Shown here: one piece after another, positions 1 through 64,000 of the stretch | Layout of the letters: every line of letters begins with the position of its first letter | Numbering within the stretch: position 1 is the first letter of the stretch | From: an uncultured delta proteobacterium | GTDB taxonomy: Bacteria > Desulfobacterota > DSM-4660 > Desulfatiglandales > HGW-15 | Length of the DNA: 64,000 bases | Direction: 5' to 3' | Assembly (NCBI GenBank): GCA_963776085.1 | Contig: CAVZMS010000124.1 | Coordinates: 2,488-66,487 of the forward strand | Notes under the pieces: model-generated | What the model was told of the DNA's origin: nothing | The model's database searches: none | Seen by the model: the letters and a program-made list of their open reading frames with translations, nothing else | Translations under genes and position numbers: made by a program

Positions 1-1396
1 AGTCCGAGGCCTTTTTACATAGGGCAGCCCCCACCTCGCACCATGTCATCATATCGGCCAGCAGGAACATGACATACTGTGATTTTGTCAGCTTTGCCTT
101 TCTGGCGGCGAGGATGATCTCGTTCACTGCCCGGATTGTCCGGGCAAGGTGATCAGAGCCTGCGTCTTCCGGCAGTTTTTCCAGTGCCTCTGCCATGGCC
201 GAATAATATTCACCCTTTGATCGTACCGTTTTCTGCAGGCGGAACACTGAAATAAGAAGGCGTTGGATCTCGCTGGTCCCCTCGTATATGGTGGTGATCT
301 TGATATCCCTTTTTATCTTTTCAACCTCATATTCCCTTATGTAGCCGTAACCGCCAAGGCCCTGTATGGCATCATTGGCCATGGCATCACCTGCCTCTGT
401 GGCGAAATATTTGGCTATGGAGCCCTCTACCTGCAGGTCCTTCTCATCCGTGTCCAGCCTGTATGCAACTTCCTCTATATATGCCCTGGCCGCCTCGAGC
501 CGCACCGCGTTGGGGACAAGGAGCTTATGGGTGTAACCCTCTTTCTCCACAAGGGTGGTCCCGAACTGGACCCTCTCCTTTGCATAGGCTATGGTCTTTT
601 CAAGGCTGGCCATCCCTCCACCAAGACCAAAGGTGGCGACCATCAGCCTTGTGTACCCGAAGACCTCGTTAGACTGTTTCAGACCCAGGCCTTCAATGCC
701 GCCTATAAGGTTTTCCTTGGGGATAAAAAGGTCCTCAAGGGTCAATGGACAGGTATCGGATCCCCTTATCCCGTGTTTATCTTCATGTCTTCCAGGAGTA
801 AGGCCCGAAGAACCTGCTTCAGCGATGAAAAAAGATGGACCATCCGGGGCCTCGGCAAGGATGGTGTATAGTTGGGCCACGCCGGCGTTGGTGATAAATT
901 GCTTCTGGCCGTTCAGCCTGTAACCTATGATATCTCCATTCTCATCCAGCACCCTTTCCGCCCTGGTTTTAAGGGCCTGGACATTGGATCCTGCCTCAGG
1001 CTCAGTGACGCCGTATGCCACTATCAGCCCCTCTTCAGCGATCCTCTTTATATACCTTTCCTTCTGTTCCGGGGTCCCGCCTACTCTGATAGGGTCCATA
1101 CCCAGACATATGGCAAGGAATGATGTGGCAATGGCCAGATCCATCTTTGCCAGCCTCTCGGAGACTATGGCTATATCCATGGCGCCGGCGCCCAGCCCCC
1201 CGTATTCTGCTGGGATAAAGATCAGGTGGAGGGCCACTTCAGGCCCCAGCATAAAGCGGATAAGTTCTGTTGGAAAGACGCCTTCATGATCTAGCTCCAG
1301 CTTGGTCTCCAGGGTGACCTTCTCTTTCTCCAGCTTGGATATCGTGTCAAGGACCATGGAAAGTACTTCGGGATCCATCTTTATCTGTCCGTTCAT
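1..1396 (-). CDS. acyl-CoA dehydrogenase (3' end runs off the window)
   Basis: My own minus-strand translation starts at the ATG at 1396, preceded by aaggaga: MNGQIKMDPEVL...GVTEPEAGSNV...TTIYEGTSEIQRLLI... The frame stays open to position 1. It is absent from the ORF track because no stop lies inside the window. The + strand ORFs 263-1289 are antisense artefacts. Confidence 0.9.
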   Translation of the reverse strand, partial: MNGQIKMDPEVLSMVLDTISKLEKEKVTLETKLELDHEGVFPTELIRFMLGPEVALHLIFIPAEYGGLGAGAMDIAIVSERLAKMDLAIATSFLAICLGMDPIRVGGTPEQKERYIKRIAEEGLIVAYGVTEPEAGSNVQALKTRAERVLDENGDIIGYRLNGQKQFITNAGVAQLYTILAEAPDGPSFFIAEAGSSGLTPGRHEDKHGIRGSDTCPLTLEDLFIPKENLIGGIEGLGLKQSNEVFGYTRLMVATFGLGGGMASLEKTIAYAKERVQFGTTLVEKEGYTHKLLVPNAVRLEAARAYIEEVAYRLDTDEKDLQVEGSIAKYFATEAGDAMANDAIQGLGGYGYIREYEVEKIKRDIKITTIYEGTSEIQRLLISVFRLQKTVRSKGEYYSAMAEALEKLPEDAGSDHLARTIRAVNEIILAARKAKLTKSQYVMFLLADMMTWCEVGAALCKKASD

Positions 1397-1489
1397 CAAG
1401 ATTCTCCTTGTTGCTGTTTTGATTGAAAAGCCGATGGCTCCGGCATTCCGGATGTATCGGCTTTGATTTACTCTGTTTCTAATATTTAT

Positions 1490-2469
1490 CTATTTTTTTA
1501 TCTTGTTCCGGCGATACTGGAAATAGGCGTCCCTTAAAGCGATGTATGGATCCATGGCAGACCTTTTAAGGTCTTCGTATTCACCAATGGTCAATGAAGT
1601 GTCATTTGTTTTTTCAAGGCCCCTCTTCGCCAGATCATATTTGGTCTTCAGATCGGCATAATATAAGGGATCGAGAAAAAAATCCCCGGCATCCCCTATT
1701 GTATCCCGAACACTGGATGGGCCTAAAATAGGCCAGTTGATATAAAATCCATTTCCCAGTCCATAGGAACCCAGGGTCTGTCCAAGGTCTTCATCATACC
1801 CTTTCATATCAAAATGTTTTTCCTGCCACATCAAAAAAGCCCGCCAACCCGAAAATTGAATTCGTCAGGAATCGACCCCATTCATAACCCGCGCCTTTAA
1901 ATTTGGCCTGAAGCAGACAATTGACAAAACGGATCGGAAAGGCCAGGTTGGAAAAAAAGTTTTTCACGCTGACCCTCGCCGGCTTAGGGACAACCACCTT
2001 GTAGCCGGAGGACACGGGCTTGAGAAGCCAGAAATAGAGCTTGTCGTTAAAATGAAAAAACATCCTGTTTATCGGCTCCAATGGGTCTGAGATTCCCGCA
2101 TAATCTTCATCCGATTCGGAATAATCCGCGAATTCATCCATGTTACCGGTCGTTCCATCCGGCGTAGTCTGTTCTTCCGTATCTTGAGAACCGACAAGTT
2201 GAGCTAGATTAACAGAGGTGTCGCCTGTCGTTTCATCCGGTGTAAACTGTTCTTCCATATCTTGCGAATCAGCAAGTTGAGATACATTCAATAGATGTGT
2301 CGCCTGTTATCTCATCCGGCGTGGACTGTTCTGCTACATCTTGAGAATCAACAACCTGAGATACATTAACAGAAGTGTCGCCGGTCTCTTCGGCAGATAA
2401 TAAACAGGGGCACTGGATCAATAATAAATATGCCGCATATAATTATTAGAGAAAGATCTTATTCATCAT
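1490..2469 (-). CDS. mlaA: MlaA/VacJ family lipoprotein with a repetitive acidic N-terminal extension (interrupted by frame shifts)
   Basis: Fragments 1809-2291 (DPLEPINRMFFHFNDKL...NFFSNL...LLQAKFK...GLAGFFDVA) and 1490-1834 (GLGNGFYINWPILGPSSVRD) together give a full VacJ domain. They are joined at a shift near 1809-1834. An upstream signal-peptide-like start (ATGATG ending at 2469) and the repeats lie in other frames, so there are at least 2 more shifts. Confidence 0.8.
2157..2391 (-). repeat. 78-nt (26-codon) tandem repeat, 3 copies, inside the mlaA N-terminal region
   Basis: Three consecutive units encode E(E/I/T)TGDTSVN(V/L)(S/A)Q(V/L)..SQD..EQ.TPD. The middle unit carries a 1-nt insertion that breaks the frame. 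Confidence 0.85.
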
Positions 2470-2481
2470 TATTATTTGCCC

Positions 2482-3088
2482 CTATTCCCCTTTTTCAAGC
2501 TTTTCCTTTAAGCGCTTTAGAAGGTCCTCAAAGGAGGACTTGATTAAGATGTCGTTAAATTGACTCCTGTAGTTGTTTACAAGGCTTACTCCTTCTATAT
2601 TAACATCATAGACCCACCAAACGCCATCCTTTTTAATCACCCGATATTCTACCGGTATTTGCGTGCCCGCTGATGTGAGAACTTGGGTGGACACATTGCC
2701 ATAGTCTCCTTCAATCTTTTCATCCAGAAAAATGACCTTTCCCCCAGAGTATTGGCCGGCCTTGGCCATATAGGTCCTCTCGACCAGTAGCCTGAAGAGG
2801 GATATGAAATCCTTTTTTTCGCTGTCGGTCCTGTTTGTTCCAGTTCCTTGCCAGGGCCCTCCTGGAGAATTCCTCCCAGTCAAAAAGGCCGTCAACTATC
2901 TCAAAAACCATCTGCTCTCTCTTGTCCTTCATCTCCGGGGCTTTCAGCGAATTATCAAAGACTATGGCTATTAGTTTATCGGAGACGGCCTTGATCTTGT
3001 CTGTGGGTTCCCCTGCCGTGACGGTCATAGGGATCGCTAAAAAGATAGAGATTGAAAGGATTAATCGTTTAATATTTTTAAAGTACAT
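2482..3088 (-). CDS. mlaC: MlaC/Ttg2D-type periplasmic phospholipid-binding protein (one frame shift)
   Basis: Fragment 2720-3088 has a signal peptide and ...FDWEEFSRRALARNW. Fragment 2482-2895 has FISLFRLLVERTYMAKA...YRVIKKDGVWWVYDVNIEGVSLVNNYRSQF. The junction lies next to a T7 run at 2813-2819. Confidence 0.85.
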
Positions 3089-3116
3089 AACAACCTCATA
3101 TGATTTAATTTATCTC

Positions 3117-3558
3117 CTACACCTTGCCGAAGACATACTTTGATATCAGATCCTCAAAATCCACCGGTGGAAGGGCCTCCCTGATCTGTCCTCCCGGTTT
3201 AATTATCTTTTCAGACCCGCCTGGGGTGAGGGAAAGATATTTTTCACCGATCAGCCCCCTTGTCTTTATCGTCGCGATGGTATCTTCCTGTAATATTACA
3301 TCCGTGGAAATTGAAAGCACAACTTTGGCCTCATAATCTTCCATGGTGATGGAATCTCACTCGACCGACCTCCACCCCTGCAATGACGACCGATGACCCG
3401 GTTTGTAATCCCCCTATATCTGGAAAGATCGCATAGACCTCATATTTGTTACCACCGAGGATCTCCATCTTCGCCAGCTTAACAGACAGATATCCAAGAC
3501 AGATAATGCCGGCAAGGACAAATATGCCTACCGATAATTCAAGATCAAATTTTTTCAT
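3117..3558 (-). CDS. mlaD: MlaD (MCE domain) protein (one frame shift)
   Basis: The ATG at 3558 follows ggagg. The N-terminal part reads MKKFDLELSVGIFVLAGI...GGLQTGSSVVIAGVEVGRV (within 3331-3603). The C-terminal part is 3117-3344 (...IKTRGLIGEKYLSLTPG). Confidence 0.85.
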
Positions 3559-3594
3559 ATTGACCTCCAGGAAATATACTAAAAAAAACGTTCC

Positions 3595-3740
3595 GGGATT
3601 CAAGGGTTCAAGGATTCAAGTGAAACTGAAAAGGTTTTTAGACTGTAGGCATTTAGCTCTCAATCTTAAGGCTAACAACCTAACAGCCTTCAGCCTAAAT
3701 CCCTAAGCTCAGCCCCTTGAACCATGGAGTCCTTGAATCC
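3595..3740. repeat. nested imperfect palindrome built from short repeated words, between mlaD and mlaF
   Basis: GGATTCAAGG (3596-3605) pairs with CCTTGAATCC (3731-3740). GTTCAAGG (3606-3613) pairs with CCTTGAAC (3715-3722). There is an inner AAGGCT...AGCCTT stem. Confidence 0.8.
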
Positions 3741-3763
3741 TTATTATTTTCCTTTGTAATACC

Positions 3764-4511
3764 CTACCGATACGAAATGGGTCCCTCGGTATCCCCGCTA
3801 ATAAATTGTTTGACAACGGGATCCTCTGAGGCCAGTATCTCATCCGGGGTCCCGAGGGTCTTAATAACCCCTTCATGGATCATTGCCACCCTTTGAACTA
3901 TCTTAAACACCCTCTGTATCTCATGTGTGACGATGACACCGGTAAAGTTCATTCGTCTGTGCAGATCCTCGATTAAATTTAATATGGCATGACCGATTAT
4001 GGGGTCCAAACCGGTGGTCGGCTCATCAAAGAGCATGATCTCGGGGTGCCATATTAATTCTCGAGCAAGGGCGGTGCGTTTCTGCATACCACCGCTTATC
4101 TGTGTAGGATATTTATCTTCAGCGCCGGCGAGACCCACCTCATCCAATTGATCAATGACCCTTCTTCTTATCTCCTCCCTGCTTAAATCGGTCTTCTCCC
4201 TTAGGGGAAAGGCGACATTATCAAATACCGTCATGGACTCAAATAATGCCCCGCCCTGGAAAAGAAACCCTATCCGTTTCCTCAATTCAGCAATTTCTTT
4301 GCCCTTAAGACGGCCTATATCCGTGCCTTCAATCAGAACACGATCCTTTATCGGGCCTGATCAGCCTGGCGATATGTTTTAAGAGGACACTCTTGCCGTA
4401 TCCGCTCATTCCTATCAGGACAAGGATCTCCCCTTTATTAATGCTAAGGTTAACGCCTTTAAGCACCTTATTGCCATTGAACGATTTATGCAGGTTTTCA
4501 AGTTGAATCAT
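3764..4511 (-). CDS. mlaF: MlaF-type ABC transporter ATP-binding protein (one frame shift)
   Basis: Fragment 4329-4553, from the ATG at 4511, reads MIQLENLHKSF...GMSGYGKS (Walker A). Fragment 3764-4285 carries LSGGMQKRTALAREL and MLFDEPTTGLDP (signature and Walker B). Confidence 0.9.
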
Positions 4512-4519
4512 ATTACATC

Positions 4520-5304
4520 CTAAAAGAGCAGGGCGGTCATAAAATAATCCCATATCAGAATCATGGCGGATGATAGGACCACTGACTGGGTAGTAGCCTT
4601 GCTCACGCCTTCCGCCCCGTATCCTGATGTGCCGGTATAGTATCCCTTATAAGCAGGAGACCCATGATATAATCACGCCGAAACTTAATGACTTGTAAAT
4701 ACCCTCCAGAATATCTTGCATTTCCAGATAATTTGATATCTCGCCGAAGTAAGTACCGGGCCCTACCCCGAGTATCTTTACCCCTACCAGGTAGCCTCCG
4801 AAAATACCTATCGAATCAAAAATAGCCGTAAGCAAGGGCAAGGCAATAATGGCGGCAAGCAGATTAGGGACAACCAGATAACGGAAGGGATTTAATCCCA
4901 TCATTTCAAGGGCGTCTATCTGATTGCTTATGCGCATAATGCCGATCTCGGCGGTTATGGCCGATCCGGCCCTTGCGGTCACCATAAGGGCGGTAAGCAC
5001 GGGCCCCAGTTCTTTTATTATTGAAAGGGCCACCAATGGCCCGAGAAAGGCTACTGACCCGAGCCTGTTCAAATTGTAATATCCCTGAAGGGCAAAAACC
5101 ATTCCTGTAAAGGCGCCGATAAGGGCTATCAGAAATATTGATTGTGTGCCGATAAAACGGATCCTGCTTCAACAGGTTGATAACCTTAAAGGGAGGCGTC
5201 AGGGCATACATCAATGTCTTTACAAGAAAGATCGTCATAAGCCCCATCCCGGAGACATATCTTATTGTTGAAGTCCCTAAATTTCTGATAAAATCCATCA
5301 GCAT
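4520..5304 (-). CDS. mlaE: MlaE-type ABC transporter permease (at least two frame shifts)
   Basis: Fragments 4906-5304 and 4647-5102 are followed by a third-frame tail (AYKGYYTGTSGYGAEGVSKATTQSVVLSSAMILIWDYFMTALLF) that ends at a stop at 4520-4522, 8 nt before the mlaF start. Confidence 0.85.
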
Positions 5305-5484
5305 ATATCCCTCAAACCCTTTTCAGCATCCATGTGAAATAGATTATTATCGTGTCCAATCCGACCTTCTTCATATATCGCCTGATAAGATACTCATAAA
5401 TATCAGCGACTACCTGAGTATCACGGGAGGGATTTAATAGCATCAATAGGCAGATATTTCAATATAAAAACGAACGGATCTTTT

Positions 5485-6384
5485 CTAGGTTACACATGTC
5501 TCCAAAAAAGAAAGCATCATGTTCTCCGTATCGAGCTCGGCATGAAGTCCAATCGGGATAGTTCTATTTTCCACGTCATGTCCCACAGGCAATCCGTTAA
5601 TTACAGGGATATCTATCCCCGATGTAAAATCTCTTAATAATTCATTGATATCTGAAATATCGCCGCAATCCGTAAATCTGCCCGCGATAAGCCCTGAAAG
5701 ATCATCAATAACGCCGCTTAGCCTCAAATGGCTCAGCATCCGGTCTATCCTGTAAAGGGGCTCACCCTTATCCTCGATAAAGAGTATGGCCCCTTTCATC
5801 ATGGGCATAAAAGGGGTCCCTATAAGGCACGAAATGATGCTCAGGTTCCCTCCAATGACCATCCCCCTTGCCCTTCCCCGGTTCAGGACCATGCCTCCGG
5901 AGAGATCGACGATCCGGGGCGTCCTTGATGATGCAAGGTCAAGAAAGTCTCCCAGGTTGTCTCGGCCGTCCTGGAACAGGTCTCTTAACACCGGGCCGTG
6001 AAAGGTCACTAGATCCGTCTTTTGCAATATAGCGAATAAAAGTGCGGTGATATCGCTATAACCTACTATTATTTTGGGATTATCGAGAATTAAATCATAG
6101 TTAATCTTGTCGAGGATCCTGATGGTCCCATATCCTCCCCGCGCGCAAAAGATGGCATTAATCCTATTATCAGAGAACATGGAGTGAAGATCATCCAGCC
6201 GAGCCTCATCGTGCCCTGCAAGGTAGCCCTTTCTATTGAAAAGGTTGGGTGCCTCATGGACATGATATCCCTTTATATTAATGAGGTCTATTGTGGGTTG
6301 GATTTCTTCTTGATCGACCGGACCCGCAGGGGCAATAACTCCGATCGTATCACCCGGTTCCAGCCGCCGCGGTTTAATAGTCAC
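5485..6384 (-). CDS. ldcA: LD-carboxypeptidase (peptidase S66, muramoyltetrapeptide carboxypeptidase)
   Basis: Intact 299-aa ORF with [17 protein letters not shown] and VGYSDITAL motifs. Confidence 0.85.
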
Positions 6385-7148
6385 CTGTTCCTCTTATGAA
6401 TGATCATCAAGCCCTCAAGGGTCAAATCTTCCTCGACATGATCGATGCTTTCCGACTCTTTATATATAAGCGGCGCGATACCTCCTGTCGCAATGACCGT
6501 CAATTCATCTCCCATCTCTTTCTTGATGCGATTTACGATACCATCCACCATGCCGGCGAAGCCATAGATAATCCCCACATTCATGCCGCTTATAGTGTCT
6601 TTGGCGATCACATTTTTCGGTTTGGCAAATATCTCCACCCTTGGCAGTTTGGACGCCTTTTCAAAGAGGGCCTCACATGAAATAATAACCCCCGGAGCGA
6701 TGGCTCCTCCAATATATGCCCCATCCTTTGAAACGCAATCAAATGTGGTGGCGGTCCCAAAATCAACTATAATCAAGGCAGTATGATATTTTTCATAAGC
6801 GGCTACCGAGTTGACAATCCTGTCCGCTCCTACCTCCTTCGGGTTATCGTATTGAATCGGCATACCGGTCTTTAATCCCGGCCCCACGATCATGGGTCTG
6901 ATATCGTAATAGCGACGGCAAAACTCCTCCAATACGTTTAAAAGGGACGGGACGACGCATGAGATAATGATATCGGTAATGTCCTCCATCCTGATTCCTG
7001 AAGACCTGAAAAGATTGCCGACTGTGATTCCCATCTCATCAGACGTGGCATCTTTCTCAGTCCTTATTCGCCAATGCCCAAGGATATCGTCCTGTTTAGC
7101 CACGCCCAGAACGATATTAGTATTACCTACATCAATGCAGAGTAACAT
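6381..7148 (-). CDS. coaX: type III pantothenate kinase
   Basis: Intact 255-aa ORF. The N-terminus is [11 protein letters not shown], with ...[10 protein letters not shown] and GGIAPG motifs. There is a 4-nt overlap with ldcA. Confidence 0.9.
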
Positions 7149-7170
7149 ATATCAAATCCTTTTACGGTTT

Positions 7171-7258
7171 AAGGTATACGGTGTACGGCGTACGGTTTAT
7201 GGTTTAGGTTTACGGTTTATCCTTTATCCTATTCCTTACACCTTATACCTTATACCTT
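7171..7258. repeat. imperfect word-repeat palindrome between folP and coaX
   Basis: The left arm AAGGTATACGGTGTACGGCGTACGG (7171-7195) pairs with the right arm CCTTACACCTTATACCTTATACCTT (7234-7258). The middle consists of GGTTTA/CGGTTTAT repeats. Confidence 0.75.
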
Positions 7259-7263
7259 ATGCC

Positions 7264-8130
7264 TCATACTTTATACCCTGTTTTTATCGCATCAATAATC
7301 TTTACTGTTTCCAGCGTCCTTTTTACGTCATGCACCCTCACTATGTGGGCACCGTTCAATATACCCGCAGAAACGGTTGCCATGGTTCCGGTATCTCTTT
7401 CATCAGGCTCATTCTGAAGGATATGTCCGATAAATGCCTTCCTTGAGGTCCCCAACAGTATTGGCCTCTCCAAAGAGCTAAATTGTCTTAACTCCTTTAT
7501 TATCTCGAGGTTATGATGGAAGGTCTTACCGAAACCTATCCCAGGATCTATAATAATGAGGTCCTTTCTGATCCCGGCCTTAACCGCCCGTTCAATGGCA
7601 TCCCTAAGAAAGTCCAATATCTCCTGTATAAGGTTATCATAGGTGGGATTTTTTTGCATATCACCAGGGGTCCCCTGCATATGCATAAGAATAACAGGGA
7701 CACCTGCCTCCGCAACAACCGAGGCCATCTCAGGATCAAACCTGAGCGCGCTTATATCATTGATCATTGAAGCGCCTGCCTTCAGGGCCTCTACAGCCAC
7801 CTTGGCCTTGCAGGTATCGATACTGATAGGAATTTTGATATCTTTGCTAAGGGCCTCTATTACAGGTATAACCCTGGCTATCTCCTTATCGCATGGAACA
7901 GTCTCGGAATATGGCCTGGTCGATTCGCCGCCGATATCAATGATGTCGGCCCCTTCACGCGCCATGGCAATCCCCTGTTCGATCGCCTTATCCCCTTGAA
8001 TATAGAGGCCGCCATCTGAAAAGGAATCCGGGGTCACGTTAAGGACACCCATTATATGGGTCCTGTTACTCAGATTTAAAGAGTGATTGCCCCATTCCAA
8101 GACAAACCCCTTTTTCTGAAACCCCTTCAA
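7264..8130 (-). CDS. folP: dihydropteroate synthase
   Basis: Intact 288-aa ORF with [15 protein letters not shown] and [14 protein letters not shown]. It sits in the classical ftsH-folP arrangement. Confidence 0.93.
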
Positions 8131-9944
8131 GACTCTTTAACCTCCTGATCTCCTGCCGATTTAGACGAAGCGGCTAAAATAGCATCTATATCCTGGCTTT
8201 CGAGGGTCTCTTTCTCCAATAGGGCATTAGCCATTGCGTGAAGCGTAGCCAGATTGTCTTCAATAAGCTTATGGGTCTTATTATAGGAGCCTGTTACAAT
8301 ATCCCTTACCTCCTGGTCAATCTTTCTGGCCGTCTCTTCACTGTAATCCCTGTGCTGGGAGATCTCCCTGCCAAGGAATATCTGCTCCTCCTTCTTGCCG
8401 AATGTAAGGGGACCGAGTTTATCGCTCATCCCGTAATCACAGACCATCTTTCTGGCAAGTTCGGTTGCCCTTTCGATATCGTTGCCGGCCCCTGTTGTCT
8501 TCATATTGAGGACGATCTCTTCCGCGGCCCTTCCACCCATTAATATGCAAATGTTATTCAGCAGGTAGTCTTTCGGGTAGGTGTGTTTTTCATCAATGGG
8601 CAACTGCTGGGTCAGACCGAGCGCCCGTCCTCGGGGAATAATGGTTACCTTATGAATAGGGTCTGTATTAGGGAGTAATTTTGCAACAAGGGTATGTCCT
8701 GATTCATGATATGCGGTCGTCTTTTTCTCTTCATTGCTGATGATCATGCTTCTCCGCTCAGTTCCCATCAGCACCTTGTCTTTGGCATTCTCAAAGTCAA
8801 CCATCTCCACATTATCCTTGCCCTTTCTTGCTGCCATAAGTGCGGCCTCATTCACCATGTTTTCCAGATCCGCGCCTGTAAATCCCGGGGTCCCCCTTGC
8901 GAGGGTATGGATTTCAACATCCTTGGCCAGGACTATCTTCTTGATATGCACTTTCAGGATTCCTTCCCTGCCCCTTATATCCGGAATAGGGACCACCACC
9001 TGCCGATCGAATCGCCCCGGTCTTAAAAGCGCCGGATCAAGGACATCCGGCCTGTTAGTGGCGGAGATAAGGATGACGCCCTCATTGGATTCAAAACCGT
9101 CCATTTCAACCAGCAGCTGATTAAGGGTCTGCTCCCTCTCATCATGCCCGCCTCCCAGACCTGCGCCCCGATGACGACCAACCGCGTCTATCTCGTCAAT
9201 AAATATTATGCATGGGGCATTCTTTTTGCCCTGTATAAACAGATCTCTTACCCTCGAGGCGCCCACTCCCACAAACATCTCAACAAAATCCGAACCGCTT
9301 ATGCTGAAGAACGGCACGCCCGCCTCTCCCGCGATGGCCCTGGCCAGGAGTGTCTTGCCGGTACCAGGCGCTCCGACAAGGAGGACGCCTTTTGGTATCC
9401 TTCCCCCCAACCGCGTAAATTTCTTTGGATCACGCAGAAAGTCGATAATCTCCTGGAGCTCTTCCTTGGCCTCATCAATACCGGCGACATCTTCAAAGGT
9501 CACCTTCTCCTGGGAGTCGGTCATTAGTCTCGCACGGCTCTTTCCGAAAGAGAGGGCCTTCCCTCCGCCAGCCTGCATTTGACGCATAAACCATATCCAC
9601 ACGGCCGCAAATAAAATGATGGGAAGCCATGTGATAAATATCTGCAGCCATGGAGAACTATCTTCAGGTTTCACTGTTATCTTGACATTATTACGTCTCA
9701 ACTGGGATATCAGATCAGGATCATTAGGTGCCACGGTCTTAAAAGGCCCTTGCGAAGATGTGCCGGTAAGATTATTTCCCTGGATAACCACCTGCATCAC
9801 GCCTCCACTCTCCACCATACTCATGAAATCACTATACCCAACCGTTGTGCTGGCCTTGTCCTGGTGTTTAAACACCTGATATAACATAACGACCATAAGG
9901 CTTATGACCAGCCATAGAGCAAGATTTTTATAAATTGGGTTCAA
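8127..9944 (-). CDS. ftsH: ATP-dependent zinc metalloprotease FtsH
   Basis: Intact 605-aa ORF with an N-terminal [17 protein letters not shown], and the HESGH zinc site (YHESGHTL). Confidence 0.97.
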
Positions 9945-10127
9945 TTGAAAAACCTCCTGTTAGAATTAATTAATGATAACATTATAATACGTTCTTGTAA
10001 AATTACAATCATGGTCATTCAACCTCTGAGTTAAAATTTCAACTATCATCCATTATGATAAAATTGAACGATGTTCTTCTCTAAGACGAGTAGTTCTTAA
10101 AAAGGTTAATTGAAACCAACTAGTAAT

Positions 10128-10206
10128 GTCATGCCGGACTTGATCCGGCATCCAGCTTCATTAGTTATTAAAAATCATTCTGGATTCCGGCTTCCGCCGG
10201 AATGAC
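10128..10206. repeat. pair of inverted 27-28 nt hairpin repeats (GTCATNCCGG-loop-CCGGNATCCAG family)
   Basis: GTCATGCCGGACTTGATCCGGCATCCAG lies at 10128-10155. CTGGATTCCGGCTTCCGCCGGAATGAC lies at 10180-10206 in the opposite orientation. ORF 10168-10380 is a translation artefact (..VIPAEAGIQ..). Confidence 0.85.
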
Positions 10207-10525
10207 GGTAATACTGGGTTCCCCGACTCTGAAGGAAATGACAAGTCGCAAAGTGACAATAGAAATCTTACCTTGCCTGAAATTGAGGGGGTTCACCATC
10301 CCAGATAGTGACACTAAAGGATTATAACCTTCTAAAAACGCATGTATCTTAACTCCATTGCCCGATTCGATTATTTTCATCTAAATCAAATGCGCTTTCG
10401 ACCTTTGACTCTTCTATTTAGTTATGTTAAATAAAATATAAGACATGTGTCTCTGTAAACTTGAATCCTTTATTCGTTAGGTCAATTCATATGATCTCAT
10501 TCCATGCCTGTTAGGAGAAAACTTA

Positions 10526-11113
10526 TTGAATTCATTTGAAGATATCCTCTCAGGTTCAGTAAAAACCCACGGTCACCTCTGTCCCGGGCAGGTGGTTGGC
10601 GTAAGGATGGCCATGCTGGGCTGCCGTCTTATAGGCCTTGATGACCCATGGCAACCTGAACAGATCAAGAAGCTCATTGTCTACGTTGAGATGGACAGGT
10701 GCGCAGCCGATGCCGTGGCATATGTCACCGGCGCCAAGCTGGGCAGAAGATCCCTTAAATACCTGGATTACGGCATAATGGCCGCCACATTTGTTAACCT
10801 TGAAACGAATCAGGCCTATCGAATAATTTCCACAGAGGAAAGCCGTGACCTTGTGCATGAGTACGCCCCGGAATTTAATGACGAAACAACACAACAATTT
10901 GAGGCATACAAACGAATGCCGGACAGCGTTCTCTTCAGAATCCAGAAGGTCCAAGTGCCCTTAAGTGAATTCGATCTCCCTGGGCCAACCAGGAAAAAGG
11001 CGACCTGCGTGAGATGCGGACAGGTTGTGCGGGATAACAAAGAGGTTCAGATTGACGGAAAGCCCTATTGCAGGCCCTGCGCGCATGGGGCATATTTTAA
11101 GGTCATTGAATAG
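10526..11113 (+). CDS. FmdE/FwdE family protein with a C-terminal zinc ribbon
   Basis: 195 aa. The TTG start lies 8 nt after aggag. Motifs are HGHLCPG...GVRM, EMDRCAADAV and a C-terminal CVRCG...CRPC. Confidence 0.8.
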   Translation: MNSFEDILSGSVKTHGHLCPGQVVGVRMAMLGCRLIGLDDPWQPEQIKKLIVYVEMDRCAADAVAYVTGAKLGRRSLKYLDYGIMAATFVNLETNQAYRIISTEESRDLVHEYAPEFNDETTQQFEAYKRMPDSVLFRIQKVQVPLSEFDLPGPTRKKATCVRCGQVVRDNKEVQIDGKPYCRPCAHGAYFKVIE

Positions 11114-11132
11114 ATACCTGTATGCAAGGTGG

Positions 11133-11186
11133 ATAGGCTGTAGGCTATAGGCTGTTAGTATGAAAACCTTCAGCCTACAGCCTAAT
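11133..11186. repeat. word-repeat hairpin (AGGCTGTAGGCT / CAGCCTACAGCCT) downstream of the FmdE gene
   Basis: AGGCTGTAGGCT (11135-11146) is complementary to AGCCTACAGCCT (11172-11183). Confidence 0.75.
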
Positions 11187-11240
11187 CAACCTAACCATAC
11201 CTGATTGACTTGCCTTTAATTATAGGCCATTATTCCGGCC

Positions 11241-14200
11241 ATGAGATTCATCGCCGACCTGCATATACACTCCCATTTCTCAAGGGCCACCTCACGAGAC
11301 CTTGATCCTGAAAACCTTGCTATATGGGCCCAAAAAAAGGGCCTTACCGTCATAGGCACCGGAGACTTCACCCATCCCGGCTGGGTGGAGGAGTTGCGGG
11401 ACGAACTTGTTGACGCTGAGAACGGGCTTTATCGTTTGAGGCCTGATCTGGAAAAGATGGTTGAAAGAGAGGTCCCGGAATCCTGTAAGAGGCCGGTCAG
11501 ATTTCTGCTTTCAGGCGAGATAAGCTGTATCTACAAGCGCGACGGAAAGACCAGGAAGATACACCACCTGATTCTCATGCCGGATTTTGAATCAGTCATA
11601 AAGCTGAACAAGGCCCTTGAACGAGTGGGCAACATCAGATCCGACGGAAGACCGATCCTGGGCATAGATTCCAGAGAACTACTTGAAATGACCCTCGATG
11701 CAAGCGATAGGGCCTTTTTCATACCGGCCCATATCTGGACCCCTTGGTTCTCCCTCTTCGGATCCAAATCCGGCTTTAATGCCATAGAGGAATGCTTCGC
11801 GGACCTTACCCCCCATATTCACGCCCTTGAGACAGGGCTGTCCTCCGACCCGCCCATGAATCGCCTGCTCTCGGCCCTTGACGACTATCTGCTGGTCTCC
11901 AATTCAGACGCCCACTCCCCTTCAAGACTGGGGAGAGAGGCGAATATCTTGGACACGGAACTGGACTATGAGCAGATACTTAAGGCCATGATCAGTAAAG
12001 ACGGTTTTAAGGGGACCATCGAGTTCTATCCTGAGGAAGGAAATATCACCTGGACGGGCATCGTAAATGCCAAGTGAGGCTCCACCCGGAAGATACCAGG
12101 AGGCATAAAGGCGTCTGTCCCTCATGCGGAAAGGCCATCACCGTTGGGGTCCTCCACAGGGTTACGGAACTGTCCGACCGCGACAGCCCGAAGATCTCAA
12201 AGGACTTTTACAGCCTCATCCCCCTGTCCGAGATCCTGTCCGAGACCCTTTGTTGCGGGGCCGCGACTAAAAAGGCGAACTCCGCCTATGAAGATCTGCT
12301 TGCAGCCCTTGGTCCAGAACTGGCTATCCTTATGGAGATCCCATTAAAGGATATCGAGGATGCCGGCGGCATGTTACTGGCCACGGCCATTGAAAGGATG
12401 CGACAGGGCAAGGTTATTAGGGAAGCGGGGTATGACGGTGAATACGGGGTAATTCGTCTGTTCCACGAAGGGGACATAGCACAGATCTCCGGGCAAAAGA
12501 CCCTTTTTACAATCCCGAATGATGAGATCGCCGATAAGAAAAGTCCCACGACGACTAAAGGCCTGAAAAAGGATATATATGCCGATCCTATAGGCCGGGG
12601 AAAGGCCTCCTTTTCAGACCCGATCCTGCCTATCCTTAATCCGGAACAAAAAGATGCGGTTATGCATTTAGGAAGTCATCTTTTGATCGTGGCCGGGCCC
12701 GGCACAGGAAAGACCATGACCCTGACCCACCATATCGTTCATATTATACGCTCAAACATTGCCGAACCGGGGCAGGTGCTCGCCCTGACCTTTACAAATA
12801 AGGCAGCAGGAGAGATGAGGGAAAGGATAGATTCCCTGCTGCCCGAGAATCAATCCGTTGCGGTTCATGTGTCCACCTTTCATGGTTTCTGTCTGGAACT
12901 CCTCAGGAATGAAGCTGAAATAATGGGACTTTCTCCCTCTTTTAATATCTGCTCGGAACAGGACTCGTCAATAATAGCCCATCAGGTCATCTTGGATTAC
13001 GGCAAGGGCAAACGTCTGGCAGGGCAATTATTAAGACAGCTCCCCCGAATAAAAAGGTCCTCCGTCATAGATGAAGATACCGACAGGCAGCATCAAGACC
13101 TTTTCCCCATCTTTCAGAAATACCAGGAAAGGCTCAGTGACTTGGGCATGCTGGACCTGGATGACCTGGAGGTTGAGACCTTGAGGATGTTTAAAGAACA
13201 TCCTGAGGTATGCAGTAAATACGCAAGGCGTTTTCCGTATATCTTTGTGGATGAATACCAGGACACCAACCCGATCCAGTCGGCCATTTTAAAGGAGATC
13301 GTAAAGCAAGGCATAACGGAGATCTGCGCCATAGGGGACCCTGATCAGGCCATTTACGGATTTCGAGGGGCTGATGTCGGAAATTTCCATAACTTTTCAA
13401 AGGATTTTCCAGGGGCAAAAAAGATTTCCTTGTTGAAAAACTATCGCTCAACCGAGGTTATTTTAAAAGGGTCCTCAACGCTTATGGACAAGGAAAGGCC
13501 CCTTGAAGGCATCTCCGGAAAGGGGGAGCCTATTCATATCGGCACATGCCTAACCCATTCCGAAGAGGCGGAGATGGTCGTAGAACAGATAGAGAAACTG
13601 ATGGGAGGGATTACCCTCTTTTCCCTTGATAGTTCAAGGGTGTCTTCCCATGAAGATGGAGAAGACCTTGGATTTGGAGACATAGCGGTGCTGTACAGGC
13701 TGAATTCCCAGGGAGATGGATTTGAGGAGGCCTTTTTACGGGCGGGACTGCCCTATGTCAGGTCAGGTGAAAAGGCATTGATCAATCAATACCCGGTTAA
13801 TATTATATGGCGATTGTTTCAGACCCTCTCTTATCCTGATAACGACTACTATTTAAAGGCATACATGGACCTCCTTGGAGAAAACGGCCTTGCCGGAGAT
13901 AAGATATTAAGAGGATGCGCGCTTGAAGGCAGTCTTGAAGAGATTATCGATCATGCCTTATCATTGCATGAATTTGATCTCTCTTCCAAAGAATCGGCGG
14001 ATGCGGTCCGCCGCCTTAAGGCCATAGCGGAAAATATCGATGGAGATATAGGATCCCTTCTGGATAAACTATCCATCGACAGGGGCATTGACCATACAGC
14101 CCTTTCGGGGGACCGCATTGCGCTCATGTCTCTCCATGCGGCCAAGGGCCTCGAATGGCCCGTTGTGTTTATCACGGGATGTGAAGACAGGCTTATCCCA

Positions 14201-14440
14201 TGTTCCCTTTTCGGGGATCATGACGAGGCCGAGGAGAAGAGGCTCTTTTACGTGGGAATGACGAGGGCCCGCCGCAGGCTTATCCTGTCCCATGCCAAAA
14301 GGAGAAAGATCAACGGACGCATCCTTGACATGAAACCCTCACCCTTCCTTGCCCTTATCCCTGACTATCTGTGCGCCCCCCTCGAACGCGCCCCATGGAA
14401 ACGCAAAGGGAAAAAACACAAACAACTGGAGCTTTTTTAA
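11241..14440 (+). CDS. endonuclease Q-like (PHP-fold plus Zn ribbon) fused to a UvrD/PcrA-type superfamily-1 helicase (one frame shift)
   Basis: The N-terminal part 11241-12077 has DLHIHSHFSRATS, GTGDFTHPGW, PAHIWTPWFS and SNSDAHSP..LGRE. Adding one A to the AAA run at 12041-12043 gives EEGKYHLDGHRKC..CPSCG...GVLHRV, as in archaeal EndoQ. The helicase motifs are AGPGTGKT, TFTNKAAGEMRER, VDEYQDTN, GDPDQAIYGFRGA, KNYRST, LHAAKGLEWPVVF and YVGMTRAR. Confidence 0.85.
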
Positions 14441-14457
14441 GACAGTCTCTTAGTTTA

Positions 14458-14520
14458 TGATAATTTTGACCACAGGTCAAATTATCACAAATAACTTGAC
14501 CTTTACTCCAAATTATCATA
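14458..14520. promoter_or_regulatory. palindromic operator-like site with three GATAATTT half sites upstream of the DUF4143 ATPase gene
   Basis: TGATAATTTTGACC (14458-14471) and GGTCAAATTATCA (14475-14487) form the palindrome. A third copy, AAATTATCA, lies at 14510-14518, just before the ATG at 14532. Confidence 0.5.
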
Positions 14521-14531
14521 TATAAAATCCC

Positions 14532-15689
14532 ATGGAAAAGACCCGCATAATAGAAAGAATTCAAGATATTAAACTCCCGGCAGATAGATCCGCTTTTCTT
14601 TGGGGCCCCAGAAAGACAGGCAAGACCACCCTTTTAAGACAAAAGTTCCCCGATGCATGCTGGATAGACCTTCTGGATCATGACATGTTTTTATCCCTCA
14701 GCCGAAAACCCACCGGCCTGCGTCAGATCCTGGAGGCGCAATCTTCCAGGGTTGTTGTCATTGATGAGGTACAAAAGGTTCCGGATCTCATGGATGAAAT
14801 CCATTGGCTTATGGAAAACAGGGACTATCGGTTCATACTTTCAGGCTCCAGCGCAAGGAAACTGAAAAGGTCAAAGGCAAATCTCCTTGGCGGCAGGGCA
14901 TGGCGTTTTGAGCTTTATCCCCTTGTCACTCATGAACTCAAGGGAAAATTTCATCTGGAAAAGGCCCTCCTTCACGGGCTCCTGCCTTCCCATTACCTCT
15001 CAACCGACAGTGAGATGGATTTAAATGCCTATGTCTTTGATTATCTGAAAGAGGAGATACAGGCAGAGGCCCTTACCCGCAATATGCCGGCCTTCTCCAG
15101 GTTTTTGGATTCCGCCGCGGCCACCAATGGCATGCTGCTCAACTATTCAAATGCAGCGCGGGAGGCGGGGGTCTCGGTCAAGACCATAAGGGAATATTAC
15201 CAGATACTCGAAGACACACTCATAGGACGCCAATTACCCCCATGGAAAAAATCAAAAAAGAGGAGGTTGATTGAGACCTCCAAGTTTTATTTCTTTGACA
15301 TGGGGATTGTCTCCGCACTTTTACATTATAAAACGCTTCACCCGTCCACCGACGGTTTTGGACGCGCCTTTGAGCACTTCATCATCCAGGAATGTTGGGC
15401 ATACAGGCATTACAGCCGTCTGGATTTCCCGATACATTTCTGGAGGACCGCCGGAGGGGCGGAAGTGGACCTTATACTAGGCGATGCCGAGGTAGCGATA
15501 GAAATCAAATCATCTGAAAACGCGGGAGACAGAACAAAGGGCATTCATCTTTTTAAAGAGGAATTCAAATGTAAGAATGCCTTCATCGTCTCAAGGGACA
15601 GGGTTCCAAGAAAGGCAACCTCAGACATCACCGTACTGCCCTGGAAGACCTTCTGCGAGATGCTCTGGGATGGCCGCATTATAAGATAA
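14532..15689 (+). CDS. AAA-family ATPase of the AAA_14 + DUF4143 type
   Basis: Intact 385-aa ORF with GPRKTGKTTL (Walker A) and VVIDEVQK (Walker B). The C-terminal half resembles DUF4143 (..FFDMGI.., EVDLIL). Confidence 0.8.
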   Translation: MEKTRIIERIQDIKLPADRSAFLWGPRKTGKTTLLRQKFPDACWIDLLDHDMFLSLSRKPTGLRQILEAQSSRVVVIDEVQKVPDLMDEIHWLMENRDYRFILSGSSARKLKRSKANLLGGRAWRFELYPLVTHELKGKFHLEKALLHGLLPSHYLSTDSEMDLNAYVFDYLKEEIQAEALTRNMPAFSRFLDSAAATNGMLLNYSNAAREAGVSVKTIREYYQILEDTLIGRQLPPWKKSKKRRLIETSKFYFFDMGIVSALLHYKTLHPSTDGFGRAFEHFIIQECWAYRHYSRLDFPIHFWRTAGGAEVDLILGDAEVAIEIKSSENAGDRTKGIHLFKEEFKCKNAFIVSRDRVPRKATSDITVLPWKTFCEMLWDGRIIR

Positions 15690-15700
15690 GACTTTCCCCG

Positions 15701-15766
15701 ATGGCTGAAACCCATAACATGAGTCTTAATCAATGGTTCGCGGATGTCCTTTCAAAGGCATTCTGA
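15701..15766 (+). pseudogene. remnant of an antitoxin gene (HicB/RHH-type C-terminal tail)
   Basis: A 21-codon ORF, MAETHNMSLNQWFADVLSKAF, resembles the conserved ..SLNQWi...L tail of HicB-like antitoxins. No upstream part is present. Confidence 0.35.
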
Positions 15767-15792
15767 CAACCCGGAGATCTTCTGAAATCCAA

Positions 15793-16016
15793 TCGAAGGG
15801 CCTGCCCTATTTTTTCCCTTGTAAAATAATTCGCGTTATAGTTATCATGCCTCCGCACAATCTCAGAAATTGTCAACTTTCCAACCCAATCTTTACAGAT
15901 TAATTATTAACCTGTAACCAGCCTATGTATTTCTAACCCCCCGTGTTACAGAAACGGGAGATTCAAAAGTTCATTTAAAAATTTATTAACCGGTTTAATT
16001 GGGGCATAAATTTAAG
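15793..16016 (+). repeat. copy A of a duplicated promoter/leader element (64-nt identical core at 15900-15963)
   Basis: It aligns with 18151-18372. A putative -35 TTGTAA (15819-15824) is followed by 17 nt and then TTATCA. The core is TTAATTATTAACCTGTAACCAGCCTATGTATTTCTAACCCCCCGTGTTACAGAAACGGGAGATT. The element ends 15 nt before the ATG at 16031. Confidence 0.85.
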
Positions 16017-16030
16017 GTAGAGATGAATCA

Positions 16031-16906
16031 ATGAATTTCGTTGCCATCGACGTAGAAACAGCGAATGCCGATATGGCATCGATTTGCCAGATCGGTCTTG
16101 TGAAGTGCGAAAATGGCGTCCTGTCGGATGAATGGAAAACCTATGTCGATCCAGAGGATTACTTCGATGGCATCAATGTATCTATCCACGGAATCGACGA
16201 GTCTGTTGTTAAGGGTGCCCCAACGTTCCCAGAATTAGCCGATACGCTTCGTTCATATCTCGAAGGTACAGTAGTTGTCTGCCACACGCACTTTGATCGG
16301 GTGGCGATACATCAGGCAGCTCAGCGGTATGGCGTTACCGCGCCAGAATGTACTTGGCTTGATTCGGCGCGGGTCGCGCGTCGGGCGTGGAAGGAGTGTG
16401 CATGGAAAGGGTATGGGCTTTATAACGTATGCAAGATCCTCGGATATGACTTCAAGCACCATGATGCCTTGGAAGACGCAAAGGCAGCGGCGCATATCCT
16501 TCTTGCCGCAACCAATGAAAGTGGGCTTGATCTAGATGGCTGGCTCAAGAGAGTACGACAGCCAATTGACCCCACAGCGAGCAGTTCTGGTTCCGCCATA
16601 AGGCGTGAAGGAAACCCAGAAGGCGCTCTTTACGGTGAGGTTCTTGTTTTTACCGGCGCCCTTGAAATACCACGGCGAGAAGCAGCCGATTTGGCGGCTG
16701 CCATTGGTTGCCAAGTGGCATCAGGGGTCACAAAGAAAACAACGATGTTGGTAGTGGGTGATCAGGACATTAAGAAACTCGCAGGTCACGAGAAGAGTTC
16801 TAAGCACAGAAAGGCGGAGGAACTCATTGAGAAAGGCATCCCAATTCGAATTCTCAAAGAAAGCGATTTCAAAGAGCTTGCGAGATTCTCGAACGAGATC
16901 GCCTAA
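16031..16906 (+). CDS. DnaQ-like DEDDh 3'-5' exonuclease fused to a C-terminal BRCT domain
   Basis: Intact 291-aa ORF with AIDVETAN (Exo I), CHTHFD (Exo II), HHDALEDAKAAA (Exo III) and a BRCT-like C-terminus (VFTGAL...TMLVVGDQ...KHRKAEEL..GIPI). Confidence 0.8.
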   Translation: MNFVAIDVETANADMASICQIGLVKCENGVLSDEWKTYVDPEDYFDGINVSIHGIDESVVKGAPTFPELADTLRSYLEGTVVVCHTHFDRVAIHQAAQRYGVTAPECTWLDSARVARRAWKECAWKGYGLYNVCKILGYDFKHHDALEDAKAAAHILLAATNESGLDLDGWLKRVRQPIDPTASSSGSAIRREGNPEGALYGEVLVFTGALEIPRREAADLAAAIGCQVASGVTKKTTMLVVGDQDIKKLAGHEKSSKHRKAEELIEKGIPIRILKESDFKELARFSNEIA

Positions 16907-16931
16907 TACCTGATAGGGCGTTTAGACAGAT

Positions 16932-17483
16932 ATGCCGCTGAATCATACATCGAAATATGCAGAGTTGACTGACGAGCAGTTTGCCCTTATTGGCAGACTT
17001 GTAATTGAATGGTCGAATATTGAGTTTCTGTTAGGAGTTTTGCTCAGTCGACTCCTTTTAACGCCGGAGTTTCTTGGGCGCGTTTACAGCGATGAAATGA
17101 GTGCTAGCAGAATACAAGATGCTCTAAAAAAGGCTTTGGATATCCACAGACATCGTTACGGCTCTAAGCTCGTCCCCCCTGAAACACTTGATGAGATATT
17201 GCGACTAAACGCTGATATTGAGAAGTTCCGCGGATTGCGAAACAGGTTCTCCCACTTCTGTTGGTCTCGCTCAAATGATAACGAGATATTTGGTTCTGGG
17301 CTGTCCGGGTTCGTACCTCCAAGCAAACGTCTTGATAAAGATTCAATGGAGGTAAGTGTGTCTGAGTTAAAAGAGTTTTACCGGAATGCGTACCAACTTG
17401 TTGAACACCTATCTGGTGTAATCCAACGGCTTCTTGAAACAGATGAAGATGAAAGTCTAACAAGAGCTTTGAGAAGGACGTGA
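16932..17483 (+). CDS. hypothetical protein with an Rx4H (HEPN-like) motif
   Basis: Intact 183-aa ORF, 25 nt after the exonuclease gene. The motif LRNRFSHFCW (R-N-x3-H) sits in a predicted helical protein. The HEPN assignment is inference. Confidence 0.5.
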   Translation: MPLNHTSKYAELTDEQFALIGRLVIEWSNIEFLLGVLLSRLLLTPEFLGRVYSDEMSASRIQDALKKALDIHRHRYGSKLVPPETLDEILRLNADIEKFRGLRNRFSHFCWSRSNDNEIFGSGLSGFVPPSKRLDKDSMEVSVSELKEFYRNAYQLVEHLSGVIQRLLETDEDESLTRALRRT

Positions 17484-17559
17484 GTTATTCTGTTGTTCCA
17501 CTCACGCCCCTCAAGCTGGGCATTGCTTTATAAAAAGTCAAACATTCAAAGGTTATGAA

Positions 17560-17895
17560 ATGAACGATAAGGTTAAAAAAAATAAGAGTGATAAGAGCAA
17601 TTTTGATAGTGAATATGATTATTGGTTTAAACGAAAGAAAAACACTAGTAATATCAATAAACCTAGGATGGAATGTTTAGAGGAAATTCTTAGATATCAT
17701 AAGGATAAAATACCATATGACATAATATCAAATAAGAGATCTATGTGGAAAAACATATGCAAAAGAAATTCTAATAGAGGAAATTTTTGTTACACAATAT
17801 TCATCTCAGTATGTAATGCATATCTTATAAGAGAAACAAATTTTTTAAGACCGAATGATGAAGCAATTAGTAAATGGTGGGCAAAAAGAAAATAA
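17560..17895 (+). CDS. hypothetical Lys-rich protein (very AT-rich orphan ORF)
   Basis: 111-aa ORF with no recognisable motif. Its composition is clearly different from the preceding two genes. Confidence 0.45.
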   Translation: MNDKVKKNKSDKSNFDSEYDYWFKRKKNTSNINKPRMECLEEILRYHKDKIPYDIISNKRSMWKNICKRNSNRGNFCYTIFISVCNAYLIRETNFLRPNDEAISKWWAKRK

Positions 17896-18150
17896 TAGTT
17901 CCTTATAAGTAGAAAAATATCTTTCATGCCAAGCAATATAATCTCCTGGTTAACGAGGGCTGGCTTTTTCGCTGGTCGCTTCAAAAGCTAGCCTGTTACT
18001 CGGCTCGTCAATGTATCTCCAACCTCTCCTCCCACTCTACATCTTCGCCCTTTTTATGCCTTTCGACCTACTCAAGGTCCCGAGCAAAGTCGAGGGACTC
18101 AAGGTCTCTGACCGAATAGCGAATAGAAAGTCGGAATAGTACTGAGCCTG

Positions 18151-18372
18151 TCGAAGGGATGGCCCTCTTTTTCCCTTGTAAAATAATTTACATATATCTA
18201 TTATACTTCCCGATATCCGCATCAATTCATAACTATTCAACCCCACCTTTACAGCTTAATTATTAACCTGTAACCAGCCTATGTATTTCTAACCCCCCGT
18301 GTTACAGAAACGGGAGATTTAAATATTCATTTCAAATTTTATTAACTTATTAAATTAGCTGATAAATTTAAG
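18151..18372 (+). repeat. copy B of the duplicated promoter/leader element (64-nt identical core at 18256-18319)
   Basis: It has the same element order as copy A. The -35 TTGTAA (18176-18181) is followed by 17 nt and then the -10 TATTAT (18199-18204). The flanks are diverged while the core is identical. Confidence 0.85.
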
Positions 18373-18491
18373 CTTAGTAAAGAGCCAACTACCCCCTTGC
18401 ACCAACCGTGGACCGGCATTCGTTCGCAGTCCGATATACATTCTTTGAACCGTTTCAGTGAGGGCGTTTTGGCCATCTGGAGGATGAGAAT

Positions 18492-18815
18492 ATGAACCTC
18501 ACAAAGGAAATAGAAAAAGATAGACAAGAATTACTCGAAATTCTTTCTCGTGACGATAGTAATATGGGTAAGAAGACAAGCGATCTACAAAATTTAGGAC
18601 GCCGGGTTGGGGCAAGTACAATTAACCTCATCAAAGGTTATGGGGAAGCTTCTGTTCCTGAACTTGCACAGAGCATTCATCACGCATTGCAAACCAAATC
18701 TACTGTGGCTGCACTACAGATATCTCGAAAATACCTCATTGTTTCAATAATACTTGCAGTTATCGCCCTTTTAAGCATGGTAGCCACTTGGATAGGTATG
18801 CTATGCACAAAATAA
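18492..18815 (+). CDS. hypothetical protein with a C-terminal transmembrane anchor
   Basis: 107-aa ORF with ggagg 7 nt upstream. The C-terminus is YLIVSIILAVIALLSMVATWIGML. Confidence 0.5.
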   Translation: MNLTKEIEKDRQELLEILSRDDSNMGKKTSDLQNLGRRVGASTINLIKGYGEASVPELAQSIHHALQTKSTVAALQISRKYLIVSIILAVIALLSMVATWIGMLCTK

Positions 18816-18833
18816 CTATGAAATGTATTTTTC

Positions 18834-18922
18834 GTCTAACTTGTCACTTCAGCAGACATCCATGGCGGTGCGGACGTGCAATCTTAAAATTTTGTAATGC
18901 CCCGTCTGCTTTTGAGTTTGAC
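18834..18922 (+). other. attC-like imperfect hairpin (weak candidate)
   Basis: The layout is GTCTAAC (R''-like, 18834-18840) ... AGCAGAC / GTCTGCT (perfect 7-bp inner stem) ... GTTTGAC (18916-18922). The spacer lengths of 10 versus 5 nt are atypical. Confidence 0.35.
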
Positions 18923-18991
18923 TTTTTACGCCCAGAGCGAGACCATCATAGATAGCATAATCGAAGGGAGTCAACTAAACGGAGGAACGAC

Positions 18992-20083
18992 ATGAAAATA
19001 GAGGCTCTTCAATACCACCAGAAGGACAAGGATATATTTGTTTTTTCGATGGACCCACACTACATGAAACAGTTAGTCAAAATAAGTGATGTGTCGACAG
19101 GTGATAAGAACTTCCAAAGGCCATTCGATCCCAAGAGAGTAGCAGAAATTAAGACCTATGTTCTTGGAAGGGATAAACTCTATAAAAAGGGGAAAGACGT
19201 CTACGCCAAAGGTTTCATTCCTAATGCAATAGTCGTGAATTTGCCAAATTCTTACAAGGTTGAAAATCAAGGGAGTAAGGCATATATCCATTTCCCTGAT
19301 GTAAAAAATATTAAAAGGTACAAAGAAACAATAGAGATCATCGACGGACAACATCGGTTACTGGCATTCGATGATGAATGCAAGACACTTATGGGTGCGC
19401 AGCAATATGAGATGTGTTTTGTGGCCCTACTCAATCTTTCTGATAGCGAGAAAAAAGAAATATTCATGGTCCTCAATGAAAGACAAAAGACGGTAGATAA
19501 GAACATTCTTCTTCGTCACAAGAAGTTGCTCAAGCTCCTCCTGGACGATGAAGAAACCAGATATGATGTTATTACTAGATTGAATTCTGAAGTTGATTCA
19601 CCTTTCTACGGCAAAATCATTATGGCAGGCGAGAAGAAAACCTATGGTTTGAAAGCTGTCCAAATCGACAGTGTATTAAATTCCTCGAAGGCATTAGAAA
19701 AACTCATTGATTCAAAGGATCAGATAAGTGAGAAATCCTACAAGATATTAAAAAATTATTTCCTTTCTTGGCAGGCTAATTTTCCCATTGTGTGGTTCAA
19801 GGCCAATAATACCCTGACAAAAATGGCTGGCTTTCGCTTTATGTCCTATCTTTTTCCATACGTGTACGACATTTTGAAATCCGGAAAAAATTTTCAGATA
19901 AAAACATTTTCCGATATTATCTCTAAAATAAAATCGGATGATTTCAACGAAGAGTTCGATATCAAAAAAGCGGGCAAGTTTTCCCACTTTCAAGAACAAC
20001 GCGGGATAATCAGATATGCAACACAACTAGGCAAAGAGCTTAGAGAACATTTCCAAGAAAGAGATGATGATATCATTGTTTAG
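18992..20083 (+). CDS. DGQHR domain protein (DndB-like, ParB/Srx-fold superfamily)
   Basis: Intact 363-aa ORF with a literal DGQHR motif (IEIIDGQHRLLAF), followed by EKKEIFMVLNERQKTV, as in the DndB/DGQHR families. Confidence 0.8.
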   Translation: MKIEALQYHQKDKDIFVFSMDPHYMKQLVKISDVSTGDKNFQRPFDPKRVAEIKTYVLGRDKLYKKGKDVYAKGFIPNAIVVNLPNSYKVENQGSKAYIHFPDVKNIKRYKETIEIIDGQHRLLAFDDECKTLMGAQQYEMCFVALLNLSDSEKKEIFMVLNERQKTVDKNILLRHKKLLKLLLDDEETRYDVITRLNSEVDSPFYGKIIMAGEKKTYGLKAVQIDSVLNSSKALEKLIDSKDQISEKSYKILKNYFLSWQANFPIVWFKANNTLTKMAGFRFMSYLFPYVYDILKSGKNFQIKTFSDIISKIKSDDFNEEFDIKKAGKFSHFQEQRGIIRYATQLGKELREHFQERDDDIIV

Positions 20084-20842
20084 GTGCATATGGAAAAATT
20101 GTCAACCAAGCTCATCGCGAACCTCGATGTAACTACTATACGGTTCCAGACCGAAATCCTTAATCGCCTCAAGTTATTCGATTTTTCTAAATCGGCCATT
20201 CTTCACTATTCCGAATCGCAGGAAAAGGAATTCCAAGGCTATTCCTTTGAACAACTTCAAAGCCGGTTTAAGTTGGTAGGCTTTAAAGAAGGCAGTAAAC
20301 TTAAAAGTATTAAATATAAGGACATGGTCACTGTTGGGAACTCCTACATAAAAGGCGAACTTTCTGACTTGATTTTCGTCCTAAATATGGCAACCTTTGA
20401 GCACTGGCTTTTGTGGGTACTCAAAACCCTCATTCTATCTAATCCACGGGAATTTTACCCTAAGAGCAATAAACAGGTTGAGGTGACTTATCTCAAGAAA
20501 TTTGATGAAATGCCCATGCTCTGGGAAGAGCTTGTTTCTGATTATCTCAGTACCTTGCCATATCAAGGAATGAAGATTCTTCTGAAGACGTTCTTGAGTT
20601 GCTTCAGGCTCAAGGAAAGTGATTTCACCAAGAATTTATTGGGGATAATTAACGAAAACAGCCAATGCAGGAACGTCATTATGCATAACCAGAAGAAGGT
20701 AAATGCCGCATATACCAAGAAATGCGGGAGATTTGGAAAGTTTACTGAAGGGGAACATATAGTGGTTACTGAGGAATTACTATTTGACCAAGCAGATAAC
20801 CTTTTACGATTCATGCAAGATTTTCGTAATAATCATGCATGA
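20084..20842 (+). CDS. hypothetical protein with a C-terminal Rx4H (HEPN-like) motif, coupled to the DGQHR gene
   Basis: 252-aa ORF that starts (GTG 20084 or ATG 20090) directly after the DGQHR stop. The motif is QCRNVIMHNQKKV. The HEPN assignment is inference. Confidence 0.55.
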   Translation: MHMEKLSTKLIANLDVTTIRFQTEILNRLKLFDFSKSAILHYSESQEKEFQGYSFEQLQSRFKLVGFKEGSKLKSIKYKDMVTVGNSYIKGELSDLIFVLNMATFEHWLLWVLKTLILSNPREFYPKSNKQVEVTYLKKFDEMPMLWEELVSDYLSTLPYQGMKILLKTFLSCFRLKESDFTKNLLGIINENSQCRNVIMHNQKKVNAAYTKKCGRFGKFTEGEHIVVTEELLFDQADNLLRFMQDFRNNHA

Positions 20843-20896
20843 CAAGAAACCCTATAACAAGTTCTAGCCATGCCGGCATGGAGAAGGGAGACAAGG

Positions 20897-21679
20897 ATGG
20901 GTTTACTGCACGAAATCCAAACATCTGTAGTACAGGAGGGCGCGCATCTCGGCTCAGTTCTCCTCAAGCTACAATTGCTGGCTGCGAGACTTGGGAGTGA
21001 ACCCTTGGAGGAGTGGATCAAATACGAGTCCGAGGGTTATCCACGCGATGCTGAGATTCCGTCCTATCGTGTAGTCGCGGTTTCCTATAGAGGCACGTTC
21101 TCCGGTCCATTCGGCTCCGGAATTAGGGACGCCCAGATTCCCGGCTACTTAGTCGAGAAGATTGCCGGTAAGCAGTGGACAAAGCACGAGATCCGGGACG
21201 GCATTGCTGCGATCGACGAGCTCGTAAGGAGCTCTGCTGAAGGAGATGGAACACTCGGAATCGATGCGTCAAATCTAATCCTGCTACTGCAAGGGAAGGT
21301 CTACGCAGACTATGCGTGCAACGATGTTCAGGGCACCATTTCTAGGGCGGCCTTGACTGAACTTCAGTACGCAGTTCGCAGCCGTATCCTCGAACTTACG
21401 CTTGAACTCGAGAGATCTATTCCGGCAGCTACAGAGATTACCTTTGGTAGTCCCGCGTCATCCGAGAAGTTCAATTCCGAGAAGGTCAATCAGATATCCC
21501 AGCAGATTATCTACGGAAACGTCACGACGATTTCGAGTAGCGGAGCAGGCTCTCAGATAAACGTTTCCCTCGGTGAGCGAGACGATAAAGCGTTCATCGA
21601 ATACCTCGTCAAAGCTGGAATTCCCAAAGGTGATGCTTCAGAACTAGCTAAAATCGTTGCGGCTGAAGAGCCAGAGTAG
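20897..21679 (+). CDS. AbiTii-like abortive-infection family protein
   Basis: The N-terminus MGLLHEIQTSVVQEGAHLGSVLLKLQLLAARLGSEPLEEWIKYESEGYPRDAEIPSYR matches the AbiTii N-terminal pattern as I remember it. The gene is visibly GC-richer than its neighbours. A further 47 codons continue in the +1 frame to 21821. Confidence 0.6.
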   Translation: MGLLHEIQTSVVQEGAHLGSVLLKLQLLAARLGSEPLEEWIKYESEGYPRDAEIPSYRVVAVSYRGTFSGPFGSGIRDAQIPGYLVEKIAGKQWTKHEIRDGIAAIDELVRSSAEGDGTLGIDASNLILLLQGKVYADYACNDVQGTISRAALTELQYAVRSRILELTLELERSIPAATEITFGSPASSEKFNSEKVNQISQQIIYGNVTTISSSGAGSQINVSLGERDDKAFIEYLVKAGIPKGDASELAKIVAAEEPE

Positions 21680-21879
21680 TACTCATGAACCTCTTGGAGC
21701 GAAAGCCAAGGCGTGGCTAGTAAAGAATATTCGAAAGGCAGCGGATGGTACGTGGAAAATCGGTGTATCTGTCGCCACTAAAGTGTTGACAGAAGCGGCA
21801 CTAAAGTTACTACGGGCTTAAGTAATTCTATGCAGTCTCAGGTCAAGGACGATTATATCAGCCTCCGAAGGAACGTGCT

Positions 21880-21946
21880 GCATAACAACCGCATCCACAC
21901 CGATGCGTGTAGCAGCGGCACGCGCGGGTGATACGGGACGTTAGAC
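21880..21946 (+). other. attC-like recombination site (best candidate)
   Basis: GCATAAC (21880-21886) ... GTTAGAC (21940-21946, fits GTTRRRY). The arms TAAC-AA-CCG-C-ATC and GAT-A-CGG-GAC-GTTA pair with a 1-nt offset (an extrahelical base). The length is 67 nt. Confidence 0.5.
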
Positions 21947-21992
21947 GCAATATTCATTTGGGATGGCATAACTAGAAAATCGGAGGAATTTA

Positions 21993-22697
21993 ATGGCAAA
22001 CTCATTCTTGTACAAAAATTCAATTCGACTATTCTTATATCAGCATAAAACAGCTATCACAGCGATTGCTACAGCTATAGGAGCTTTCGCTCTTGGTATA
22101 TTCTTTAAACTTACTTCGGAGGCACCTATATGGGAGATAACAATCAGTCTTGGCATATTTGCCTTCTGTACTGCGCTGACAGTATTCGTGAGCATATCAC
22201 CAGAGTATTATGAAAAAATAAGATATGCTGAGAGTTTCCTTCCGGCACTTTTCGACGTTCTTGGTTTAGATAAATCTGCACGCATTACTATTCACCGCAT
22301 GCTTAGTAAAAAACGTCAGACATACGAGCAGGTAACCGATTACTTTCCGACACGGACAGGTAAGGGACGCCATTTCGATTTCACAAGGGGGATTACTGGT
22401 CAAGCTTTTCGTACAAGGATCTCTCATGTTTACAGTATTCCTACAGGCACATTGCTAGCAGAAGATTACAAGCATCGTTGGCCATTTACCGACGATGAGA
22501 TCTCTCGCATTACACAGGACCGTCGTTCATATTACGCTTATCCGATAGGTCAAGACGGTTCCTTCGCTCTCGCTGTCCTGTACATGGATTCGGCAGATCA
22601 AACGATGTTCTCTGCAGAGAAGAAAGTGGAGTTAGACAGTAAAATGGAAAAACTCTTTCTTCCAACACTTGAAGAACTTCTTGGCATTAAGAGATAA
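21993..22697 (+). CDS. two-TM membrane protein with a C-terminal GAF-like domain
   Basis: Intact 234-aa ORF with ggagg upstream. Two hydrophobic helices occupy the first ~70 aa. These are followed by ...GITGQAFRTR...YYAYPIG.DGSFALAVLYMDS, which resembles a GAF fold (inference). Confidence 0.5.
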   Translation: MANSFLYKNSIRLFLYQHKTAITAIATAIGAFALGIFFKLTSEAPIWEITISLGIFAFCTALTVFVSISPEYYEKIRYAESFLPALFDVLGLDKSARITIHRMLSKKRQTYEQVTDYFPTRTGKGRHFDFTRGITGQAFRTRISHVYSIPTGTLLAEDYKHRWPFTDDEISRITQDRRSYYAYPIGQDGSFALAVLYMDSADQTMFSAEKKVELDSKMEKLFLPTLEELLGIKR

Positions 22698-22701
22698 ATG
22701 A

Positions 22702-22750
22702 GCCTAACCAGCGGCTCAATACAGACGCGGCTACGTCACGCCGGTTAGCC
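22702..22750 (+). other. short attC-like hairpin
   Basis: GCCTAAC (22702-22708, fits RYYYAAC) ... GTTAGCC (22744-22750). CTAACC-A-GCG pairs with CGCCGGTTAG with one bulged A. At 49 nt it is shorter than typical attC sites. Confidence 0.4.
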
Positions 22751-22790
22751 ATCTCGTTATGTTTCGTACAACTCCTAATCTTCAAATGTT

Positions 22791-23351
22791 ATGAAAAACA
22801 TACCAAACATATTAAGCGTTCTAAGGATAATTATTGCACCCTTCTTATTATATTTGGCTTGGAATGGGCACAAGTACCTTTTTATAGCTTTTCTGATCGT
22901 ATCATTATTATCAGATGCGATTGACGGTTTTATTGCCAGAAAATTCGAAGCGTCAACTAAAACAGGTGCAAAGTTGGATAGTTTAGGAGATATGGCTACC
23001 TATTTAGCTGTACCGTTTTGTGCCTGGTGGTTATGGCCTCAAATCTTAAAAAAAGAAGCACCATATGTCTTAACAGCGGTTGGGGCATATATTATCCCGT
23101 TGGCTGCCGGCATTCTAAAATTTCATAAGGTCCCAAGCTATCACACTTTTAGTGCAAAAATTGCTGCAGTAATCATGGGTATAGCCATGCTATTTTTATT
23201 TATAGCCGAATTCACATTATTTTTTAAATTTGCGGCAATATTTCAAGCAATTGTAGCTCTTGAAGAAGTCTTAATCACAATTCAATTACCTGAGTTAAGA
23301 AGTGATGTTAAATCAATCTGGCACGTAAATAATGAATTCGGCGGTCCCTGA
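22791..23351 (+). CDS. CDP-alcohol phosphatidyltransferase family protein
   Basis: Intact 186-aa ORF with DAIDGFIARKFEASTKTGAKLDSLGD, which matches the D-x2-DG-x2-AR...G-x3-D-x3-D signature. It is multi-TM and AT-rich. Confidence 0.85.
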   Translation: MKNIPNILSVLRIIIAPFLLYLAWNGHKYLFIAFLIVSLLSDAIDGFIARKFEASTKTGAKLDSLGDMATYLAVPFCAWWLWPQILKKEAPYVLTAVGAYIIPLAAGILKFHKVPSYHTFSAKIAAVIMGIAMLFLFIAEFTLFFKFAAIFQAIVALEEVLITIQLPELRSDVKSIWHVNNEFGGP

Positions 23352-23583
23352 GCTTTCCGTTAGTGGAGATATACTCTTTCTTACCACTGCCCATCCGTTT
23401 TGTCATTGGGGAGCCATTCGGGGTCGGGCGCTGACATTTACAAAGAGGAACGAAAAAAATTAGGACATCATGTCTCTCATCAGAAGCTTCATCCCCTCTT
23501 TTTCCTTTAAGGCGCTAATTTTTGTTGATTTTTTCTCTCCTATCTGATTATCTATTAAACCTGATAACACCTTCAAATATTTC

Positions 23584-23610
23584 CTGGATTCCGGCTTCCG
23601 CCGGAATGAC
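23584..23610. repeat. hairpin repeat identical to 10180-10206
   Basis: CTGGATTCCGGCTTCCGCCGGAATGAC is the same 27-mer as at 10180-10206. A REP-like stretch follows to about 23700. ORF 23522-23713 is an artefact. Confidence 0.85.
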
Positions 23611-23794
23611 GATTCGCGGCAAGACTTCGGCGAACCCTTCGGTATTGAGTTCAGGGCCGAAATGCTCAGTCGAGTCGCCGCAGGCTATCAAGAATTCAGG
23701 AGCTTGGAGTTAGAATAACAACGAGGGGGAATATTTTTAAAGACCCCCACCCGACCTCCCCCTAAAAGGAGGAGGAATTAATGGCGGTAATATA

Positions 23795-25084
23795 ATGATC
23801 AGCCGGTACACACGCCCTGAAATGGGGAGGATATGGGAGCTTAAGAATCGGTACGCCAAATGGCTTCAGGTTGAGATACTGGCGTGTGAAGCCATGGCAA
23901 AAGAGGGCCTTATTCCAAAGAAGGCATTGGTTAATATAAGAAAGGCCAGATTCTCGGAAGAACGCATCCTTGAGATAGAAGAGGTGACCAGGCATGATGT
24001 GATCGCCTTTTTAGAAAACGTGGCCGAATCTGTCGGGCCTGACTCCCGTTTCATCCATATGGGGCTGACCTCTTCGGACATCCTGGACACCGGCTTCGCG
24101 CTCCAGCTGAAAGAGGCCATGGAATTGATTATCAACGACGTCCATGAATTCATGGATACAATCAAGGCGAAGGCCAAGGAGTATAAATTTACCGCCATGA
24201 TAGGCCGGTCCCACGGAATCCATGCGGAACCCATCACCTTCGGTCTCAAGCTTGCCGTATGGTATTCTGAGATGGGAAGGAATCTAAAGAGATTGGAGCA
24301 GGCCCTGGAGACGATCAGCTACGGCAAACTATCCGGGGCGGTTGGTACCTTTGCCAATACATCCCCCAAGATTGAGGCCTATGTCTGCGAGAAACTGGGG
24401 CTGAAGCCCGCTGAAGCATCTACCCAGATAATACAGCGCGACCGGCACGCGCAATATTTTTCCACCCTGGCAGTAGTGGCCGGGACACTGGAAAAGATAG
24501 CCGTTGAGATACGGCACCTCCAGAGGACAGAGGTGCTTGAGGCTGAAGAGGCCTTTGAAAAGGGGCAAAAGGGATCTTCCGCCATGCCTCATAAGAAGAA
24601 TCCGATCGGGTCCGAAAACATTGCCGGCCTTGCACGTCTTGTGCGATCCAATTCCCTGGCTGCCATGGAAAATATGGCATTATGGCATGAGAGAGATATC
24701 AGTCACTCCTCTGTGGAAAGAGTAATTGGGCCTGACAGCACCATAATAATCGATTTCATGCTCCATCGACTTAATAGAATCATAAAAACCCTGGTGGTAT
24801 ATCCCAGGAGAATGGAAGAGAACCTTAATCTGTTAAAGGGTTTAATATTTTCACAGCAGGTGCTTATAAAACTCGCAGGTATGGGATTGAGTCGTCAGAC
24901 TGCGTATGAGATAGTGCAAAGAAATGCCCTGAAGGTCTGGGAAACAGGAAGTGATTTCAAGACACTCCTGCTGGAAGACCCGGACATAAGGGGATATCTT
25001 ACAAAGGAATCCATAGAAGAGATATTTAATCTGGACTATCATTTCAAGTATGTGGAAGAGATATTTGACAGAGTTTTTACATAA
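23795..25084 (+). CDS. purB: adenylosuccinate lyase
   Basis: Intact 429-aa ORF with MISRYTRPEM, GLTSSDILDT and the GSSAMPHKKNP signature. Confidence 0.95.
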   Translation: MISRYTRPEMGRIWELKNRYAKWLQVEILACEAMAKEGLIPKKALVNIRKARFSEERILEIEEVTRHDVIAFLENVAESVGPDSRFIHMGLTSSDILDTGFALQLKEAMELIINDVHEFMDTIKAKAKEYKFTAMIGRSHGIHAEPITFGLKLAVWYSEMGRNLKRLEQALETISYGKLSGAVGTFANTSPKIEAYVCEKLGLKPAEASTQIIQRDRHAQYFSTLAVVAGTLEKIAVEIRHLQRTEVLEAEEAFEKGQKGSSAMPHKKNPIGSENIAGLARLVRSNSLAAMENMALWHERDISHSSVERVIGPDSTIIIDFMLHRLNRIIKTLVVYPRRMEENLNLLKGLIFSQQVLIKLAGMGLSRQTAYEIVQRNALKVWETGSDFKTLLLEDPDIRGYLTKESIEEIFNLDYHFKYVEEIFDRVFT

Positions 25085-25088
25085 TGAG

Positions 25089-26650
25089 ATGCGGCTGAAT
25101 CGCAGGATTGGGAAATTAAAGAATCTTATTCAGATGATAAGGAGATTTAAGAATTCTCCTTTGTCCGGGATTATTCGGAGATATCCTCTATCTGTCCTGC
25201 TGTTTATCCTTATCCCGCTATTATCCATAGGGCCCGCCCATGCCGATAGCGTAAAACAGTCAAATCAATCAAGATCTTCCCACATTCTTATTGGAATGGC
25301 ACAGCGAGCCCGATTATGTGATCGCGGTAGATAAATCCCAGCAAAAGGTTATGGTATATCGTAGCGATAATCTTCTTGCCCCTGAAAAGGTATACACATG
25401 CTCCACCGGCGAAAACGACGGACCAAAAACCAAGAAGAATGACCGAAAGACCCCGGAGGGAATCTATTTTTTCACCAAGTCCTATATAAGCGAAACCCTT
25501 TCGCCTATTTACGGTTCAAGGGCCCTTCCCATTAATTATCCCAACTTAATCGATCAAATGGAGGGAAAAGAGGGTTACGGCATATGGTTTCACGGGACAA
25601 ATAAGCCCATCATACCCAATGACACTAACGGATGTATCAGCTTGGAAAACAAAGATATTGAAGAGCTGGCAACCTTTATCAAGGTATTTGAGACACCGAT
25701 AATTATTAGTTCCCGAATAGAGATGGCTTCACCCGCCGACATTGAAAAAGAAAAGGAGGAGATGACGGAGATAATTGAGAACTGGAGGACCGCCTGGCAA
25801 GATAGGGATATTGAGAGATACATGTCTTTATATAACCGTAGTTTTTCTTCCGGAGGAAAAAACTGGCGTGAGTGGAAGGAAAATAAATCCCAATTAGCAA
25901 ATAAATACGCTCAGATCACTGTGGAGGTAGATGATCTACGGCTCTTGTCTGCCGATGGTGTCGTCCTTGCCACGTTTAGACAGACTTATAGCACCCCGAA
26001 ATTTAAGACCTGGGGCACAAAAAGGCTTTATCTGACAAAAAACAGCGATGAATGGAAGATCCTCGTGGAAACCTTTGATCTTGATAAGATAGAAAAGATA
26101 ACAATGGCTTCCGCTGATCTTAAAAAGGTTGAAAAGCCTGCCGCCGAGCTTGCCAAGGCAGAAATGCCTGCCGCTACTACTGATATCAACAAGGTGGAAA
26201 TGCCTGCCGCCGAGCTTGCCAAAGTAGAAATGCCTGTTACTGATATCAGCAAGAGCAGAAATGCCTGCCACAGAGAAACAGGAGGCTTACAGTTTACAGG
26301 AGGTAGAAGATTTTATTTATTCGTGGAAAGATGCATGGGAAAAAGAAGAATTAGATAAGTACATTTTGTGTTATGATGCGAGCTTTAAATCCCGCGGGAT
26401 GGATCTGGCTGCATGGGAAGCACACAGGAAGTCCCTGAATGAAAAATACAGTTCCTTAACAATAGAGATCAATGATCTGAAGATAAAGCGCATTTCAGAT
26501 ACCAGCGCCAAGGTCACTTTCACACAGAACTACACGGCCGACAATTACAAAGACCTCGGCAATAAAGAACTGGTTCTTATTAAAACCGATCAAGGTTGGA
26601 AGATTACAAAAGAGGAATGGACTCCGATCAAAAAGAGACGGCACCCATAA
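25089..26650 (+). CDS. L,D-transpeptidase (YkuD domain) with two NTF2/SnoaL-like domains and a repeat linker (two frame shifts)
   Basis: The signal peptide lies in 25089-25334. The YkuD core lies in 25291-26358 (IWFHGTN...TNGCISL). It is followed by WRTAWQDRDIERYMSLY, (V/A)EMPAAELAK repeats (about 26128-26275), and a second domain in 26261-26650 (WKDAWEKEELDKYILCY). Confidence 0.8.
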
Positions 26651-26698
26651 AGGAAAGGCCCATTAATCCTAGAGAATTGACCGTAATGGTTATGAGGA

Positions 26699-27421
26699 GT
26701 GTGGGGGAAATCTCGCTCCTTCAAGATATCTCGCCGGATCATTTTATGGACATCCCTGATATTTCTCGCATATATGCTTATATCTCTCTACGCCCTTAGC
26801 CACTTTTTCTATCTGCAAAACCGTTATAATACTCAGTCTGAAAAGTTTGAACAATTGAAAAAAGAACATGATGAAAACTTGAAAGCCCTAAATCTGACCA
26901 AAGAGTATGCGACAGGACTCGAAGAATACATAAAGAACATCGATAAACCAAAGAGAGAGGAAAACCACCCTGTTCAAAAAGAGGAAACAACTACTAAAAC
27001 CGTTGATGTAATTAAGGCGGATTCGGATAAAAAAGATGAGGTGAGGCAAAGGCCACAAAGGACTGTTGAGATAAAGGATGCCATTATTCATAAGGAGGGC
27101 TCCGGAATGAGTGTTGATTTTACACTTGTCAATACAATACCGGAAGAAAATGCCATAGAGGGTTATTTACATATCATCGCCATGGATGCAAAGAATGATT
27201 ACCCTCAGGAATGGGGCTATGCCCGTGATAAGATTAAAGACGGTTTTCCTGTCGATTTCCGATTGGGCCAATCCTTTTTTATCCAACGCTTTAAGTCGTA
27301 CCATCGTCAGTTTAATGTGAGTTCGAACTCCGGCTTACCCAAGGCCATAAGGGTGTTGGTGTACGACCGGTCCGGTGAGCTAATTCTGAAAAAAGAGTTC
27401 GAGGTCGACAATGCATCATGA
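26699..27421 (+). CDS. hypothetical membrane-anchored coiled-coil protein
   Basis: 240-aa ORF with an N-terminal TM (IILWTSLIFLAYMLISLYAL). The start is uncertain. A G5 run at 26702-26706 may hide a shift from the ATG at 26686. Confidence 0.5.
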   Translation: MWGKSRSFKISRRIILWTSLIFLAYMLISLYALSHFFYLQNRYNTQSEKFEQLKKEHDENLKALNLTKEYATGLEEYIKNIDKPKREENHPVQKEETTTKTVDVIKADSDKKDEVRQRPQRTVEIKDAIIHKEGSGMSVDFTLVNTIPEENAIEGYLHIIAMDAKNDYPQEWGYARDKIKDGFPVDFRLGQSFFIQRFKSYHRQFNVSSNSGLPKAIRVLVYDRSGELILKKEFEVDNAS

Positions 27422-29178
27422 ATTCATTTCATATAAAAATGCCTTTTCCTTTTTAACATATCTTGTCAGCCTGTTTCTATTGCTTTACCCGTCTCATGTA
27501 TTGTCCAAAACAGAACATCAGGTCTATTTCCCCAACACGGCCTATGAGCTGAATATATACAGGATATACGGGAAGAATCCCGGTAAGACGTTATTGCTTA
27601 TAGGAGGTATCCAGGGGAATGAGCCGGGAGGTTTTCTTTCCGCAGATCTTTATGCGGATATGAGCCTTGAAAAGGGCAACCTTATTGTCGTACCCAGGGC
27701 CAATTTCTATTCCATCATCACGAATCAAAGAGGATCCAACGGGGACATGAACAGAAAATTCACCCACGAGGACAACTCCTCCAGTATGGAAGATGAGATA
27801 GTCACCATCCTAAAGCAGCTTATAAGCGAGAGCGATTTTCTCTTAAATCTCCACGACGGTGCGGGATACTATTATCCCGAATATGTAGACAAGTGGCGAA
27901 ACCCATCTCTATTCGGGCAGTCCGTTATCGCTGATTGCGATAAGTTCCAGGTTCCCGGGACCGATAGAGTAATAGCATTAGGTGAAATGGCCCAACAGGT
28001 AATTGAAGAGGTCAATCAGGATATCAACAACGACCTCTATAAATTTCACTTCATGAACACCCGCACCGGAGAAGAGGACAGCGCTCATAAAGAACAGAGA
28101 AAATCAGCCACCTACTATGCCCTCACCGTTCACCACATCCCTGCATTCGGGGTGGAGACCTCAAAATTTCTTCCATCCACCGATCTAAAGGTATGGTTCC
28201 ATAATCTGGTGATTAACGCCTTTATGAAACGTTTCGGGATAATTCCCCAATCGCCCGGTCTTGAACTTGATACGCCCTCTCTAAAATACATTGTTGTTTC
28301 AATCAACGGGGAAACTCCTATAGTCATCAATAATAATGAGTCCATTCATATAGCCAAGGGCGATTCCATAAACATCTCCCACATCGAGGCCAATTACGAA
28401 AGGGGCCTTAGCCTTGATATACTCGATTACGGTGACCTGAATGATTACAAGAAGGATTTCAGGATCTTCAGGAATACATCCATGATCGTGAGAAAGGACA
28501 ATTATAAGTTCGGTGAAATTCCCATAAGAATCACCGAAAACGGAGATGCAGAACAAAAGAAGACGAGCAGTCCCGATAAAGTCGACTATTTTGTCATTGA
28601 AACAAAAGGACATCAGATGCTTCTGTCCAATGGGGAGACCTTTGAGGTGGTAAAGGGAGATAAGATGAAAATTATTGATGTGTTTCCTTCCTCCCTCTCC
28701 GGGATCGAGGTCAATTTCAAGGGATTTGTCGGAGACAAAAAAAACAATACAGGTGAGGACAGGGGTTATGAGATAGATACGGCCCAAGGATCTTATGAAG
28801 AGTTACTCAATAAACAAAGACGGGGAATATTACCCGATCATAGTATCCCGGAATAATAATGAGATCGGAAAAATAATCATAAAGCTTATCCCGCCTAAAA
28901 TGCACTACCTCGTACTTAACGTAAACGATAAAAGACACCTCCTATTGAGATCCGAAGATTCGATCTCCCTATCCCCCAAAGACAATATGTTCGTAGAGGA
29001 GATCTATACTAATCTTTACAGCCAATATGATATTCATCTAAACATCAACGGGCATAAAATTGGCCTTAATGAATTATGGGACCTGAAAGATCTGAGCACC
29101 TCTGCTCACAATCAGTTAAACATTCAACAAGGGTCCCTTATATTGGGAAAGATATTTATCGATATGGATCTTAATTAG
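27411..29178 (+). CDS. M14-like zinc carboxypeptidase of the AstE/AspA - Csd4/Pgp1 (M99) type (one frame shift)
   Basis: Fragment 27411-28856 has GGIQGNEPGG...VVPRANF...GDMNRKF. The C-terminal beta-rich part continues in 28795-29178. Confidence 0.7.
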
Positions 29179-29220
29179 AACTCTCCGGCATACTCCAGCA
29201 CTAACAGATCATTCCACTGG

Positions 29221-31164
29221 TCAGCCTTTTTTAATCTTTATCATAATCCTTTTTCCCGGTGAAATATCTTGGCCGGCCTCCCGTTTCATCTCGGCCACGA
29301 TAAGATAGTCCATCAGGATAATCCGGTACTTGTTTTTCAAGACATCGAGAATTATTGCCGGGAACTTTTCACCGATATGCTGACCGAGATATTTTTGAAT
29401 CCAGTAACGAATGCGGTTGATTTTGACCGTATTAAGGTCTTTTAAAGATGGGGTTACCGTGACCCTTATCTTCTCCAATTCTTCCATATTATATACGGGA
29501 GTTCCCTTAAGGATATAATTTCTCATCTGCCTTTGACTGACAAGATCAAAATATCTCCTAATCGGGGAACTTAGATTCGAATAAGCGTCAAGGCCCAAAC
29601 CGGCATGTGGACTGGGCTCGATATCAATAACAAGGGGGGAAAGTTTTCGGCGCTGTCTGAAGACATAATATATATACCCTGTTTCTTCAATTGTTAACCT
29701 CTCGCTGGGCTCCTTCTGTCCCCTGTAGATTATCGGGATATTATGATCCCTACAGAAGCGGGCAGCCAACCAATTATATAAGATCATCAACTCCGCAACC
29801 ATTATACGCGAGGGAGTTTCCTGGGAGATCATTTCTATTGAGACGGCCGAATCATCTCCTACTTGAATTGATGCTTCAGGAAGAGATAGGATCAGCGCAC
29901 CCTGTTCAACCCTTTTTTGGCGCATTTTTTCGCATAGCTTATATATCCATAAAAGCTGTTTTTCCTTTTCAAGTTGCTCATTAACCATATCATATGTTAA
30001 CTGCCTTCGGACATTAACTATGCTGGGTACGAACCTGTAATCGGAGAGTTTGCCGGTTTTATCAAAACTTGCCAAAAGAGAAATAGCAGGCCGATCAACC
30101 CCATGTCTTAAACTCAACCTGTCATTGGATAACTCGGCGGGAAACATATGGATCTGGTGTCTTGGTAGATATAATGAGGAACCCCTGAGGTATGCCTCCC
30201 TGTCAAGCATGCTATCGGGATCAATAACAGAAGCTACATCAGCTATATGAATCCCTATCTGAGTATAGTCGTCCTGAATATCAACACTCAAGGCGTCATC
30301 AAAGTCCTTTGTCATGGGACCGTCTATGGTAAAGGCGGAAAGATTCCTTAAATCCTCTCGCCCGGACACGTCTATCTCCATGCCGTTAAGCCTGCGGGAT
30401 TCATTGAGCTGTTCATCCGTGAATGACCTCCTGATCTTAAATCTGATGATATCGACAGGTTCATCCTCCTCCCATACTCCGAGCCTGACAAGCAGTTTCC
30501 TGGCTTCTCCGATATCAGATATCCCTGCCCGTGAGAGAAGCTCTTTTCCGTATTTATAATTAGGGGCTTCCTTTCCATATAGGGCAAGCTCTACAAGTAT
30601 AGTTATAATGTCCGTATAATTATAATGGCTCTCTTTTACTTCTCCCCGAAGTATTGTTTTTAGCCATGCGCTGCCCTTTTCAAGTCTATCTTCTTTTTGT
30701 TCCTCTTCCTCCCTCTCTCTAATAATCTGTTTGACCTTCTCTTCGGAATGGGGGATCAAGCGTCCGTCTTTTATCTTGAAATAGAGTTTATCATCGAAAA
30801 GCGCCCTCACCAGCGCAGAGACATGATCATCCGTAACCGTTTCTCCAAAACATAGATGGGCCAGGTATCTATAATCATAAGTCTCATCCTCGTCTCTGAT
30901 AAGTTCCCAGAGATCCCTGACATGAACCTCTTTCTTCAGTCTATCTCTTAACATCTCGACCTGTCTTAGTTTATTCAATACCTCCTCCCTGGAGCTGATA
31001 GAATCTACGGTTGAAGATGAGATAAAAACGGCCCTTTTAGATTGGAGATTGACAAGACGATTAAGAGGTGTCAACAGATGGAGTCTTCCACCCTTGTCTT
31101 GAAGACATATGGCGCATATTATCTTGCCCTGATCAATATACTCTATTATCTTTCCCTGGGTCAT
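29221..31164 (-). CDS. RNB-family 3'-5' exoribonuclease (RNase II/R-like) with a C-terminal S1-like domain
   Basis: Intact 647-aa ORF with FTIDGPMTKDFDDALSV, LYLPRHQIHMFP and NLSSPIRRYFDL. Confidence 0.88.
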   Translation of the reverse strand: MTQGKIIEYIDQGKIICAICLQDKGGRLHLLTPLNRLVNLQSKRAVFISSSTVDSISSREEVLNKLRQVEMLRDRLKKEVHVRDLWELIRDEDETYDYRYLAHLCFGETVTDDHVSALVRALFDDKLYFKIKDGRLIPHSEEKVKQIIREREEEEQKEDRLEKGSAWLKTILRGEVKESHYNYTDIITILVELALYGKEAPNYKYGKELLSRAGISDIGEARKLLVRLGVWEEDEPVDIIRFKIRRSFTDEQLNESRRLNGMEIDVSGREDLRNLSAFTIDGPMTKDFDDALSVDIQDDYTQIGIHIADVASVIDPDSMLDREAYLRGSSLYLPRHQIHMFPAELSNDRLSLRHGVDRPAISLLASFDKTGKLSDYRFVPSIVNVRRQLTYDMVNEQLEKEKQLLWIYKLCEKMRQKRVEQGALILSLPEASIQVGDDSAVSIEMISQETPSRIMVAELMILYNWLAARFCRDHNIPIIYRGQKEPSERLTIEETGYIYYVFRQRRKLSPLVIDIEPSPHAGLGLDAYSNLSSPIRRYFDLVSQRQMRNYILKGTPVYNMEELEKIRVTVTPSLKDLNTVKINRIRYWIQKYLGQHIGEKFPAIILDVLKNKYRIILMDYLIVAEMKREAGQDISPGKRIMIKIKKG

Positions 31165-31280
31165 ACGCCACCGAAACCTTTCAATATGCTCCCTTACAGA
31201 GACCTACTAACAACTGATAGCGGATTTGTCAACAGACCTTGACTTATTTGCATTTATTCATTAGTTACGGGATATAAGAA

Positions 31281-31477
31281 GCTATTTCCGGTTAGTATTT
31301 TACATAATATTGATCTAATGTCCACGTTCTTCGAGTGAAATTATAAGGATATAATTTGCATAATTCTGGGTGAGAGCTCTCCTTCTAGGATGAAAGCGGG
31401 CAGACTTTCGCCTCAGAAAGAGACCCCCATAGACTAATGCATTAAATTTATCATGCAAAATATTAACCGGAAATAGC
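31281..31477. repeat. 197-bp palindromic intergenic element (family member E2)
   Basis: The terminal inverted repeats are GCTATTTCCGGTTAGTATTTTAC (31281-31303) and GCAAAATATTAACCGGAAATAGC (31455-31477), matching 21/23. The interior is homologous to the 45.1-45.4 kb element. ORF 31315-31542 is an artefact. Confidence 0.8.
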
Positions 31478-31522
31478 TTGATATAGGGAAATTTAATGAA
31501 AAAAAGAATTAGCTGATCGGTT

Positions 31523-32635
31523 ATGAAAAGATCCTCTTTCAAAAAACGGCTCTCTTCCTTGAGGGATAAGCTGGGTCACGATTCTCCTGACACCATCTGG
31601 ATTATTCAGCCTGAAAACAGGAGATATCTCTCAGGATTCAGGGCCGCTGATCCTCAAATAAACGAATCATCAGGCTCACTTCTTATCAGCAGGAAAAAGG
31701 CCCTTTTGATCACAGACTCAAGATACACGATTGAGGCCAAAAGAGAAGCCAGCGATTTTGAGGTAGTAACACTAAAGGGTGATCTCATCAAGGAACTCCC
31801 CCCCCTGCTAGAGCGTCTCAAGACAAGGGTCTTAGGTTTTGAAGAGGATTATCTGACTTATAAACTCCATCGGGAGCTGGCTAAAAGACTTAAGGCAATT
31901 TCATCCCCTGTTCGCCTTACCCCTATGAACAGAATAGTGGACGATATGAGAGCGGTAAAGGATCGATCAGAGATAAAAGCTATGGAAGCCTCAGCCGACA
32001 TGATGTCCGAGGTATTTAACGAGGTGATATCCGGCCTCAGACCAGGTCGCACAGAGATTGAAATCGCCCGGGAGTTAGAACGGTTGGCATACGAGGCAGG
32101 GGCAGAGGGAATGGCCTTTCCACCTATTGTGGCCTCCGGCCCCAATAGCGCCTTACCCCATGCCGTCCCGACAAACCGAAAGATAGGCCGAAAGGAGCCG
32201 ATTATATTCGATGTGGGCTTGAAATTGAACGGTTACTGCTGCGACATGACCCGAACAATTTTCCTGGAGAGTCCCGGCCTAAAATTTAAAAAGATCTATC
32301 GCACAGTCCGTAACGCACAGCTTTCGGCCCTTAGATATATTCGGCCTGGAGTAAATAGCACAAACCCTGATTCCGTGGCGAGGGAGATTATTAAGGATGC
32401 GGGCTTCGGTGACTATTTCGGTCATTCACTCGGCCATGGCGTTGGTCTTGCCACACATGAGGCCCCGAGGCTTGGCCCTAAAAACCCGATAAAACTCGCC
32501 AAAGGGATGGTCGTTACCGTGGAACCGGGGATATATATCCCAGGCAAGGGAGGAGTAAGGCTTGAAGAGATGGTGGTTATTGAGACACAAGGACCAAGGA
32601 TCCTCACCAAGGACAATCATTTATATGATTTCTAG
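31523..32635 (+). CDS. Xaa-Pro aminopeptidase / M24B family peptidase
   Basis: Intact 370-aa ORF with HSLGHGVGLATHE and VVTVEPGIY...GVRLEE. Confidence 0.9.
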   Translation: MKRSSFKKRLSSLRDKLGHDSPDTIWIIQPENRRYLSGFRAADPQINESSGSLLISRKKALLITDSRYTIEAKREASDFEVVTLKGDLIKELPPLLERLKTRVLGFEEDYLTYKLHRELAKRLKAISSPVRLTPMNRIVDDMRAVKDRSEIKAMEASADMMSEVFNEVISGLRPGRTEIEIARELERLAYEAGAEGMAFPPIVASGPNSALPHAVPTNRKIGRKEPIIFDVGLKLNGYCCDMTRTIFLESPGLKFKKIYRTVRNAQLSALRYIRPGVNSTNPDSVAREIIKDAGFGDYFGHSLGHGVGLATHEAPRLGPKNPIKLAKGMVVTVEPGIYIPGKGGVRLEEMVVIETQGPRILTKDNHLYDF

Positions 32636-32789
32636 CGCCTATTAATAGCAAAGATTTACTGTTAATTAGCATTGTCTGTTTAGGATTTTGTATATAATTA
32701 TTGATCTAATGCACTTAAATCTTTATGCAAAGCCCTAAAGGGAACCCTGACTATTAATGATTTATTAGACAAGGTGCAATCAGGTATAT

Positions 32790-33698
32790 ATGGTTTTAAA
32801 AACTGACAAGAAACATGCATACCTTCTGGCAGATCAATTTATCAATCATCTAAGAGTGGAGAGAGGACTTGCTGATAATACTATTCAATCTTACGTCCAT
32901 GACCTTATAGGGTTTTTAAAATTTCTGGAGCAGAAAAAAATTTCACCTCTTAAGGTTAATCGAGATCATATCGCTGAATATATTAGCTCATTAAATTGCC
33001 TATTATCTGCCAGGAGCATAGCCCGGGGCCTTTCAGCCTTGAAAATGTTCTTCAGGTTTCTCATCTCCGAAGGCAAGATTAAAGACAGCCCTGCCAGGCT
33101 ATTAGAGACCATTAAACTTCCCGGCAGGCTACCTGAGGTCCTGAGCCGTGACGAAGTTGACCTCCTCCTTTCTCAGCCGGATATTTCCGGAAACCTGGGC
33201 CTGAGAGACAAGGCTATGCTCGAGTTGCTGTACGCCACCGGTCTAAGGGTATCTGAACTGATAGGACTGAACCTTATTAATATCAACCTGGAGGCAGGTT
33301 ATGTCAGGACCATCGGTAAAGGCGCTAAGGAGAGGATGGTACCGATGGGACAAAAGGCAATTGACGCTCTAAAAGCCTATATATTAGACGGTCGACCAGG
33401 ATTATTAAAAGGCAGGAATCCGTCACGTCTTTTCCTTAACTCGAAGGGGAAGGCTATATCAAGGCAGGGGTTCTGGAAGATTATTAAGAGATATGGTATT
33501 ATGGCGGGTATTAAAAAAAAGATTACCCCCCACAGACTAAGACATTCCTTCGCCAGCCATCTTCTTGAAGGAGGGGCTGACCTGAGGTCAGTCCAAGTTA
33601 TGCTTGGACACGCTGATATATCAACCACTCAGATCTATACCCATGTAAGCAGGGAAAGATTAAAACAGATTCATGAAAAATATCACCCTAGGCCGTAA
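32790..33698 (+). CDS. xerD: site-specific tyrosine recombinase XerD
   Basis: Intact 302-aa ORF with LYATGLRVSEL, HRLRHSFASHLL and LGHADISTTQIYTHV. Its length and motifs are those of a chromosomal XerD. Confidence 0.9.
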   Translation: MVLKTDKKHAYLLADQFINHLRVERGLADNTIQSYVHDLIGFLKFLEQKKISPLKVNRDHIAEYISSLNCLLSARSIARGLSALKMFFRFLISEGKIKDSPARLLETIKLPGRLPEVLSRDEVDLLLSQPDISGNLGLRDKAMLELLYATGLRVSELIGLNLININLEAGYVRTIGKGAKERMVPMGQKAIDALKAYILDGRPGLLKGRNPSRLFLNSKGKAISRQGFWKIIKRYGIMAGIKKKITPHRLRHSFASHLLEGGADLRSVQVMLGHADISTTQIYTHVSRERLKQIHEKYHPRP

Positions 33699-33839
33699 AT
33701 TTAATCCCACATCCGCCGAGATGTTTGATGTCCTTTCCTCGAGAGATATACCTTTATTCCATCAATAGATCTATTTTCATTTTTTAATGGGAAATTTGAT
33801 TGACTATGAAAACCCTTGATGCTATATTTTTAAACTTAT

Positions 33840-33916
<77 letters not shown>

Positions 33917-33926
33917 TGAAATCAAT

Positions 33927-33958
33927 GACTTACATCCATTTGGGTGTAAGTCTTTTTT
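33927..33958 (+). terminator. intrinsic terminator after the tRNA
   Basis: GACTTACA (33927-33934) pairs with TGTAAGTC (33945-33952) and is followed by T6. Confidence 0.8.
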
Positions 33959-34287
33959 ATTGGGGGCTACTTTCGGATTTTCTTTTTGAAATCTGTGAGC
34001 TGTTTTCATTTGCCAGCAGGAAAGAATACTATGCGTCTCAAAGTGCTTCGAGACCGAATTGCCTTGACGATAATAATAACTTCAAGTATTTTCATCCATA
34101 ATTGTTTATCCTTTGGTATCTCGAGGTGGACGCTATAACATCTAACAGCTAACAAGTTGAAGTAATAAAAATTTTCCCTGGTGTATCTTTATCTAAAGTA
34201 CAATATCGAAAGAGGAATAGGAAAAGCAATTTGATATAAAAATATTAAGATTAGGTTTGTAAGAATCCCAGATAAAAGGATACGAAT

Positions 34288-35061
34288 ATGACCGTGACAT
34301 GGCTTGTTTCAATATTATCACTTACAGGCGCTCTTTCCGCTGAAACCGCCTTTAAAAGCGATATCTTCCAGATGTTTATCCACGCAGGCCTGGTGGTCAA
34401 GATTGTGCTTTTGATCCTGGTCGTTTTTTCAGTCATTTCATGGGCCATTATATTCATCAAATGGAGGTTTTTCCGGAACGCCCGACAGCAGACAGCCTAT
34501 TTCCTCGATCTCTTCTGGGGCAATTCGGAGATAGGAGGAGTCTATAAAGAATCTGATGAATTGAGATTCAGCCCTGTGGCACAGCTTTTCAGGTCTGGTT
34601 ATTCGGAACTTATGCGTATAAATAAGATCCAGGGCAGCACAGATTCAACAAGCCATGAACCGCCCATAAATGGCCTGGCTGATTCCGTTGAAAGGGCACT
34701 AAAAAGGGCAATTATCCAACAGGGCAGCAGACTGGATAAGGCATTATCCTTTCTGGCCACGACAGGGAACACTGCTCCCTTTATAGGGCTTTTTGGCACA
34801 GTCTGGGGGATAATGGAATCTTTCAGGGGCATAGGGATGAGTGGTTCCGCAAGTCTAGCTGTTGTAGCCCCTGGAATCTCCGAGGCCCTCATAGCCACAG
34901 CGGCCGGCCTGGCGGCGGCTATTCCGGCTGTGGTAGCATTCAACTATTTCAATAACAAGGCATCTGAAATGAGATCCGAAATGGACGCGTTTGCGGCGGA
35001 CTTCTTGTCTCTCGTAGTAAGACAAGTGATCCGAAAAAGATTGAAGACTGAAAAGGATTAA
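34288..35061 (+). CDS. tolQ: TolQ (MotA/TolQ/ExbB proton channel)
   Basis: Intact 257-aa ORF with TAPFIGLFGTVWGIM. It is the first gene of the tolQRAB-pal-cpoB series. Confidence 0.9.
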   Translation: MTVTWLVSILSLTGALSAETAFKSDIFQMFIHAGLVVKIVLLILVVFSVISWAIIFIKWRFFRNARQQTAYFLDLFWGNSEIGGVYKESDELRFSPVAQLFRSGYSELMRINKIQGSTDSTSHEPPINGLADSVERALKRAIIQQGSRLDKALSFLATTGNTAPFIGLFGTVWGIMESFRGIGMSGSASLAVVAPGISEALIATAAGLAAAIPAVVAFNYFNNKASEMRSEMDAFAADFLSLVVRQVIRKRLKTEKD

Positions 35062-35091
35062 TTTTTAACTTCAGAAGGAGTCCTGATCCTG

Positions 35092-35499
35092 ATGATGAAC
35101 GGCGGTGAAAACAGAAAAAGATTCATGTCGGATATAAATGTCACTCCCTTTGTGGATGTGATGCTTGTGCTGTTGATAATCTTTATGGTGACGGCTCCGT
35201 TGATGATTCAGGGCGTGGACGTCAATCTTCCCCAGACCACGGCAAAAGAGATTAAAACCCAGGAAGATCCCCTTATATTGACCGTGAACAACAAAATGGA
35301 GATCTCACTGGAAAAGCACATAATAAAGTTAGAGGATCTGGAGATAAAGCTCAAAACCATCTCTGAATATCGAAAAGATAAAGAGGTTCTTCTGAGGGCC
35401 GACAAGGATTTGTCCTACGGATTTGTAATAAAGGTTATAGCAGCGGCCAAAAGGGCCGGCATCGACAAGCTGGGGATGATCACTGAACCGACCGATTAG
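35092..35499 (+). CDS. tolR: TolR (ExbD/TolR family)
   Basis: Intact 135-aa ORF with INVTPFVDVMLVLLIIFM. Confidence 0.9.
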   Translation: MMNGGENRKRFMSDINVTPFVDVMLVLLIIFMVTAPLMIQGVDVNLPQTTAKEIKTQEDPLILTVNNKMEISLEKHIIKLEDLEIKLKTISEYRKDKEVLLRADKDLSYGFVIKVIAAAKRAGIDKLGMITEPTD

Positions 35500-35517
35500 A
35501 GGTATGGATTCATCGAT

Positions 35518-35690
35518 GTCCGGTTAGAATTTCGCAACTATACATAACGACATTATTTAAAGTAGACTTCGTTATTCCTGCGAAAGCAAGAATCTAAAAA
35601 AAAACCTGGATTCCGGGTCAAGCCCGGAATGACAGATTGTATAAGCCTTATGTCGTCATGTATAATATTGACTATAGATTGCAAAATTTT
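35518..35690. repeat. palindromic intergenic element (family member E4) between tolR and tolA, with two hairpin repeats nested in its centre
   Basis: The left end is GTCCGGTTAGAATTTCGC (35518-35535). TATACATAACGACAT pairs with ATGTCGTCATGTATA (35651-35665). The right end is GCAAAATT (35681-35688). The centre holds GTTATTCCTGCGAAAGCAAGAATCTA (35571-35596) and CTGGATTCCGGGTCAAGCCCGGAATGAC (35606-35633). Confidence 0.7.
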
Positions 35691-35722
35691 ATGCCTTTTA
35701 TTTCGCGTAGGACGATTAGATT

Positions 35723-36491
35723 ATGACAGCAACACTGGTCATCGGGAATTCGGATGATTTAACAGAGATCAGATGGCCTCCAATGGTCACTCTGTCAGTA
35801 TCCCTTCATCTTATAGTCTTTTTCATCATCTTGTTCATGCCTGAATCTGACATCTCTTGGCGGCAAATAGAAGGCACAGTCTATGAAGTCAATCTTGTTG
35901 AGATGCCTTTAGCCGCAGTGGGAAGCCAGGACACCGCAAACCTTGTTGAAAAAAGGGGAGATACGGTTATAAGCAAGGAAAACCAGGATAAGAGAATTAA
36001 TATGCCTGAGAAGCAAGAAAAGCCGCTCGTTGTCGCTAAAGAAACCGTTACCAAGAAAGAGACGCAACCGAAGTCTTCTTCTCAACTTATAGACAGCGCC
36101 ATCGCAAAGATTGAAAAAAAGGTAAAGACCGAGGATAAAGACCACGTTGAAAAGGCCATCTCCCAACTGGAAAAAAAGGTTGAGGGCAGGAGTAATGTCC
36201 AAGGCGGCACAAGGGGTGTTAGGAGCCATACAGACATCACTTATCAGAATATACCAGATGGAGGCTGAAAACTTAATTTAAAGCAACTGGTCCTATCCTG
36301 TGGCCGTTCAAAACCTTAAAAAGCTACAGGCGATAGTTGTTGTAAAGGTCAAACAGGACGGAACCATATTGGAGTCCTGGTTTAAAGAACGTTCAAGGGA
36401 TGCGATCTTTGATCAATCGGTTCTAAAGGCAATCGAAAAATCGGCTCCTTACCTCCATTATCCGAAGGATTATTCAATACCTATGGAATGA
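35723..36491 (+). CDS. tolA: TolA/TonB-family protein (frame shift plus an in-frame TAA)
   Basis: Fragment 35723-36268 holds a TM and a charged linker. A shift is plausible at the A7 run at 36171-36177. The next stretch, ..IRIYQMEAENLI-TAA-SNWSYP.., has an in-frame TAA at 36279-36281. The TonB_C-like end lies in 36300-36491, and its stop overlaps the tolB ATG. Confidence 0.75.
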
Positions 36492-37840
36492 AATTGAGAT
36501 CAACTTTAATCTTAAAGACCTTGAAGAAAAATAATTTTAGATTGTTATTGAAGGTTTTGCTAATTGCCCAGTTTTTTCTGCCTGCCGAAGGGATCGGAAA
36601 GATCTTTATCGATATTAATTCACCCTCGATTCAGAAGATCAAGATCGCTATACCGGATTTTAAAAATTTCTCCGAATCTGGAGATCATCCGGAGCTTGCT
36701 TCCGACCTCGCAAAGGTGATAACCAATGATCTTGATCTCAGCGGTTATTTTATCCCCATGGATCAAGAATCCTTCATAGATGAAGACGGCCCCTTGCTAA
36801 CGTCTGACAATATCCGTTTTAAGAATTGGTCCGTCATCGGTGCCGAACTTCTATTAAAGGGCGGATACACATGTATCGGCCAAAATATTGAAGTAGTAGT
36901 AAGGCTCTACGACACCTATTATGGAAAGCAGATATTGGCAAAAAGATTTCTGGGAAAGATAGACAAATACAGGAGTCTGATGCATAGAATCGGGAATGAG
37001 ATCGTCTTCGCACTAACGGGATACGAGGGGGTATTTCTCTCCAGATTCGCCTTTGTAAATAATTCCACCGGACATAAAGAGATCTATTTGTGTGACTTTG
37101 ACGGCGGTAACGTTCAACGGATTACTTCCGATGAAAGCATAGCACTGCTCCCCAGATGGTCTCCACAGGGAGACCGCATTGCCTTTAACTCCTACAAGGA
37201 CGGAGGGCCTATGCTCTACTTAATGGATATGTCATCCGGCAGTATCCGTAAGATTTCCGGGAGGGACGGATTAAATACAGGCGCCTGCTGGCAATCGGAC
37301 GGCAATAAACTGGCCCTGACCCTAAGTAAGAGCGACAATCACGATATCTTCACCATTGATATAGATGGAAATATAGTGGAGCAATTAACAAATCACTGGG
37401 CTGACGATATTTCACCATCATTTTCTCCCGATGGATCGAAGATGGCTTTTGTATCAACCAGGTCCGGGAATCCCCAGATCTATGTAAAGGATCTTCAAAA
37501 TGGAAATGAGGAGAGATTGACCTTTGAGATAAAATATTGCACCTCTCCGGTCTGGTCAAAGTTGAATAAAATAGCCTTCTCAGGGATGAATGACGGGCAT
37601 GTTAATATCTATACAATAAATCCCGACGGAAGTAATATGAGAATGCTTACCCAAGACGAGAGCAATAGTGAGGATCCCTGCTGGTCTCCGGATGGCAGGT
37701 ATATGGTTTTCAGTTCAAACAGGGAAGGTGGATATCATTTGTATATTATGAATTCAAACGGTCAAAATCAAAGGAGGATCAGCTTCTTAAAGGGAGAGGA
37801 TACATCACCATCCTGGTCGCCTATTTTATTTCCGGAATAA
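36488..37840 (+). CDS. tolB: TolB beta-propeller protein
   Basis: Intact 450-aa ORF with repeated WSPDG/FSPDG blades. Confidence 0.93.
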   Translation: MKLRSTLILKTLKKNNFRLLLKVLLIAQFFLPAEGIGKIFIDINSPSIQKIKIAIPDFKNFSESGDHPELASDLAKVITNDLDLSGYFIPMDQESFIDEDGPLLTSDNIRFKNWSVIGAELLLKGGYTCIGQNIEVVVRLYDTYYGKQILAKRFLGKIDKYRSLMHRIGNEIVFALTGYEGVFLSRFAFVNNSTGHKEIYLCDFDGGNVQRITSDESIALLPRWSPQGDRIAFNSYKDGGPMLYLMDMSSGSIRKISGRDGLNTGACWQSDGNKLALTLSKSDNHDIFTIDIDGNIVEQLTNHWADDISPSFSPDGSKMAFVSTRSGNPQIYVKDLQNGNEERLTFEIKYCTSPVWSKLNKIAFSGMNDGHVNIYTINPDGSNMRMLTQDESNSEDPCWSPDGRYMVFSSNREGGYHLYIMNSNGQNQRRISFLKGEDTSPSWSPILFPE

Positions 37841-38079
37841 AAAAGGGTGTGAAGGGCCTTTCCTTTTATAAATAAGGGTTGAATAATTATATTGGCCGTT
37901 GTAGAATAACGAAAAAATGAATAAAATCTAAAAAAATATCTTAAGGCCATCTAAATTTCTTGAAATGGTAATGTTAACATGATAGAAAATTAACTATAAT
38001 ACTTTAAGATGATAACTTAAATTAGATTTTCTATTATTCTTCATCGTAAAAACTAACAAAATCAGGAGGTAAAAAAATC

Positions 38080-38713
38080 ATGAAAAAATTAATGACCGTT
38101 CTATTAATCTTTGGATTTGTATTCTCATCACTCTTGTTCACAACGTCATGCGCAAAAAAACAGGTCGTACAGCCAGGCCCCTGCCGTTGACTTGGAGGCG
38201 GAGGCCAGGGCAAAGGCCGCTGCGGAGGCGGAGGCTAAGGCTAAGGCAGAGGCAGCAGCCGCCAAGGCAAAAGCAGAGGCAGAGGCCAAGGCAAGGGCAG
38301 AGGCAGCGGCGGCCGCCAAGGCAAAGGCAGAGGCGGAAGCAAGGGCAAAAGCCGAGCAACTTAGACAGGAAATCAGCGCCTTTGAATCCGAGCATATCTA
38401 CTTTGATTACGACAAGTCTGAATTGAAGCCTGAGGCAAGGGACATCCTGACAAAAAAGGCTGCTTTTCTCCAAGCCAATCCCGACTATAACGTGAAGATC
38501 GAGGGGAACTGTGATGAAAGGGGAACAAACGAGTATAACCTTGCGCTTGGTGAGAGAAGGGCCACTGCGGCTTCCAAATTCATAAACGCCCTTGGCGTGT
38601 CGGAAAACAGGATATCAACCGTGAGTTATGGGGAAGAAAAGCCCGTTGATACGGGACATAACGAAAATGCCTGGTCAAAAAACAGGCGTGATGAATTTAA
38701 ATTGATAAAATAA
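38080..38713 (+). CDS. pal: peptidoglycan-associated lipoprotein Pal (OmpA-like) with an Ala/Glu/Lys-rich linker (one frame shift)
   Basis: The ATG at 38080 follows aggagg. The lipobox is LLFTTSC. The shift lies between 38154 and 38196, a stretch containing A7 and C4 runs. The OmpA-like end is NCDERGTNEYNLALGERRA (within 38111-38713). Confidence 0.88.
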
Positions 38714-38786
38714 TAATTCGCCGCAATATATCATTAAACCAATACAGATAAGAAAAATACTCTTACACTGTGTTTATAGGTCAATC

Positions 38787-38817
38787 GCCCCCTGCCCCTT
38801 TATAAGGGGCAGGGGGC
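38787..38817. other. perfect 14-bp GC-rich hairpin between pal and cpoB
   Basis: The sequence is GCCCCCTGCCCCTT-tat-AAGGGGCAGGGGGC. No T run follows it. Confidence 0.7.
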
Positions 38818-38834
38818 ACTCGTGGGAAAAGCTT

Positions 38835-39735
38835 ATGAATTGTATGAGAAATAAGATATGTATCTTCTTATTAACGGGATGGATAATGATTTCCATCACC
38901 CTTTTTACTTCATGCACATATGACAAGGAGTTCGCCTATATAAATGATCAGATCAATAATCTTAATCAGAAAACCTCATCCCTTCAAGAATCAATTGATA
39001 ATAAAGCGAATTCCATGAATGAAAAATTGAGTGCCGTCAACTCTAATCAGGCCGAAATAATGGTCGAGATCGACCAGTTGAAAGAGGATCTTAAGGAGTT
39101 ATCAGGCCGCATTGAAGATAATGAGTATATTTTAAAAAATACTGTAGAAAAAGATCTAAGCGAACAGGATGCCATCCGAGCAGATCTGGCCAAATTGGCC
39201 GAGATCTCTCAAAAAATGGAAAGATTGGAAAGGGTATTAAAACAACAACAGGAATACCTTGGCCTTGAATCTCTTGATACAGAGGAGGCTCAGCAAGGGG
39301 ATCAGGGGGTTATTGAGACGGCACCGGAACAGGAAGAGGCTACCGAGGTAGGATCAAAAATCCGAGGAAGGTGAGATATATAACGCCGCTCTCTCCCTCT
39401 ATAGGGAGGAGAAATATGAACAGGCATCAGAGGACTTTAAAAAATTCTTAAATTTATATCCCAAATCAGACCTGGCAGACAACGCCCAGTTCTGGATTGG
39501 CGAATGTCTTATGGCCCTTAAACAGTATGAACAGGCCATCCTGGCCTATCAGGAGGTAATAACAAAGTATCCGAAGGGAAACAAGGTGCCCAACGCTATG
39601 CTGCGTCAGGCAATAGCCTTTCTGGAGATAAATGATAAGACCAGTTCGAAGCTTCTTTTGCAAAAGGTCATCAAACAATTTCCTGGCTCCAGTGAGGCCA
39701 AGATAGCCCAGAAAAAGCTAAAAACCATTAAATGA
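38835..39735 (+). CDS. cpoB: Tol-Pal system protein CpoB/YbgF (coiled coil + TPR) (one frame shift)
   Basis: The coiled-coil part is 38835-39374. The TPR part continues in another frame (..LYREEKYEQASEDFKKFLNLYPKSDLADNAQFWIGEC..) to the stop at 39733-39735. Confidence 0.85.
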
Positions 39736-40081
39736 AAATCCCCTCTTTTTCAAGTAAGGCCATTTCTTGACGGGATAGTAAAGAATCTATTCCACCTCTA
39801 ATAGCAGAATATATTAAAATTTGCCTTATAGATGAAACATCAACTCCCCAATAATTAATCACCTGTATAATGATATTGGCTTTTGGCCGGAAGAGATATG
39901 ATATACCTTAATTTTCAGAATAAAGCATGGAAAAATGAAATTCAATTTAATTACATAAATATAGGATAATTTTATCTACTATTTACTATTTTTTATTGAC
40001 TTTACACCTTTCAAGGATTATAAATAGAGAAAAAAAGATTCTATTCATCAGGGTGATTTTAAAAATATCAAGGAGTATAGT

Positions 40082-40252
40082 ATGCCACAGATAATGACCA
40101 CAAAAGAATTGGCAAAATACCTAAAACTACATGAGATCACTATTTGCAAATACGCTGCTGAAGGTAAAATTCCGGCTATCAGGATCGGTCGCGTCTGGCG
40201 ATTCGATAAAGAGGCCATAGATAAATGGATAAGCGGCGGGCAAAACAAATAA
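40082..40252 (+). CDS. excisionase-family / MerR-like helix-turn-helix DNA-binding protein (56 aa)
   Basis: My own translation is MPQIMTTKELAKYLKLHEITICKYAAEGKIPAIRIGRVWRFDKEAIDKWISGGQNK, with aaggag upstream. It falls below the ORF-track length cut-off. Confidence 0.7.
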   Translation: MPQIMTTKELAKYLKLHEITICKYAAEGKIPAIRIGRVWRFDKEAIDKWISGGQNK

Positions 40253-40490
40253 GACTATATTAAGATGAATGAAGAAAAGGATATTAATCTCGCATTACAT
40301 GATAAGACAGGTGCGTTATTAATGCTTAAATAAAAACGAACGAAAGCTTTTAAAAGAACTTCTTGATATGACTTTAAAATCTAAAAATGCAAGAGAATGG
40401 ATTGTTAAAAAACTTGGCAATGAATACATAGAGATAGGAGAAGGTCTATTAAAGGCAATGGGTGGAAAATAGAAGTAACATCATTAAACC

Positions 40491-41665
40491 TTAATATAAT
40501 AGATAAGGCCTTCGCCATTCGATAAATTCTTTATTCTCGGAAAGCCATCTCTCTTTAATTCTTAAAAGATCTCCGCCTGACTCTAATTCCTTTCTTAATT
40601 CCGAATTACCTAATATCATATCAATAGGCATCCTTTCATACTCATATTCATATGGGGTTTCCTTCCATTGGAATTGGCCTCGATATAAATCCATGATCGT
40701 CTTCAATAATGCGATTGAGGTAAAATATGGACGATATGTCCGATAATCAAGGACATGAATCATGAATCCTCTGCAGAGTTCTCCTACCCATTTATGAAAG
40801 GTGGGACGAAATGTGATCTCTTGCAGATAGCATCCTTTCATAGCCTCTCCAGTAAGTCCTTGGAGGATCATCTTGGTGTCCAAAAATGGTGCGCCGAATA
40901 TCTCAAAGGGACGACATGTCCCCCTCCCTTCAGAGAGGTTTGTCCCTTCCCATATTACTTGACCTGGATATACGTGATGCTGTTTCCGAAAGCGGCATAT
41001 TTGGTGAAGGCATGAGCCATTTTAGGCCTGTATCACGCCATATCATCTTACGGCCCCATCCATGCATAGGTATGATCTCCAGGTCAGATTCAATCTTGAA
41101 CTCTTGATTAAAGACAACAGCCAGCTCACCCATGGTAAAACCATGTCGCATTGGAAGGCTGAAAGGTCCCACAAAAGAATATAATTCAGGACTTAATAGG
41201 TTTCCTTCAATTATTTCTCCTCCAAGAGGATTGGGCCTATCAAGGATAATGACCTTTTTCCCCGCTATCTTAGCCGCCCTGAGACAGTTAAGCATGGTAG
41301 AGGCAAATGTATAAACCCTTGTCCCAACGTCCTGCAGGTCGATTATAAGGACATCAAGGAAGTTCAAGCATTTCCATCAAGGGTTCCCTGTTTTTGCTGT
41401 ATAGACTGAATATGGGGATTTGCAATTCCATGTCAATGGAATGACTCGTCTCAACCATGTTGTCCTGGTCTTCACCCCCATAGCCGTGTTGCGGGCCGAA
41501 AAGTACCTTTAGTTGCCCCGGTAACATATAGGAGATTATATCTCTGGCATGTGTTAATTTACTATCAAGGGATGCTTGATTAGACAGCAAGCCCAACCTG
41601 CGGCCCTTCAGTTTTTTCCAGTATTCCTCCTTGAACCGGTCAAGACCCGTGAGAATTTTACTCAT
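40491..41665 (-). CDS. namZ: DUF1343 / NamZ-type exo-beta-N-acetylmuramidase (two frame shifts)
   Basis: Three consecutive fragments (41354-41665, 40930-41367, 40491-40883) are colinear with DUF1343 (..RLGLLSNQAS.., ..DLQDVGTRVYTF.., ..ILDRPNPLGG..). Confidence 0.8.
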
Positions 41666-41892
41666 AAATTGATATCTCCTTCCGGAAAAGGGGCGCTTAT
41701 TTAGCCGGTGGATTTAAAAGTCCACAAATTAATCAGACCGAATTGTGAACTATAGGATAAAACTAATTTGATATCAATAATGGTCTTCTATGGCTTTATA
41801 TAGTCTGGTATTATAATAAATCTCTTAATAATAAAATACAGAGCCCTTTATTTTTATGCTTTTTAAGATCTGGGAGGAGACTGGAGGATGAT

Positions 41893-42192
41893 ATGAAATG
41901 TCGTCATCACCCGGAACGGGATTTCTATGTGTCCTGTTAAAAGATGGGGATAGGGTACTGTCAAGAGTGTCTTGATAATTGCGAGGCATGCACCGACCCA
42001 TGTACCTACTGTAAGCATAGGTCAAGTTGTATTATATGGGAACAATGTATAAAGAGCGATAAGAGATATCGTCTGGATAAAGAAGCAAAAGGAGCGGAAT
42101 CTAATAATAAGTATAAACAAAAGCAAAATCTTTCACTTGCCGGTTTTTACAAAATGTATCGTGTAACTTGTGGTGGCTCCCGACCAAATTAA
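41893..42192 (+). CDS. hypothetical Cys-rich (B-box-like zinc finger) protein (one frame shift)
   Basis: The ATG at 41893 follows ggagga. The N-terminus MKCRHHPERDFYVSC stops at 41938-41940. The protein continues as MGIGYCQECLDNCEACTDPCTYCKH in ORF 41944-42192. Confidence 0.45.
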
Positions 42193-42205
42193 CAAGGACT
42201 AAATA

Positions 42206-44069
42206 TCATTCAGCCACGACCTGCACTGTCTGACCTGGGAATATGGTGCTTTCTGATGTCAGGTTATTGAGATTCAGAAATTCGGAAAGATCCATCTGGT
42301 TTTTTTTGGCTATCAAGTATGGCGAATCTCCTTCCCTTACAATGTACTCCTGGGTATTGACGGACTTTGAAGCCTTAATTACAGTGGATATAATTAGGAC
42401 CTGCCCAACCTTGAGATTAGCATTCTGCAGCCTATTAAGGGCCTTTATGGCATTGACGGTTGTATGATAACGATTCGCTATATTCCACAAGGAATCGCCC
42501 TCTTTCACAACATACTTTATTGGTTCTTTCCCTGATCCCTCCTGGTAAGATGAAGTGCTTACTTCACTTGAAACATAGCCTTTCCCTGTTGGTATCTTTC
42601 AATTTCCATCCCACCTTAAGATAGTCTTTTTTCTTAAGACCATTCATGTCCATAATTGCCTTTATTGAAGTCTTATATCTGTCAGCAATCACAGACAAGG
42701 ATTCCCCTGATCGAACCCTGTGTTCTATATAATTGGCCGATGCTGTCACAGGAGGACGATATAAAGGTATATCATCCAATTTGGACAGGAGGAGTTCTCC
42801 TTTGCCCTTTACGACCTTCAAAGGATATGCTACTTTCGGTGTATAATCTTGCCGCAACTCCGGATTCAGGTCTTTGAGGTCATTAATATCCATATCAAGG
42901 CGTTCAGCAATGGCCTTTAACTGGACCTGCTTGTCAATTGTTACATTTTCATATTCAATCTCTTCTTCAAGAGGAGGAAGTGTAAAACCATGCTCCTCTG
43001 GATTATTCAATATATGTAATACTGCAAGGAATCGGGGAACATAAGAGGCTGTTTCGCTTGGCAGTTTTTGGTAAAGGTCCCAAAAATTGTCGAGGTAATT
43101 GATCTTCTGAGAACTTATAAGCTTTAAAATCCTCATTTCCCCGCAATTATAAGCGGCCAGCGCGGTGATCCAATCACCGAATATATCTTTTAACTCCGTT
43201 AGATATGCGATGGCAGCCTTTGTTGACTTTTCAGGGTCCATCCTTTCATCAATATATGTATTCCTTATCAAGCCATATTTATATCCAGTGGATGCTATGA
43301 ACTGCCACATTCCAAGTGCCCTTGCCTTAGACATGGCCCTAACCTTAAAGCCGCTTTCGATAAGAGGCAACCAGGAAAGTTCCTCCGGCAGCCCTGCTTC
43401 ATTAAGTGCCTTGACAATAGCGGGCCGATATCTGCCTGAACGGGCATAGGCATCAAGAAAAAAGCCCCTTTCCTTCCCCTTAAAAAGGGCCAGGGCATCC
43501 TCCACATATTTGTTCATATCAAGCGGAATCTCTTTATGAGATCCGTTTGTAACAGTGAATCTGGAGGAATACACCTCGATAATCCGTTTTGCTATTGTAA
43601 TGCGGAGATCTTCCTTCTCCTGCAAGAATTCCGCATCAGTCTCATCTATCCGCAATACAAGGGAATATGCCTTATCAAGGGCATCAACGGCATTATCCAG
43701 TTCCCCTTTTTCCCAGAAATTATTTGAGACCTGACAATACTCAAGGGCCGCGTCAATCAATTCCTGATCCGTGGAATAAGATGTTGTATTTAAAGGGTCA
43801 GGATTATCAGGATTGTTTTCAAATGAGGGGGAGGTTTCTTCGGTAGGAGGCACGATATTGTCGGTGACCTTGCTGCTTGAATCTATTGGAGGCTGAACAG
43901 GATCCTTCCTAACAACCTCATCCTTTTTGACTACTTCTTTAATTACCTCTTCTTCGGTCGACCCAGCCTTATCTGTGGGCACATTTGGAGCTAATGATAC
44001 GCATCCTGAATACGACAGCACACATAATAGCAGAGATGCTTGATTAAACCATTTCTTTAACCACATCAT
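42206..44069 (-). CDS. mltD: membrane-bound lytic murein transglycosylase D-like (SLT domain + LysM repeats) (one frame shift)
   Basis: Fragment 42564-44069 has ESGFKVRAMSKARALGMWQF and AYNCGE. The LysM units lie at its end and in 42206-42508. Confidence 0.85.
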
Positions 44070-44378
44070 CGTCTATGTCCTTTCTCCCCAGTCATAAACA
44101 CAATCCCTGAATACTATTATAGATAATGGCATTTTTCCACCAAATTTCGTTTAGATTTTACGGGAGTATAGACAAACCGGATAAAATGGTCAACAGGATA
44201 AATCAGTTAATAAAAAGCATTATCAGACTGACCGCTATTTATCAGTGATATCCTAAAATGTTTCTGCAAACCAGGTTCTGATATTTCCTTAATGTTGTTT
44301 GTGTTTCGGATCACTTGATTATCCCTTTGTTTTAAAATATATTAAGTCATAAATTATAATTCCAAAAAGGGTTACAAA

Positions 44379-45107
44379 ATGTCCGATGGGAAATCTATTC
44401 AACCCTTATCCGGCGTTAATAAAACAGGCAGGTGTCTGTCTTGTGGAGAACCTGGGATAACACCAAGAAGACGCTATTGTTCTAATGAATGCCGGCAACA
44501 GATGTTATGGGTCCTTTCGCTATCTAAAGGACTCCTTAATATCTTTAATACCAGATACGCATCCGTATCTTTTGATAAGCACCATGTGATTCTGGATATC
44601 CTGCCCGTCTGGTCAAAAAATATCTCAAGGTTTATGCGTAAAAGGACGCCCGGGAAAAAACCTGCCGAAGACCTTAAACTTCTCATCCTCCAGTACGGAA
44701 GGGAGTGGTATCATATTATCGACAACAATAATTCAAAAAGTTATGCCTCCCTATTTCTTCTAAAGAAAAATTCCAACGGGAATATCACCGCAGGGGCCAT
44801 CAAGCCAAGCAATAGGTTGCGTCCAAGGTTTTCCAGGCATGAAAAGGACTCAGCGAAACTCCTTCAACTGGGATTGGAAGAACTAATCACTAAAGAACAT
44901 ACGGCAAAGATAAGGGCTGCATATAAAAAACTGGCCAAGATCCATCACCCTGACATGGGTGGAGACGCTGAAAAATTTAAGAGATTAAACGAGGCGCACC
45001 AGCAGATGCTTCTTTGGGCGAGAAATCCTCATTTCACATCCAGAAAGGCCCTTATTGCCTGCTGGTCATACGATTCATCAACCAACAGATGGGTGCCGCC
45101 TTTATAA
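44379..45107 (+). CDS. J-domain protein with an N-terminal zinc ribbon
   Basis: Intact 242-aa ORF with CLSCG...YCSNEC at the N-terminus and AAYKKLAKIHHPDMGGDAEKFKRLNEAHQ (HPD motif) near the C-terminus. Confidence 0.7.
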   Translation: MSDGKSIQPLSGVNKTGRCLSCGEPGITPRRRYCSNECRQQMLWVLSLSKGLLNIFNTRYASVSFDKHHVILDILPVWSKNISRFMRKRTPGKKPAEDLKLLILQYGREWYHIIDNNNSKSYASLFLLKKNSNGNITAGAIKPSNRLRPRFSRHEKDSAKLLQLGLEELITKEHTAKIRAAYKKLAKIHHPDMGGDAEKFKRLNEAHQQMLLWARNPHFTSRKALIACWSYDSSTNRWVPPL

Positions 45108-45132
45108 AATATTCGTAACGTTCCCTCAGGAT

Positions 45133-45429
45133 TGTCCGGTTAGGATTTTGCCTAAAGATATAAGTGCAAGCATGTCCTACGGGACTCTCTTTTCAGAGGC
45201 GAAGAAATGATATGCGAGGAATAAGCATAAGGATGTCGTCAGGCGGGCGGCGAATATCCGGGTAGATAGCAACCTCCGAATGGCCAGGATTTGTGGCTAA
45301 TTTGGCCAGAAGCCCTCCGCCCGCCTTTGCTACGAGTTATGCAAAAAACCGGGCACCGAACCATTTCGTCTCTGAAAAGAGAATCCCGCAGGACATGGAA
45401 TTAATATCAGGTGCAAAATCTTAACCGGA
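45133..45429. repeat. 297-bp long imperfect palindrome (family member E1)
   Basis: GTCCGGTTAGGATTTTGC (45133-45150) pairs with GCAAAATCTTAACCGGAC (45412-45429), matching 17/18. 45170-45202 pairs with 45364-45396 (33 nt, 3 mismatches). GGCGGGCGG (45241-45249) pairs with CCGCCCGCC (45316-45324). There is no credible ORF inside. Confidence 0.85.
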
Positions 45430-45472
45430 CATCGCTAAGATGTTTGTCTTAATATTGATCGAGATTTCGCTA

Positions 45473-46535
45473 ATGAATTCCATATATTTATCAGCAAGAA
45501 AGATCCTTGAAAAGGTTCCCATCGAGGCCTCTGCCCCATGCAGGATAGATTCGGGCGGCACATGGGATATCAAGGCTATGGCCCTGCCCCTCGAAAGGAT
45601 TGAACCCACAACTGTAAATATGGCATTGAGCCTGAGAACCCGCGTTGAGCTCTGCCCATTTAAAGACGGCTGGGTGAGAATCATATCTGAGGGCTTTGCT
45701 CATGGAGAAGAGCAAACAATGGAAACGCCTGCTTTCAATTCTCCTTTTGGCCTCTTTTTTGCGACAGTCAACCATTTCGGATTCCATGGGCTTACAGTGA
45801 ATATCACATCCGATTCCCCTGTAAAATCTGCACTTGGCGGTTCCAGCACTGCCTTGGTGGCGCTTATTAAGGCCCTTTCAAAACTCAGAAAGGTTATAGG
45901 AGAAAAGGGTTTGTCAGCCAGGAATATCCTTTATCTTGGATATCACCTTGAAGATGGGATTAGCGGGGGAGATTGCGGCATCCAGGATCAGGCTGCGGCT
46001 GTTTATGGAGGAGTCAACCGATGGATATGGCATTACGGGAGCGGAGGTTCTCTTTCAAAAAGAGAAGTACTGCTCGACAGGAAGGGCGAAAAAGAGATCT
46101 CAGATCGCATTCTTGTGGCATACTGCGGAAAAAGTCATGTCTCTGCCGATATTAACCGATCCTGGATTAAGGCCTTCCTCACCGGACAAACAAGGGTCCG
46201 GATGGATTGAAGCTAATTATATTGTAAAGAGCCTGGCAAAGGCCATAAAAGACAGGGAATGGAACCATGCCGCAGGACTTTTAAGAGACGAGATGGCGAT
46301 ACGCAGAGATATTACCCCTGATGTATTAATACCGATTACCTCAAAACTGATTGATCTGGCTGAAGATACAGGATGCGGCGCCAGATTTGCCGGAGCTGGC
46401 GGGGGAGGTTCCGTCTGGGCACTTGGAGAACCTCACCGGATCAGGCGGTTGAGGAAAATCTGGGAAACAGCGCTGGCTCCAGTCAAGGGCGCCGGCATCC
46501 TGGATTGTGCTATTGATCATGTTGGAGTCAGATGA
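45473..46535 (+). CDS. GHMP-family sugar kinase (HddA/fucokinase-like) (one frame shift)
   Basis: Fragment 45440-46210 has APCRIDSGGTWD and SPVKSALGGSSTALVA. Fragment 45936-46535 has GARFAGAGGGGSVWAL. The likely start is the ATG at 45473 (MNSIYL..). Confidence 0.75.
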
Positions 46536-46571
46536 TTAAGCCCGTTCCTGGCTGCCGGGTATGTCCTTATT

Positions 46572-47279
46572 CTATGCCTTGCCCACCTCAACGAGTGTAT
46601 CCATGAAAACCTTATAGAATTTTTCATGCTCAGAGAGGCCTTGTTTCAATATAGAGGACAGTTTGTCTGCATCTTTGGTGTTGATAACAGTATTTGCACT
46701 CATTGTATAGGCCATCATATCATCCATGGACTTGAATTTATCCCCCATCAGCGCCAAGAAAATCCGACGACGGGAAGATATCGATAAGGTATTTAGATAA
46801 TTGCGAATAGGGCTGTTTTCCAGTTCCTGACCATCAAATCCTTCAGCAATAATGATGATATCAAAACGATGAAAACGCAGTTTTCCCAAGGCATCTCTGG
46901 TATTAGGGGCGGGGATATATCTATATCCAAGCCCTTCCACCGCTGTTTTGACCTTCTCTGCGATATCATCATCTACTAAAACCAGCGCTAGTTTAGTGTC
47001 TTCGTCAAAGAAATCAAGGGTTTCACCATCACTATAATCATCTTTAACGTCCCCGCCCTTTTCACTATCTTCTCCGCGTTTGGATTCAATAAATTTGAGA
47101 TGCAACTTTCCTGTCTCAGCAAAAGATTCATCAGGGGGTTCATTTTCTGTGGATAAACGGGAATCAATGGTGATCTTGTTCTTGCACTTAGGGCAACTGA
47201 CCCTGATCACCTGATCCTTTGGGATCTTTTCATCCGGCACATTTAATTTTGTCTTGCATTGCGTACAAGTGACTTCCAT
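46572..47279 (-). CDS. MJ0042-type zinc-ribbon protein with a receiver-like C-terminal domain
   Basis: Intact 235-aa ORF with CTQCKTKLNVPDEKIP...SCPKCKN, an acidic linker, and then LVLVDDD...FDIIIIAEGF (the usual phospho-acceptor Asp position reads Ala-Glu). Confidence 0.6.
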   Translation of the reverse strand: MEVTCTQCKTKLNVPDEKIPKDQVIRVSCPKCKNKITIDSRLSTENEPPDESFAETGKLHLKFIESKRGEDSEKGGDVKDDYSDGETLDFFDEDTKLALVLVDDDIAEKVKTAVEGLGYRYIPAPNTRDALGKLRFHRFDIIIIAEGFDGQELENSPIRNYLNTLSISSRRRIFLALMGDKFKSMDDMMAYTMSANTVINTKDADKLSSILKQGLSEHEKFYKVFMDTLVEVGKA

Positions 47280-47302
47280 GTCCTAACCTCCTTAAAACCC
47301 TT

Positions 47303-48493
47303 TTAACGTTTCCCTTGTTTCGCTTTTCCCCCATATTGATCATCCAATTTAAGACCCTCTATCTCGGTCGTCTTTTCTCCCCGCTCCGATTTAACAGAGT
47401 CTATCATCCTCCCCACGACGCCTTTACGGGAGGAGTAACTCATGGCTGTTTCTTCAGTAATAAGTCCGGCCTTGAAATGATCAACAATACACTGATCAAA
47501 GGTCATCATGCCGAATGGCCGGCTCCCCTCAATAATCTCATAGAATGTCTTCCCCTCGGATTCGCCGTTTAATATGCTGTCTTTAACCCTCAGATTGGAA
47601 CCCATGATCTCATGCGCTGCCTGACGACCGCCTCCCACCTTGGGGAGGAGCCTCTGGCATACGATCCAGCGCACCGTATCGGCCAGTCTTATCCTGATCT
47701 GCTTTTCCTCTTCCCGTTCAAACATGCCGATAATCCTGTTAATGGTCTGTCCCGCGTCAACGGTATGCAGGGTGCTTACAACCAGATGCCCGGTCTCAGC
47801 CGCTGATAATGCGATCTCAACTGTCTCCCTGTCCCTCATCTCACCGACAAGGATGACCTTTGGCGCCTGTCTAAGTGCTGCCCTCAGACCGGAAGAAAAG
47901 GCGTCGAAATCCTGCCCCAGCTCCCTCTGGTTAAAGGTGGCCTTTTTCTGTGAATGCACGAACTCTACGGGATCTTCCAGTGTAACCACGTGGACGGACT
48001 TGTTCTCGTTTATCGCATTTAGAAGACCTGCGAGAGAGGTGGATTTACCGCTGCCCGTTGCCCCTGTAACCAGGATAATGCCGTTTCTCTCCTCAGCCAT
48101 TTTTGAAAAAGCGGGCGGGAGTTTTAGCTCCTCGATTGTGGGGATCCGTGTGGCGAGCTGCCGCATCACTATGGAATAGGTGCCCTTCTGAGAAAAGATA
48201 TTCACCCTGAAACGGGCCTTCCCAGCCAGCTGATAGGAGCAATCGCATGAGCCTTCCGTTAAGAGCGTTCTTGTAAGTCGACGGTCTGAGTTGATAAGGT
48301 TAAGGGCAAACAATTCAGTCTGAAAGGCCGTCAGCTTTTCAACAGGCGGTTTCATTGAAACCGGCTTCAATTGCCCCGAGGCCTCCACCTGGAACGGCTT
48401 GTCCACAGTCATAAGAAGATCAGAAACGCCGTCATGTGACTCAAGCATGGTCGTCAGGATATTATCAACCTGTTGTTTTTTCATGGTCTTCAT
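47303..48493 (-). CDS. PilT/PilU-family type IV pilus retraction ATPase
   Basis: Intact 396-aa ORF with GATGSGKST, TLEDPVEF, ILVGEMRD and STLHT. Confidence 0.9.
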   Translation of the reverse strand: MKTMKKQQVDNILTTMLESHDGVSDLLMTVDKPFQVEASGQLKPVSMKPPVEKLTAFQTELFALNLINSDRRLTRTLLTEGSCDCSYQLAGKARFRVNIFSQKGTYSIVMRQLATRIPTIEELKLPPAFSKMAEERNGIILVTGATGSGKSTSLAGLLNAINENKSVHVVTLEDPVEFVHSQKKATFNQRELGQDFDAFSSGLRAALRQAPKVILVGEMRDRETVEIALSAAETGHLVVSTLHTVDAGQTINRIIGMFEREEEKQIRIRLADTVRWIVCQRLLPKVGGGRQAAHEIMGSNLRVKDSILNGESEGKTFYEIIEGSRPFGMMTFDQCIVDHFKAGLITEETAMSYSSRKGVVGRMIDSVKSERGEKTTEIEGLKLDDQYGGKAKQGKR

Positions 48494-48567
48494 TCCCCTT
48501 TCTTAAAACTGCTCATAGCCGAAGATCTCCGGCTGATAATAAAAGGTCTTTTGTTTATCAACTTGGT

Positions 48568-49650
48568 TTATGCGTCCGTAAAATCCGTGGGCGGATTTTT
48601 CAGATATGGTCTAAACGTATCCTTATTATTACACTTTGCATAGGCATCATCCGCGCTGATTTTTTTTGCCTGCAGAAGTACCATGATGGAATCATCCAGG
48701 GTCTGCATGCCGTATTTTTTACCTGTCTGCATAGCTGATGGGATCTGAAATGTCTTGGACTCCCTTATCAGGTTCCGGATAGCCGGGATCGCTATCATGA
48801 TCTCCAGGGCAGCACATCTCCCCTTCTTATCAATCCTCTTGAAAAGATTCTGGGCCACCACCGCCCTGAGACCGTCGGCAAGGGTATTCCTTATCTGGGC
48901 CTGTTGGTTGACAGGAAATACCTCGATGATACGATCCACGGTCTTAGCGGCACTTGTCGTATGCAGCGTCCCGAATACAAGGTGTCCGGTGGATGAGGCC
49001 TCAATGGCCAAGGCAATGGTCTCAAGGTCCCTCATCTCTCCTACCAGGATAATATCGGGGTCCTCTCTGAGTGCCCCCTTCAGGGCTGCGGCAAAAGACC
49101 TTGTGTGAAGCCCGACTTCACGGTGATTGATTACGGCCTCTTTACTTTTATGTACGAATTCTATGGGGTCTTCAACCGTGAGAATATGGTCCTTACGGGT
49201 CCTGTTAGCCTCATCGACAATAGCCGCCAGGGTCGTTGACTTGCCGCTGCCTGTAGGTCCGGTAACAAGGACCAGCCCCCTGGGAAGGGAGGCCAATTTA
49301 CGGACTACCGTGGGCAGGCCAAGCTGTTCGCAAGTCAATATATCCGACGGTATCTCCCTGAAAACCGCGGCAACACCCCATTTCTGTTCAAAGAAATTCG
49401 CCCTGTACCTGGCAAGCCCCGGAATCTCATAGGCGAAATCCACATCCCCGGTCTCTTCAAAGACCTTGACCTTATCTTCCGGCGCTATTTCATAAAGCAT
49501 AGCCTTGAGGCTATCATTAGTCAGCTCTTTATACTTTACCCTTGTCAGGTCACCCTGGACACGTAGAACCGGTTGCTGTCCAGTAACAAGATGAAGGTCC
49601 GAGGCCCCCTGCTCATTCATTAGTTTAAAAAAGGCATCTATCTGTGCCAT
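48568..49650 (-). CDS. pilT: twitching motility ATPase PilT
   Basis: Intact 360-aa ORF with GASDLHL, GPTGSGKSTT, TVEDPIEF, ILVGEMRDLETI, GTLHT and the AIRNLIRE motif. Confidence 0.93.
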   Translation of the reverse strand: MAQIDAFFKLMNEQGASDLHLVTGQQPVLRVQGDLTRVKYKELTNDSLKAMLYEIAPEDKVKVFEETGDVDFAYEIPGLARYRANFFEQKWGVAAVFREIPSDILTCEQLGLPTVVRKLASLPRGLVLVTGPTGSGKSTTLAAIVDEANRTRKDHILTVEDPIEFVHKSKEAVINHREVGLHTRSFAAALKGALREDPDIILVGEMRDLETIALAIEASSTGHLVFGTLHTTSAAKTVDRIIEVFPVNQQAQIRNTLADGLRAVVAQNLFKRIDKKGRCAALEIMIAIPAIRNLIRESKTFQIPSAMQTGKKYGMQTLDDSIMVLLQAKKISADDAYAKCNNKDTFRPYLKNPPTDFTDA

Positions 49651-49829
49651 ACCCTATTCCCTCCCCATTAAAGGTTGTTCGGCCTGTCGTTTATCGCATA
49701 GTTATCGTAGTTATCAAGGTCCTGAGTTAAAAAAATTCAAACCGGAAATTACCGGCTTGTTAAGTATTATAAACAGAAATAAAGCAAGGATTCAACCACC
49801 AAATTAATAACGTCCCCCGGCTATTACCT

Positions 49830-50493
49830 TTACTTTAATAGATTCTCCAGAGAATCTTTATACATCACTATAGCATCCTGGCCCTCAGGGTAAAAGCCTT
49901 TTTTTATCTCACCTGTTATATAACCACTTTGCGTAAAAAGTCTTCGGGCATGTAAATTTTGCGTGCCGGTATGTAGGAAGATCTTCTTTATACCAATCTC
50001 TGCGGCCTTTCTTTCCACCTCCCTCAACAGAACCGCCCCAATCCCTCTATCCTGTTTTATGGGCTCAATGCCAATAGCCAGCAGTTCCGCAGCATGCTGA
50101 AGTCCATATCTGCCGGACATATCCCCTATCATTGAGAAACCAACCGGTTGCCCGTCCAAAAAAGCAATAAAGGTCCTATGTCATGTCCGACTCAAACCAG
50201 CCGGGGATAATATGCTCATATGGACCGTAGATTTGAAATAATTTCCGGCTTAATCTCTTGATGAATCGGATCTCATTGACCCTGGCGGGGCGGACGATTA
50301 TATGCTGTTCCCTATGCAAGTGTTTACTAGGAGATTGTCTGGTTCTAAAAGGCTTTATTTTACTATCCACATCGTATATAGTATTACTGACTCTTGAGAG
50401 ACGAAGGCGATCAAGCCTTTTCATTTCTCCATATTTACCGAATCGTCCACTATTCCCCATTTCATATGATAACATATTCAGCCAAGCGACCAA
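49830..50493 (-). CDS. GNAT-family N-acetyltransferase (one frame shift)
   Basis: The C-terminal fragment 49830-50159 has IEPIKQDRGIGAVLL (acetyl-CoA loop). The N-terminal fragment 50176-50493 is colinear with it. The junction is near 50160-50176. Confidence 0.75.
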
Positions 50494-50520
50494 TGGGCCA
50501 ATGGTTAGTAGCCGAACAGT

Positions 50521-51567
50521 TTAAAGATTCTTCCAGTATCGATGATGAATTTTTTTGACGGGTTTTATGGCGTAATCAACTAGAGTCCTGTCAGCCCTTG
50601 CCAATAGATCATTAGAGTCGGTTTTTGCCTTTCCGGAAAGCTCTTTTAATACCGCCTTCACGGAAGCAGTCTGCCCCTGAATATGATATCCCCCTTCAAG
50701 TGTGATAATCACCTTTCCATCGCAGCATACATCTGCTATCTCCATAATGGACCCGGTTAATCCTGCAAATCCGTTAGGGGTGACATTCATTCCCCCCAGA
50801 GGGTCCTCCTTCAATATATCAAAACCGGCTGAAACAAGTATTATATCAGGATCAAATTCAAGGGCAACAGGTCTTAAAATGCGATCGAATATTGCGAGAA
50901 ATTCACCATCTCCATAACCGGTCGAAAGAGGCACGTTGACTGTAAATCCTTCCCCTTTACCTGTCCCGACTTCGACATAGGATCCGGTTCCGGGGTAATA
51001 GGGGTACTGATGGGTTGAAAAATACAGAATGGAAGGATCATCCTCGAATGCATGCTGGGTGCCGTTACCATGATGAAGATCCCAATCCGCAATAAGGATA
51101 CGATCAAGACCAAGATGTTCCTGGGCATATCTGGCACCTATCGCCACGTTATTAAATAGACAAAAGCCCATGGCCTTGGACTTCTCGGCGTGATGTCCCG
51201 GAGGTCTTATCAAGGCGAAGGCATTTTCCAGTTCCCCGGAATTGACCATGGAGATAGCCTCGCAAAATCCCCCGGCTGCAAGAAGCGCTGCTTTATAGGA
51301 TCCCGAAGATGTCTGGGTGTCGGGGTCCAGATAGGTAGAACTTTTACCATCGGTTGCCTCCAGTATGTCTACATAATCCGGCGAATGGATCATAAGGAGT
51401 TCCTCTCTTTCAGCCATCCTCACCGGGACATCCTTAAAATTTCCCTTCATATCAGGATCTTCCAGCATTTCATAGATTGCCTTTAGGCGCTGCGGACTCT
51501 CAGGATGATAGGCCCCCATGACATGATCCAGATATCTTACATCTTTTACAATTCCGGTTTTATTCAT
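50521..51567 (-). CDS. histone deacetylase-family (class II HDAC / acetoin utilisation-type) deacetylase
   Basis: Intact 348-aa ORF with RPPGHHA, DWDLHHGNGTQ and EGGY. Confidence 0.9.
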   Translation of the reverse strand: MNKTGIVKDVRYLDHVMGAYHPESPQRLKAIYEMLEDPDMKGNFKDVPVRMAEREELLMIHSPDYVDILEATDGKSSTYLDPDTQTSSGSYKAALLAAGGFCEAISMVNSGELENAFALIRPPGHHAEKSKAMGFCLFNNVAIGARYAQEHLGLDRILIADWDLHHGNGTQHAFEDDPSILYFSTHQYPYYPGTGSYVEVGTGKGEGFTVNVPLSTGYGDGEFLAIFDRILRPVALEFDPDIILVSAGFDILKEDPLGGMNVTPNGFAGLTGSIMEIADVCCDGKVIITLEGGYHIQGQTASVKAVLKELSGKAKTDSNDLLARADRTLVDYAIKPVKKIHHRYWKNL

Positions 51568-51895
51568 AGATTATCCCCACAGGTAAAGGCAAACCGTTGA
51601 AAGGACTTCTTTTATATAGCATAAATTCGATTCATACAAAAGTGATTCAATAAACAATTTATCCCATTGAAAAATAGAGCGGGGGCTCAGCAATCTATTT
51701 CCAGAGTATCCTCTTAAAAGATCAAATTTTCAAAACACTAAAGCGTTACATCTATGCTTTAAAATATTATTTCGTTCCAGGACTCTTTATCCTTGATATA
51801 TAATCGCCTTAAAAGTAAATTACCGGTAACTGTTTAACCCCCTGAATGGTTGAATAGTTAGAGATATTATATCTCCATCTAAAAAGGTATAGATT

Positions 51896-52186
51896 ATGAA
51901 ACGATCAGGCATGGATGAGAAAGACATCTTAGACCAGCTTGAGGAACTGGCTAAAACCCTGGGGATCAAAATCAGATACGAGCAGTTACAAAAGGAAGGG
52001 ACTTTTTTCCCGGGAGGTCTGTGTAAGGTGAAGGGGGAAAATATTCTGATTATAAACTCCAAATCCGGTATGGATGATAAAATTGAAATCCTTGCAAAGG
52101 CAGTAATATCCTTTGACCTCAGCAGGGTCTATATGCGTCCCGCCCTAAGAGAGTTCCTGTTAAAACACGCATCCGATGAAATCTGA
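51896..52186 (+). CDS. hypothetical small protein
   Basis: 96-aa ORF with normal composition and no recognisable motif. Confidence 0.5.
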   Translation: MKRSGMDEKDILDQLEELAKTLGIKIRYEQLQKEGTFFPGGLCKVKGENILIINSKSGMDDKIEILAKAVISFDLSRVYMRPALREFLLKHASDEI

Positions 52187-52224
52187 TCACAGGCATGAAT
52201 TAACCATGATCATCAGTCTTCCTA

Positions 52225-54057
52225 TCAACCTTTATTCTTGTTTCTAGAGGTATTTCGTTTGTAAAATTCCAGATACTTGGCAACCGTCACCTTCATGTTC
52301 TTCCTTTCAGATATCTCCTGGATGCCTCTTATATCATGATAATAATCAAGATGATTATATATATCACCTGATATACCGTGAAGATATTGAGACCTGACAA
52401 GGTTCTCATCCACCTTAAATCCCCTTGACTCCATAACCCGAGGCCCTGTGAATATCACCAAGGCCCTTGGCTCAGCAATTATGATATCACCGAGGGCCGC
52501 ATAACTGGCAATCGCGCCTCCCGTTGAAGGATCTGCAAGGATGGATATATATGGAAGCCCGTTTCGTTTGAGACGATTAACGGATTCAATCGTCTTAGTC
52601 ATCTGCATCAGGGCGGATATGCCCTCATAGAGCCTGGCCCCTCCGGAACAGCAAAGGCTTATAAAGGGGAGTTTTTCCTGTATAGCAAAATCAACCGCCC
52701 GTCTGAATTTTTCTCCAAACACAACCCCCATGGAGCCGCCGCAAAAATAGAATTCACTTATTGCCATTATAACCTTTAAATCGTAAATTGAAGCACTGCC
52801 TACCACAAGGGATTCCTTGAAATGGGATCGGCCTTCCTGTCTTTTAAGAAAATCCCGATAGTAACCAGTGATTGTATCCTCCTCAAACAACTGATCGACA
52901 GTCAGATTACGATAAAGCTCATGAAAGCTTCCGGTATCAGCAAGGCAGTCTATCCAACCTTCCGCTCCAAGTATGTAAGAGTATCCACATTCGGGACATA
53001 CATGAAAATTATCTAGAAAGGTATGTAAAGAAATAAGTTTTCCGCACCCTTCTCTGATATTCTCTTTGCCCTGAATGCTCCCGCATTCAATATATTCCTG
53101 GGTTGTTTCCTTGTATTCAACCCCGCCGTAATCATCATTGACCTCCGTCAGACTGGAGTAATTTATGATCTTTATGTCGGGCGGCGGCTTTCGGAAGAGC
53201 TTTTTTATCGGTGTCTCTATGAATCGTTTAATATCGTAGAATTTCCCGCTCCCCTTTAAGAGTCCATATTTTTTTGCCCTGGCTTCCCTTTTCTTAATCA
53301 GCCTTTTTATACGCGATCCTGATAGATGTTTGATGGATTTAACCAGAAACTGTCTGATATTATCCGACATCTCCTGACAATCGGCAACATCCACCGGGGA
53401 TGGAACTATACGGTCTATAACGTCCAGTTTTTTGAGCTCTTCGGCAGTTGGTTTCAGGATAATCAGAGCGTCTTTTATACGGCTTGGATCCCTGAATACA
53501 ATTGAAGCCATACTCTCTGGAGGTGCCGTTGCATATAAGGCATCATCCATCTGTCCCCTGACGTCCGTTACCTGAATGGCCAAAGCCCCGCCACTTCCTC
53601 CTTCGCCAAGGACAAGAGATATAGTCCTGATGGGGATAGTCAAAAACTCTCGGATCAGATGAGCAATAAAAAATGCCTGAAAATGCTGGGCGGATTCCAT
53701 CGAAATATCTGCCCCATATGTGTCTATGAGACATAAGATTATAGTCCTGTCCGGATCAGAATCCCTAGCCCGCTTCAGCACCGAGAGGATCAAGGAGTGA
53801 TCATCGGATGTAAGCATGCCGTAATTGAGTTTATCAAGGTCTTCCTGCTTCTTCAGATCGGAAGCCTTGGGTTTTTGCTGCCCTATGACAAAGAGATCCC
53901 TATCCATAAACCGGCATGTTCCGGTTATAAGTGAGTCACTCCCGCCTTCGATGGCTTCAAAATCAGGAAAAAGCATATCGATAATATCTGAACTCCTTGG
54001 CCGGAAGGGGTTCCTGATCCGCTTTTTGAATACATCAACAAGTTCCAACTTTGCCAT
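52225..54057 (-). CDS. fused acetyl-CoA carboxylase carboxyltransferase (AccA-like N-terminal half, AccD-like C-terminal half)
   Basis: Intact 610-aa ORF. The N-terminal half has IDTYGA...GEGGSGGALAI (alpha-subunit pattern). The C-terminal half has CPECGYS (Zn ribbon), GGSMGVVFGEKF, SGGARLYEG and DPSTGG (beta-subunit pattern). Confidence 0.85.
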   Translation of the reverse strand: MAKLELVDVFKKRIRNPFRPRSSDIIDMLFPDFEAIEGGSDSLITGTCRFMDRDLFVIGQQKPKASDLKKQEDLDKLNYGMLTSDDHSLILSVLKRARDSDPDRTIILCLIDTYGADISMESAQHFQAFFIAHLIREFLTIPIRTISLVLGEGGSGGALAIQVTDVRGQMDDALYATAPPESMASIVFRDPSRIKDALIILKPTAEELKKLDVIDRIVPSPVDVADCQEMSDNIRQFLVKSIKHLSGSRIKRLIKKREARAKKYGLLKGSGKFYDIKRFIETPIKKLFRKPPPDIKIINYSSLTEVNDDYGGVEYKETTQEYIECGSIQGKENIREGCGKLISLHTFLDNFHVCPECGYSYILGAEGWIDCLADTGSFHELYRNLTVDQLFEEDTITGYYRDFLKRQEGRSHFKESLVVGSASIYDLKVIMAISEFYFCGGSMGVVFGEKFRRAVDFAIQEKLPFISLCCSGGARLYEGISALMQMTKTIESVNRLKRNGLPYISILADPSTGGAIASYAALGDIIIAEPRALVIFTGPRVMESRGFKVDENLVRSQYLHGISGDIYNHLDYYHDIRGIQEISERKNMKVTVAKYLEFYKRNTSRNKNKG

Positions 54058-54160
54058 AATTGTTACCCCGTTTCACGTCAATATAATAGAAATCTATCAT
54101 TCTTTAGGATCAGGATCAATCCTAGATATACAAAATAAAAAGAGGCAAATTCTCTCTTAA

Positions 54161-57100
54161 TTATTGATCAAGGCCGGGCGAATCGTTTTTCTGAATTTTT
54201 GTTGCAGCGTTATTGAGGTCTTGCAGTATCTTTATAGGGCTTAATAGTAACCGTTTTAAGATCCCTCCGACACCCCCACCCAGGCTCTCTAAGGGGACAA
54301 AGTTACATCAGGATTTGAAAAAGGTCCTTTTACTTTAAAAGAGTAAAGCAAGACCGATCCTTTTTCTCCTTCAATAATATAACCCAGGATAGGAATCATA
54401 TTTACCAAGTTGTCAATAGTCTCATGAGGTTGAGCCCCTAATACAAAATCAAAACTTCTTCCTGGAATATCCGTTTTTCCGTAGCCTACAGCATTAAAAA
54501 CAGGACTCCTCATTACAAAATTCTCTGATGCTGAGTATGCCTTTATCAATTATTATATCTGCGGTCATACTTTCAAAGTAGAATCCTTCTCCTGTTAGAT
54601 CCGGAGGTCTCTTTTTAAAGATATTCTGGAGGCTTAAAAAATCAAGAACTTTGATAATCACACGCGAATTCTTTAATAATCCCTGATTTAATGAGACCTT
54701 TGCATGTCCTGCCAGGTTGGAAATCAGATCCTTTTTTTCCTTTCCTGTCATGGTGAGTTGCGCCTCCATGGTAAGACTTCCCTTCATATCCATATCATTC
54801 ATCCCAAGGTCTTTAAGCAATTCATCAATAGGCTGTTCAGTCAAACGGATATCACCGGAGAACAGCAGTTCCGGCTCTTTGCCGGTTATCACATGTCCGT
54901 TTACCGTTAAATCGCCATGTGCCAGACTTGTCCTGCAATTTTCTATATAAAGACCCTCATCCCTAAGATTCATTTCGGCAGTCATCTGTTTAAACATCAA
55001 TTTCCGCCATATGCCGGCCGATACATCCAGATCGATGCCGATATCCATATCATGGATAGATCTGTCCTGATCTTTCTGTTTATCTTCCACGACAGGTGAT
55101 AATATATTAGATAAATCGAGAAAATCGCTTTTTATGGCTATGTTTCCGGCCAGAGTATTCCATCCTTTGATCTCTCCTGTAATATTAACCGGACTTTCGC
55201 CCACATTCATAAAACATCTTGAAATTACAGCCTGTCTTCCGAAGAATTGCAACTGGAATGAACAATCACTGATCGGTGATGACAGGATGCCCAAATGAAA
55301 AGATAGACCCTTTCCCTCTAATTGACCCGTGATATCGGAGTCCGCTAACCCCCGTCCTGATAAAGAGATATTTAAACTTCCATTTAATGTTCCCTTGGTA
55401 GGAATTTCATGTTCCTTGATACGAATGCCCATGTCTTCTATAGCCAAATCGGATGATTTGACATTAAATTGAATGGGATCTTTCCTTTGCATGTTATACT
55501 CACCCGATAATTCAATAAGGGAGCCATTGAGTCTGCAAAGGACCTCTCTTATATTAATCCTGTCGTGCGGTTTATACTCCAGGTTAAAAACCATGCTGTT
55601 ATTTCCCCTTGGAGGCTTAATAGAGAATCCTTCAGACTCCAAGGCCATATCATCCAGGGCTATATTGCCTAGGCAAGACCAATAATCATCTTTCTTTACC
55701 ATTGAGATATTCAATGGCAACGGCCCGCTAAAATTAAAGCGTGATTCATTCCGATGGGAGACTGTGGGAATTACTTGATTCATATCCATGTCGGCAGATA
55801 TATCCACTCCCCTAATTTCAAAGCTATTGCCTGCAATGATAAAATCTCCTGTTGCATTAAAAGTTGTGTTTCCCCAAAGACCGGTACCACGGAAGCTATT
55901 CTGATTGCTCTCATTAATATGGATCTCCGCCTCTTTAAATTTCAGTGGCAGGAGCAATTCTTTCCTGTCAAACAAACAATCAGTGAAGAAGAATTCACCT
56001 TTCAGGATCCGAGGATATTTCCAACCGCGTTCATAACCGATCCTGGTAATACACTCCATGCGGCCATCAAGACCGTGTATTTGATCCAGGGACTCGTCTT
56101 ATTCCTGGAGGTATGATCATCATTTCTTCCTGGCTCATAAGTTCCTGAATATCAAAAGAGCCGTCCGTCAATACTTCAAAATGGGGAGAAGAGGTTAACA
56201 TCCCTTTAATATCAAGCCCCGCATCCTTTATCAGGGAATTTCCGAAACGCGCACTCAATCCTGAGACATGAAAGTCACCATCCTTTAGGGCGATCTTGCA
56301 TGAAACCTCCCTAAATGGTACTTGAACGCCTTTTCCGGAGGCCTCAAGATTATGACACTCAAGACCTAATCCCAGTACAGAACGATTTTCGGGGATTCTC
56401 AGATTTTTAAACTGAGCCAGATTCCCCTGAAGGGTAAAAAAATCCAGCTTGATATCACCACGATCAAAGATGGGGAAAAGCTCATTTTCGACCCATGCGG
56501 CCAAAAGAGGGAATGGAAAAAGATTTTTAAAGACTTCAAAGGTCATAAAGTCGCTTTTGGCCGAAAGCTCAAGATATGTGGTGTCCTTATCTTTTAGATC
56601 AACCAGAAAAATAAGATCCATGGAATAATCCTGAGTCATTATCTTTAAAGGTTGGAATCTTATCCTCCTGCCTTCAATAATAGACTGGAAGTCAAAGGCA
56701 ACTTTTTGGATTAAAAAATCCTTATGGCGATCCTTCTTGAGAATTGAAAATTTAAGGGACGTGATGTCTATCCGTCCATCCACCGACATCTTTCCGTCGG
56801 CCCCCCCCCTTATCTCCAATCTGGTTTCAAAATCGCCTTGTTTAACTGGCACTGACTCGGGCCAGGTAATCAAGCTTAAAGGCGCTTTACCGGTTTTAAG
56901 TATTATATCAACTGATGATGGATATCCCACGCCTCCCGAAGGCTGGAGGATTGTTCCATCGAGATCAAATGGGACCCTTTTCCCTTTAAACTCAACCATC
57001 CCTTGTGATTTTACCTTCAGAGTCAATGGAGAGGGGACTGTCTGGCGGGCATTGAGATACAATTCCTCTATATGAAAAGACTTCCCTATAAAATTTACTT

Positions 57101-57512
57101 GGCCTTTCTCAATATTTATGGACTTCATTCCCTGTATCCAAAAAAACGGCAACCCTTTGTTACCGAATCGATTACTGCCGGTGGGAAGTGTGAACCCATC
57201 TTTCACGGCAATATCAATTTTCGGTCTGTACATATCCAGGCTGGTTGGTACGATACGTCCTGACATCAATTCTCTGGTATCCAGGATGATCCTTACCCTT
57301 GTGGCTGAAAAATTATTACCACCCTGCCTTGATTTTGCATCAAAGTCACGGATTGATATCCCGACACCTCTCCAGAGATATAACTCTATCTCTCCGGTCC
57401 GTATATCATATCCAATCGAATAAGAGATCCTGTCAATCAAGGCCTTCTGAACAGACGGCATCTGAATAAGGGCATTTACCAAGGCAAGTATGGAGATGAA
57501 AAGGAGGGCCAA
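54161..57512 (-). CDS. AsmA-family / YhdP-like large envelope protein (at least three frame shifts)
   Basis: Colinear fragments 56067-57512, 54494-56059 and 54289-54549 are followed by a further tail (..LESLGGGVGGILKRLLLSPIKIL..) running to a stop at 54161-54163. An N-terminal TM is present. The family assignment rests on size, architecture and the C-terminal pattern. Confidence 0.65.
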
Positions 57513-57547
57513 TAAAATGACAGGGACTGTGAATGATCTTATCTTTT

Positions 57548-57985
57548 TTAAAACATTTTCTCGAAATAGTCGCTAAGTATCCTGTCATGATCAAAGGCAA
57601 GATCATCAGGCAGGTTATCACGATTAAAGATATCTATCTCAATTGCGTCATCAGACGCGCAAGCCCGGCCTTTAGCCCTGGCCTGAAAAACAACGGAGAT
57701 AGTATGGCGTCGCGGATCTCTTTTTGGGTCGGAATATGCCCCAATCTGTGAAATGAGTTCTATATCCAATGATGTTTCCTCCTTAGCCTCTCTAATGGCA
57801 GCCATCTCAAGGGTCTCGCCATAATCCACAAAGCCGCCGGGGAGCGCCCATCCATAAGGCGGATTCTTACGCCGTATCAGTACGATTCCACCCTCCATCT
57901 CTATGACAATATCAACAGTAGGAAATGGATTTTTATATCTCTCAACTTCCTTGCCGCAGTAAGGGCATAGAATGCGATCTTCCAA
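57548..57985 (-). CDS. NUDIX hydrolase with an N-terminal zinc ribbon
   Basis: Intact 145-aa ORF with CPYCG at the N-terminus and the Nudix box [24 protein letters not shown]. Confidence 0.88.
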
Positions 57986-58074
57986 CAGAACAATCCTCCT
58001 TAACTTTTCTTCACCGATATTATTTTTCTATAGCGTTCAAAGGTCTCAAAAGTAAATCTTTTTATTCGGAGTTC

Positions 58075-58874
58075 TTATTCCCTGTAACCATTCGAGGTCA
58101 GCCTACCATCTACATAGACTCTGTTCTGTTCGTCAAAGGCAAACCTACCTTCGGCAATCATTTCAATCGTACGGGGAAATATATTCCAATCACCAAGTTC
58201 TTTAAGCCTTTTCTGATGTTCTATCGGCTACCTTTAATCAACCTGTCTCTGTCTTTCAGTAATTGCTCAAGAGGTTCCGGGAGTTCAACCTTCAAGGGTC
58301 TAGAAATCATTAAGATCGGACCGGTATCGACTCCCTGATCCGTCCATAGGGTTGATGAACGAAGTATGGTCTCTCCGGCTATAATGGCGTCGAGAACAGC
58401 GTGATCACCCACATATTTTCTCTTCCCGTCAGGCGTCATTATTGAAAGATCCGCAGGGTGAACATTGATACATCCCTTCAGAGTCGTGTAACTCATATAG
58501 CCGCCGAGTGCTATGATATCTATCTCAAAGGCATGTATCAGCTTGGCGGCCAAGCTGTCGAATTCCCGCCTTGCAGAAAGACCATCGGGATCAAGAACAC
58601 TCCTTTTCAGTCCTCTTATGCGATGAAATGTTCGAATGTCATAGCTAAAATAAGGGATGCCGTTCTCATAGGCAATTTCCTCTCCCCTGCATTTCCCGTC
58701 GGATCTGTCACTAAATATGAAAACAACATGAAATGGTGATGAGCCCTTTTGCTTTTCTAAATTCTTCTCCCTCTCGATTAGCTTAATAATATTAGTTCCT
58801 GATCCTGACATGAAGGCCGCTACCCTCATGGGTAACCCTCTCTTATTGGAATCAAAGATGGTTGTTAGTTTCAT
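58075..58874 (-). CDS. formyltransferase-family protein (PurN-like) (one frame shift)
   Basis: Fragment 58221-58874 has FMSGSGTN and INVHPADL. The tail EHQKRLKELGDWNIFPRTIEMIAEGRF... continues in another frame to a stop at 58075-58077. Adding one C in agccgata near 58225 restores the frame. The probable start is MRVAAF.. at 58829. Confidence 0.7.
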
Positions 58875-59284
58875 TTAGTTCCTTAAATAACTATTTTACA
58901 AAATCTTATATCCTTTTTTCATTCTTTAAGCAACCGTATAGATTACCCCAACAAAAGGATCACCTTGACCATCTCGACCGCTTCTGCTATCATTTATATA
59001 ATAATATCTGGTGATAAGCACAATTTTTATGTTTACGGTGAACACGCTAAAAGACATGAAATATAATCTTTTTTAATAAAATATGTTTGATATCTTAAAT
59101 GCCCAATCCTCCGTCATGTGTTTAGGACTTTATTACTGCGTGGGGAGAAAAGAATTATTCTTGGGTTACAGTAAAATATTCATAATAACTATATATAATT
59201 TTTAATAAATTATTTATTATATATTGACAAATATATTATTTTATGTATAATTTTTATACGAAATGCTTATTTAAGGGGTAACCA

Positions 59285-60085
59285 ATGTATCTGGAATATT
59301 GGGGATTTAAAAAATTCCCATTTGAAAATGTCCCGGACCCGGACTTTTTTTACCTCTCAAAATCACATGAGGAGGCCCTAACACGCCTCATCTACGCCGC
59401 AAAGATGAGAAAGGGCGGAGCTATGTTATCAGGGGAGATAGGCTGCGGCAAGACCACCCTATCAAAAGTATATATCAAAGAACTGTCCGGAGACAATTAT
59501 GATATCGGCCTTATAATAAACCCCAATTTGGAAACAATAGAATTCTTGCAGGAGATATTATATCAATTTGATATAAGCAATGTCCCGGATACAAAAGTAA
59601 AATGTCTCAGGGCCCTTAATGACAAGATGCTGGAGAACATGAAGTTGCATAAGGAGACCATATTGATAGTTGATGAGGCCCAGTTGCTTACTCAATCCAC
59701 ATTTGAGGAGATCCGGCTTCTGCTGAATTTCCAGCTAAATAATCGATTTCTTATGACCGTTATCCTCCTTGGCCAGCCCGAGTTGAGGAATAAGGTAAAA
59801 AGCATTGAACAGTTGGATCAGAGAATCGCCATAAAATACCATCTATTGCCTTTTAACCATGAAGAAACCTTTAATTATATTATCTTTAGACAGAAAAAAT
59901 CCGGCAGACAAGAGAATGTTTTCACCAGTGAAGCAATTGAAAAGATATTTGAGCATAGCGGTGGCATCCCGAGAATGATCAACAATCTTTGTGATCTTTC
60001 ACTCTTGATCGGGTTCAGCACAAATGAAAAGGTTATCGAGCCCAAGATAGTGGAGAATATTATCAGCGATGGTGCACTTTTCTGA
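59285..60085 (+). CDS. ExeA-like AAA ATPase (secretion/EPS-locus associated)
   Basis: Intact 266-aa ORF with YWGFKKFPFENVPDPDFFY, GEIGCGKTT, IVDEAQ and GGIPRMINNLC. Confidence 0.8.
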   Translation: MYLEYWGFKKFPFENVPDPDFFYLSKSHEEALTRLIYAAKMRKGGAMLSGEIGCGKTTLSKVYIKELSGDNYDIGLIINPNLETIEFLQEILYQFDISNVPDTKVKCLRALNDKMLENMKLHKETILIVDEAQLLTQSTFEEIRLLLNFQLNNRFLMTVILLGQPELRNKVKSIEQLDQRIAIKYHLLPFNHEETFNYIIFRQKKSGRQENVFTSEAIEKIFEHSGGIPRMINNLCDLSLLIGFSTNEKVIEPKIVENIISDGALF

Positions 60086-61121
60086 CATTATAAAGTTAAA
60101 AGATAAAAAGGAAGCCAAGTTTATACCGGTGGAGCAATATGCCCGGGAGGACAAGTTCAGATTGAGCGACTCTCAGGTATTTCAGACTAAGGATATGAAG
60201 TCGGATCCCGTCAAAACATCTTCTGAGAGTAAAACAAGTTTAGAAATCGTGACATACTATGAAAAATTCATCGAAAGGGCCATGGATGTAAGGGAAAGAG
60301 TAAAAGGTGATAAGGGGATAAGTCCTTCACCGATACTTACCGATCTGCACTATATTATAGAGAAAGACCTTATTGATGAAATATATAACTACGCGATGTC
60401 CGCACAGGAAGACTATGAAGATATGCTTATCCATACCATTGATGTGACTTTTACAGCGCTGAAGATTGGCAAGGGGATGGATTATGATATCAAGATGCTT
60501 TTAAGATTAGGCCTGGCGGCCTTTCTTGAGAATGTGGGTATGTATAAGATTCCTGATAGTATTCTTAAAAGCACGGGAAATCTCGGGGAAGAAGAGATAA
60601 AGTTAATTAAAAAACACCCTGAGATAAGTTATGAGATACTGGGACAGATGGGAGAAAAATACAGCTGGCTGGCTGATGTGGCCCACCAGATCCACGAGAG
60701 ATCGGACGGCTCAGGCTATCCCTTGGGGCTTACGGGTGATAAAATATTGGAACTGGCATCAATTATCGGTCTGGTCGATGTCTACTCGGCAATGATAAAA
60801 AACAGGCCTTACAGGAAGAAATTTGTTCAGACAGATTCTATAAGGTTAATAGTAGGGGGCAGCAAGGGTCAATTTCCGTCCAGGATAGTAAAGGTTTTTT
60901 TAAATCAGATCTCGCTATTCCCGGTCAATTCATATATCAAATTGAATAACAGGTCTATTGGGAGAGTAATATCAACGGATAAAAACCAGCCCCTGAGGCC
61001 GACCATTGAGATTATTTATGACGGATCAGGGAATAAATTGGAGAAACCGCAGGTTATTCCTTTGTCGGATAACCCTCTATTGTATATTGAAGGGAACGCC
61101 AAAGCGGATGACCTTCCATGA
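60069..61121 (+). CDS. HD-GYP domain protein
   Basis: Intact 350-aa ORF with HPEISYE...HERSDGSGYP. It overlaps the preceding gene by 17 nt. Confidence 0.85.
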   Translation: MVHFSDIIKLKDKKEAKFIPVEQYAREDKFRLSDSQVFQTKDMKSDPVKTSSESKTSLEIVTYYEKFIERAMDVRERVKGDKGISPSPILTDLHYIIEKDLIDEIYNYAMSAQEDYEDMLIHTIDVTFTALKIGKGMDYDIKMLLRLGLAAFLENVGMYKIPDSILKSTGNLGEEEIKLIKKHPEISYEILGQMGEKYSWLADVAHQIHERSDGSGYPLGLTGDKILELASIIGLVDVYSAMIKNRPYRKKFVQTDSIRLIVGGSKGQFPSRIVKVFLNQISLFPVNSYIKLNNRSIGRVISTDKNQPLRPTIEIIYDGSGNKLEKPQVIPLSDNPLLYIEGNAKADDLP

Positions 61122-61146
61122 ATCATAATATTCAAGACCGTCAGCA

Positions 61147-62329
61147 ATGCAAAATATTTTTCATAATTTCATGATAAGCGCCTCCCCTACAATATGCAGG
61201 AGATACCGTATAGTCTTCTCCATAGGCATCATCTACCTGAGCATGGCTCTACTACAAGCCTGCTACTCTTCAACGGCTGTCAAGGGCATCCCTGTCAAGG
61301 AACTCACCATTGCCAAAGATCAAAGGGTTGTAAAGACGGCAAGCCCCGTGGAAGACAATGCCTCGATTACTCTGATGAGCCAGTCCCACGGCAATAAGAC
61401 ATTTACCGAGGTGTCCGGCATCCCGGAATATTTGATCGGCCCGCTGGATGTCTTGGAAATCAATTCTCATATCGGGGATAAAGTGACATCAACCACGGTT
61501 ACCGTAAACAGCAGGGGTAAAATCTCCTATTCCTTTATAGATGACCTCGATGTGAATGGAATGGCGCCCAGTCAACTGGATGAACTCCTCACAGAAAAGA
61601 TGTCCGCTTTTATTAAAAACCCGAGGATCGATATCCTTGTTAAGGAATTTAAGAGCAAGAGTGTCACCGTGTTGGGCGAGGTCGCGTCGCTTAGGACGAC
61701 CGGTACTACATCGGCAGCTAGTGGAAGGATATTCTTGAAAGGTAAAACCACACATAATAGACCTCATCGCTAAGGCGGGAGGATATACGGTTGATGCTGA
61801 TATAAAAAATGTCAACCTTGTCAGACAGGGAAGGAAATATGCGATCAATCTTTATGATATTTATGAAAAAGGCGATGAGAGCCGCAATGTTATACTTGAT
61901 GATGGAGATGTCGTAGATGTTCCTAAATTGCCGACATTTGGTGAAAGGGTCTATGTACTGGGCGAGGTTAAATCCCAGGGGATATACTCCCTTAAAGACG
62001 CCCGGGATCTCCTTGGTGCTATTTCTCTTGCCGGGAGTATCACCCCTCTGGCAAAGGAGGAGAACACCCTTATTGTGAGGGGATACGGCACACTGGAAAA
62101 CGGCCCTCTGGTTATGATGTCCGATGTCAAGGCCATGCTGAGAGAAGCTGATTTGGCCCAAAATATAGAACTTCAAGATGGTGATCTTGTGTATGTGCCG
62201 AGGATGTTGATAGGGGATATAAACGAGTGGATCTCCAACACGACGCCTATGCTTGACTTTCTCCTTTATCCACAACGATTAACAAACGACTATTTTACGA
62301 AAGACTACCTCCACTTAAATCGCAAATGA
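61147..62329 (+). CDS. polysaccharide export protein (Wza-like, Poly_export + SLBB domains) (two frame shifts)
   Basis: Fragments 61147-61773 (YLIGPLDVLEI) and 61928-62329 bracket a middle piece in the third frame (..LIDLIAKAGGYTVDADIKNVNLVRQG..). Confidence 0.8.
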
Positions 62330-62350
62330 TGGAAGAAACAAGAGGATATC

Positions 62351-64000
62351 TTGGCGCAATATGATATAAATCTCAGAGAATATTGGCGGATTCTCAAAAA
62401 AAGGAAATTGATAGTTATAATTACCGCTATTGTTTTGGGACTGTTCAGCACGATTTTCGCAGTCTTTCAGGCCCCTACCCCCCTTTACACCTCCTACTGC
62501 GAGATCAAGTTTGAAAAGGAGACAACCCTTGAGGGCCTTTATGCCAGGACACTTTCATGGTCTGAAGGCGATGACATTGAGACCCAGATCTCTATTATCA
62601 ACGGGTTTTCCGTTCTGCTGGAAGTGGCCAAGAATATGGGGCTTATTCCGCGCAAATCGACAGGAGAGGAACCCGCCTGCAATCAGTGCCGTTGAACAAC
62701 TTAAAGGAAAGGTGAAGGTTGAAAGACAAGAATATACGAACATCCTTAGTATCAATGTTACTGATTCGGACCCCGAATTTGCCCAGAAAATGGCCAACGA
62801 ACTGGCTTCTACCTATAAAAGACTGCACGCCGAGCAACTGGGCAAACGAACTAATGACGCCATAAAGTATATTGAAGATCAATTGGAGACCGTGCGTCAG
62901 AAACTCAAGGTATCTGAGGAAGAGTTCAACAAATTCAGTCAGGCCAACCAGCTGATCTCCATAGATATGCAAAGCGAAAATCTCCTGTTAAGGAAAAAAG
63001 AGATCAATGATGAGATCCGCAAACAGAATGAGGATAAAAGTGATTTCAAGGCCCTTTCCTCCAGGGTAGAGAAGTTTATTCAAGACCCGTCTTCCTCGGA
63101 GGCAAATTTCTATTCATCAAAGGCGTCACTCCAGTATCAGGCCTCAAATGACAGCCTTATAGAACTTTTATTAAAAAGAGACTCATTGCTGGAAAATTAT
63201 ACTTCTCAGCATCCGGAAGTTATAGCGATCGGACAAAAAATAACCGAAAATGCCCGAAAAATTCTCATGCTGCTTAAACAGCAGATTGGTACAGCGGAAA
63301 AGAGGATTGCCGATCTTGAAGAAGAGATGCGGGAAGTTGATGCCAAAACCAATCTACTTATGGAAAAAAAGCTGGAATACGATCGTCTAAAAAGAGAAGT
63401 TGATTCTTTCAGGGATATGACTGCACTTCTTGAGCAAAAAAATCAGGAAGCCCTGATCACAAAGGCTGAAAAGCCGGAAGAGGTTATCATCGTCAGACCG
63501 GCGCTGTTGTCGACCACTCCGATCAATCCTCCCAAAACCGTAGCAACCGGAGCCATGGGCATCATTATCGGTATTGTGCTCGGCCTGGTTTTCGCCTTTA
63601 TTGTTGAGACCTTTGACACCTCTCTAGGGGCTATCGAGGATGTGGAGGAGACCTTGGGAGCCAAAGTCCTGGGTGTTATCCCCCACGCGGATTATAAAGA
63701 TATCATGGTGAGTTTAAAGGATAAAATCCCCAAGGAGGTGGATGAATCCGCCCTAAAAAAGATGATTAATCTCGTCTCACACTTTGCACCCAAAACCATG
63801 ATTGCCGAAAGCTTCAGGGCCCTGAGGACCAACATCCAGTTCAGAGAGGGTGATAAAAATGTCAAGACAATCGCCATCACAAGTACCTCCCCCCAGGAAG
63901 GAAAGACGATGGTTTCTGCAAACTTGGCGATAAGTCTCGCTCAGGCGGGGCTTAAGACGCTTCTAGTGGGTTCCGACCTGCGAAAGCCAATGCTGGGACA
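62351..64000 (+). CDS. chain-length determinant (Wzz/GumC-type) fused to a BY-kinase ATPase (one frame shift; 3' end runs off the window)
   Basis: The first part, 62351-62695, holds a TM and the Wzz N-terminus. The protein continues in another frame from about 62690, open to 64000: a coiled coil, a second TM (GIIIGIVLGLVFAFIV), and then ITSTSPQEGKT (Walker A of tyrosine autokinases). Confidence 0.85.

Follow-up and report, generated by a model that had tools for sequence, protein, structure and literature searches.

Within the 64-kb stretch of DNA that we analyzed (the window), an accessory patch of ~8 kb composed of small nuclease and abortive-infection-type genes lies between a DUF4143/AAA_14 ATPase gene on the left (14532..15689, + strand; Pfam DUF4143 3e-33, AAA_14 7e-22) and purB, the right border of the island (23795..25084, + strand). 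The host is an uncultured, sulfate-reducer-like member of a Desulfobacterota-like lineage. The ATPase gene is itself a member of the PADLOC candidate-defence family PDC-S01 (2.6e-57), and at purB the order of genes is shared with relatives downstream and broken upstream. All nine + strand ORFs of the original prediction were recovered at their coordinates, its named domains (DEDDh exonuclease-BRCT, DGQHR/DndB-like, AbiTii, Rx4H and TM-GAF) were confirmed by domain, motif and structure matches, and the borders are, as it had said, free of tRNA, integrase and transposase genes. The same-strand layout is not specific to the island, with all called genes from 10526 to 28856 on the + strand. The decayed material described at the borders held up in part. 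On the left, a HicB-like 21-codon ORF (15702..15767, + strand) resembles the C-terminus of that family and is a possible remnant, but the match behind the ‘antitoxin remnant’ at 15701-15766 is weak (PF05534 HicB, positions 35-51 of 51, E 0.043, below cut-off). Of the REP-like fragments, one is a real hairpin with a CCGGC-TTCC-GCCGG core, although it lies at 23584..23613, with a second copy at 10180-10209; the stretch 17990-18160 occurs only once in the window. The supposed short dead ORFs at 23352-23520 match nothing in family searches.

The right half of the island starts with an AbiTii-family gene (20870..21824, + strand) whose first ORF (20870-21679) matches PF18864 at 1e-44 and 153 bits. 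A +1 frameshift near 21674, followed by another shift near 21806, interrupts the gene, a split that had been overlooked; both ORFs are covered in the alignment with an intact 306-aa homologue from an E. coli IncFII plasmid, and the homologue at another locus, L218, is a single ORF. The split gene may be a pseudogene or an assembly error, the latter because the assembly shows many split genes, including the mla operon (1490-5304, - strand) and NamZ (40491-41367), each in several frames. The strong domain match is shared with lactococcal AbiT (AbiTi + AbiTii), from which the gene differs in that it stands alone with no AbiTi partner identified, in that it carries a C-terminal helical extension, as do enterobacterial plasmid homologues (56% identity), and in that this assembly interrupts its reading frame. 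Next comes a 234-aa predicted membrane protein, TM-GAF (21993..22697, + strand), in which four predicted N-terminal helices (residues 2-89), presumably located in the membrane, precede a GAF-fold domain (AF2 model pLDDT 85; Foldseek versus GAF domains probability 1.0, E about 1e-6). It has 12 homologues, of which the one in Electrothrix is near a resolvase and a primase. The last gene, at 22791..23351 (+ strand), had been counted among the defence-type modules and instead encodes a 186-aa CDP-alcohol phosphatidyltransferase (PF01066 7.7e-22; all NCBIfam matches below cut-offs).

We searched for attC sites using R1, a home-made covariance model for short sites that was trained on 24 canonical attC sites from environmental integron arrays; it is not IntegronFinder's model, and its E-values are only roughly calibrated. 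Across both strands of the window with filters off, R1 gave only two significant matches, both on the + strand and in neighboring spacers between island genes, 756 nt apart, which the original prediction had overlooked. Site 1 (21880..21946; GCATAAC...GTTAGAC, 67 nt; 30.2 bits, E 2.3e-4) lies directly 3′ of the AbiTii gene and its bottom strand folds as an R-box/L-box hairpin, while site 2 (22702..22762; GCCTAAC...GTTATGT, 61 nt; 29.7 bits, E 3e-4) starts 5 nt past the TM-GAF stop codon. The TM-GAF gene thereby sits between two attC sites as a cassette does, and the phosphatidyltransferase gene occupies the next cassette position, with no attC 3′ of it in the window; its homologues (at most 60% identity) are without attC sites, and no mobile relatives of it were found. 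Thermodynamically, both hairpins are modestly stable (z -1.6 and -2.3). The island contains all four matches that R1 gives at E<10 in the window. In control sequence searched with filters off (96.8 kb) the top score was 10.9 bits, in 914 kb searched with default filters the matches with E≤1 were solely long Vibrio superintegron sites at 19-21.8 bits, and true attC sites outside the training set scored 23-37 bits. No intI or intI remnant was found in the window: tblastn with the IntI-like protein of another locus (L224) matched only a Xer-type gene at 32790-33698, which is syntenic in relatives.

The left half comprises an exonuclease gene, a 183-aa HEPN gene, two small ORFs (g111 and g107) and a DGQHR gene pair. 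The exonuclease gene (16031..16906, + strand) encodes a DEDDh (DnaQ-like) 3′-5′ exonuclease fused to a BRCT domain (RNase_T 6e-17, BRCT 4e-5). Its relatives retain 80-89% amino-acid identity across phyla, with close ones in Planctomycetota, Bacillota, Actinomycetota, Nitrospirota and one Methanosarcinaceae MAG, and nucleotide identity reaches 87%, the similarity being limited to 16019-16923. R1 matches occur at 17 of 80 exonuclease loci, all but one on the strand of the gene, and at L218 homologues of both the exonuclease and AbiTii genes lie between attC sites. To judge from these loci, the gene moves as a unit of its own, and in many other genomes it is an integron cassette. At its stop codon in the window, an inverted pair of 27 nt (GCCTAA...TTAGAC, 16901..16927; R1 6.4-7.5 bits, alone not significant) is possibly a collapsed attC relic; in the homologues the corresponding place holds GCCTAACAA and a complete attC.

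The neighboring gene (16932..17483, + strand) encodes the 183-aa HEPN-superfamily protein with an RNRFSH motif, whose nearest family is pEK499_p136. We found 233 homologues, in which R103, N104 and H108 are invariant, and PF18736 was matched by 6 of 26 homologues. The gene is solitary, its neighbors varying between genomes, and the Vibrio alginolyticus homologue resides in a locus laid out like a chromosomal integron array, with attC-like sites present. The second Rx4H protein belongs to the conserved two-gene module at the right end of this half. Its first gene (18992..20083, + strand) encodes a DGQHR-domain (DndB/ParB-like) protein that matches TIGR03187 at 111.8 bits (cut-off 58.85; 4.9e-32) and also Pfam DndB; with the DpdB and Dnd equivalog models it falls far short of the cut-offs. 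Its stop codon is followed without a gap by the earliest possible start (20084) of the second gene (20090..20842, + strand), which encodes an all-helical partner of about 250-252 aa with an invariant E..RNxIxH motif. The predicted Rx4H motifs are thus present in both proteins, the 183-aa and the 252-aa one, and invariant within each homologue set. The partner is probably a HEPN protein: HEPN_RiboL-PSP was matched by 3 of 49 of its remote relatives. A Foldseek search with its AF2 model (pLDDT 84) found no PDB match that would confirm the fold. Its family comprises 44 close members and is itself unmatched in Pfam, PADLOC and PDB.

The DGQHR pair is retained at other loci (L081-L087): copies in five unrelated contexts are ~87% identical in nucleotide sequence across 18971-20842, and the similarity stops where the genes end, the flanks being unrelated. 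Elsewhere the pair adjoins type I restriction-modification (R-M) genes or an inovirus-like prophage, no attC was found at it in five other contexts, and at L081 a DUF4143 ATPase gene is also nearby. Comparative genomic studies (Anantharaman et al. 2013, PMC3710099; Makarova et al. 2013, PMC3632139) have described operons of ParB/DGQHR and HEPN genes, links between AbiTii and HEPN, and DndB as a ParB-HEPN fusion. The pair resembles these operons in that a DGQHR gene is directly followed by a gene for a protein with an invariant Rx4H motif, and in that the partner's remote relatives touch RiboL-PSP-HEPN, a family listed as ‘in operon with ParB’; it differs from them and from DndB in that it has no dndCDE, dpd or methylase genes beside it. 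PADLOC matches in the island and its ATPase border are to PDC-S01, PDC-S48/DEDDh, DpdB-like and AbiTii families, and no island gene belongs to a named PADLOC system. The original description of several modules as not recognizable named systems is fair for the DGQHR-HEPN pair, TM-GAF, g107 and g111, although the ParB/DGQHR-HEPN operons and AbiTii-HEPN links had already been described.

Between the HEPN gene and this pair lie two small ORFs. The first, g111 (17560..17895, + strand), encodes 111 lysine-rich residues in the AT-richest stretch of the region (GC 0.30-0.32 at 17400-17999); it has no family matches or viral relatives and forms a singleton cluster, and its coding status is uncertain. 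On its 3′ side is a 54-nt hairpin with GGTTAAC...GTTACTC ends (17948..18001), which scores poorly as an attC (R1 5.7 bits). The second, g107 (18492..18815, + strand), is a real, conserved gene, with five cluster members at ≥90% identity from other metagenomes and no match in domain and family searches; its 107-aa translation has a hydrophobic C-terminal stretch that is probably membrane-spanning. A degenerate attC-like hairpin of 89 nt (GTCTAAC...GTTTGAC, 18834..18922, + strand) separates g107 from the DGQHR gene and is sub-threshold, at 8.3 bits and E 1.9 in a search of the island only. Also overlooked was a direct repeat of ~230 nt that brackets the left half in two copies sharing a 64-nt identical core. 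Copy A (15790..16018, + strand) has a promoter-like site at 15819-15848 and a 25-nt palindrome at 15893-15917, and its end meets exactly the start of the exonuclease module similarity; copy B (18147..18374, + strand), 117 nt upstream of g107, has the corresponding site at 18176-18204 and the palindrome at 18249-18273.

Composition had been said to jump from module to module. This is correct for the AT-rich modules, as the g111 region, the DGQHR gene (GC 0.37) and the phosphatidyltransferase gene (GC 0.364; GC3 0.31, the lowest in the window) are outliers, and the only ones. The ‘GC-rich’ modules (0.51-0.52), in contrast, are within host range, since genes outside the island already span 0.38-0.54 (mean 0.458, sd 0.036).

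We consider it probable that the island is a mosaic of gene-sized modules gained independently by horizontal transfer, and that its right half, if not more, is what remains of an integron cassette array and now lacks an integrase, which makes it a CALIN. The original suggestion of an integron-like cassette array without its integrase is supported for the right half, with two attC sites, no intI in the window and, for three island genes, relatives that are cassettes elsewhere. For the left half the evidence falls short of a cassette array: R1 detects only sub-threshold relics of about 6-8 bits at its junctions, the DGQHR pair lacks attC sites in five other contexts, and spacers of 0-27 nt are too short to hold attC sites; at three junctions they measure 0, 25 and 27 nt, ruling out functional attC sites there.

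An ordinary defence island, assembled by hotspot recombination with no integron involved, would also account for the many junctions, a majority, that have no attC, and in that case the attC-like hairpins would be incidental, as terminators, REP-type palindromes or single-gene passengers. The DGQHR pair does travel without attC beside R-M genes or a prophage, a DUF4143 ATPase gene accompanies it at L081 as well, purB marks a break in the conserved gene order of relatives, and the right border contains REP-like material. We nevertheless regard this explanation as unlikely, because both matches carry R″ (GCCTAAC/GCATAAC) and R′ (GTTAGAC/GTTATGT) boxes along with the pairing pattern, score ~30 bits against more than 1 Mb of controls that reach at most 11 bits with filters off and 22 bits in the Vibrio array, and are oriented and placed just past stop codons as in cassettes, and because attC sites flank relatives of three island genes elsewhere.

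A different question is whether the array is still alive, as a working satellite whose cassettes are mobilized in trans by an integrase encoded beyond the window. About half of CALINs share a replicon with IntI, and Cury et al. propose mobilization in trans (PMC4889954). A contig from an independent short-read assembly covers exactly 21808-23388 (site 1, TM-GAF, site 2 and the phosphatidyltransferase gene), ending at the AbiTii junction and just past the last gene, which would fit junction variation within the population. Contig breaks have many other causes, however, and the attC relics and frameshifted AbiTii gene point to decay, so that a live array seems improbable. That the mosaic is a chimeric metagenomic contig joining different organisms, as the GC changes between modules and the error-prone assembly (split mla operon and NamZ, frameshifted AbiTii) might suggest, is scarcely credible, since frameshifts are indel errors rather than misjoins, the independent assembly agrees at 100% across 1581 nt that include three junctions, genes abut or lie 0-27 nt apart across composition changes as in real operons, host core genes are contiguous on both sides with the downstream ones in the order of relatives, and the left modules are linked to one genome by the two copies of the lineage-specific repeat.

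For an integrase-less remnant of this kind, CALINs are a published precedent (2016, PMC4889954), and the element is of a kind already known rather than a new one. As in CALINs, two attC sites lie on one strand less than 4 kb apart, each after a promoterless small ORF, there is no intI or recognizable intI pseudogene within 10 kb, and the cassettes are unrelated to antibiotic-resistance cassettes. The differences are that two sites are the minimum CALIN size, that they lie within a longer cassette-like run of genes where attC is absent or degenerate, that detection relied on our model rather than IntegronFinder's, and that the host belongs to an uncultured Desulfobacterota-like lineage. Integron cassettes encoding streamlined defence systems, including HEPN-only proteins, have likewise been published (Darracq et al. 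2024, 10.1101/2024.07.02.601686); these are similarly small, of one or two genes, with HEPN-only, Abi-type and nuclease-fusion proteins, but come from large Vibrio chromosomal integrons with IntI, whereas the genes here are candidates by sequence and none is a named PADLOC system.

In the remnant we propose, the right half reads AbiTii, attC, TM-GAF gene, attC, CDP-alcohol phosphatidyltransferase, and its cassettes would have been inserted through folded attC bottom strands by an IntI-type recombinase that has since disappeared or has its gene in another part of the genome. The left-half genes are from highly mobile families; any attC sites they had here would have been lost or worn to relics, leaving the genes fixed. 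In other genomes, relatives of the exonuclease, AbiTii and HEPN genes are integron cassettes. The duplicated, lineage-specific ~230-nt promoter/operator would drive two left-hand operons. Defence is the putative function of most island genes, and their products would be stand-alone or two-gene anti-phage or toxin modules: candidate HEPN RNases, a ParB-like DGQHR protein with its HEPN partner, a 3′-5′ exonuclease, an AbiTii-type abortive-infection protein and a putative ligand-gated membrane protein.

The region between the DUF4143/AAA_14 ATPase gene (14532-15689) and purB (23795-25084) carries nine ORFs on the + strand at the places given by the original prediction, and most of its domain calls were borne out by profile searches. 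Profile scans on both sides of this island (15690-23720) also found the flanks to consist of core genes, as had been claimed, with mla, LD-carboxypeptidase, coaX, folP and ftsH genes upstream and L,D-transpeptidase, RNase II, a Xer-type recombinase, tRNA-Met, Tol-Pal, NamZ and SLT downstream. Since all called genes from 10526 to 28856 lie on the + strand, the shared orientation is not specific to the island. Base composition was said to jump from module to module, and measured against the genes outside the island (GC 0.458 ± 0.036, GC3 0.50 ± 0.06) this holds for the AT-rich modules, which are genuine outliers (GC 0.371 for the DGQHR gene, 0.391 for its partner, and 0.364 with a GC3 of 0.31 for the CDP-OH transferase gene), but not for the 'GC-rich' exonuclease (0.508) and AbiTii (0.521) genes, which are inside the range of genes outside the island. 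The 111-aa ORF g111 (17560-17895) falls in the part of the profile that is richest in AT, with a window GC of 0.30-0.32.

Profile searches gave no direct family match for the 183-, 111-, 107-, 252- and 234-aa products of the island. Relatives of the 107-aa ORF g107 (18492-18815) at 90% identity or more are present in other metagenomes, family, viral-contig and cluster searches found none for g111, and neither ORF has relatives among viral contigs. As for the variability of the locus, the nearest purB in genome and metagenome collections alike is only 79% identical, and relatives at that identity no longer share the gene order upstream of it. Of the decayed material described at the borders, the 'antitoxin remnant' is a 21-codon ORF that matches the HicB C-terminus at an E of only 0.043, and one REP-like hairpin is genuine, at 23584-23613, with a second copy at 10180-10209. 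This hairpin, CTGGATTCCGGCTTCCGCCGGAATGACG, is 28-30 nt long and common to the intergenic regions at both places, and a 31-nt stretch resembling it also occurs in a Planctomycetales MAG (locus L222). Just 5′ of the start of the ATPase gene there is an inverted repeat at 14456-14520 (30 nt, 83% complementary, spacer of 5 nt), which may serve as operator or as terminator.

An attC site is defined by R″/R′ boxes (RYYYAAC / GTTRRRY) that pair mutually, by L″/L′ stems, and by a bottom strand that folds to leave extrahelical bases. A strict regular expression (RYYYAAC...GTTRRRY, 50-150 nt apart) returned zero pairs in the window, which is misleading because real sites deviate from the strict consensus. 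A relaxed fold-based heuristic recovered sites from Vibrio and from environmental arrays, yet it lacked specificity where loci are GC-rich (531 kb gave 270 'sites'), and its role was confined to choosing training sites for R1, the attC covariance model built here. Many homologues of the island's exonuclease end in GCCTAACAA, which in an attC site is the inverse-core box, and in the fold-based scan regular arrays of 55-72-nt GCCTAAC...GTTAGGC hairpins surround them (loci L203, L180, L193, L220, L224, L218 and others). R1 was trained on an alignment of 24 such environmental sites, in which 72% of R-box/L-box cells pair (sliding the partners lowers this to 25-41%) and whose covariation score was reached by none of 500 shuffles. 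True attC sites left out of training score 23-37 bits; the best score in a 96.8-kb control with filters off was 10.9 bits, and a 914-kb control with default filters returned, at E ≤ 1, only Vibrio superintegron sites at 19-21.8 bits.

Searching the entire window with R1 (both strands, filters off) gave four matches at E < 10, all within the island, and only two of them are significant. Site 1 (21880-21946, + strand; 30.2 bits, E 2.3e-4) occupies the spacer after AbiTii, and site 2 (22702-22762, + strand; 29.7 bits, E 3e-4) begins 5 nt past the TM-GAF stop codon, so that the two lie in consecutive spacers, oriented as in the training arrays. By R1 search and folding, both have R boxes and paired stems, with one-base departures from the strict consensus in the R″ box of site 1 (GCATAAC) and the R′ box of site 2 (GTTATGT). 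When the island was searched alone, two attC-like relics appeared exactly at island junctions, one at the exonuclease stop (16901-16927, GCCTAA-15 nt-TTAGAC) and one after g107 (18834-18922), neither of which is significant because they score 6-8 bits. Three junctions have spacers (25, 0 and 27 nt) too short to accommodate an attC site.

No intI was found next to the array when the larger ORFs in 0.3-45 kb, and those in both island flanks, were scanned with Pfam. The sole tyrosine recombinase in these scans (32790-33698, 302 aa) is of Xer type, since it keeps its place beside the tRNA-Met gene in L002 and L005, loci of relatives that are without the island, and a tblastn search for intI remnants with a single IntI-like query (from locus L224) matched only this gene. 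The adjacent intI of a complete integron is absent. Such an integron would also have an attI site and a Pc promoter ahead of its first cassette; each integrase has its own attI sequence, and nothing ties the promoter-like site in either copy of a 230-nt repeat within the island to attI. With two + strand attC sites by R1 and, by the single IntI-like query, no intI or intI pseudogene within 10 kb, the right half of the island is a CALIN under the published definition (two or more attC sites, separated by less than 4 kb on one strand, without intI; PMC4889954). The proposal of an integron-like array that has lost its integrase is supported for the right half, while the left half holds only sub-threshold relics. 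Our reading is that the island is a cassette array in decay, or that cassettes were put into a pre-existing island.

The first gene of the right half, at 20870-21679, encodes an AbiTii domain as predicted (PF18864, 1e-44; 153.4 bits, cut-off 27.6), and its homologues at 56% identity are found on conjugative enterobacterial plasmids. Its reading frame is broken relative to intact homologues by a frameshift near 21674 and a second shift near 21806. Rather than decay, the frameshift may be an assembly indel, a serious alternative because the mla and NamZ genes are split too, as the two ORFs at 11241/12074 may be. The mla operon (1490-5304, - strand; MlaA, MlaC, ABC ATPase, MlaE) appears as some twelve ORFs that overlap and differ in frame, each covering only part of its own Pfam profile, and indel errors in the assembly are a more likely cause than heavy pseudogenization. 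In the NamZ exo-muramidase gene (40491-41367, - strand), NamZ_N and NamZ_C are on separate ORFs with a frameshift-like break. At 11241-14440 (+ strand), two ORFs overlap by 4 nt: the first, of 278 aa, has a PHP-like HxH start and no Pfam match at E ≤ 0.001, and the second encodes a UvrD-type helicase of 788 aa whose helicase domain starts only at residue 188. They are either translationally coupled genes or the pieces of one split fusion protein.

A chimeric assembly is argued against for 21808-23388 because a 1581-nt contig from an independent short-read assembly (L173, run ERR10755944) is 100% identical to it. This contig holds exactly attC site 1, the TM-GAF gene, attC site 2 and the CDP-OH transferase gene. 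It ends at the AbiTii junction and 37 nt past the last gene, which may reflect within-population variation at these junctions.

The 234-aa protein encoded between the two attC sites was predicted to be a TM-GAF protein, and this is upheld at the fold level, with a Foldseek probability of 1.0, four N-terminal helices in the model, and matches to many GAF structures at E 1e-6 to 1e-4 with target-normalized TM-scores of at most 0.72; it has no Pfam GAF match. The family has only 12 members, one of which, in Candidatus Electrothrix, adjoins resolvase and primase genes. The gene that follows site 2 (22791-23351), listed as a very AT-rich module by the original prediction, encodes a CDP-alcohol phosphatidyltransferase (7.7e-22) and is not of a defence type. 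There is no attC site 3′ of it, and its relatives are without attC sites and not mobile, so we rejected it as a cassette.

On the left of the island, 16031-16906 encodes a fusion of a DEDDh/RNase_T exonuclease and a BRCT domain (Pfam 6e-17 and 4e-5), in agreement with the original call. PADLOC models match it as DEDDh (5e-25) and as PDC-S48 (E 3.7e-38), the latter over model positions 5-185 of 411 only, which is the exonuclease domain alone. Relatives at 80-89% amino-acid identity (at most 87% nucleotide identity) occur in Planctomycetota, Desulfotomaculum, Opitutales, Thermoleophilia, Nitrospirota and a Methanosarcinaceae MAG, a spread across at least six phyla plus the archaeal MAG, and the similarity of these loci to the window is restricted to 16019-16923. 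The gene lies within attC arrays in 17 of 80 loci (L176-L255, e.g. L186, L203, L218 and L224); AbiTii and exonuclease cassettes share one array in L218, and L224 has divergently oriented fragments of IntI-like genes besides its attC array. The spacer from the exonuclease to the next ATG (16907-16931) resembles positions 4886-4915 of L177, from a Desulfotomaculum MAG, and the sequence past the ATG differs. Because the two spacers are similar, the 27-nt relic may travel with the exonuclease gene. A downstream gene common to both was looked for, and there is no clear one after the exonuclease in L177.

The next gene (16932-17483) encodes a 183-aa protein with no direct Pfam match of its own. It has 233 homologues, some of which are labelled 'HEPN family nuclease' in databases; R103-N104-x3-H108 is invariant in the 26 examined, and six of these 26 match the HEPN family pEK499_p136 (PF18736; best E 3.8e-6). 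Through its homologues, the protein thus shows both the Rx4-6H motif and the profile match that define the HEPN superfamily. Elsewhere the gene stands alone, beside MazEF, or beside a gene with an FRG domain; in Vibrio alginolyticus it lies in a locus laid out like a chromosomal integron array. It never adjoins the exonuclease in these contexts, and a fixed operon of the two was rejected.

The DGQHR/DndB-like identity of the gene at 18992-20083 was confirmed (TIGR03187, 111.8 bits, cut-off 58.85), and equivalog models score far under their cut-offs (DpdB, 71.5 bits against 300; DGQHR_dnd_1, 43 against 450). Pfam, PADLOC and NCBIfam profile searches found no dnd or dpd genes in the island, which shares the DGQHR domain with the Dnd and Dpd DNA-modification systems but is without their modification genes (dndACDE, dpdA/C). 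Together with its 250-aa partner (20090-20842; 252 aa from an earlier possible start at 20084), the gene forms a conserved two-gene module, with ∼87% nucleotide identity over 18971-20842 in five other contigs, where the flanks are unrelated: a type I R-M system, an inovirus-like prophage or ABC transporter genes. In L081 the pair is 5′ of the type I R-M system, near a different DUF4143 ATPase, and in L082, L083 and L084 (about 300-8000) it adjoins the prophage, which has Zot-like and REP_ORF2-G2P-like genes. AbiTii is outside this module; as different genes come after the pair elsewhere, we rejected it as a fixed operon partner. An R1 search of the fetched loci found no attC sites by the pair in its other contexts.

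The partner and its close homologues make up a compact family of 44 proteins, in all of which E189, R194, N195 and H199 are invariant. Its AF2 model is all-helical (pLDDT 84), and there was no match by Foldseek against the PDB, by PDB profile search or directly in Pfam. A profile search of 1.84 billion proteins gave 741 relatives, and because the remote relatives keep E..Rx4H (E, R and H invariant in the 49 sampled) and three of these 49 match HEPN_RiboL-PSP (best E 2e-5), the partner is likely, though not proven, to be a HEPN protein. An hhalign comparison gave no sign of kinship between the 183-aa and 250-aa Rx4H families (probability 0.2). Operons of ParB/DGQHR and HEPN genes, like links between AbiTii and HEPN, have been on record since 2013 (PMC3710099, PMC3632139).

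The original prediction had missed a direct repeat of ∼230 nt (15790-16018 and 18147-18374) on either side of the block of exonuclease, HEPN and g111 genes. The copies are 81% identical over 180 nt, with stretches of 64 nt and 21 nt that are 100% identical, and both contain a sigma-70-like site (TTGTAA, 17 or 18 nt, TATCAT or TATTAT) and a palindrome of 25 nt, TTACAGnTTAATnATTAAnCTGTAA, that has no further occurrence in the window. The first copy ends at the exact point from which the exonuclease module resembles other genomes. In 596 Gb of genomes and in the viral contig collection the palindrome does not occur, and neither it nor the repeat was found in genome_contigs, viral_contigs or any fetched locus. 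A structured RNA is dismissed by fold z-scores of +0.7 and -1.1 against shuffled sequence and by an Rfam search that was empty even at E ≤ 1. The most economical reading is that the repeat would be a duplicated host-specific promoter/operator, driving two adjacent operons. The twin elements could be a lineage-specific, regulated 'expression dock' that recruits modules without an integrase.

Taken together, the mosaicism of the island is real, and its unit is the gene. All defence functions here are putative, read from family membership and genomic context, and the candidates for anti-phage activity are the 1.85-kb pair of DGQHR and HEPN-like genes, the TM-GAF cassette between the attC sites and the DEDDh-BRCT exonuclease cassette. 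That at least one compact, unnamed module is a hitherto uncharacterized, self-contained anti-phage system spread as a promoterless cassette, and that the 230-nt elements also serve as an expression dock, is a joint proposal we regard as rather unlikely. CALINs are common, and integron cassettes and CALINs have lately been put forward as a large and still mostly unexplored reservoir of miniature anti-phage systems, for which, to our knowledge, almost all evidence comes from Vibrio. Streamlined defence genes, HEPN-only proteins included, are documented in integron cassettes (10.1101/2024.07.02.601686). CALINs, defence cassettes, ParB/DGQHR and HEPN operons and AbiTii-HEPN links are thus all known already, and the value of this locus is in its three compact candidates and in its example of an eroding array. 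The Vibrio pattern, with putative defence genes as cassettes, recurs here in an uncultured Desulfobacterota-like lineage, and the exonuclease-BRCT cassette crosses phylum boundaries and possibly that between Bacteria and Archaea. The locus also illustrates how cassette arrays turn into ordinary-looking 'defence islands' once their attC sites erode, which matters for how such islands are read and for counting former cassettes that integron-finding tools miss.

Follow-up and report, generated by a model that had tools for sequence, protein, structure and literature searches.

A repeated promoter module ending in a possible rep-less rolling-circle-origin hairpin upstream of two defence-gene modules in a delta proteobacterial island

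Two unrelated groups of genes in an island of an uncultured delta proteobacterium of the Desulfobacterota are preceded by almost the same stretch of DNA, which raises the question of what this shared element is. A sequence-only reading of the window (the whole stretch of DNA analysed here, 64 kb) had proposed a duplicated promoter and leader with a conserved core under selection. We reproduced the end-to-end alignment of 15793-16016 with 18151-18372, and this pair is the longest direct repeat of the window (family D1). The genes behind the two copies were as described in that reading, with an exonuclease-BRCT gene after copy A and a 107-aa ORF after copy B, and both groups are defence-gene modules. 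The repeat and its surroundings are as follows:

15793..16016, plus strand: copy A of the repeated module (alignment, promoter scan, relatives)
16031..17895, plus strand: cassette between copies A and B (gene calls, domain/PADLOC search)
16031-16906, plus strand: RNase_T/DEDDh exonuclease with BRCT domain (PADLOC PDC-S48)
16932-17483, plus strand: 183-aa ORF of the inter-copy cassette
17560-17895, plus strand: AT-rich 111-aa ORF of the inter-copy cassette
18151..18372, plus strand: copy B of the module, oriented like copy A and lying 2356 nt downstream of it
18492..21679, plus strand: module after copy B (107-aa ORF, DndB/DpdB-like protein, 252-aa ORF, AbiTii)
18992-20083, plus strand: DndB/DpdB-like protein
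20870-21679, plus strand: AbiTii

The RNase_T-type exonuclease starts 73 nt past the hairpin of copy A, and the 107-aa ORF, which has a C-terminal hydrophobic helix, starts 178 nt past that of copy B. Copy A consists, in order, of a terminator-like GGG..CCC hairpin with a T-run, the promoter P1, a leader of about 75 nt, a near-palindrome, ATGTATTTCTAA, a hairpin and an AT-rich tail of 55 nt, the last being common only to copy B and the loci L050 and L035.

We found that the two copies are conserved very unevenly. A 64-mer (15900-15963 and 18256-18319) is identical at 64/64 positions and is directly preceded by CTTTACAG, with a single mismatch at 15899, while the flanks, estimated earlier by eye at about 70%, were measured at 72-76% identity (77/107, 72%, upstream and 40/53, 75.5%, downstream). 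Since the chance of a 64-nt identical run is about 4e-9 at a background identity of about 74%, this unevenness is real. The 64-mer has only two matches in the 64 kb with up to three mismatches permitted, and 100 shuffles gave none. An ordinary segmental duplication or a gene conversion between intergenic regions, without function, would fit the presence of just two copies in the window, and gene conversion could yield a 64-nt identical tract. However, this is contradicted by 12 further sub-family copies on other contigs, in which the core is the best-conserved part, and by about 50 loci that have its right half. As the downstream genes are also unrelated, we regard this explanation as extremely improbable.

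Tabulating the genes that follow each copy, a check proposed in the sequence-only reading, gave variable and unrelated cargo (exonuclease, PLD, MFS transporter, cyclase, LMW phosphatase, OLD-like ATPase, ThsB-TIR, HigB, methyltransferase and others). The recurrence at many loci in front of such cargo supports the earlier proposal of selection on the element rather than a recent private duplication. The closest copy, at L050, is 95% identical to copy B across 176 nt. The window proteins have no exact match in public assemblies, relatives with a 91% identical PurB have no copy of the motif and are syntenic only from 23716 on, and the 28-nt perfect repeat flanking the island is absent from every fetched locus.

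The left part of the module contains a promoter. The sigma70-like promoter that had been proposed for each copy was recovered in both, with its conserved TTGTAA box, but the spacing and -10 box of copy A are 18 nt and TATCAT, not 17 nt and TTATCA:

15819..15848, plus strand: promoter P1 of copy A, TTGTAA-18-TATCAT (consensus scan, conserved in relatives)
18176..18204, plus strand: promoter P1 of copy B, TTGTAA-17-TATTAT (consensus scan, conserved in relatives)

The -35 TTG(T/C)AA and the -10 TAT(T/C)NT are retained in 13 related copies. The left block of about 170 nt, which comprises the sigma70 promoter (TTGTAA-17/18-TATYAT), the near-palindrome, ATGTATTTCTAA and the GC hairpin, has 12 further metagenomic copies of 75-95% identity, so that 14 copies stand upstream of unrelated ORFs. 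This is like the putative mobile promoters, where similar upstream regions with a conserved promoter precede unrelated genes within and between genomes (PMC3575422). Unlike in that work, which describes a pattern and no mechanism, the module here ends in a hairpin shared with replicons and its copies bracket cassettes. The similarity between copies is one-sided and ends at the hairpin, both in the window sub-family (170 nt) and in L001-type copies (250-310 nt), and tandem copies in the same orientation, spaced by 0.7-2.4 kb, occur in the window and at L024, L035, L046 and L050. The conserved motif itself was rejected as a sigma70 or ECF promoter, as by inspection there is no consistent -35 box 16-18 nt from TATTTY. 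We also rejected a leader peptide, ATG TAT TTC TAA (MYF*), because the ORF is not conserved: the candidate start varies (ATG, GTG, CTG, TTG, AAG, TAA), codon 4 is a stop or CAR/GAA, and later changes are non-synonymous.

Between the promoter and the hairpin lies the following feature:

15893..15917, no strand assigned: 25-bp near-palindrome TTACAGATTAATTATTAACCTGTAA; copy B equivalent at 18249-18273; window sub-family only

Its two 12-nt arms (TTACAGATTAAT/ATTAACCTGTAA) are 92% complementary, and the other elements named in the sequence-only reading are also present: CTGTAAC at 15911-15917, GTTACAG at 15945-15951, 27 nt apart, and the CCCGT/ACGGG stem with the loop GTTACAGAA. From these, an operator for an HTH repressor had been proposed, and/or a switch based on competition between CUGUAAC and the CCCGU/ACGGG stem for GUUACAG. 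The palindrome does occur in both copies, its outer arms can pair in 10/14 sub-family copies (three via U.G), and CTGTAAC is nearly invariant within the sub-family. However, the palindrome did not hold as a conserved unit, as the left arm is variable (TTACAG, TTATAG, TCATTG, TTAACC) and only the right arm is fixed. With one variable and one conserved half-site, a palindromic operator of a dimeric repressor was rejected, and the degenerate palindrome pattern had 0 matches in 185,579 species genomes. The competing stem fared similarly: GTAAC lies upstream in 11/14 sub-family copies and in 1/36 other copies, and in the 35 that have no GTAAC the hairpin is perfectly kept. Pairing of the loop with a GTAAC complement at another place in the leader is thus restricted to the window sub-family and cannot be a general mechanism. 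There is no regulator gene adjacent to the window copies, and a covariation check detected no base pair with a compensatory change in any alignment. We therefore consider an operator or a stem switch highly unlikely. The near-palindrome may serve as a Rep-binding inverted repeat (an ICRIII analogue), as a further promoter (TTTACA-17-TAACCA) or as an RNA hairpin. Conservation as a unit is instead seen for the core's right half, ATGTATTTCTAA with its hairpin:

15925..15936, no strand assigned: ATGTATTTCTAA, conserved hairpin flank (consensus RTGTATTTYTAR); copy B at 18281-18292 (column counts, 41 copies)
15937..15960, no strand assigned: hairpin A, CCCCCCGT-GTTACAGAA-ACGGGAG; on the minus strand CTCCCGT-TTCTGTAAC-ACGGGGGG
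18293..18316, no strand assigned: hairpin B, identical to hairpin A

The final 33 nt of the module, RTGTATTTYTAR-CCCCCGTGTTAC-NNNN-ACGGGGG, are spread far more widely than the left block, with about 50 copies in Desulfobacterota, Nitrospirota, Nitrospinota, Zetaproteobacteria and inovirus-like contigs, and form an inverted repeat with a GC stem of 5-7 bp and a loop of 9-11 nt. A scan for the exact hairpin 19-mer yielded 4 GTDB genome contigs, 3 viral contigs and 37 metagenome contigs, nearly all of which carry the additional flank RTGTATTTYTAR-CC; further loci were fetched through the Rep protein described below, and the flank is present in these copies as well. BLAST searches of phage and plasmid records with the core gave chance matches only, a loop-only 15-mer scan of viral contigs gave, beyond the three known contigs, coding-like sequence without the flank, and a full-text literature search for the motif sequence found nothing relevant. 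In Rfam 15, the whole window has nothing at gathering score, and 15780-16040 has only chance matches (E = 5).

We then looked at the genes that adjoin this site. At 12 distinct loci, it lies 30-340 nt upstream of a rep operon (gpII/Rep_trans), with the reverse complement of the hairpin always on the rep-coding strand. Three of these are contigs of 4.7-5.4 kb that encode a Zot protein (L005, L006, L007), and their 188-aa protein matches PF02486 Rep_trans (38.6 bits, cut-off 29.6) and phrog_453, 'replication initiation protein'. Four others (L002, L025, L047, L054) encode a 357-aa protein, whose family members match PF05144 'G2P N-terminal' above cut-off as well as plasmid genes annotated 'replication initiation factor'. 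The site was found at the same place in all five loci that were fetched by protein alone (L064, L065, L066, L067, L071), while four loci of the Rep family (L061, L062, L063, L070), among which L062 has no sequence upstream of rep, have no detectable copy, which speaks against an origin. Some site-bearing elements integrate at tRNA-Asn and encode a large serine recombinase together with a Rep; these elements, with their gpII-like Rep, form a widespread and apparently undescribed family. Their cargo includes defence genes such as Pycsar and HigB. The link between the hairpin and rolling-circle initiator genes points towards a DNA site of mobile elements, and among the options of the sequence-only reading, its 'recombination/insertion site' comes nearest to this.

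The rolling-circle origin of M13 has a comparable structure. The M13 hairpin AGTCCAC-GTTCTTTAATA-GTGGACT precedes gene II on the same strand, and its loop is nicked by pII at TT/AA (PMC11765958). The loop TTTCTGTAACA on the rep strand of our site and the M13 loop have equal length and are identical at 8/11 positions (composition-preserving permutation p = 0.009), compared to 3/11 in the opposite orientation; allowing two orientations, the likeness is only moderately significant (about 0.01-0.02) and stems from one comparison. By this alignment, a putative nick would map to the minus strand, between 15947 and 15950 of the window. In natural variants, GTTAC and the stem are kept and the next four loop bases vary (AGAA, CGAA, CCAG, TGAC, TACA, TAAG, TGAA), so that the conserved part of the rep strand starts at GTAAC and extends about 27 nt in the 3' direction, which would resemble an initiator recognition region. 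At one locus, L043, 12 nt are duplicated in tandem, and on the rep strand this duplication begins precisely at GTAAC. The stem CCCCCG/CGGGGG shows zero compensatory changes in four phyla, an invariance that would fit sequence-specific recognition.

Hence, we tentatively favour, with somewhat less than even confidence, the reading of each window copy as a promoter module with a rep-less hairpin of the rolling-circle-origin type. The portable module would have two parts, a sigma70 promoter (TTGTAA-17/18-TATYAT) reading rightwards into the cargo and, at its end, a 33-nt DNA site composed of ATGTATTTCTAA and the hairpin CCCCCCGT-GTTACAGAA-ACGGG, which is the site also found directly upstream of the gpII/Rep_trans gene in inovirus-like phages and tRNA-Asn elements. 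The hairpin would be the structure that is recognised and nicked in a plus-strand (double-strand) origin, presumably used in the window on the minus strand as CCCG-TTTCTGTAACA-CGGG, with the flank and the near-palindrome 3' of the nick, a layout that would match f1 domain A and ICRII/ICRIII of pT181-family origins. As no Rep homologue is encoded in the 64-kb window (tblastn), the window copies are orphans and could therefore act only with a Rep supplied in trans. With two direct repeats, replication that starts at one copy and ends at the next would set free the intervening 2.36 kb as a circle, in which P1 would stand in front of the cassette genes. We hold it to be unlikely, on present evidence, that the orphan hairpins are working origins in this sense, served in trans by the Rep of a resident or invading element, with the cassette between copies being excised or amplified as a circle. 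As a variant, an origin mimic in front of defence genes may sense the Rep of an infecting filamentous phage.

The hairpin could alternatively function in RNA, as an element of the 5' leader. P1 or another promoter would then transcribe ATGUAUUUCUAA and the hairpin as the start of the cargo mRNA, and a protein, or RNase E together with the protective stem-loop, would set mRNA stability, processing or read-through; at the rep-linked loci, the motif would belong to the leader of a divergent cargo transcript or to a counter-transcript against the rep leader. The position of the motif agrees with this. Rep-less copies outnumber rep-linked ones by about 3:1, and at no fewer than 26 rep-less loci (at least 26) the motif points to a co-oriented ORF 20-350 nt downstream, which also counts against an origin. 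A strong sigma70-like promoter lies within 130 nt upstream on the same strand in 21/50 copies, compared to 11% of random windows (about 4-fold), the distance from the -10 box to GTAT falls into two classes (11-12 nt and 18-19 nt), and several of these promoters are canonical TTGACA-17-TA(A/T)AAT merely 18-19 nt away. At L005 and L006, T6-T8 follows the hairpin, as in a small terminated RNA. GUAUU would also agree with RN/WUU, the preference of RNase E, and with the classical RNA I site ACAGU/AUUUG.

Other observations count against an RNA element. The core stem has 0 informative double changes, and the outer stem pairs are paired in 56-66% of cases, barely above shuffles, leaving the outer stem open in a third of the copies. 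The wobble pairs are contradictory as to which strand folds: three independent variants change an inner G-C to G.U on the motif strand, in favour of RNA, but 11/41 copies have C.A on the motif strand and U.G on the other. Rfam has no match beyond chance for such an element, even at E<=10, the distance from the site to the start codon (22-350 nt) means that direct occlusion of the ribosome-binding site does not occur, and in the phage contigs, L064 and L071 no gene in this orientation is there to be regulated. Nor would the likeness to the M13 nick loop be accounted for. In summary, a leader RNA hairpin is the strongest rival of the origin-type reading, though less probable than it. A riboswitch or other known RNA family was rejected, as there is no Rfam match and no covariation and the cargo is diverse rather than belonging to one pathway or ligand.

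Since copies in direct repeat bracket short cassettes, we also considered a site of an integron-like or Xer-like tyrosine recombinase, with the repeats as attC- or dif-type sites. CTGTAAC...GTTACAG is loosely like RYYYAAC...GTTRRRY, and in the window sub-family GTATTTCTAAC / CCCCCGT / GTTACAGAAAC can be read as 11-7-11 with 8/11 arm symmetry. However, when the attC criteria are applied (RYYYAAC ... GTTRRRY, paired L''/L', a length of 57-141 nt, an integrase nearby and promoterless cassettes with a 3' site), each heptamer misses two positions, the two are 27 nt apart in a span of 41 nt, and there is no L'/L'' pairing. The 11-7-11 symmetry is gone in other sub-families (e.g., GTATTTTCAGG in L001), Pfam scans of 16 island ORFs found no integrase, and the element has its own promoter and sits 5' of genes. 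The integrative elements that bear the site rely on a large serine recombinase at tRNA-Asn, which makes the end of the tRNA their att site rather than the motif. A tyrosine recombinase site is thus very improbable. A MITE or IS end was rejected as well, since the two ends of the module, TCGAAGGG... and ...ACGGGAG, do not form an inverted repeat and there is no duplication in the flanks. Like integron arrays, the copies are direct repeats of a structured site that separate short accessory, toxin-antitoxin and defence cassettes, with a similarity that ends at a defined point; unlike integrons, they have no attC consensus, IntI or R/L box pairing, the site is 5' of the genes with a promoter, and the associated enzymes are Rep and a serine recombinase.

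Returning to the origin-type hairpin, one of its closest counterparts is the plus-strand origin of the Ff phages (f1/M13/fd), with which it shares a GC-closed hairpin with an 11-nt loop, a position, at the rep-linked loci, upstream of the initiator gene on the same strand, conservation that extends 3' of the putative nick, and proteins of the gpII / Rep_trans kind. It differs in that neither the stem nor the flank is related in sequence, the site is read across by a promoter, the nick is putative, and the majority of copies, both window copies among them, have no rep nearby and lie in chromosomal islands before cargo genes. The origins of the pT181 family combine a nick hairpin (ICRII) with an adjoining Rep-binding inverted repeat (ICRIII) (PMC5775427). 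As in pT181 oriC/oriD, a family-wide hairpin of the nick type is followed here by a lineage-specific inverted repeat, the near-palindrome, which on the rep strand lies about 20 nt further 3', and one related initiator is a Rep_trans protein. However, the pT181 origin is inside the rep gene, the likeness is one of layout, and the near-palindrome is found in one sub-family only, with a poorly conserved left arm. For the leader RNA, the analogy is JUMPStart/ops, a leader element of horizontally acquired operons that recruits RfaH. It is likewise a short conserved element in the 5' leader of many unrelated accessory operons, but the sequences are not similar and we saw no NusG paralogue.

Even as an RNA element, the hairpin would be an undescribed motif of very high information content in the cargo operons of mobile elements, found in at least four phyla and absent from Rfam. 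If it is a Rep target, defence and toxin-antitoxin cassettes in islands of Desulfobacterota and Nitrospirota would carry their own promoter and rolling-circle origin, which would offer a concrete route for shuffling cassettes among defence islands, integrative elements and phages. If, in addition, the orphan copies are used in trans, the result would be a cassette system akin to integrons, with rolling-circle origins in place of attC/IntI. The hairpin-tipped promoter module may represent a new way of expressing or moving gene cassettes.

Copies A (15793-16016) and B (18151-18372) of the promoter/leader module align end to end and form the longest direct repeat within the 64 kb. As the sequence-only reading had described for two ~225-bp copies, a 64-mer core (15900-15963 = 18256-18319) is exactly shared (64/64), while the flanks have drifted to 77/107 (72%) and 40/53 (75.5%) identical positions. 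No third copy of the 64-mer was found in the 64 kb with up to three mismatches, nor in shuffles. The palindrome, the three TTACAG/CTGTAA heptamers and the CCCGT/ACGGG stem were all found where that reading had placed them, and the sole correction to its observations concerns the promoter of copy A, for which TTGTAA-18-TATCAT is a better fit. The stretch around the repeat is defence-island-like and is ordered as follows:

Left of copy A: GajB-like UvrD helicase
Between this helicase and copy A: DUF4143 ATPase (PADLOC PDC-S01)
15793-16016: copy A, with the sigma70 promoter P1 (15819-15848, reading rightwards) and a hairpin (15937-15960)
Copy A to copy B: DEDDh exonuclease with a BRCT domain (PDC-S48), 183-aa ORF, 111-aa ORF
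18151-18372: copy B, with P1 (18176-18204, reading rightwards) and a hairpin (18293-18316)
After copy B: 107-aa ORF (C-terminal hydrophobic helix), DndB/DpdB-like protein, 252-aa ORF, AbiTii

The closest named relatives of PurB (23795-25084) are Deltaproteobacteria/Thermodesulfobacteriota MAGs. In relatives with a 91% identical PurB, synteny is confined to the part from 23716 rightwards, and the element is absent. A direct repeat of 28 nt without mismatches, CTGGATTCCGGCTTCCGCCGGAATGACG, containing a 7-bp hairpin, lies at 10180-10207 and 23584-23611, the second copy ~100 nt left of where this synteny restarts, and flanks a 13.4-kb stretch with the entire defence island. It was absent from all 83 fetched loci and may represent either an att-type boundary of the island or a REP-like element. 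The lysine-rich 111-aa ORF (17560-17895), with only ~30% G+C versus 45-50% for the island and no Pfam or PADLOC match, was probably acquired separately. At 11241-14440, a 278-aa ORF without a Pfam match, PHP-like at its N-terminus (HIHSHFS), overlaps the start of the GajB-like helicase by 4 nt, the two possibly forming a two-gene defence system. A tRNA-Met(CAT) gene (33840-33916) adjoins a region that in relatives codes for a XerC/D-type integrase and then HicAB; comparison locus L041 has a similar tRNA-Met ~5.8 kb from its motif copy. In-frame, GC-rich tandem repeats of the GCAGAGGC type (periods 24-66 nt) at 38201-38356 and 26077-26236, the latter within the C-terminal part of a YkuD-domain protein (25291-26358), probably encode Ala/Glu/Lys-rich repeat proteins.

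Conservation of the element has two nested levels, a sub-family module and a 33-nt motif made of a conserved flank and the hairpin. The left part of the window element (~15808-15958) recurs whole, at 75-95% identity, in one sub-family (window copies A and B, L030, L034, L035 (two copies), L036, L037, L039, L041, L045, L050 (two copies), L058/L060 and L059). Its alignment contains a conserved -35 TTG(T/C)AA and -10 TAT(T/C)NT at a spacing of 17-18 nt, followed by ~75 nt of moderate conservation and then the strongly conserved ATTATTAACCTGTAACC.GCCTATGTATTTCTAACCCCCCGTGTTACAGAAACGGG; similarity stops right after the hairpin, with unrelated sequence and genes beyond. The paired copies in L035 and L050, 920 and 712 nt apart, flank a two-gene cassette. 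Since the core and the module recur in many other contigs, a plain duplication was rejected. Outside the sub-family, only the 33-nt motif is common and other promoters precede it, for example TTGACA-17-TAAAAT, 18-19 nt before GTAT, in L001, L004, L024, L029, L040 and L048, and TTGACA-17-TATAAT in L067. Promoter-like sites were present within 130 nt upstream of 21/50 copies, compared to 11% of random windows.

The exact hairpin query, the 19-mer CCCGTGTTACAGAAACGGG, matched four times in a set of one genome per GTDB species (two Nitrospirota MAGs and one Deltaproteobacteria MAG), three times in viral contigs and 37 times in metagenome contigs; the near-palindrome pattern had no match in the same GTDB set. 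As the public collections were scanned for exact patterns only, this sample is biased towards perfect hairpins, and it holds only about ten natural variants. Nearly all matches extend beyond the query: the consensus RTGTATTTYTAR-S-CCCCC precedes it, and in roughly half of the copies G or GG follows. A scan of viral contigs with the loop-only 15-mer gave, apart from the three viral contigs above, just coding-like matches, all without the flank, and hence the flank genuinely belongs to the motif. A covariance model from 41 copies also recovered a variant copy in L035 and, in L024 and L046, a diverged second copy in the same orientation at a distance of ~2 kb. No Rfam family reached the gathering score (best in 15780-16040 no better than E = 5), BLAST against phage and plasmid records gave no significant match, and no match to the motif sequence was found in the literature. 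In the window, the conserved flank (15925-15936 and 18281-18292) can be read as a mini-ORF of three codons, ATG TAT TTC TAA, that lacks a Shine-Dalgarno sequence; its stop becomes CAA, CAG or GAA in other copies, and a leader peptide was rejected because the ORF is not conserved. In L085 (12117-12139, minus strand), 26/28 nt of the 5′ part of the motif, with the 3′ stem lost, lie inside a phage ORF (>349 aa, RNase-H-like N-terminus) in the frame of this mini-ORF (..GYFYTPVLQKKG..), a match too good for chance.

The motif is also found beside genes for rolling-circle replication initiators (Rep). In L002, L025, L047 and L054, a divergent operon across the motif comprises a small ORF and the genes for a 357-aa protein and a large serine recombinase. 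Members of the 357-aa family (at least 682, in Nitrospinota, Nitrospirae, Burkholderiales, Nitrosomonas, Mariprofundus and Desulfuromonas versatilis) match PF05144 'Replication-associated protein G2P N-terminal' above cut-off, as well as plasmid genes with the annotation 'replication initiation factor'. In three Zot-encoding, inovirus-like viral contigs (4.7-5.4 kb), the motif-adjacent protein matches PF02486 Rep_trans and phrog_453. Among the Rep loci fetched via the protein alone, the motif lies upstream of the rep operon in all of L064, L065, L066, L067 (= L068/L069) and L071 (= L072), and was not found in L070 or L061-L063, L062 being without any upstream sequence. Motif and rep are on opposite strands in 12/12 distinct rep-linked loci, so that on the rep strand the hairpin reads CCCCCG-TTTCTGTAACA-CGGGGG.

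The elements in L025, L064, L066 and L067 are located at tRNA-Asn. Small integrative elements of this type (L025, L047, L054, L002, L064-L072; for example L066 1928-5553 and L067 2133-5618) are widespread, with at least 682 Rep homologues, and combine a small ORF with a gpII-like Rep (~357 aa), an ORF of ~60 aa, a large serine recombinase and a divergent cargo slot. The cargo is HigB in L054 and a Pycsar-like pair in L067, PycTM with a cyclase-like protein (the latter a faint Pfam match only). We found no published description of this family. L001-type copies lie ~200 nt from a tRNA-Asn gene, as in L029 (7-82, upstream of the motif), or from a partial tRNA-Asn 3′ end (..GAGTCC....GGGAGCCA), which in L024, L040, L048, L001 and L004 is ~200-250 nt upstream; this arrangement looks like the att end of islands serially integrated at tRNA-Asn.

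In M13, AGTCCAC-GTTCTTTAATA-GTGGACT precedes gene II by ~225 nt on the same strand, and pII nicks its loop at TT/AA (PMC11765958). Read on the rep strand, the motif loop equals this nick loop in length and is identical at 8/11 bases (permutation p 0.009), versus 3/11 in the other orientation. In natural variants, GTTAC and the stem are retained, whereas the four loop bases that follow differ (AGAA, CGAA, CCAG, TGAC, TACA, TAAG or TGAA); hence, the conserved part on the rep strand extends from GTAAC in the 3′ direction across stem and flank (...ACGGGGGG-TTAGAAATACAT), a layout that by analogy is that of an initiator recognition region. In the window sub-family, the conserved block that comes next, 3′ of the hairpin on this strand, is the 25-bp near-palindrome, recalling the order in pT181-family origins of the nick hairpin (ICRII) and then the Rep-specific repeat (ICRIII) (PMC5775427). 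In L043 (153-213), a 12-nt tandem duplication within the motif, C(T/C)CCCGTGTTAC, has its start exactly at GTAAC when read on the rep strand, a single instance of the trace expected of slipped termination.

We tentatively read the motif as a DNA origin-type site. It keeps a constant position and strand beside two different rep families, including in phage genomes, and in L064 and L071 it is rep-linked without a co-oriented gene to regulate. Similarity ends sharply at the hairpin, and tandem direct copies flank cassettes. The stem does not vary, and no compensatory change was seen in four phyla. The one-sided conservation and the resemblance to M13 also favour this reading.

A co-oriented ORF begins 20-350 nt downstream of the motif in at least 26 loci. 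The products are heterogeneous, and accessory or defence types predominate (ORC/Cdc6-like, PLD, MFS transporter, adenylate cyclase, LMW phosphatase, AAA_15/21 with DUF4435, DUF6236, NHL repeats, T5orf172, TPR, ThsB-TIR, cupin, HigB, SAM methyltransferase and P-loop ATPase), bearing out the unrelated, variable cargo suggested from the two window copies. In the rep-less majority, the motif is strongly associated with promoters and co-oriented ORFs, which would fit a hairpin acting as a 5′-leader RNA element, as would the T-run that follows the hairpin in two phage contigs; we regard this role as somewhat less likely than the origin-type site. Three variants have a G.U pair on the gene-sense strand, but eleven copies have the wobble on the opposite strand, and so these pairs do not discriminate between an RNA leader and an origin. 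The two are not mutually exclusive, since P1 is well supported whichever holds. The operator or switch-like leader of the sequence-only reading was abandoned, as the left arm varies between copies, the loop complement is confined to the sub-family and a regulator gene is lacking. A riboswitch was rejected for its diverse cargo and the lack of covariation and of an Rfam match, an attC or dif-like site because consensus and pairing differ and the island has no integrase, and a MITE because terminal inverted repeats are lacking.

No Rep gene is encoded in the 64-kb window, and its copies are therefore orphans. Across 14 copies from different contigs, no other part is as well conserved as the core, which implies that the window copies are maintained, and the 5′ 25 nt of the window motif (ATGTATTTCTAACCCCCCGTGTTAC) are almost identical to those of the rep-linked copy of D. 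versatilis (ATGTATTTCTGAGCCCCCGTGTTAC). Under the origin reading, we infer that a Rep acting in trans would nick the window minus strand, with synthesis proceeding leftwards; initiated at copy B and terminated at copy A, this synthesis would release the 15.95-18.30 kb segment as a circle, in which P1 of copy B would read via the rebuilt hairpin into the exonuclease cassette.

Follow-up and report, generated by a model that had tools for sequence, protein, structure and literature searches.

A DGQHR-domain gene and its probable HEPN-like partner as a co-inherited two-gene module resembling a distant relative of PD-T4-2

In a stretch of 64,000 nucleotides from an uncultured delta proteobacterium (hereafter the window), a gene for a DGQHR-domain protein is followed directly by a gene for a smaller, all-helical protein, and the data support the two as a stand-alone, tightly coupled and co-inherited two-gene module. 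DGQHR proteins are usually viewed as accessories to DNA-modification systems. We consider the chances slightly better than even that this pair is instead a self-contained, horizontally mobile defence cassette of the abortive-infection type, with the architecture of PD-T4-2.

The gene pair and its conservation

ORF1 (18992-20083) encodes a 363-aa DGQHR-domain protein of the ParB/Srx fold that is DndB/DpdB-like. The partner gene, ORF2 (20090-20842), encodes a 250-aa all-helical protein that is probably a HEPN-like RNase and distant kin of the RiboL-PSP-HEPN proteins, as predicted from its homologues, an AF2 model and profile links. These and all features described below lie on the + strand. The junction between the genes reads TAG-GTG-CAT-ATG (20081-20092), comprising the ORF1 stop codon (TAG, 20081-20083), six nucleotides, and the ATG at which the partner probably starts; the sequence AGGTG, which overlaps the stop codon, is a possible ribosome-binding site. 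The partner most likely starts at ATG 20090 and has 250 aa, because the public gene call (P0001) has this length and the homologues share a conserved N-terminus, MEKL. An alternative GTG start at 20084 would give a 252-aa protein. The earlier note had placed the partner start at the very next codon after ORF1, which applies to GTG 20084 and not to the probable ATG; the coupling is tight with either start. Intergenic gaps of 0-11 nt were found in 17 of the 18 other intact pairs, namely those with an in-frame ATG.

When metagenome loci were retrieved with the DGQHR protein alone, the partner was found immediately downstream in 24 of 24, so that the co-occurrence of homologues on which the earlier note had made its proposal depend was borne out. 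The same adjacency was observed wherever a locus was retrieved by starting from one or the other of the two proteins, including those of relatives with 31-35% partner identity. The DGQHR motif and the partner motif E-x4-R-[N/H]-x3-H were kept in all 19 intact orthologous pairs, at partner identities down to 31%. The identities of the two proteins co-vary across the 171 pairwise comparisons of these pairs (r=0.916), with the partner evolving faster (mean identity 47%, versus 67% for the DGQHR protein). A scan of GTDB genomes returned only three loci, all partial.

The antitoxin-first gene order and the tight coupling would also suit a plain toxin-antitoxin or addiction module, in which a HEPN-like toxin would be countered by the DGQHR protein as a DNA-binding antitoxin and autorepressor, and which would stabilise a genomic island without sensing phage. 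DndB, a known ATP-modulated autorepressor (PMC10853773), offers a precedent for such a role. The degraded copies of the pair give indirect hints on toxicity and neutralisation in both directions. The partner is truncated in L043, where the DGQHR gene is intact, and in L048, where the DGQHR gene is intact as far as the contig edge, and a recombinase-associated inversion divides it in L003, hinting at counter-selection on the partner. Conversely, the DGQHR gene is fragmented and the partner intact in L012, and in L047 the DGQHR gene is broken and the partner unbroken up to the contig end, an arrangement unexpected for an essential antitoxin; L012 argues weakly against the DGQHR protein as an indispensable inhibitor, or reflects an assembly error. 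In addition, a 363-aa protein with an NTP pocket and invariant catalytic-type motifs is far more elaborate than the usual antitoxins, and PD-T4-2, the analogue in architecture, provides protection from phage. We therefore regard a pure addiction module as unlikely, while noting that toxin-antitoxin and abortive-infection roles are compatible and not mutually exclusive.

The reading as a defence cassette was further considered in its genomic setting. The neighbours of the pair in the window are of defence type (AbiTii, PDC-S01, PDC-S48 and a GajB-like UvrD helicase), and the local GC content is 0.39 versus about 0.47. No family recurred among the flanking genes of the related loci. Two candidates for a further component were rejected: AbiTii (20870-21679), which does not follow the pair in the other loci, and a methyltransferase or restriction gene, which is a direct neighbour in just a few of them (L001, L003 and L005).

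The DGQHR protein and the modification systems

ORF1 is a DGQHR-domain, ParB-fold protein by its model matches. The DGQHR model TIGR03187 matched it with 111.8 bits (cutoff 58.85) and spanned residues 5-284, the Pfam DndB model PF14072 matched with 46 bits (cutoff 29.1), and the PADLOC DpdB model matched at 3.5e-21; no DUF262 match accompanied these DndB/DGQHR matches in the domain-model scan. A homologue search with ORF1 found 73 sequences. Its predicted layout consists of an N-terminal NTP-binding ParB-like domain and a C-terminal helical region; the matching region of DndB-like proteins has been described as a helical DNA-binding domain (PMC12065111). The possibility that this C-terminal half is a second catalytic HEPN domain was rejected, as R-x4-6-H is not conserved there (homologue alignment A4).

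Three conserved motifs were located in the protein. The FQRP motif (F41-P44; 19112-19123) is the candidate first conserved motif of a ParB/DUF262-type nucleotide pocket, a role assigned by analogy with the DUF262/ParB literature (PMC12065111); R43 and P44 are invariant among 19 homologues with identity down to 39% (alignment A4). In the DGQHR motif itself (D118-R122; 19343-19357), read directly from the sequence, residues D118, Q120, H121 and R122 are invariant in the same alignment. The F-x3-N motif, FMVLN (F158-N162; 19463-19477), lies inside the conserved block FMVLNERQKxVxxNILLR, and F158, M159, V160 and N162 are invariant. The description of a 363-aa protein carrying DGQHR and a downstream FxxxN motif was thus confirmed, both motifs being legible in the sequence and TIGR03187 scoring above its cutoff. 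Further stand-alone DGQHR genes were seen beside non-HEPN partners, namely putative membrane proteins and a family of about 300 aa.

The best named matches of the DGQHR protein are DpdB and DndB, which raises the possibility that the pair is an orphan regulator acting in trans with a phosphorothioation or 7-deazaguanine system elsewhere in the genome; contig fragments, not whole genomes, were the basis of the analysis. However, the scores lie far under the equivalog cutoffs, both for the NCBIfam DpdB model NF041060 (71.5 bits versus 300) and for the dnd-associated DGQHR model TIGR04172 (43.4 bits versus 450). No modification gene was found by domain-model scans among the nine ORFs neighbouring the pair in the window, and no dnd, dpd, ssp or methyltransferase model appeared among the best 25 PADLOC matches for the 66 window ORFs. 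The earlier claim of a window free of modification genes accordingly holds for these nine ORFs and these best 25 matches, which cover the window in part. In about 25 distinct related neighbourhoods (up to 10 kb per side; several contigs of 35-680 kb), no dnd, dpd or ssp genes were found, which answers the earlier concern that the pair might sit inside a dnd or dpd cluster in relatives. No TGT or DUF328 genes were seen adjoining the pair in related loci. With its TIGR04172 score and no dnd genes nearby, ORF1 does not qualify as DndB, and with its NF041060 score and no linkage to DpdA or DpdC, it does not qualify as the DpdB of a 7-deazaguanine system. The conserved partner, moreover, is effector-like and not a modification enzyme, and we consider a role in trans with such a system very improbable.

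The partner protein and the HEPN families

HEPN proteins are marked by an R-x4-6-H motif with a polar residue (N, D or H) directly following the arginine; this motif closes helix-3, an acidic residue lies in helix-2, and an insert separates helices 2 and 3 (PMC3710099). The partner carries E189-x4-R194-N195-x3-H199-N200 (ENSQCRNVIMHN; 20654-20689), a putative HEPN catalytic motif that is invariant in its family, including the R, N and H of R194-N195-V-I-M-H199. The earlier note had the protein ending with RNVIMH; this segment (20669-20686) in fact corresponds to residues 194-199 of 250 and is followed by 51 residues. The AF2 model is all-alpha (pLDDT 81.5), with R194-H199 terminating a helix of residues 183-199 and a helical insert at residues 119-171. 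The conserved acidic residue E104 (20399-20401), located in the long helix 76-117, is the candidate helix-2 acidic residue; it is invariant in the partner family, nearly invariant in 46 distant relatives, and, when bona fide RiboL-PSP-HEPN proteins are aligned, falls on their WE motif. The helix placement in the model thus agrees with that of HEPN proteins at the level of secondary structure.

Direct comparisons of the partner with known families and structures returned little. The partner itself matched no Pfam, NCBIfam, PADLOC or PHROGs model, and none of its 44 close homologues carries a Pfam domain. Foldseek against the PDB gave no match at E<=0.001, HEPN or other, for either the full-length model (HepT 6m6w_B ranked 40th with an insignificant E=2.9) or the separately predicted residues 76-250, and TM values were all <=0.3. 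Sequence-profile searches of the PDB with alignments A1, A2 and A4 gave no usable match. A close HEPN template is apparently absent from the PDB, since a bona fide RiboL-PSP-HEPN protein submitted there obtained a best match of E=0.034 and no HEPN chain. Against BFVD, residues 76-250 gave one strong match (TM 0.80) to a Siphoviridae protein; as this target is uncharacterised, the match is uninformative on the function of the partner. No partner homologues were found in sequenced phages and plasmids (tblastn) or in IMG/VR viral contigs (scan), and a bona fide RiboL-PSP-HEPN protein likewise had no tblastn match in phages.

Profile searches gave a weak, transitive link to the HEPN families. A profile search with the partner collected 704 relatives at E<=1e-3, mostly aligning to residues ~75-250 alone, and a further homologue search, the third, for which the broad alignment A5 was the query, chiefly recovered the close partner family again. 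The family profile A1 reaches the protein P0173 at E=8e-10, and P0173 in turn matches HEPN_RiboL-PSP PF18735 across positions 8-186 of the 191 in the profile with 25 bits and E=2e-5, below the cutoff of 28.4 bits. PF18735 was matched by 8 of 149 partner relatives, whose recurrent Pfam matches were to HEPN families only; when ten relatives were scanned singly, all their Pfam HEPN matches fell under the gathering cutoffs. In alignments with PF18735 members, R194 and H199 fall on the R and H of those proteins. Using hhalign, the wider partner family aligned to four bona fide RiboL-PSP-HEPN proteins over 150 columns at P=2.5e-4, and the R and H were matched to each other; for the narrow family by itself P was 0.06, which is not significant. 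We conclude that the partner is probably a HEPN-like protein related to the RiboL-PSP branch. The earlier proposal of a HEPN RNase is likewise probable only: the motif at the end of a helix, the acidic residue and the weak, transitive PF18735 links speak for it, and the partner itself matches no HEPN model.

The Foldseek result and the missing direct Pfam match leave some room for a partner that is no RNase at all. It might be a helical subunit that acts as an adaptor, confers specificity or mediates oligomerisation, with R-x4-H as a structural or binding motif, and the DGQHR protein would then be the effector, by DNA nicking or by NTP hydrolysis or depletion. Both DNA nicking and NTP hydrolysis are known from ParB/Srx proteins (PMC10853773, PMC12839542), and the pairing of other stand-alone DGQHR genes with partners outside the HEPN families would be in line with such an arrangement. 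Nevertheless, E189, R194 and H199 are the sole invariant columns among 46 partner relatives and nearly invariant among 149, and as the sole invariant positions across hundreds of very divergent relatives they form a pattern that is characteristic of residues in catalysis and less so of structural ones. Since the motif also fits the HEPN hallmarks in sequence and position, and the profile links lead to HEPN families only, we judge a non-RNase partner to be improbable, a shade more so than the addiction module.

Proposed function and comparison with known systems

Taking the pair as a defence cassette, we propose the following working. Both proteins would be made in a fixed ratio from one translationally coupled transcript and would assemble into a complex, with the DGQHR protein, a ParB/Srx-fold, nucleotide-binding and DNA-associated sensor or regulator, holding the partner silent. 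The partner would be the effector, a metal-independent RNase that is HEPN-like and belongs to the RiboL-PSP/AbiD-F branch. A ParB-like NTPase switch would read a phage-derived cue, such as DNA that is foreign or modified, or an altered nucleotide pool, and license a HEPN dimer to cleave cellular and/or phage RNA, whereupon translation would halt and phage production would be aborted. The HEPN fold and RNase activity of the partner are only probable in this scheme, and we infer that the two proteins bind each other, what triggers them and that infection ends abortively.

A bolder version appears to us possible but doubtful. According to it, the DGQHR protein would sense DNA in a nucleotide-driven way, as ParB-type proteins do, and would license a separate RNase by allostery, giving a DNA-sensing, RNA-cutting switch for abortive infection. 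The lineage would be distinct from PD-T4-2 and would have spread to anaerobic Desulfobacterota, to bacteria of candidate phyla and perhaps to Asgard archaea; its partner protein would represent a large HEPN branch unmodelled in Pfam (>700 clusters at 50% identity); and DGQHR proteins would be swappable sensors, also working with membrane or other effectors, including on Pf filamentous phage.

If the defence reading is true, a design of ParB-fold sensor and HEPN effector that has been validated once, in PD-T4-2 of E. coli, reaches a divergent lineage of mostly uncultured anaerobes, and DGQHR proteins would serve stand-alone defence cassettes in general as a sensor module. The wider partner family would be a sizeable HEPN-like group that current Pfam and PADLOC models miss and that defence-annotation pipelines therefore overlook. 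Because of its compact size of 1.85 kb, the pair would also be a tractable model for a ParB-type NTP switch that controls a nuclease in trans.

The closest known system is PD-T4-2 of E. coli ECOR65, which protects against T4 both natively and in K-12 (PMC9519451; Vassallo et al. 2022). According to the published HHpred table, PD-T4-2A matches DUF262 (99.7%) and DndB PF14072 (96.7%), and PD-T4-2B matches HEPN_RiboL-PSP PF18735 (97.8%) (PMC9519451). Compared with that table at the domain level, the window pair likewise consists of two adjacent genes, the ParB-fold gene first and the gene for a RiboL-PSP-type HEPN protein second, a match that depends on the probable HEPN call for the partner; both are stand-alone cassettes without modification genes. 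The statement in the earlier note that, to its knowledge, such a pair had not been characterised experimentally is not upheld in view of this system, which has the same architecture and blocks T4 (PMC9519451). There are several differences: PD-T4-2 is much smaller, with 1.54 kb for its two ORFs together, against 1.85 kb for the window pair; its A protein is mainly of the DUF262 type, whereas ORF1 matches DndB/DGQHR and no DUF262; and the window partner is longer (250 aa), has an additional N-terminal helical hairpin of ~75 residues, and is only marginally similar to PF18735. In PADLOC, a library whose inclusion of PD-T4-2 models is unconfirmed, neither window protein matched PD-T4-2, and DpdB was the sole match. 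By its domain architecture, the pair looks like a distant relative of PD-T4-2.

Operonic links between ParB-like and HEPN proteins, to which the earlier note had alluded, are indeed on record in comparative genomics: Table 1 of Anantharaman et al. [quoted passage not shown] The window pair shares this predicted operon theme, and the HEPN branch is the one touched by the distant relatives of its partner. Those families are recognisable by Pfam, in contrast to the window partner, the methylase of the MAE_28990 operon has no counterpart as a conserved neighbour of the window pair, and the ParB-HEPN entry is a catalogue line without experiment.

ORF1 shares the DGQHR ParB-fold domain and the conserved pocket motifs with its best named matches, DndB, the regulator of dnd phosphorothioation, and DpdB, the ATPase of the Dpd 7-deazaguanine system. 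It differs from them in scoring far under the equivalog cutoffs, in having no DndACDE, DpdA or DpdC genes near the pair in any locus examined, and in its conserved effector-like, HEPN-like partner. In SspE, GmrSD and BrxU, DUF262/ParB domains act as NTP-driven sensors gating attached nucleases (PMC10952713, PMC12065111). The proposed working of the window pair resembles these DUF262 NTPases fused to DUF1524 HNH nucleases in that a ParB-fold NTP sensor would gate a nuclease (PMC10952713); its effector is a separate polypeptide and putative RNase, whereas theirs is a fused HNH DNase, and the window protein has DGQHR versus DGQQR. HepT-MntA and other HEPN toxin-antitoxin pairs are comparable in having a putative R-x4-H toxin downstream of a tightly coupled gene, which in the window encodes a ParB-fold DGQHR protein and not an MNT nucleotidyltransferase. 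The pair is thus a divergent variant of a design, a ParB-fold protein with a HEPN protein, that is already on record.

The DGQHR gene and its junction with the partner gene

ORF1 (18992-20083, plus strand) encodes a 363-aa DGQHR protein with FQRP, literal DGQHR, and FMVLN motifs (nt 19112-19123, 19343-19357, and 19463-19477, respectively), so the DGQHR and FxxxN-type motifs described in the earlier note were indeed found. The protein passed the TIGR03187 DGQHR domain model (111.8 bits, cutoff 58.85) and the Pfam DndB model (46 bits, cutoff 29.1), and its top PADLOC match was DpdB (3.5e-21). Its scores were far below the cutoffs of the DpdB equivalog (71.5 against 300) and of the dnd-associated DGQHR equivalog (43.4 against 450). 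In an alignment of 19 homologues, with identities as low as 39%, the block FMVLNERQKxVxxNILLR was invariant, as were the pocket motifs R43/P44 and D118/Q120/H121/R122. Because the domain models were passed, the equivalog cutoffs were missed, and the pocket motifs were invariant, ORF1 is, judged by sequence, a distinct clade of the DGQHR/ParB-Srx fold. In the related proteins DpdB and DndB, the same fold binds and hydrolyzes NTPs and senses DNA (PMC10853773, PMC12839542), as do the DUF262 domains of SspE, GmrSD, and BrxU (PMC10952713, PMC12065111). A PDB profile search with the ORF1 alignment found no solved structure close in sequence.

Both ORFs lie on the same strand where the earlier note had placed them, in a stretch with a GC content of 0.39 compared to ~0.46-0.48 on the flanks; the drop spans 17-21 kb. 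The partner had been said to start at the codon following ORF1, and GTG 20084, immediately after the TAG stop, is a possible start for ORF2; however, the public gene call (P0001, 250 aa) and the conserved 'MEKL' N-terminus of the homologues favor ATG 20090, which gives a 250-aa protein and leaves a 6-nt spacer, with AGGTG overlapping the ORF1 stop codon. The RNVIMH motif (nt 20669-20686) forms residues 194-199 of 250, within the last quarter of the protein and not at its terminus, as had been stated.

The partner as a probable HEPN protein

The partner had no match in Pfam, NCBIfam, PADLOC, or PHROGs, and its 44 close homologues all lack a name. Their alignment showed E189, R194, N195, I197, and H199 to be invariant, N200 to be nearly so, and E104, farther upstream, to be invariant as well. 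The AlphaFold2 model was confident and all-helical (pLDDT 81.5), featuring a pair of helices of ~42 residues each (6-47 and 76-117), a helical insert, a helix (183-199) that ends with the motif, and a last helix (228-249). HEPN domains are characterized by an R-x4-6-H motif ending helix-3, a polar residue after the arginine, an acidic helix-2 residue, and an insertion separating helices 2 and 3 (PMC3710099), a description that the motif and the predicted structure of the partner match.

Profile searching across 1.84 billion representatives retrieved 704 relatives of the partner (E<=1e-3), most of them aligning only to residues ~75-250. E189, R194, and H199 were the sole invariant columns among 46 distant relatives and were nearly invariant across 149. 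The only Pfam families recurring among these 149 were HEPN families, with PF18735, the RiboL-PSP-HEPN model, in 8; Swt1, Cthe_2314, and MAE_28990 had one match each. When ten relatives were scanned singly, HEPN matches stayed under the gathering cutoffs, and P0173, a relative reached at 8e-10, aligned with nearly all of PF18735 (25 bits, E=2e-5). Using hhalign, the wider family was compared with four bona fide RiboL-PSP-HEPN proteins obtained independently of it, giving P=2.5e-4 over 150 columns with the glutamate, arginine, and histidine in register. Comparison with a single RiboL-PSP-HEPN protein gave P=0.0015, the real sequence ranking second among 2001 shuffled decoys, and the narrow family of close homologues alone gave P=0.06. 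Foldseek found no significant match in the PDB for the full-length or the C-terminal model, a result of limited weight because a bona fide RiboL-PSP member also has no significant PDB relative by sequence (best E=0.034, unrelated chains). The partner is thus probably a HEPN protein: the R-x4-H context, the helix placement, and the hhalign result argue for the assignment, while the missing direct model match, the P of 0.06 for the narrow family, and the empty Foldseek search weigh against it. A rival explanation is that the partner is non-catalytic and the DGQHR protein acts as the effector.

Relatives of the partner's C-terminal ~175 residues make up a large family of 704 clusters (50% identity, E<=1e-3), whose members are mostly ~230-310 aa long with an E..R..H pattern and almost never attain the Pfam HEPN cutoff (P0128-P0265). 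The two members with examined context (within L021-L024) are solo genes lacking a DGQHR neighbor, and one from Paenibacillus adjoins a bona fide RiboL-PSP-HEPN gene together with Mrr-like and FRG-domain genes. The C-terminal domain has a structural twin (TM 0.80) in an uncharacterized Siphoviridae protein (BFVD A0A8S5NVI2). P0275, a 490-aa protein on a 9-kb ENA contig, has DEAD/ResIII helicase domains as well as similarity to the partner (60% identity across 71% of its length), which could reflect a gene fusion, a wrong gene call, or misassembly. In L016, L017, and L020, the cassette has a DEAD helicase gene in its vicinity.

Conservation, degradation, and surroundings of the cassette

In every locus examined from either protein, the DGQHR gene immediately preceded the partner in the same orientation. 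The expected co-occurrence was borne out when the DGQHR alignment alone served as the query: the partner was adjacent in 24/24 metagenome loci thus retrieved, and adjacency was kept in distant pairs (DGQHR/partner identities of 59%/35% in L001 and 52%/31% in L005). All 19 intact pairs retained both motifs; their intergenic gaps measured 0-11 nt, except in L038, which offered no in-frame ATG. In 171 pairwise comparisons, the identities of the two proteins were correlated (r=0.916), the partner evolving faster (mean identity 47% vs 67%).

Flanking genes differed wholly from locus to locus and included restriction-modification, inovirus, UvrBC, ABC transporter, IMP dehydrogenase, pantothenate, integrase, and transposase genes; when 78 flanking proteins of 15 additional loci were tallied by Pfam, no family recurred beyond two loci. 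Neither this tally nor the flanks of the loci examined showed any dnd, dpd, or ssp component, in agreement with the stand-alone pair of the earlier note. Alternatively, the pair could be a trans-acting regulator of a modification system encoded elsewhere in the genome. Relatives were named from Desulfobacula, other Deltaproteobacteria, Syntrophaceae, Patescibacteria, and, for the DGQHR protein only, one Lokiarchaeota MAG; these varied sources point to horizontal spread of the cassette. In L009 and L010 (2900-9100), it adjoins a small-gene block with matches to Zot-like and REP_ORF2-G2P (replication-initiator-like) proteins, which suggests an adjacent integrated filamentous phage.

Degraded copies gave mixed hints about the mechanism, pointing both ways: L043 and L048 have a truncated partner, and the DGQHR gene is fragmented in L012, with an intact partner, and in L047, with a partner unbroken to the contig end. 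A plain toxin-antitoxin module is a rival explanation here. The partner gene is split in L003, a distant copy of the cassette (ENA ERZ27297438 contig k141_2877631; 1206-9600; see also L004). In L003, the 5' half (residues ~1-146; 9101-9535) follows the DGQHR gene, and the 3' half, with RNLVVHN, is found on the opposite strand at a distance of 7.5 kb, where it is joined in frame to the C-terminal end of a 657-aa ORF for a large serine recombinase (1206-3179). The core common to both junctions, TGGCAGGG, corresponds to the 3' terminus of a tRNA-Trp gene (9527-9600), and inverting ~1515-9535 would restore an intact partner gene. This looks like a recombinase-mediated inversion via a pseudo-att site, silencing or disrupting the HEPN-like gene, whether as a single occurrence or as a phase switch.

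In the window, the surrounding genes look like a defense island. Upstream of the pair are a UvrD/GajB-like helicase (12074-14440), an AAA/DUF4143 ATPase (14532-15689) matching candidate system PDC-S01, and a DEDDh exonuclease-BRCT protein (16031-16906) matching PDC-S48. An AbiTii-domain gene (20870-21679; PF18864, 1.1e-44) lies 27 nt downstream on the same strand; since other loci lack it beside the pair, it was rejected as a component and regarded as a neighbor. AbiTii domains are usually fused to c2405-family HEPN domains (PMC3710099). Directly after the exonuclease gene, a 183-aa ORF (16932-17483) contains another R-x4-H motif, RNRFSH, with a faint match to 'HEPN pEK499 p136' (E=0.2) and, in PADLOC, a weak one to QatB, and it may be a second HEPN-like gene of the island; an IetA-like PADLOC match lies elsewhere in the window. 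A ~230-nt direct repeat (15811-16016 and 18168-18372; 81-87% identical overall, with a 100% identical 64-nt core at 15900-15963 and 18256-18319) brackets the exonuclease gene, the 183-aa ORF, and a 111-aa ORF, and its second copy precedes the DGQHR gene by ~620 nt. The repeat had no Rfam match, no unusual RNA fold (z=-1.8), and no counterpart in 54 related loci, and may be either the scar of an insertion or a regulatory region that has been repeated.

Proposed mechanism and comparison with PD-T4-2

The best-supported reading is a sensor-effector abortive-infection system in which the DGQHR protein, as a ParB-fold NTP switch, would read a DNA or nucleotide cue and control the HEPN-like RNase, both being produced from one coupled transcript. 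Other stand-alone DGQHR genes are tightly coupled to unrelated partners (few examples: L049, L050, L051, and L055), which is consistent with one conserved sensor whose effectors can be swapped. In the Rhizobium and Bacillus examples, both on plasmids, the upstream partner is a small, hydrophobic, putative multi-pass membrane protein, as judged by eye; on a Leptospira plasmid and in the Pseudomonas filamentous phage PfAC19, it is downstream, ~300-324 aa long, and weakly similar between the two (E=0.001). The PfAC19 pair (L055, 2974-4953) occupies an accessory region of the Pf phage, beside the phage repressor.

Operons joining ParB-like and HEPN genes were catalogued as early as 2013, RiboL-PSP-HEPN with ParB among them (PMC3710099). 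The earlier note knew of no experimentally characterized pair of this kind, a claim contradicted by PD-T4-2 from E. coli ECOR65, described as 'DUF262, HEPN' with two ORFs over 1.54 kb; its deletion in ECOR65 allows T4 to form plaques again, and it protects K-12 (PMC9519451). By HHpred, PD-T4-2A matched DUF262 (99.7%), DndB (96.7%), and ParBc (93.5%), and PD-T4-2B matched HEPN_RiboL-PSP (97.8%) and HEPN_MAE_28990 (96.9%) (PMC9519451). Because PD-T4-2 was described and shown to be protective, the cassette architecture is, by analogy, already known and validated at the phenotype level. The earlier sensor-effector defense or toxin-antitoxin interpretation is partly supported: it held as to the two-gene unit, but the HEPN assignment is only probable and the architecture has a precedent. 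The cassette differs from PD-T4-2 in its first protein (DGQHR/DndB-type instead of DUF262-type), in its partner, which is longer, far more divergent, and carries an additional helical hairpin at the N-terminus, in its host range, and in having no match to existing defense models. Judged from the published domain descriptions, the cassette is best described as a new divergent, PD-T4-2-like lineage of ParB-fold plus RiboL-PSP-type HEPN proteins, one that escapes current annotation models. PD-T4-2 is still termed largely uncharacterized in later papers (PMC12065111); the architecture would not surprise a specialist, and a point of interest is the mechanism of the PD-T4-2-like class.
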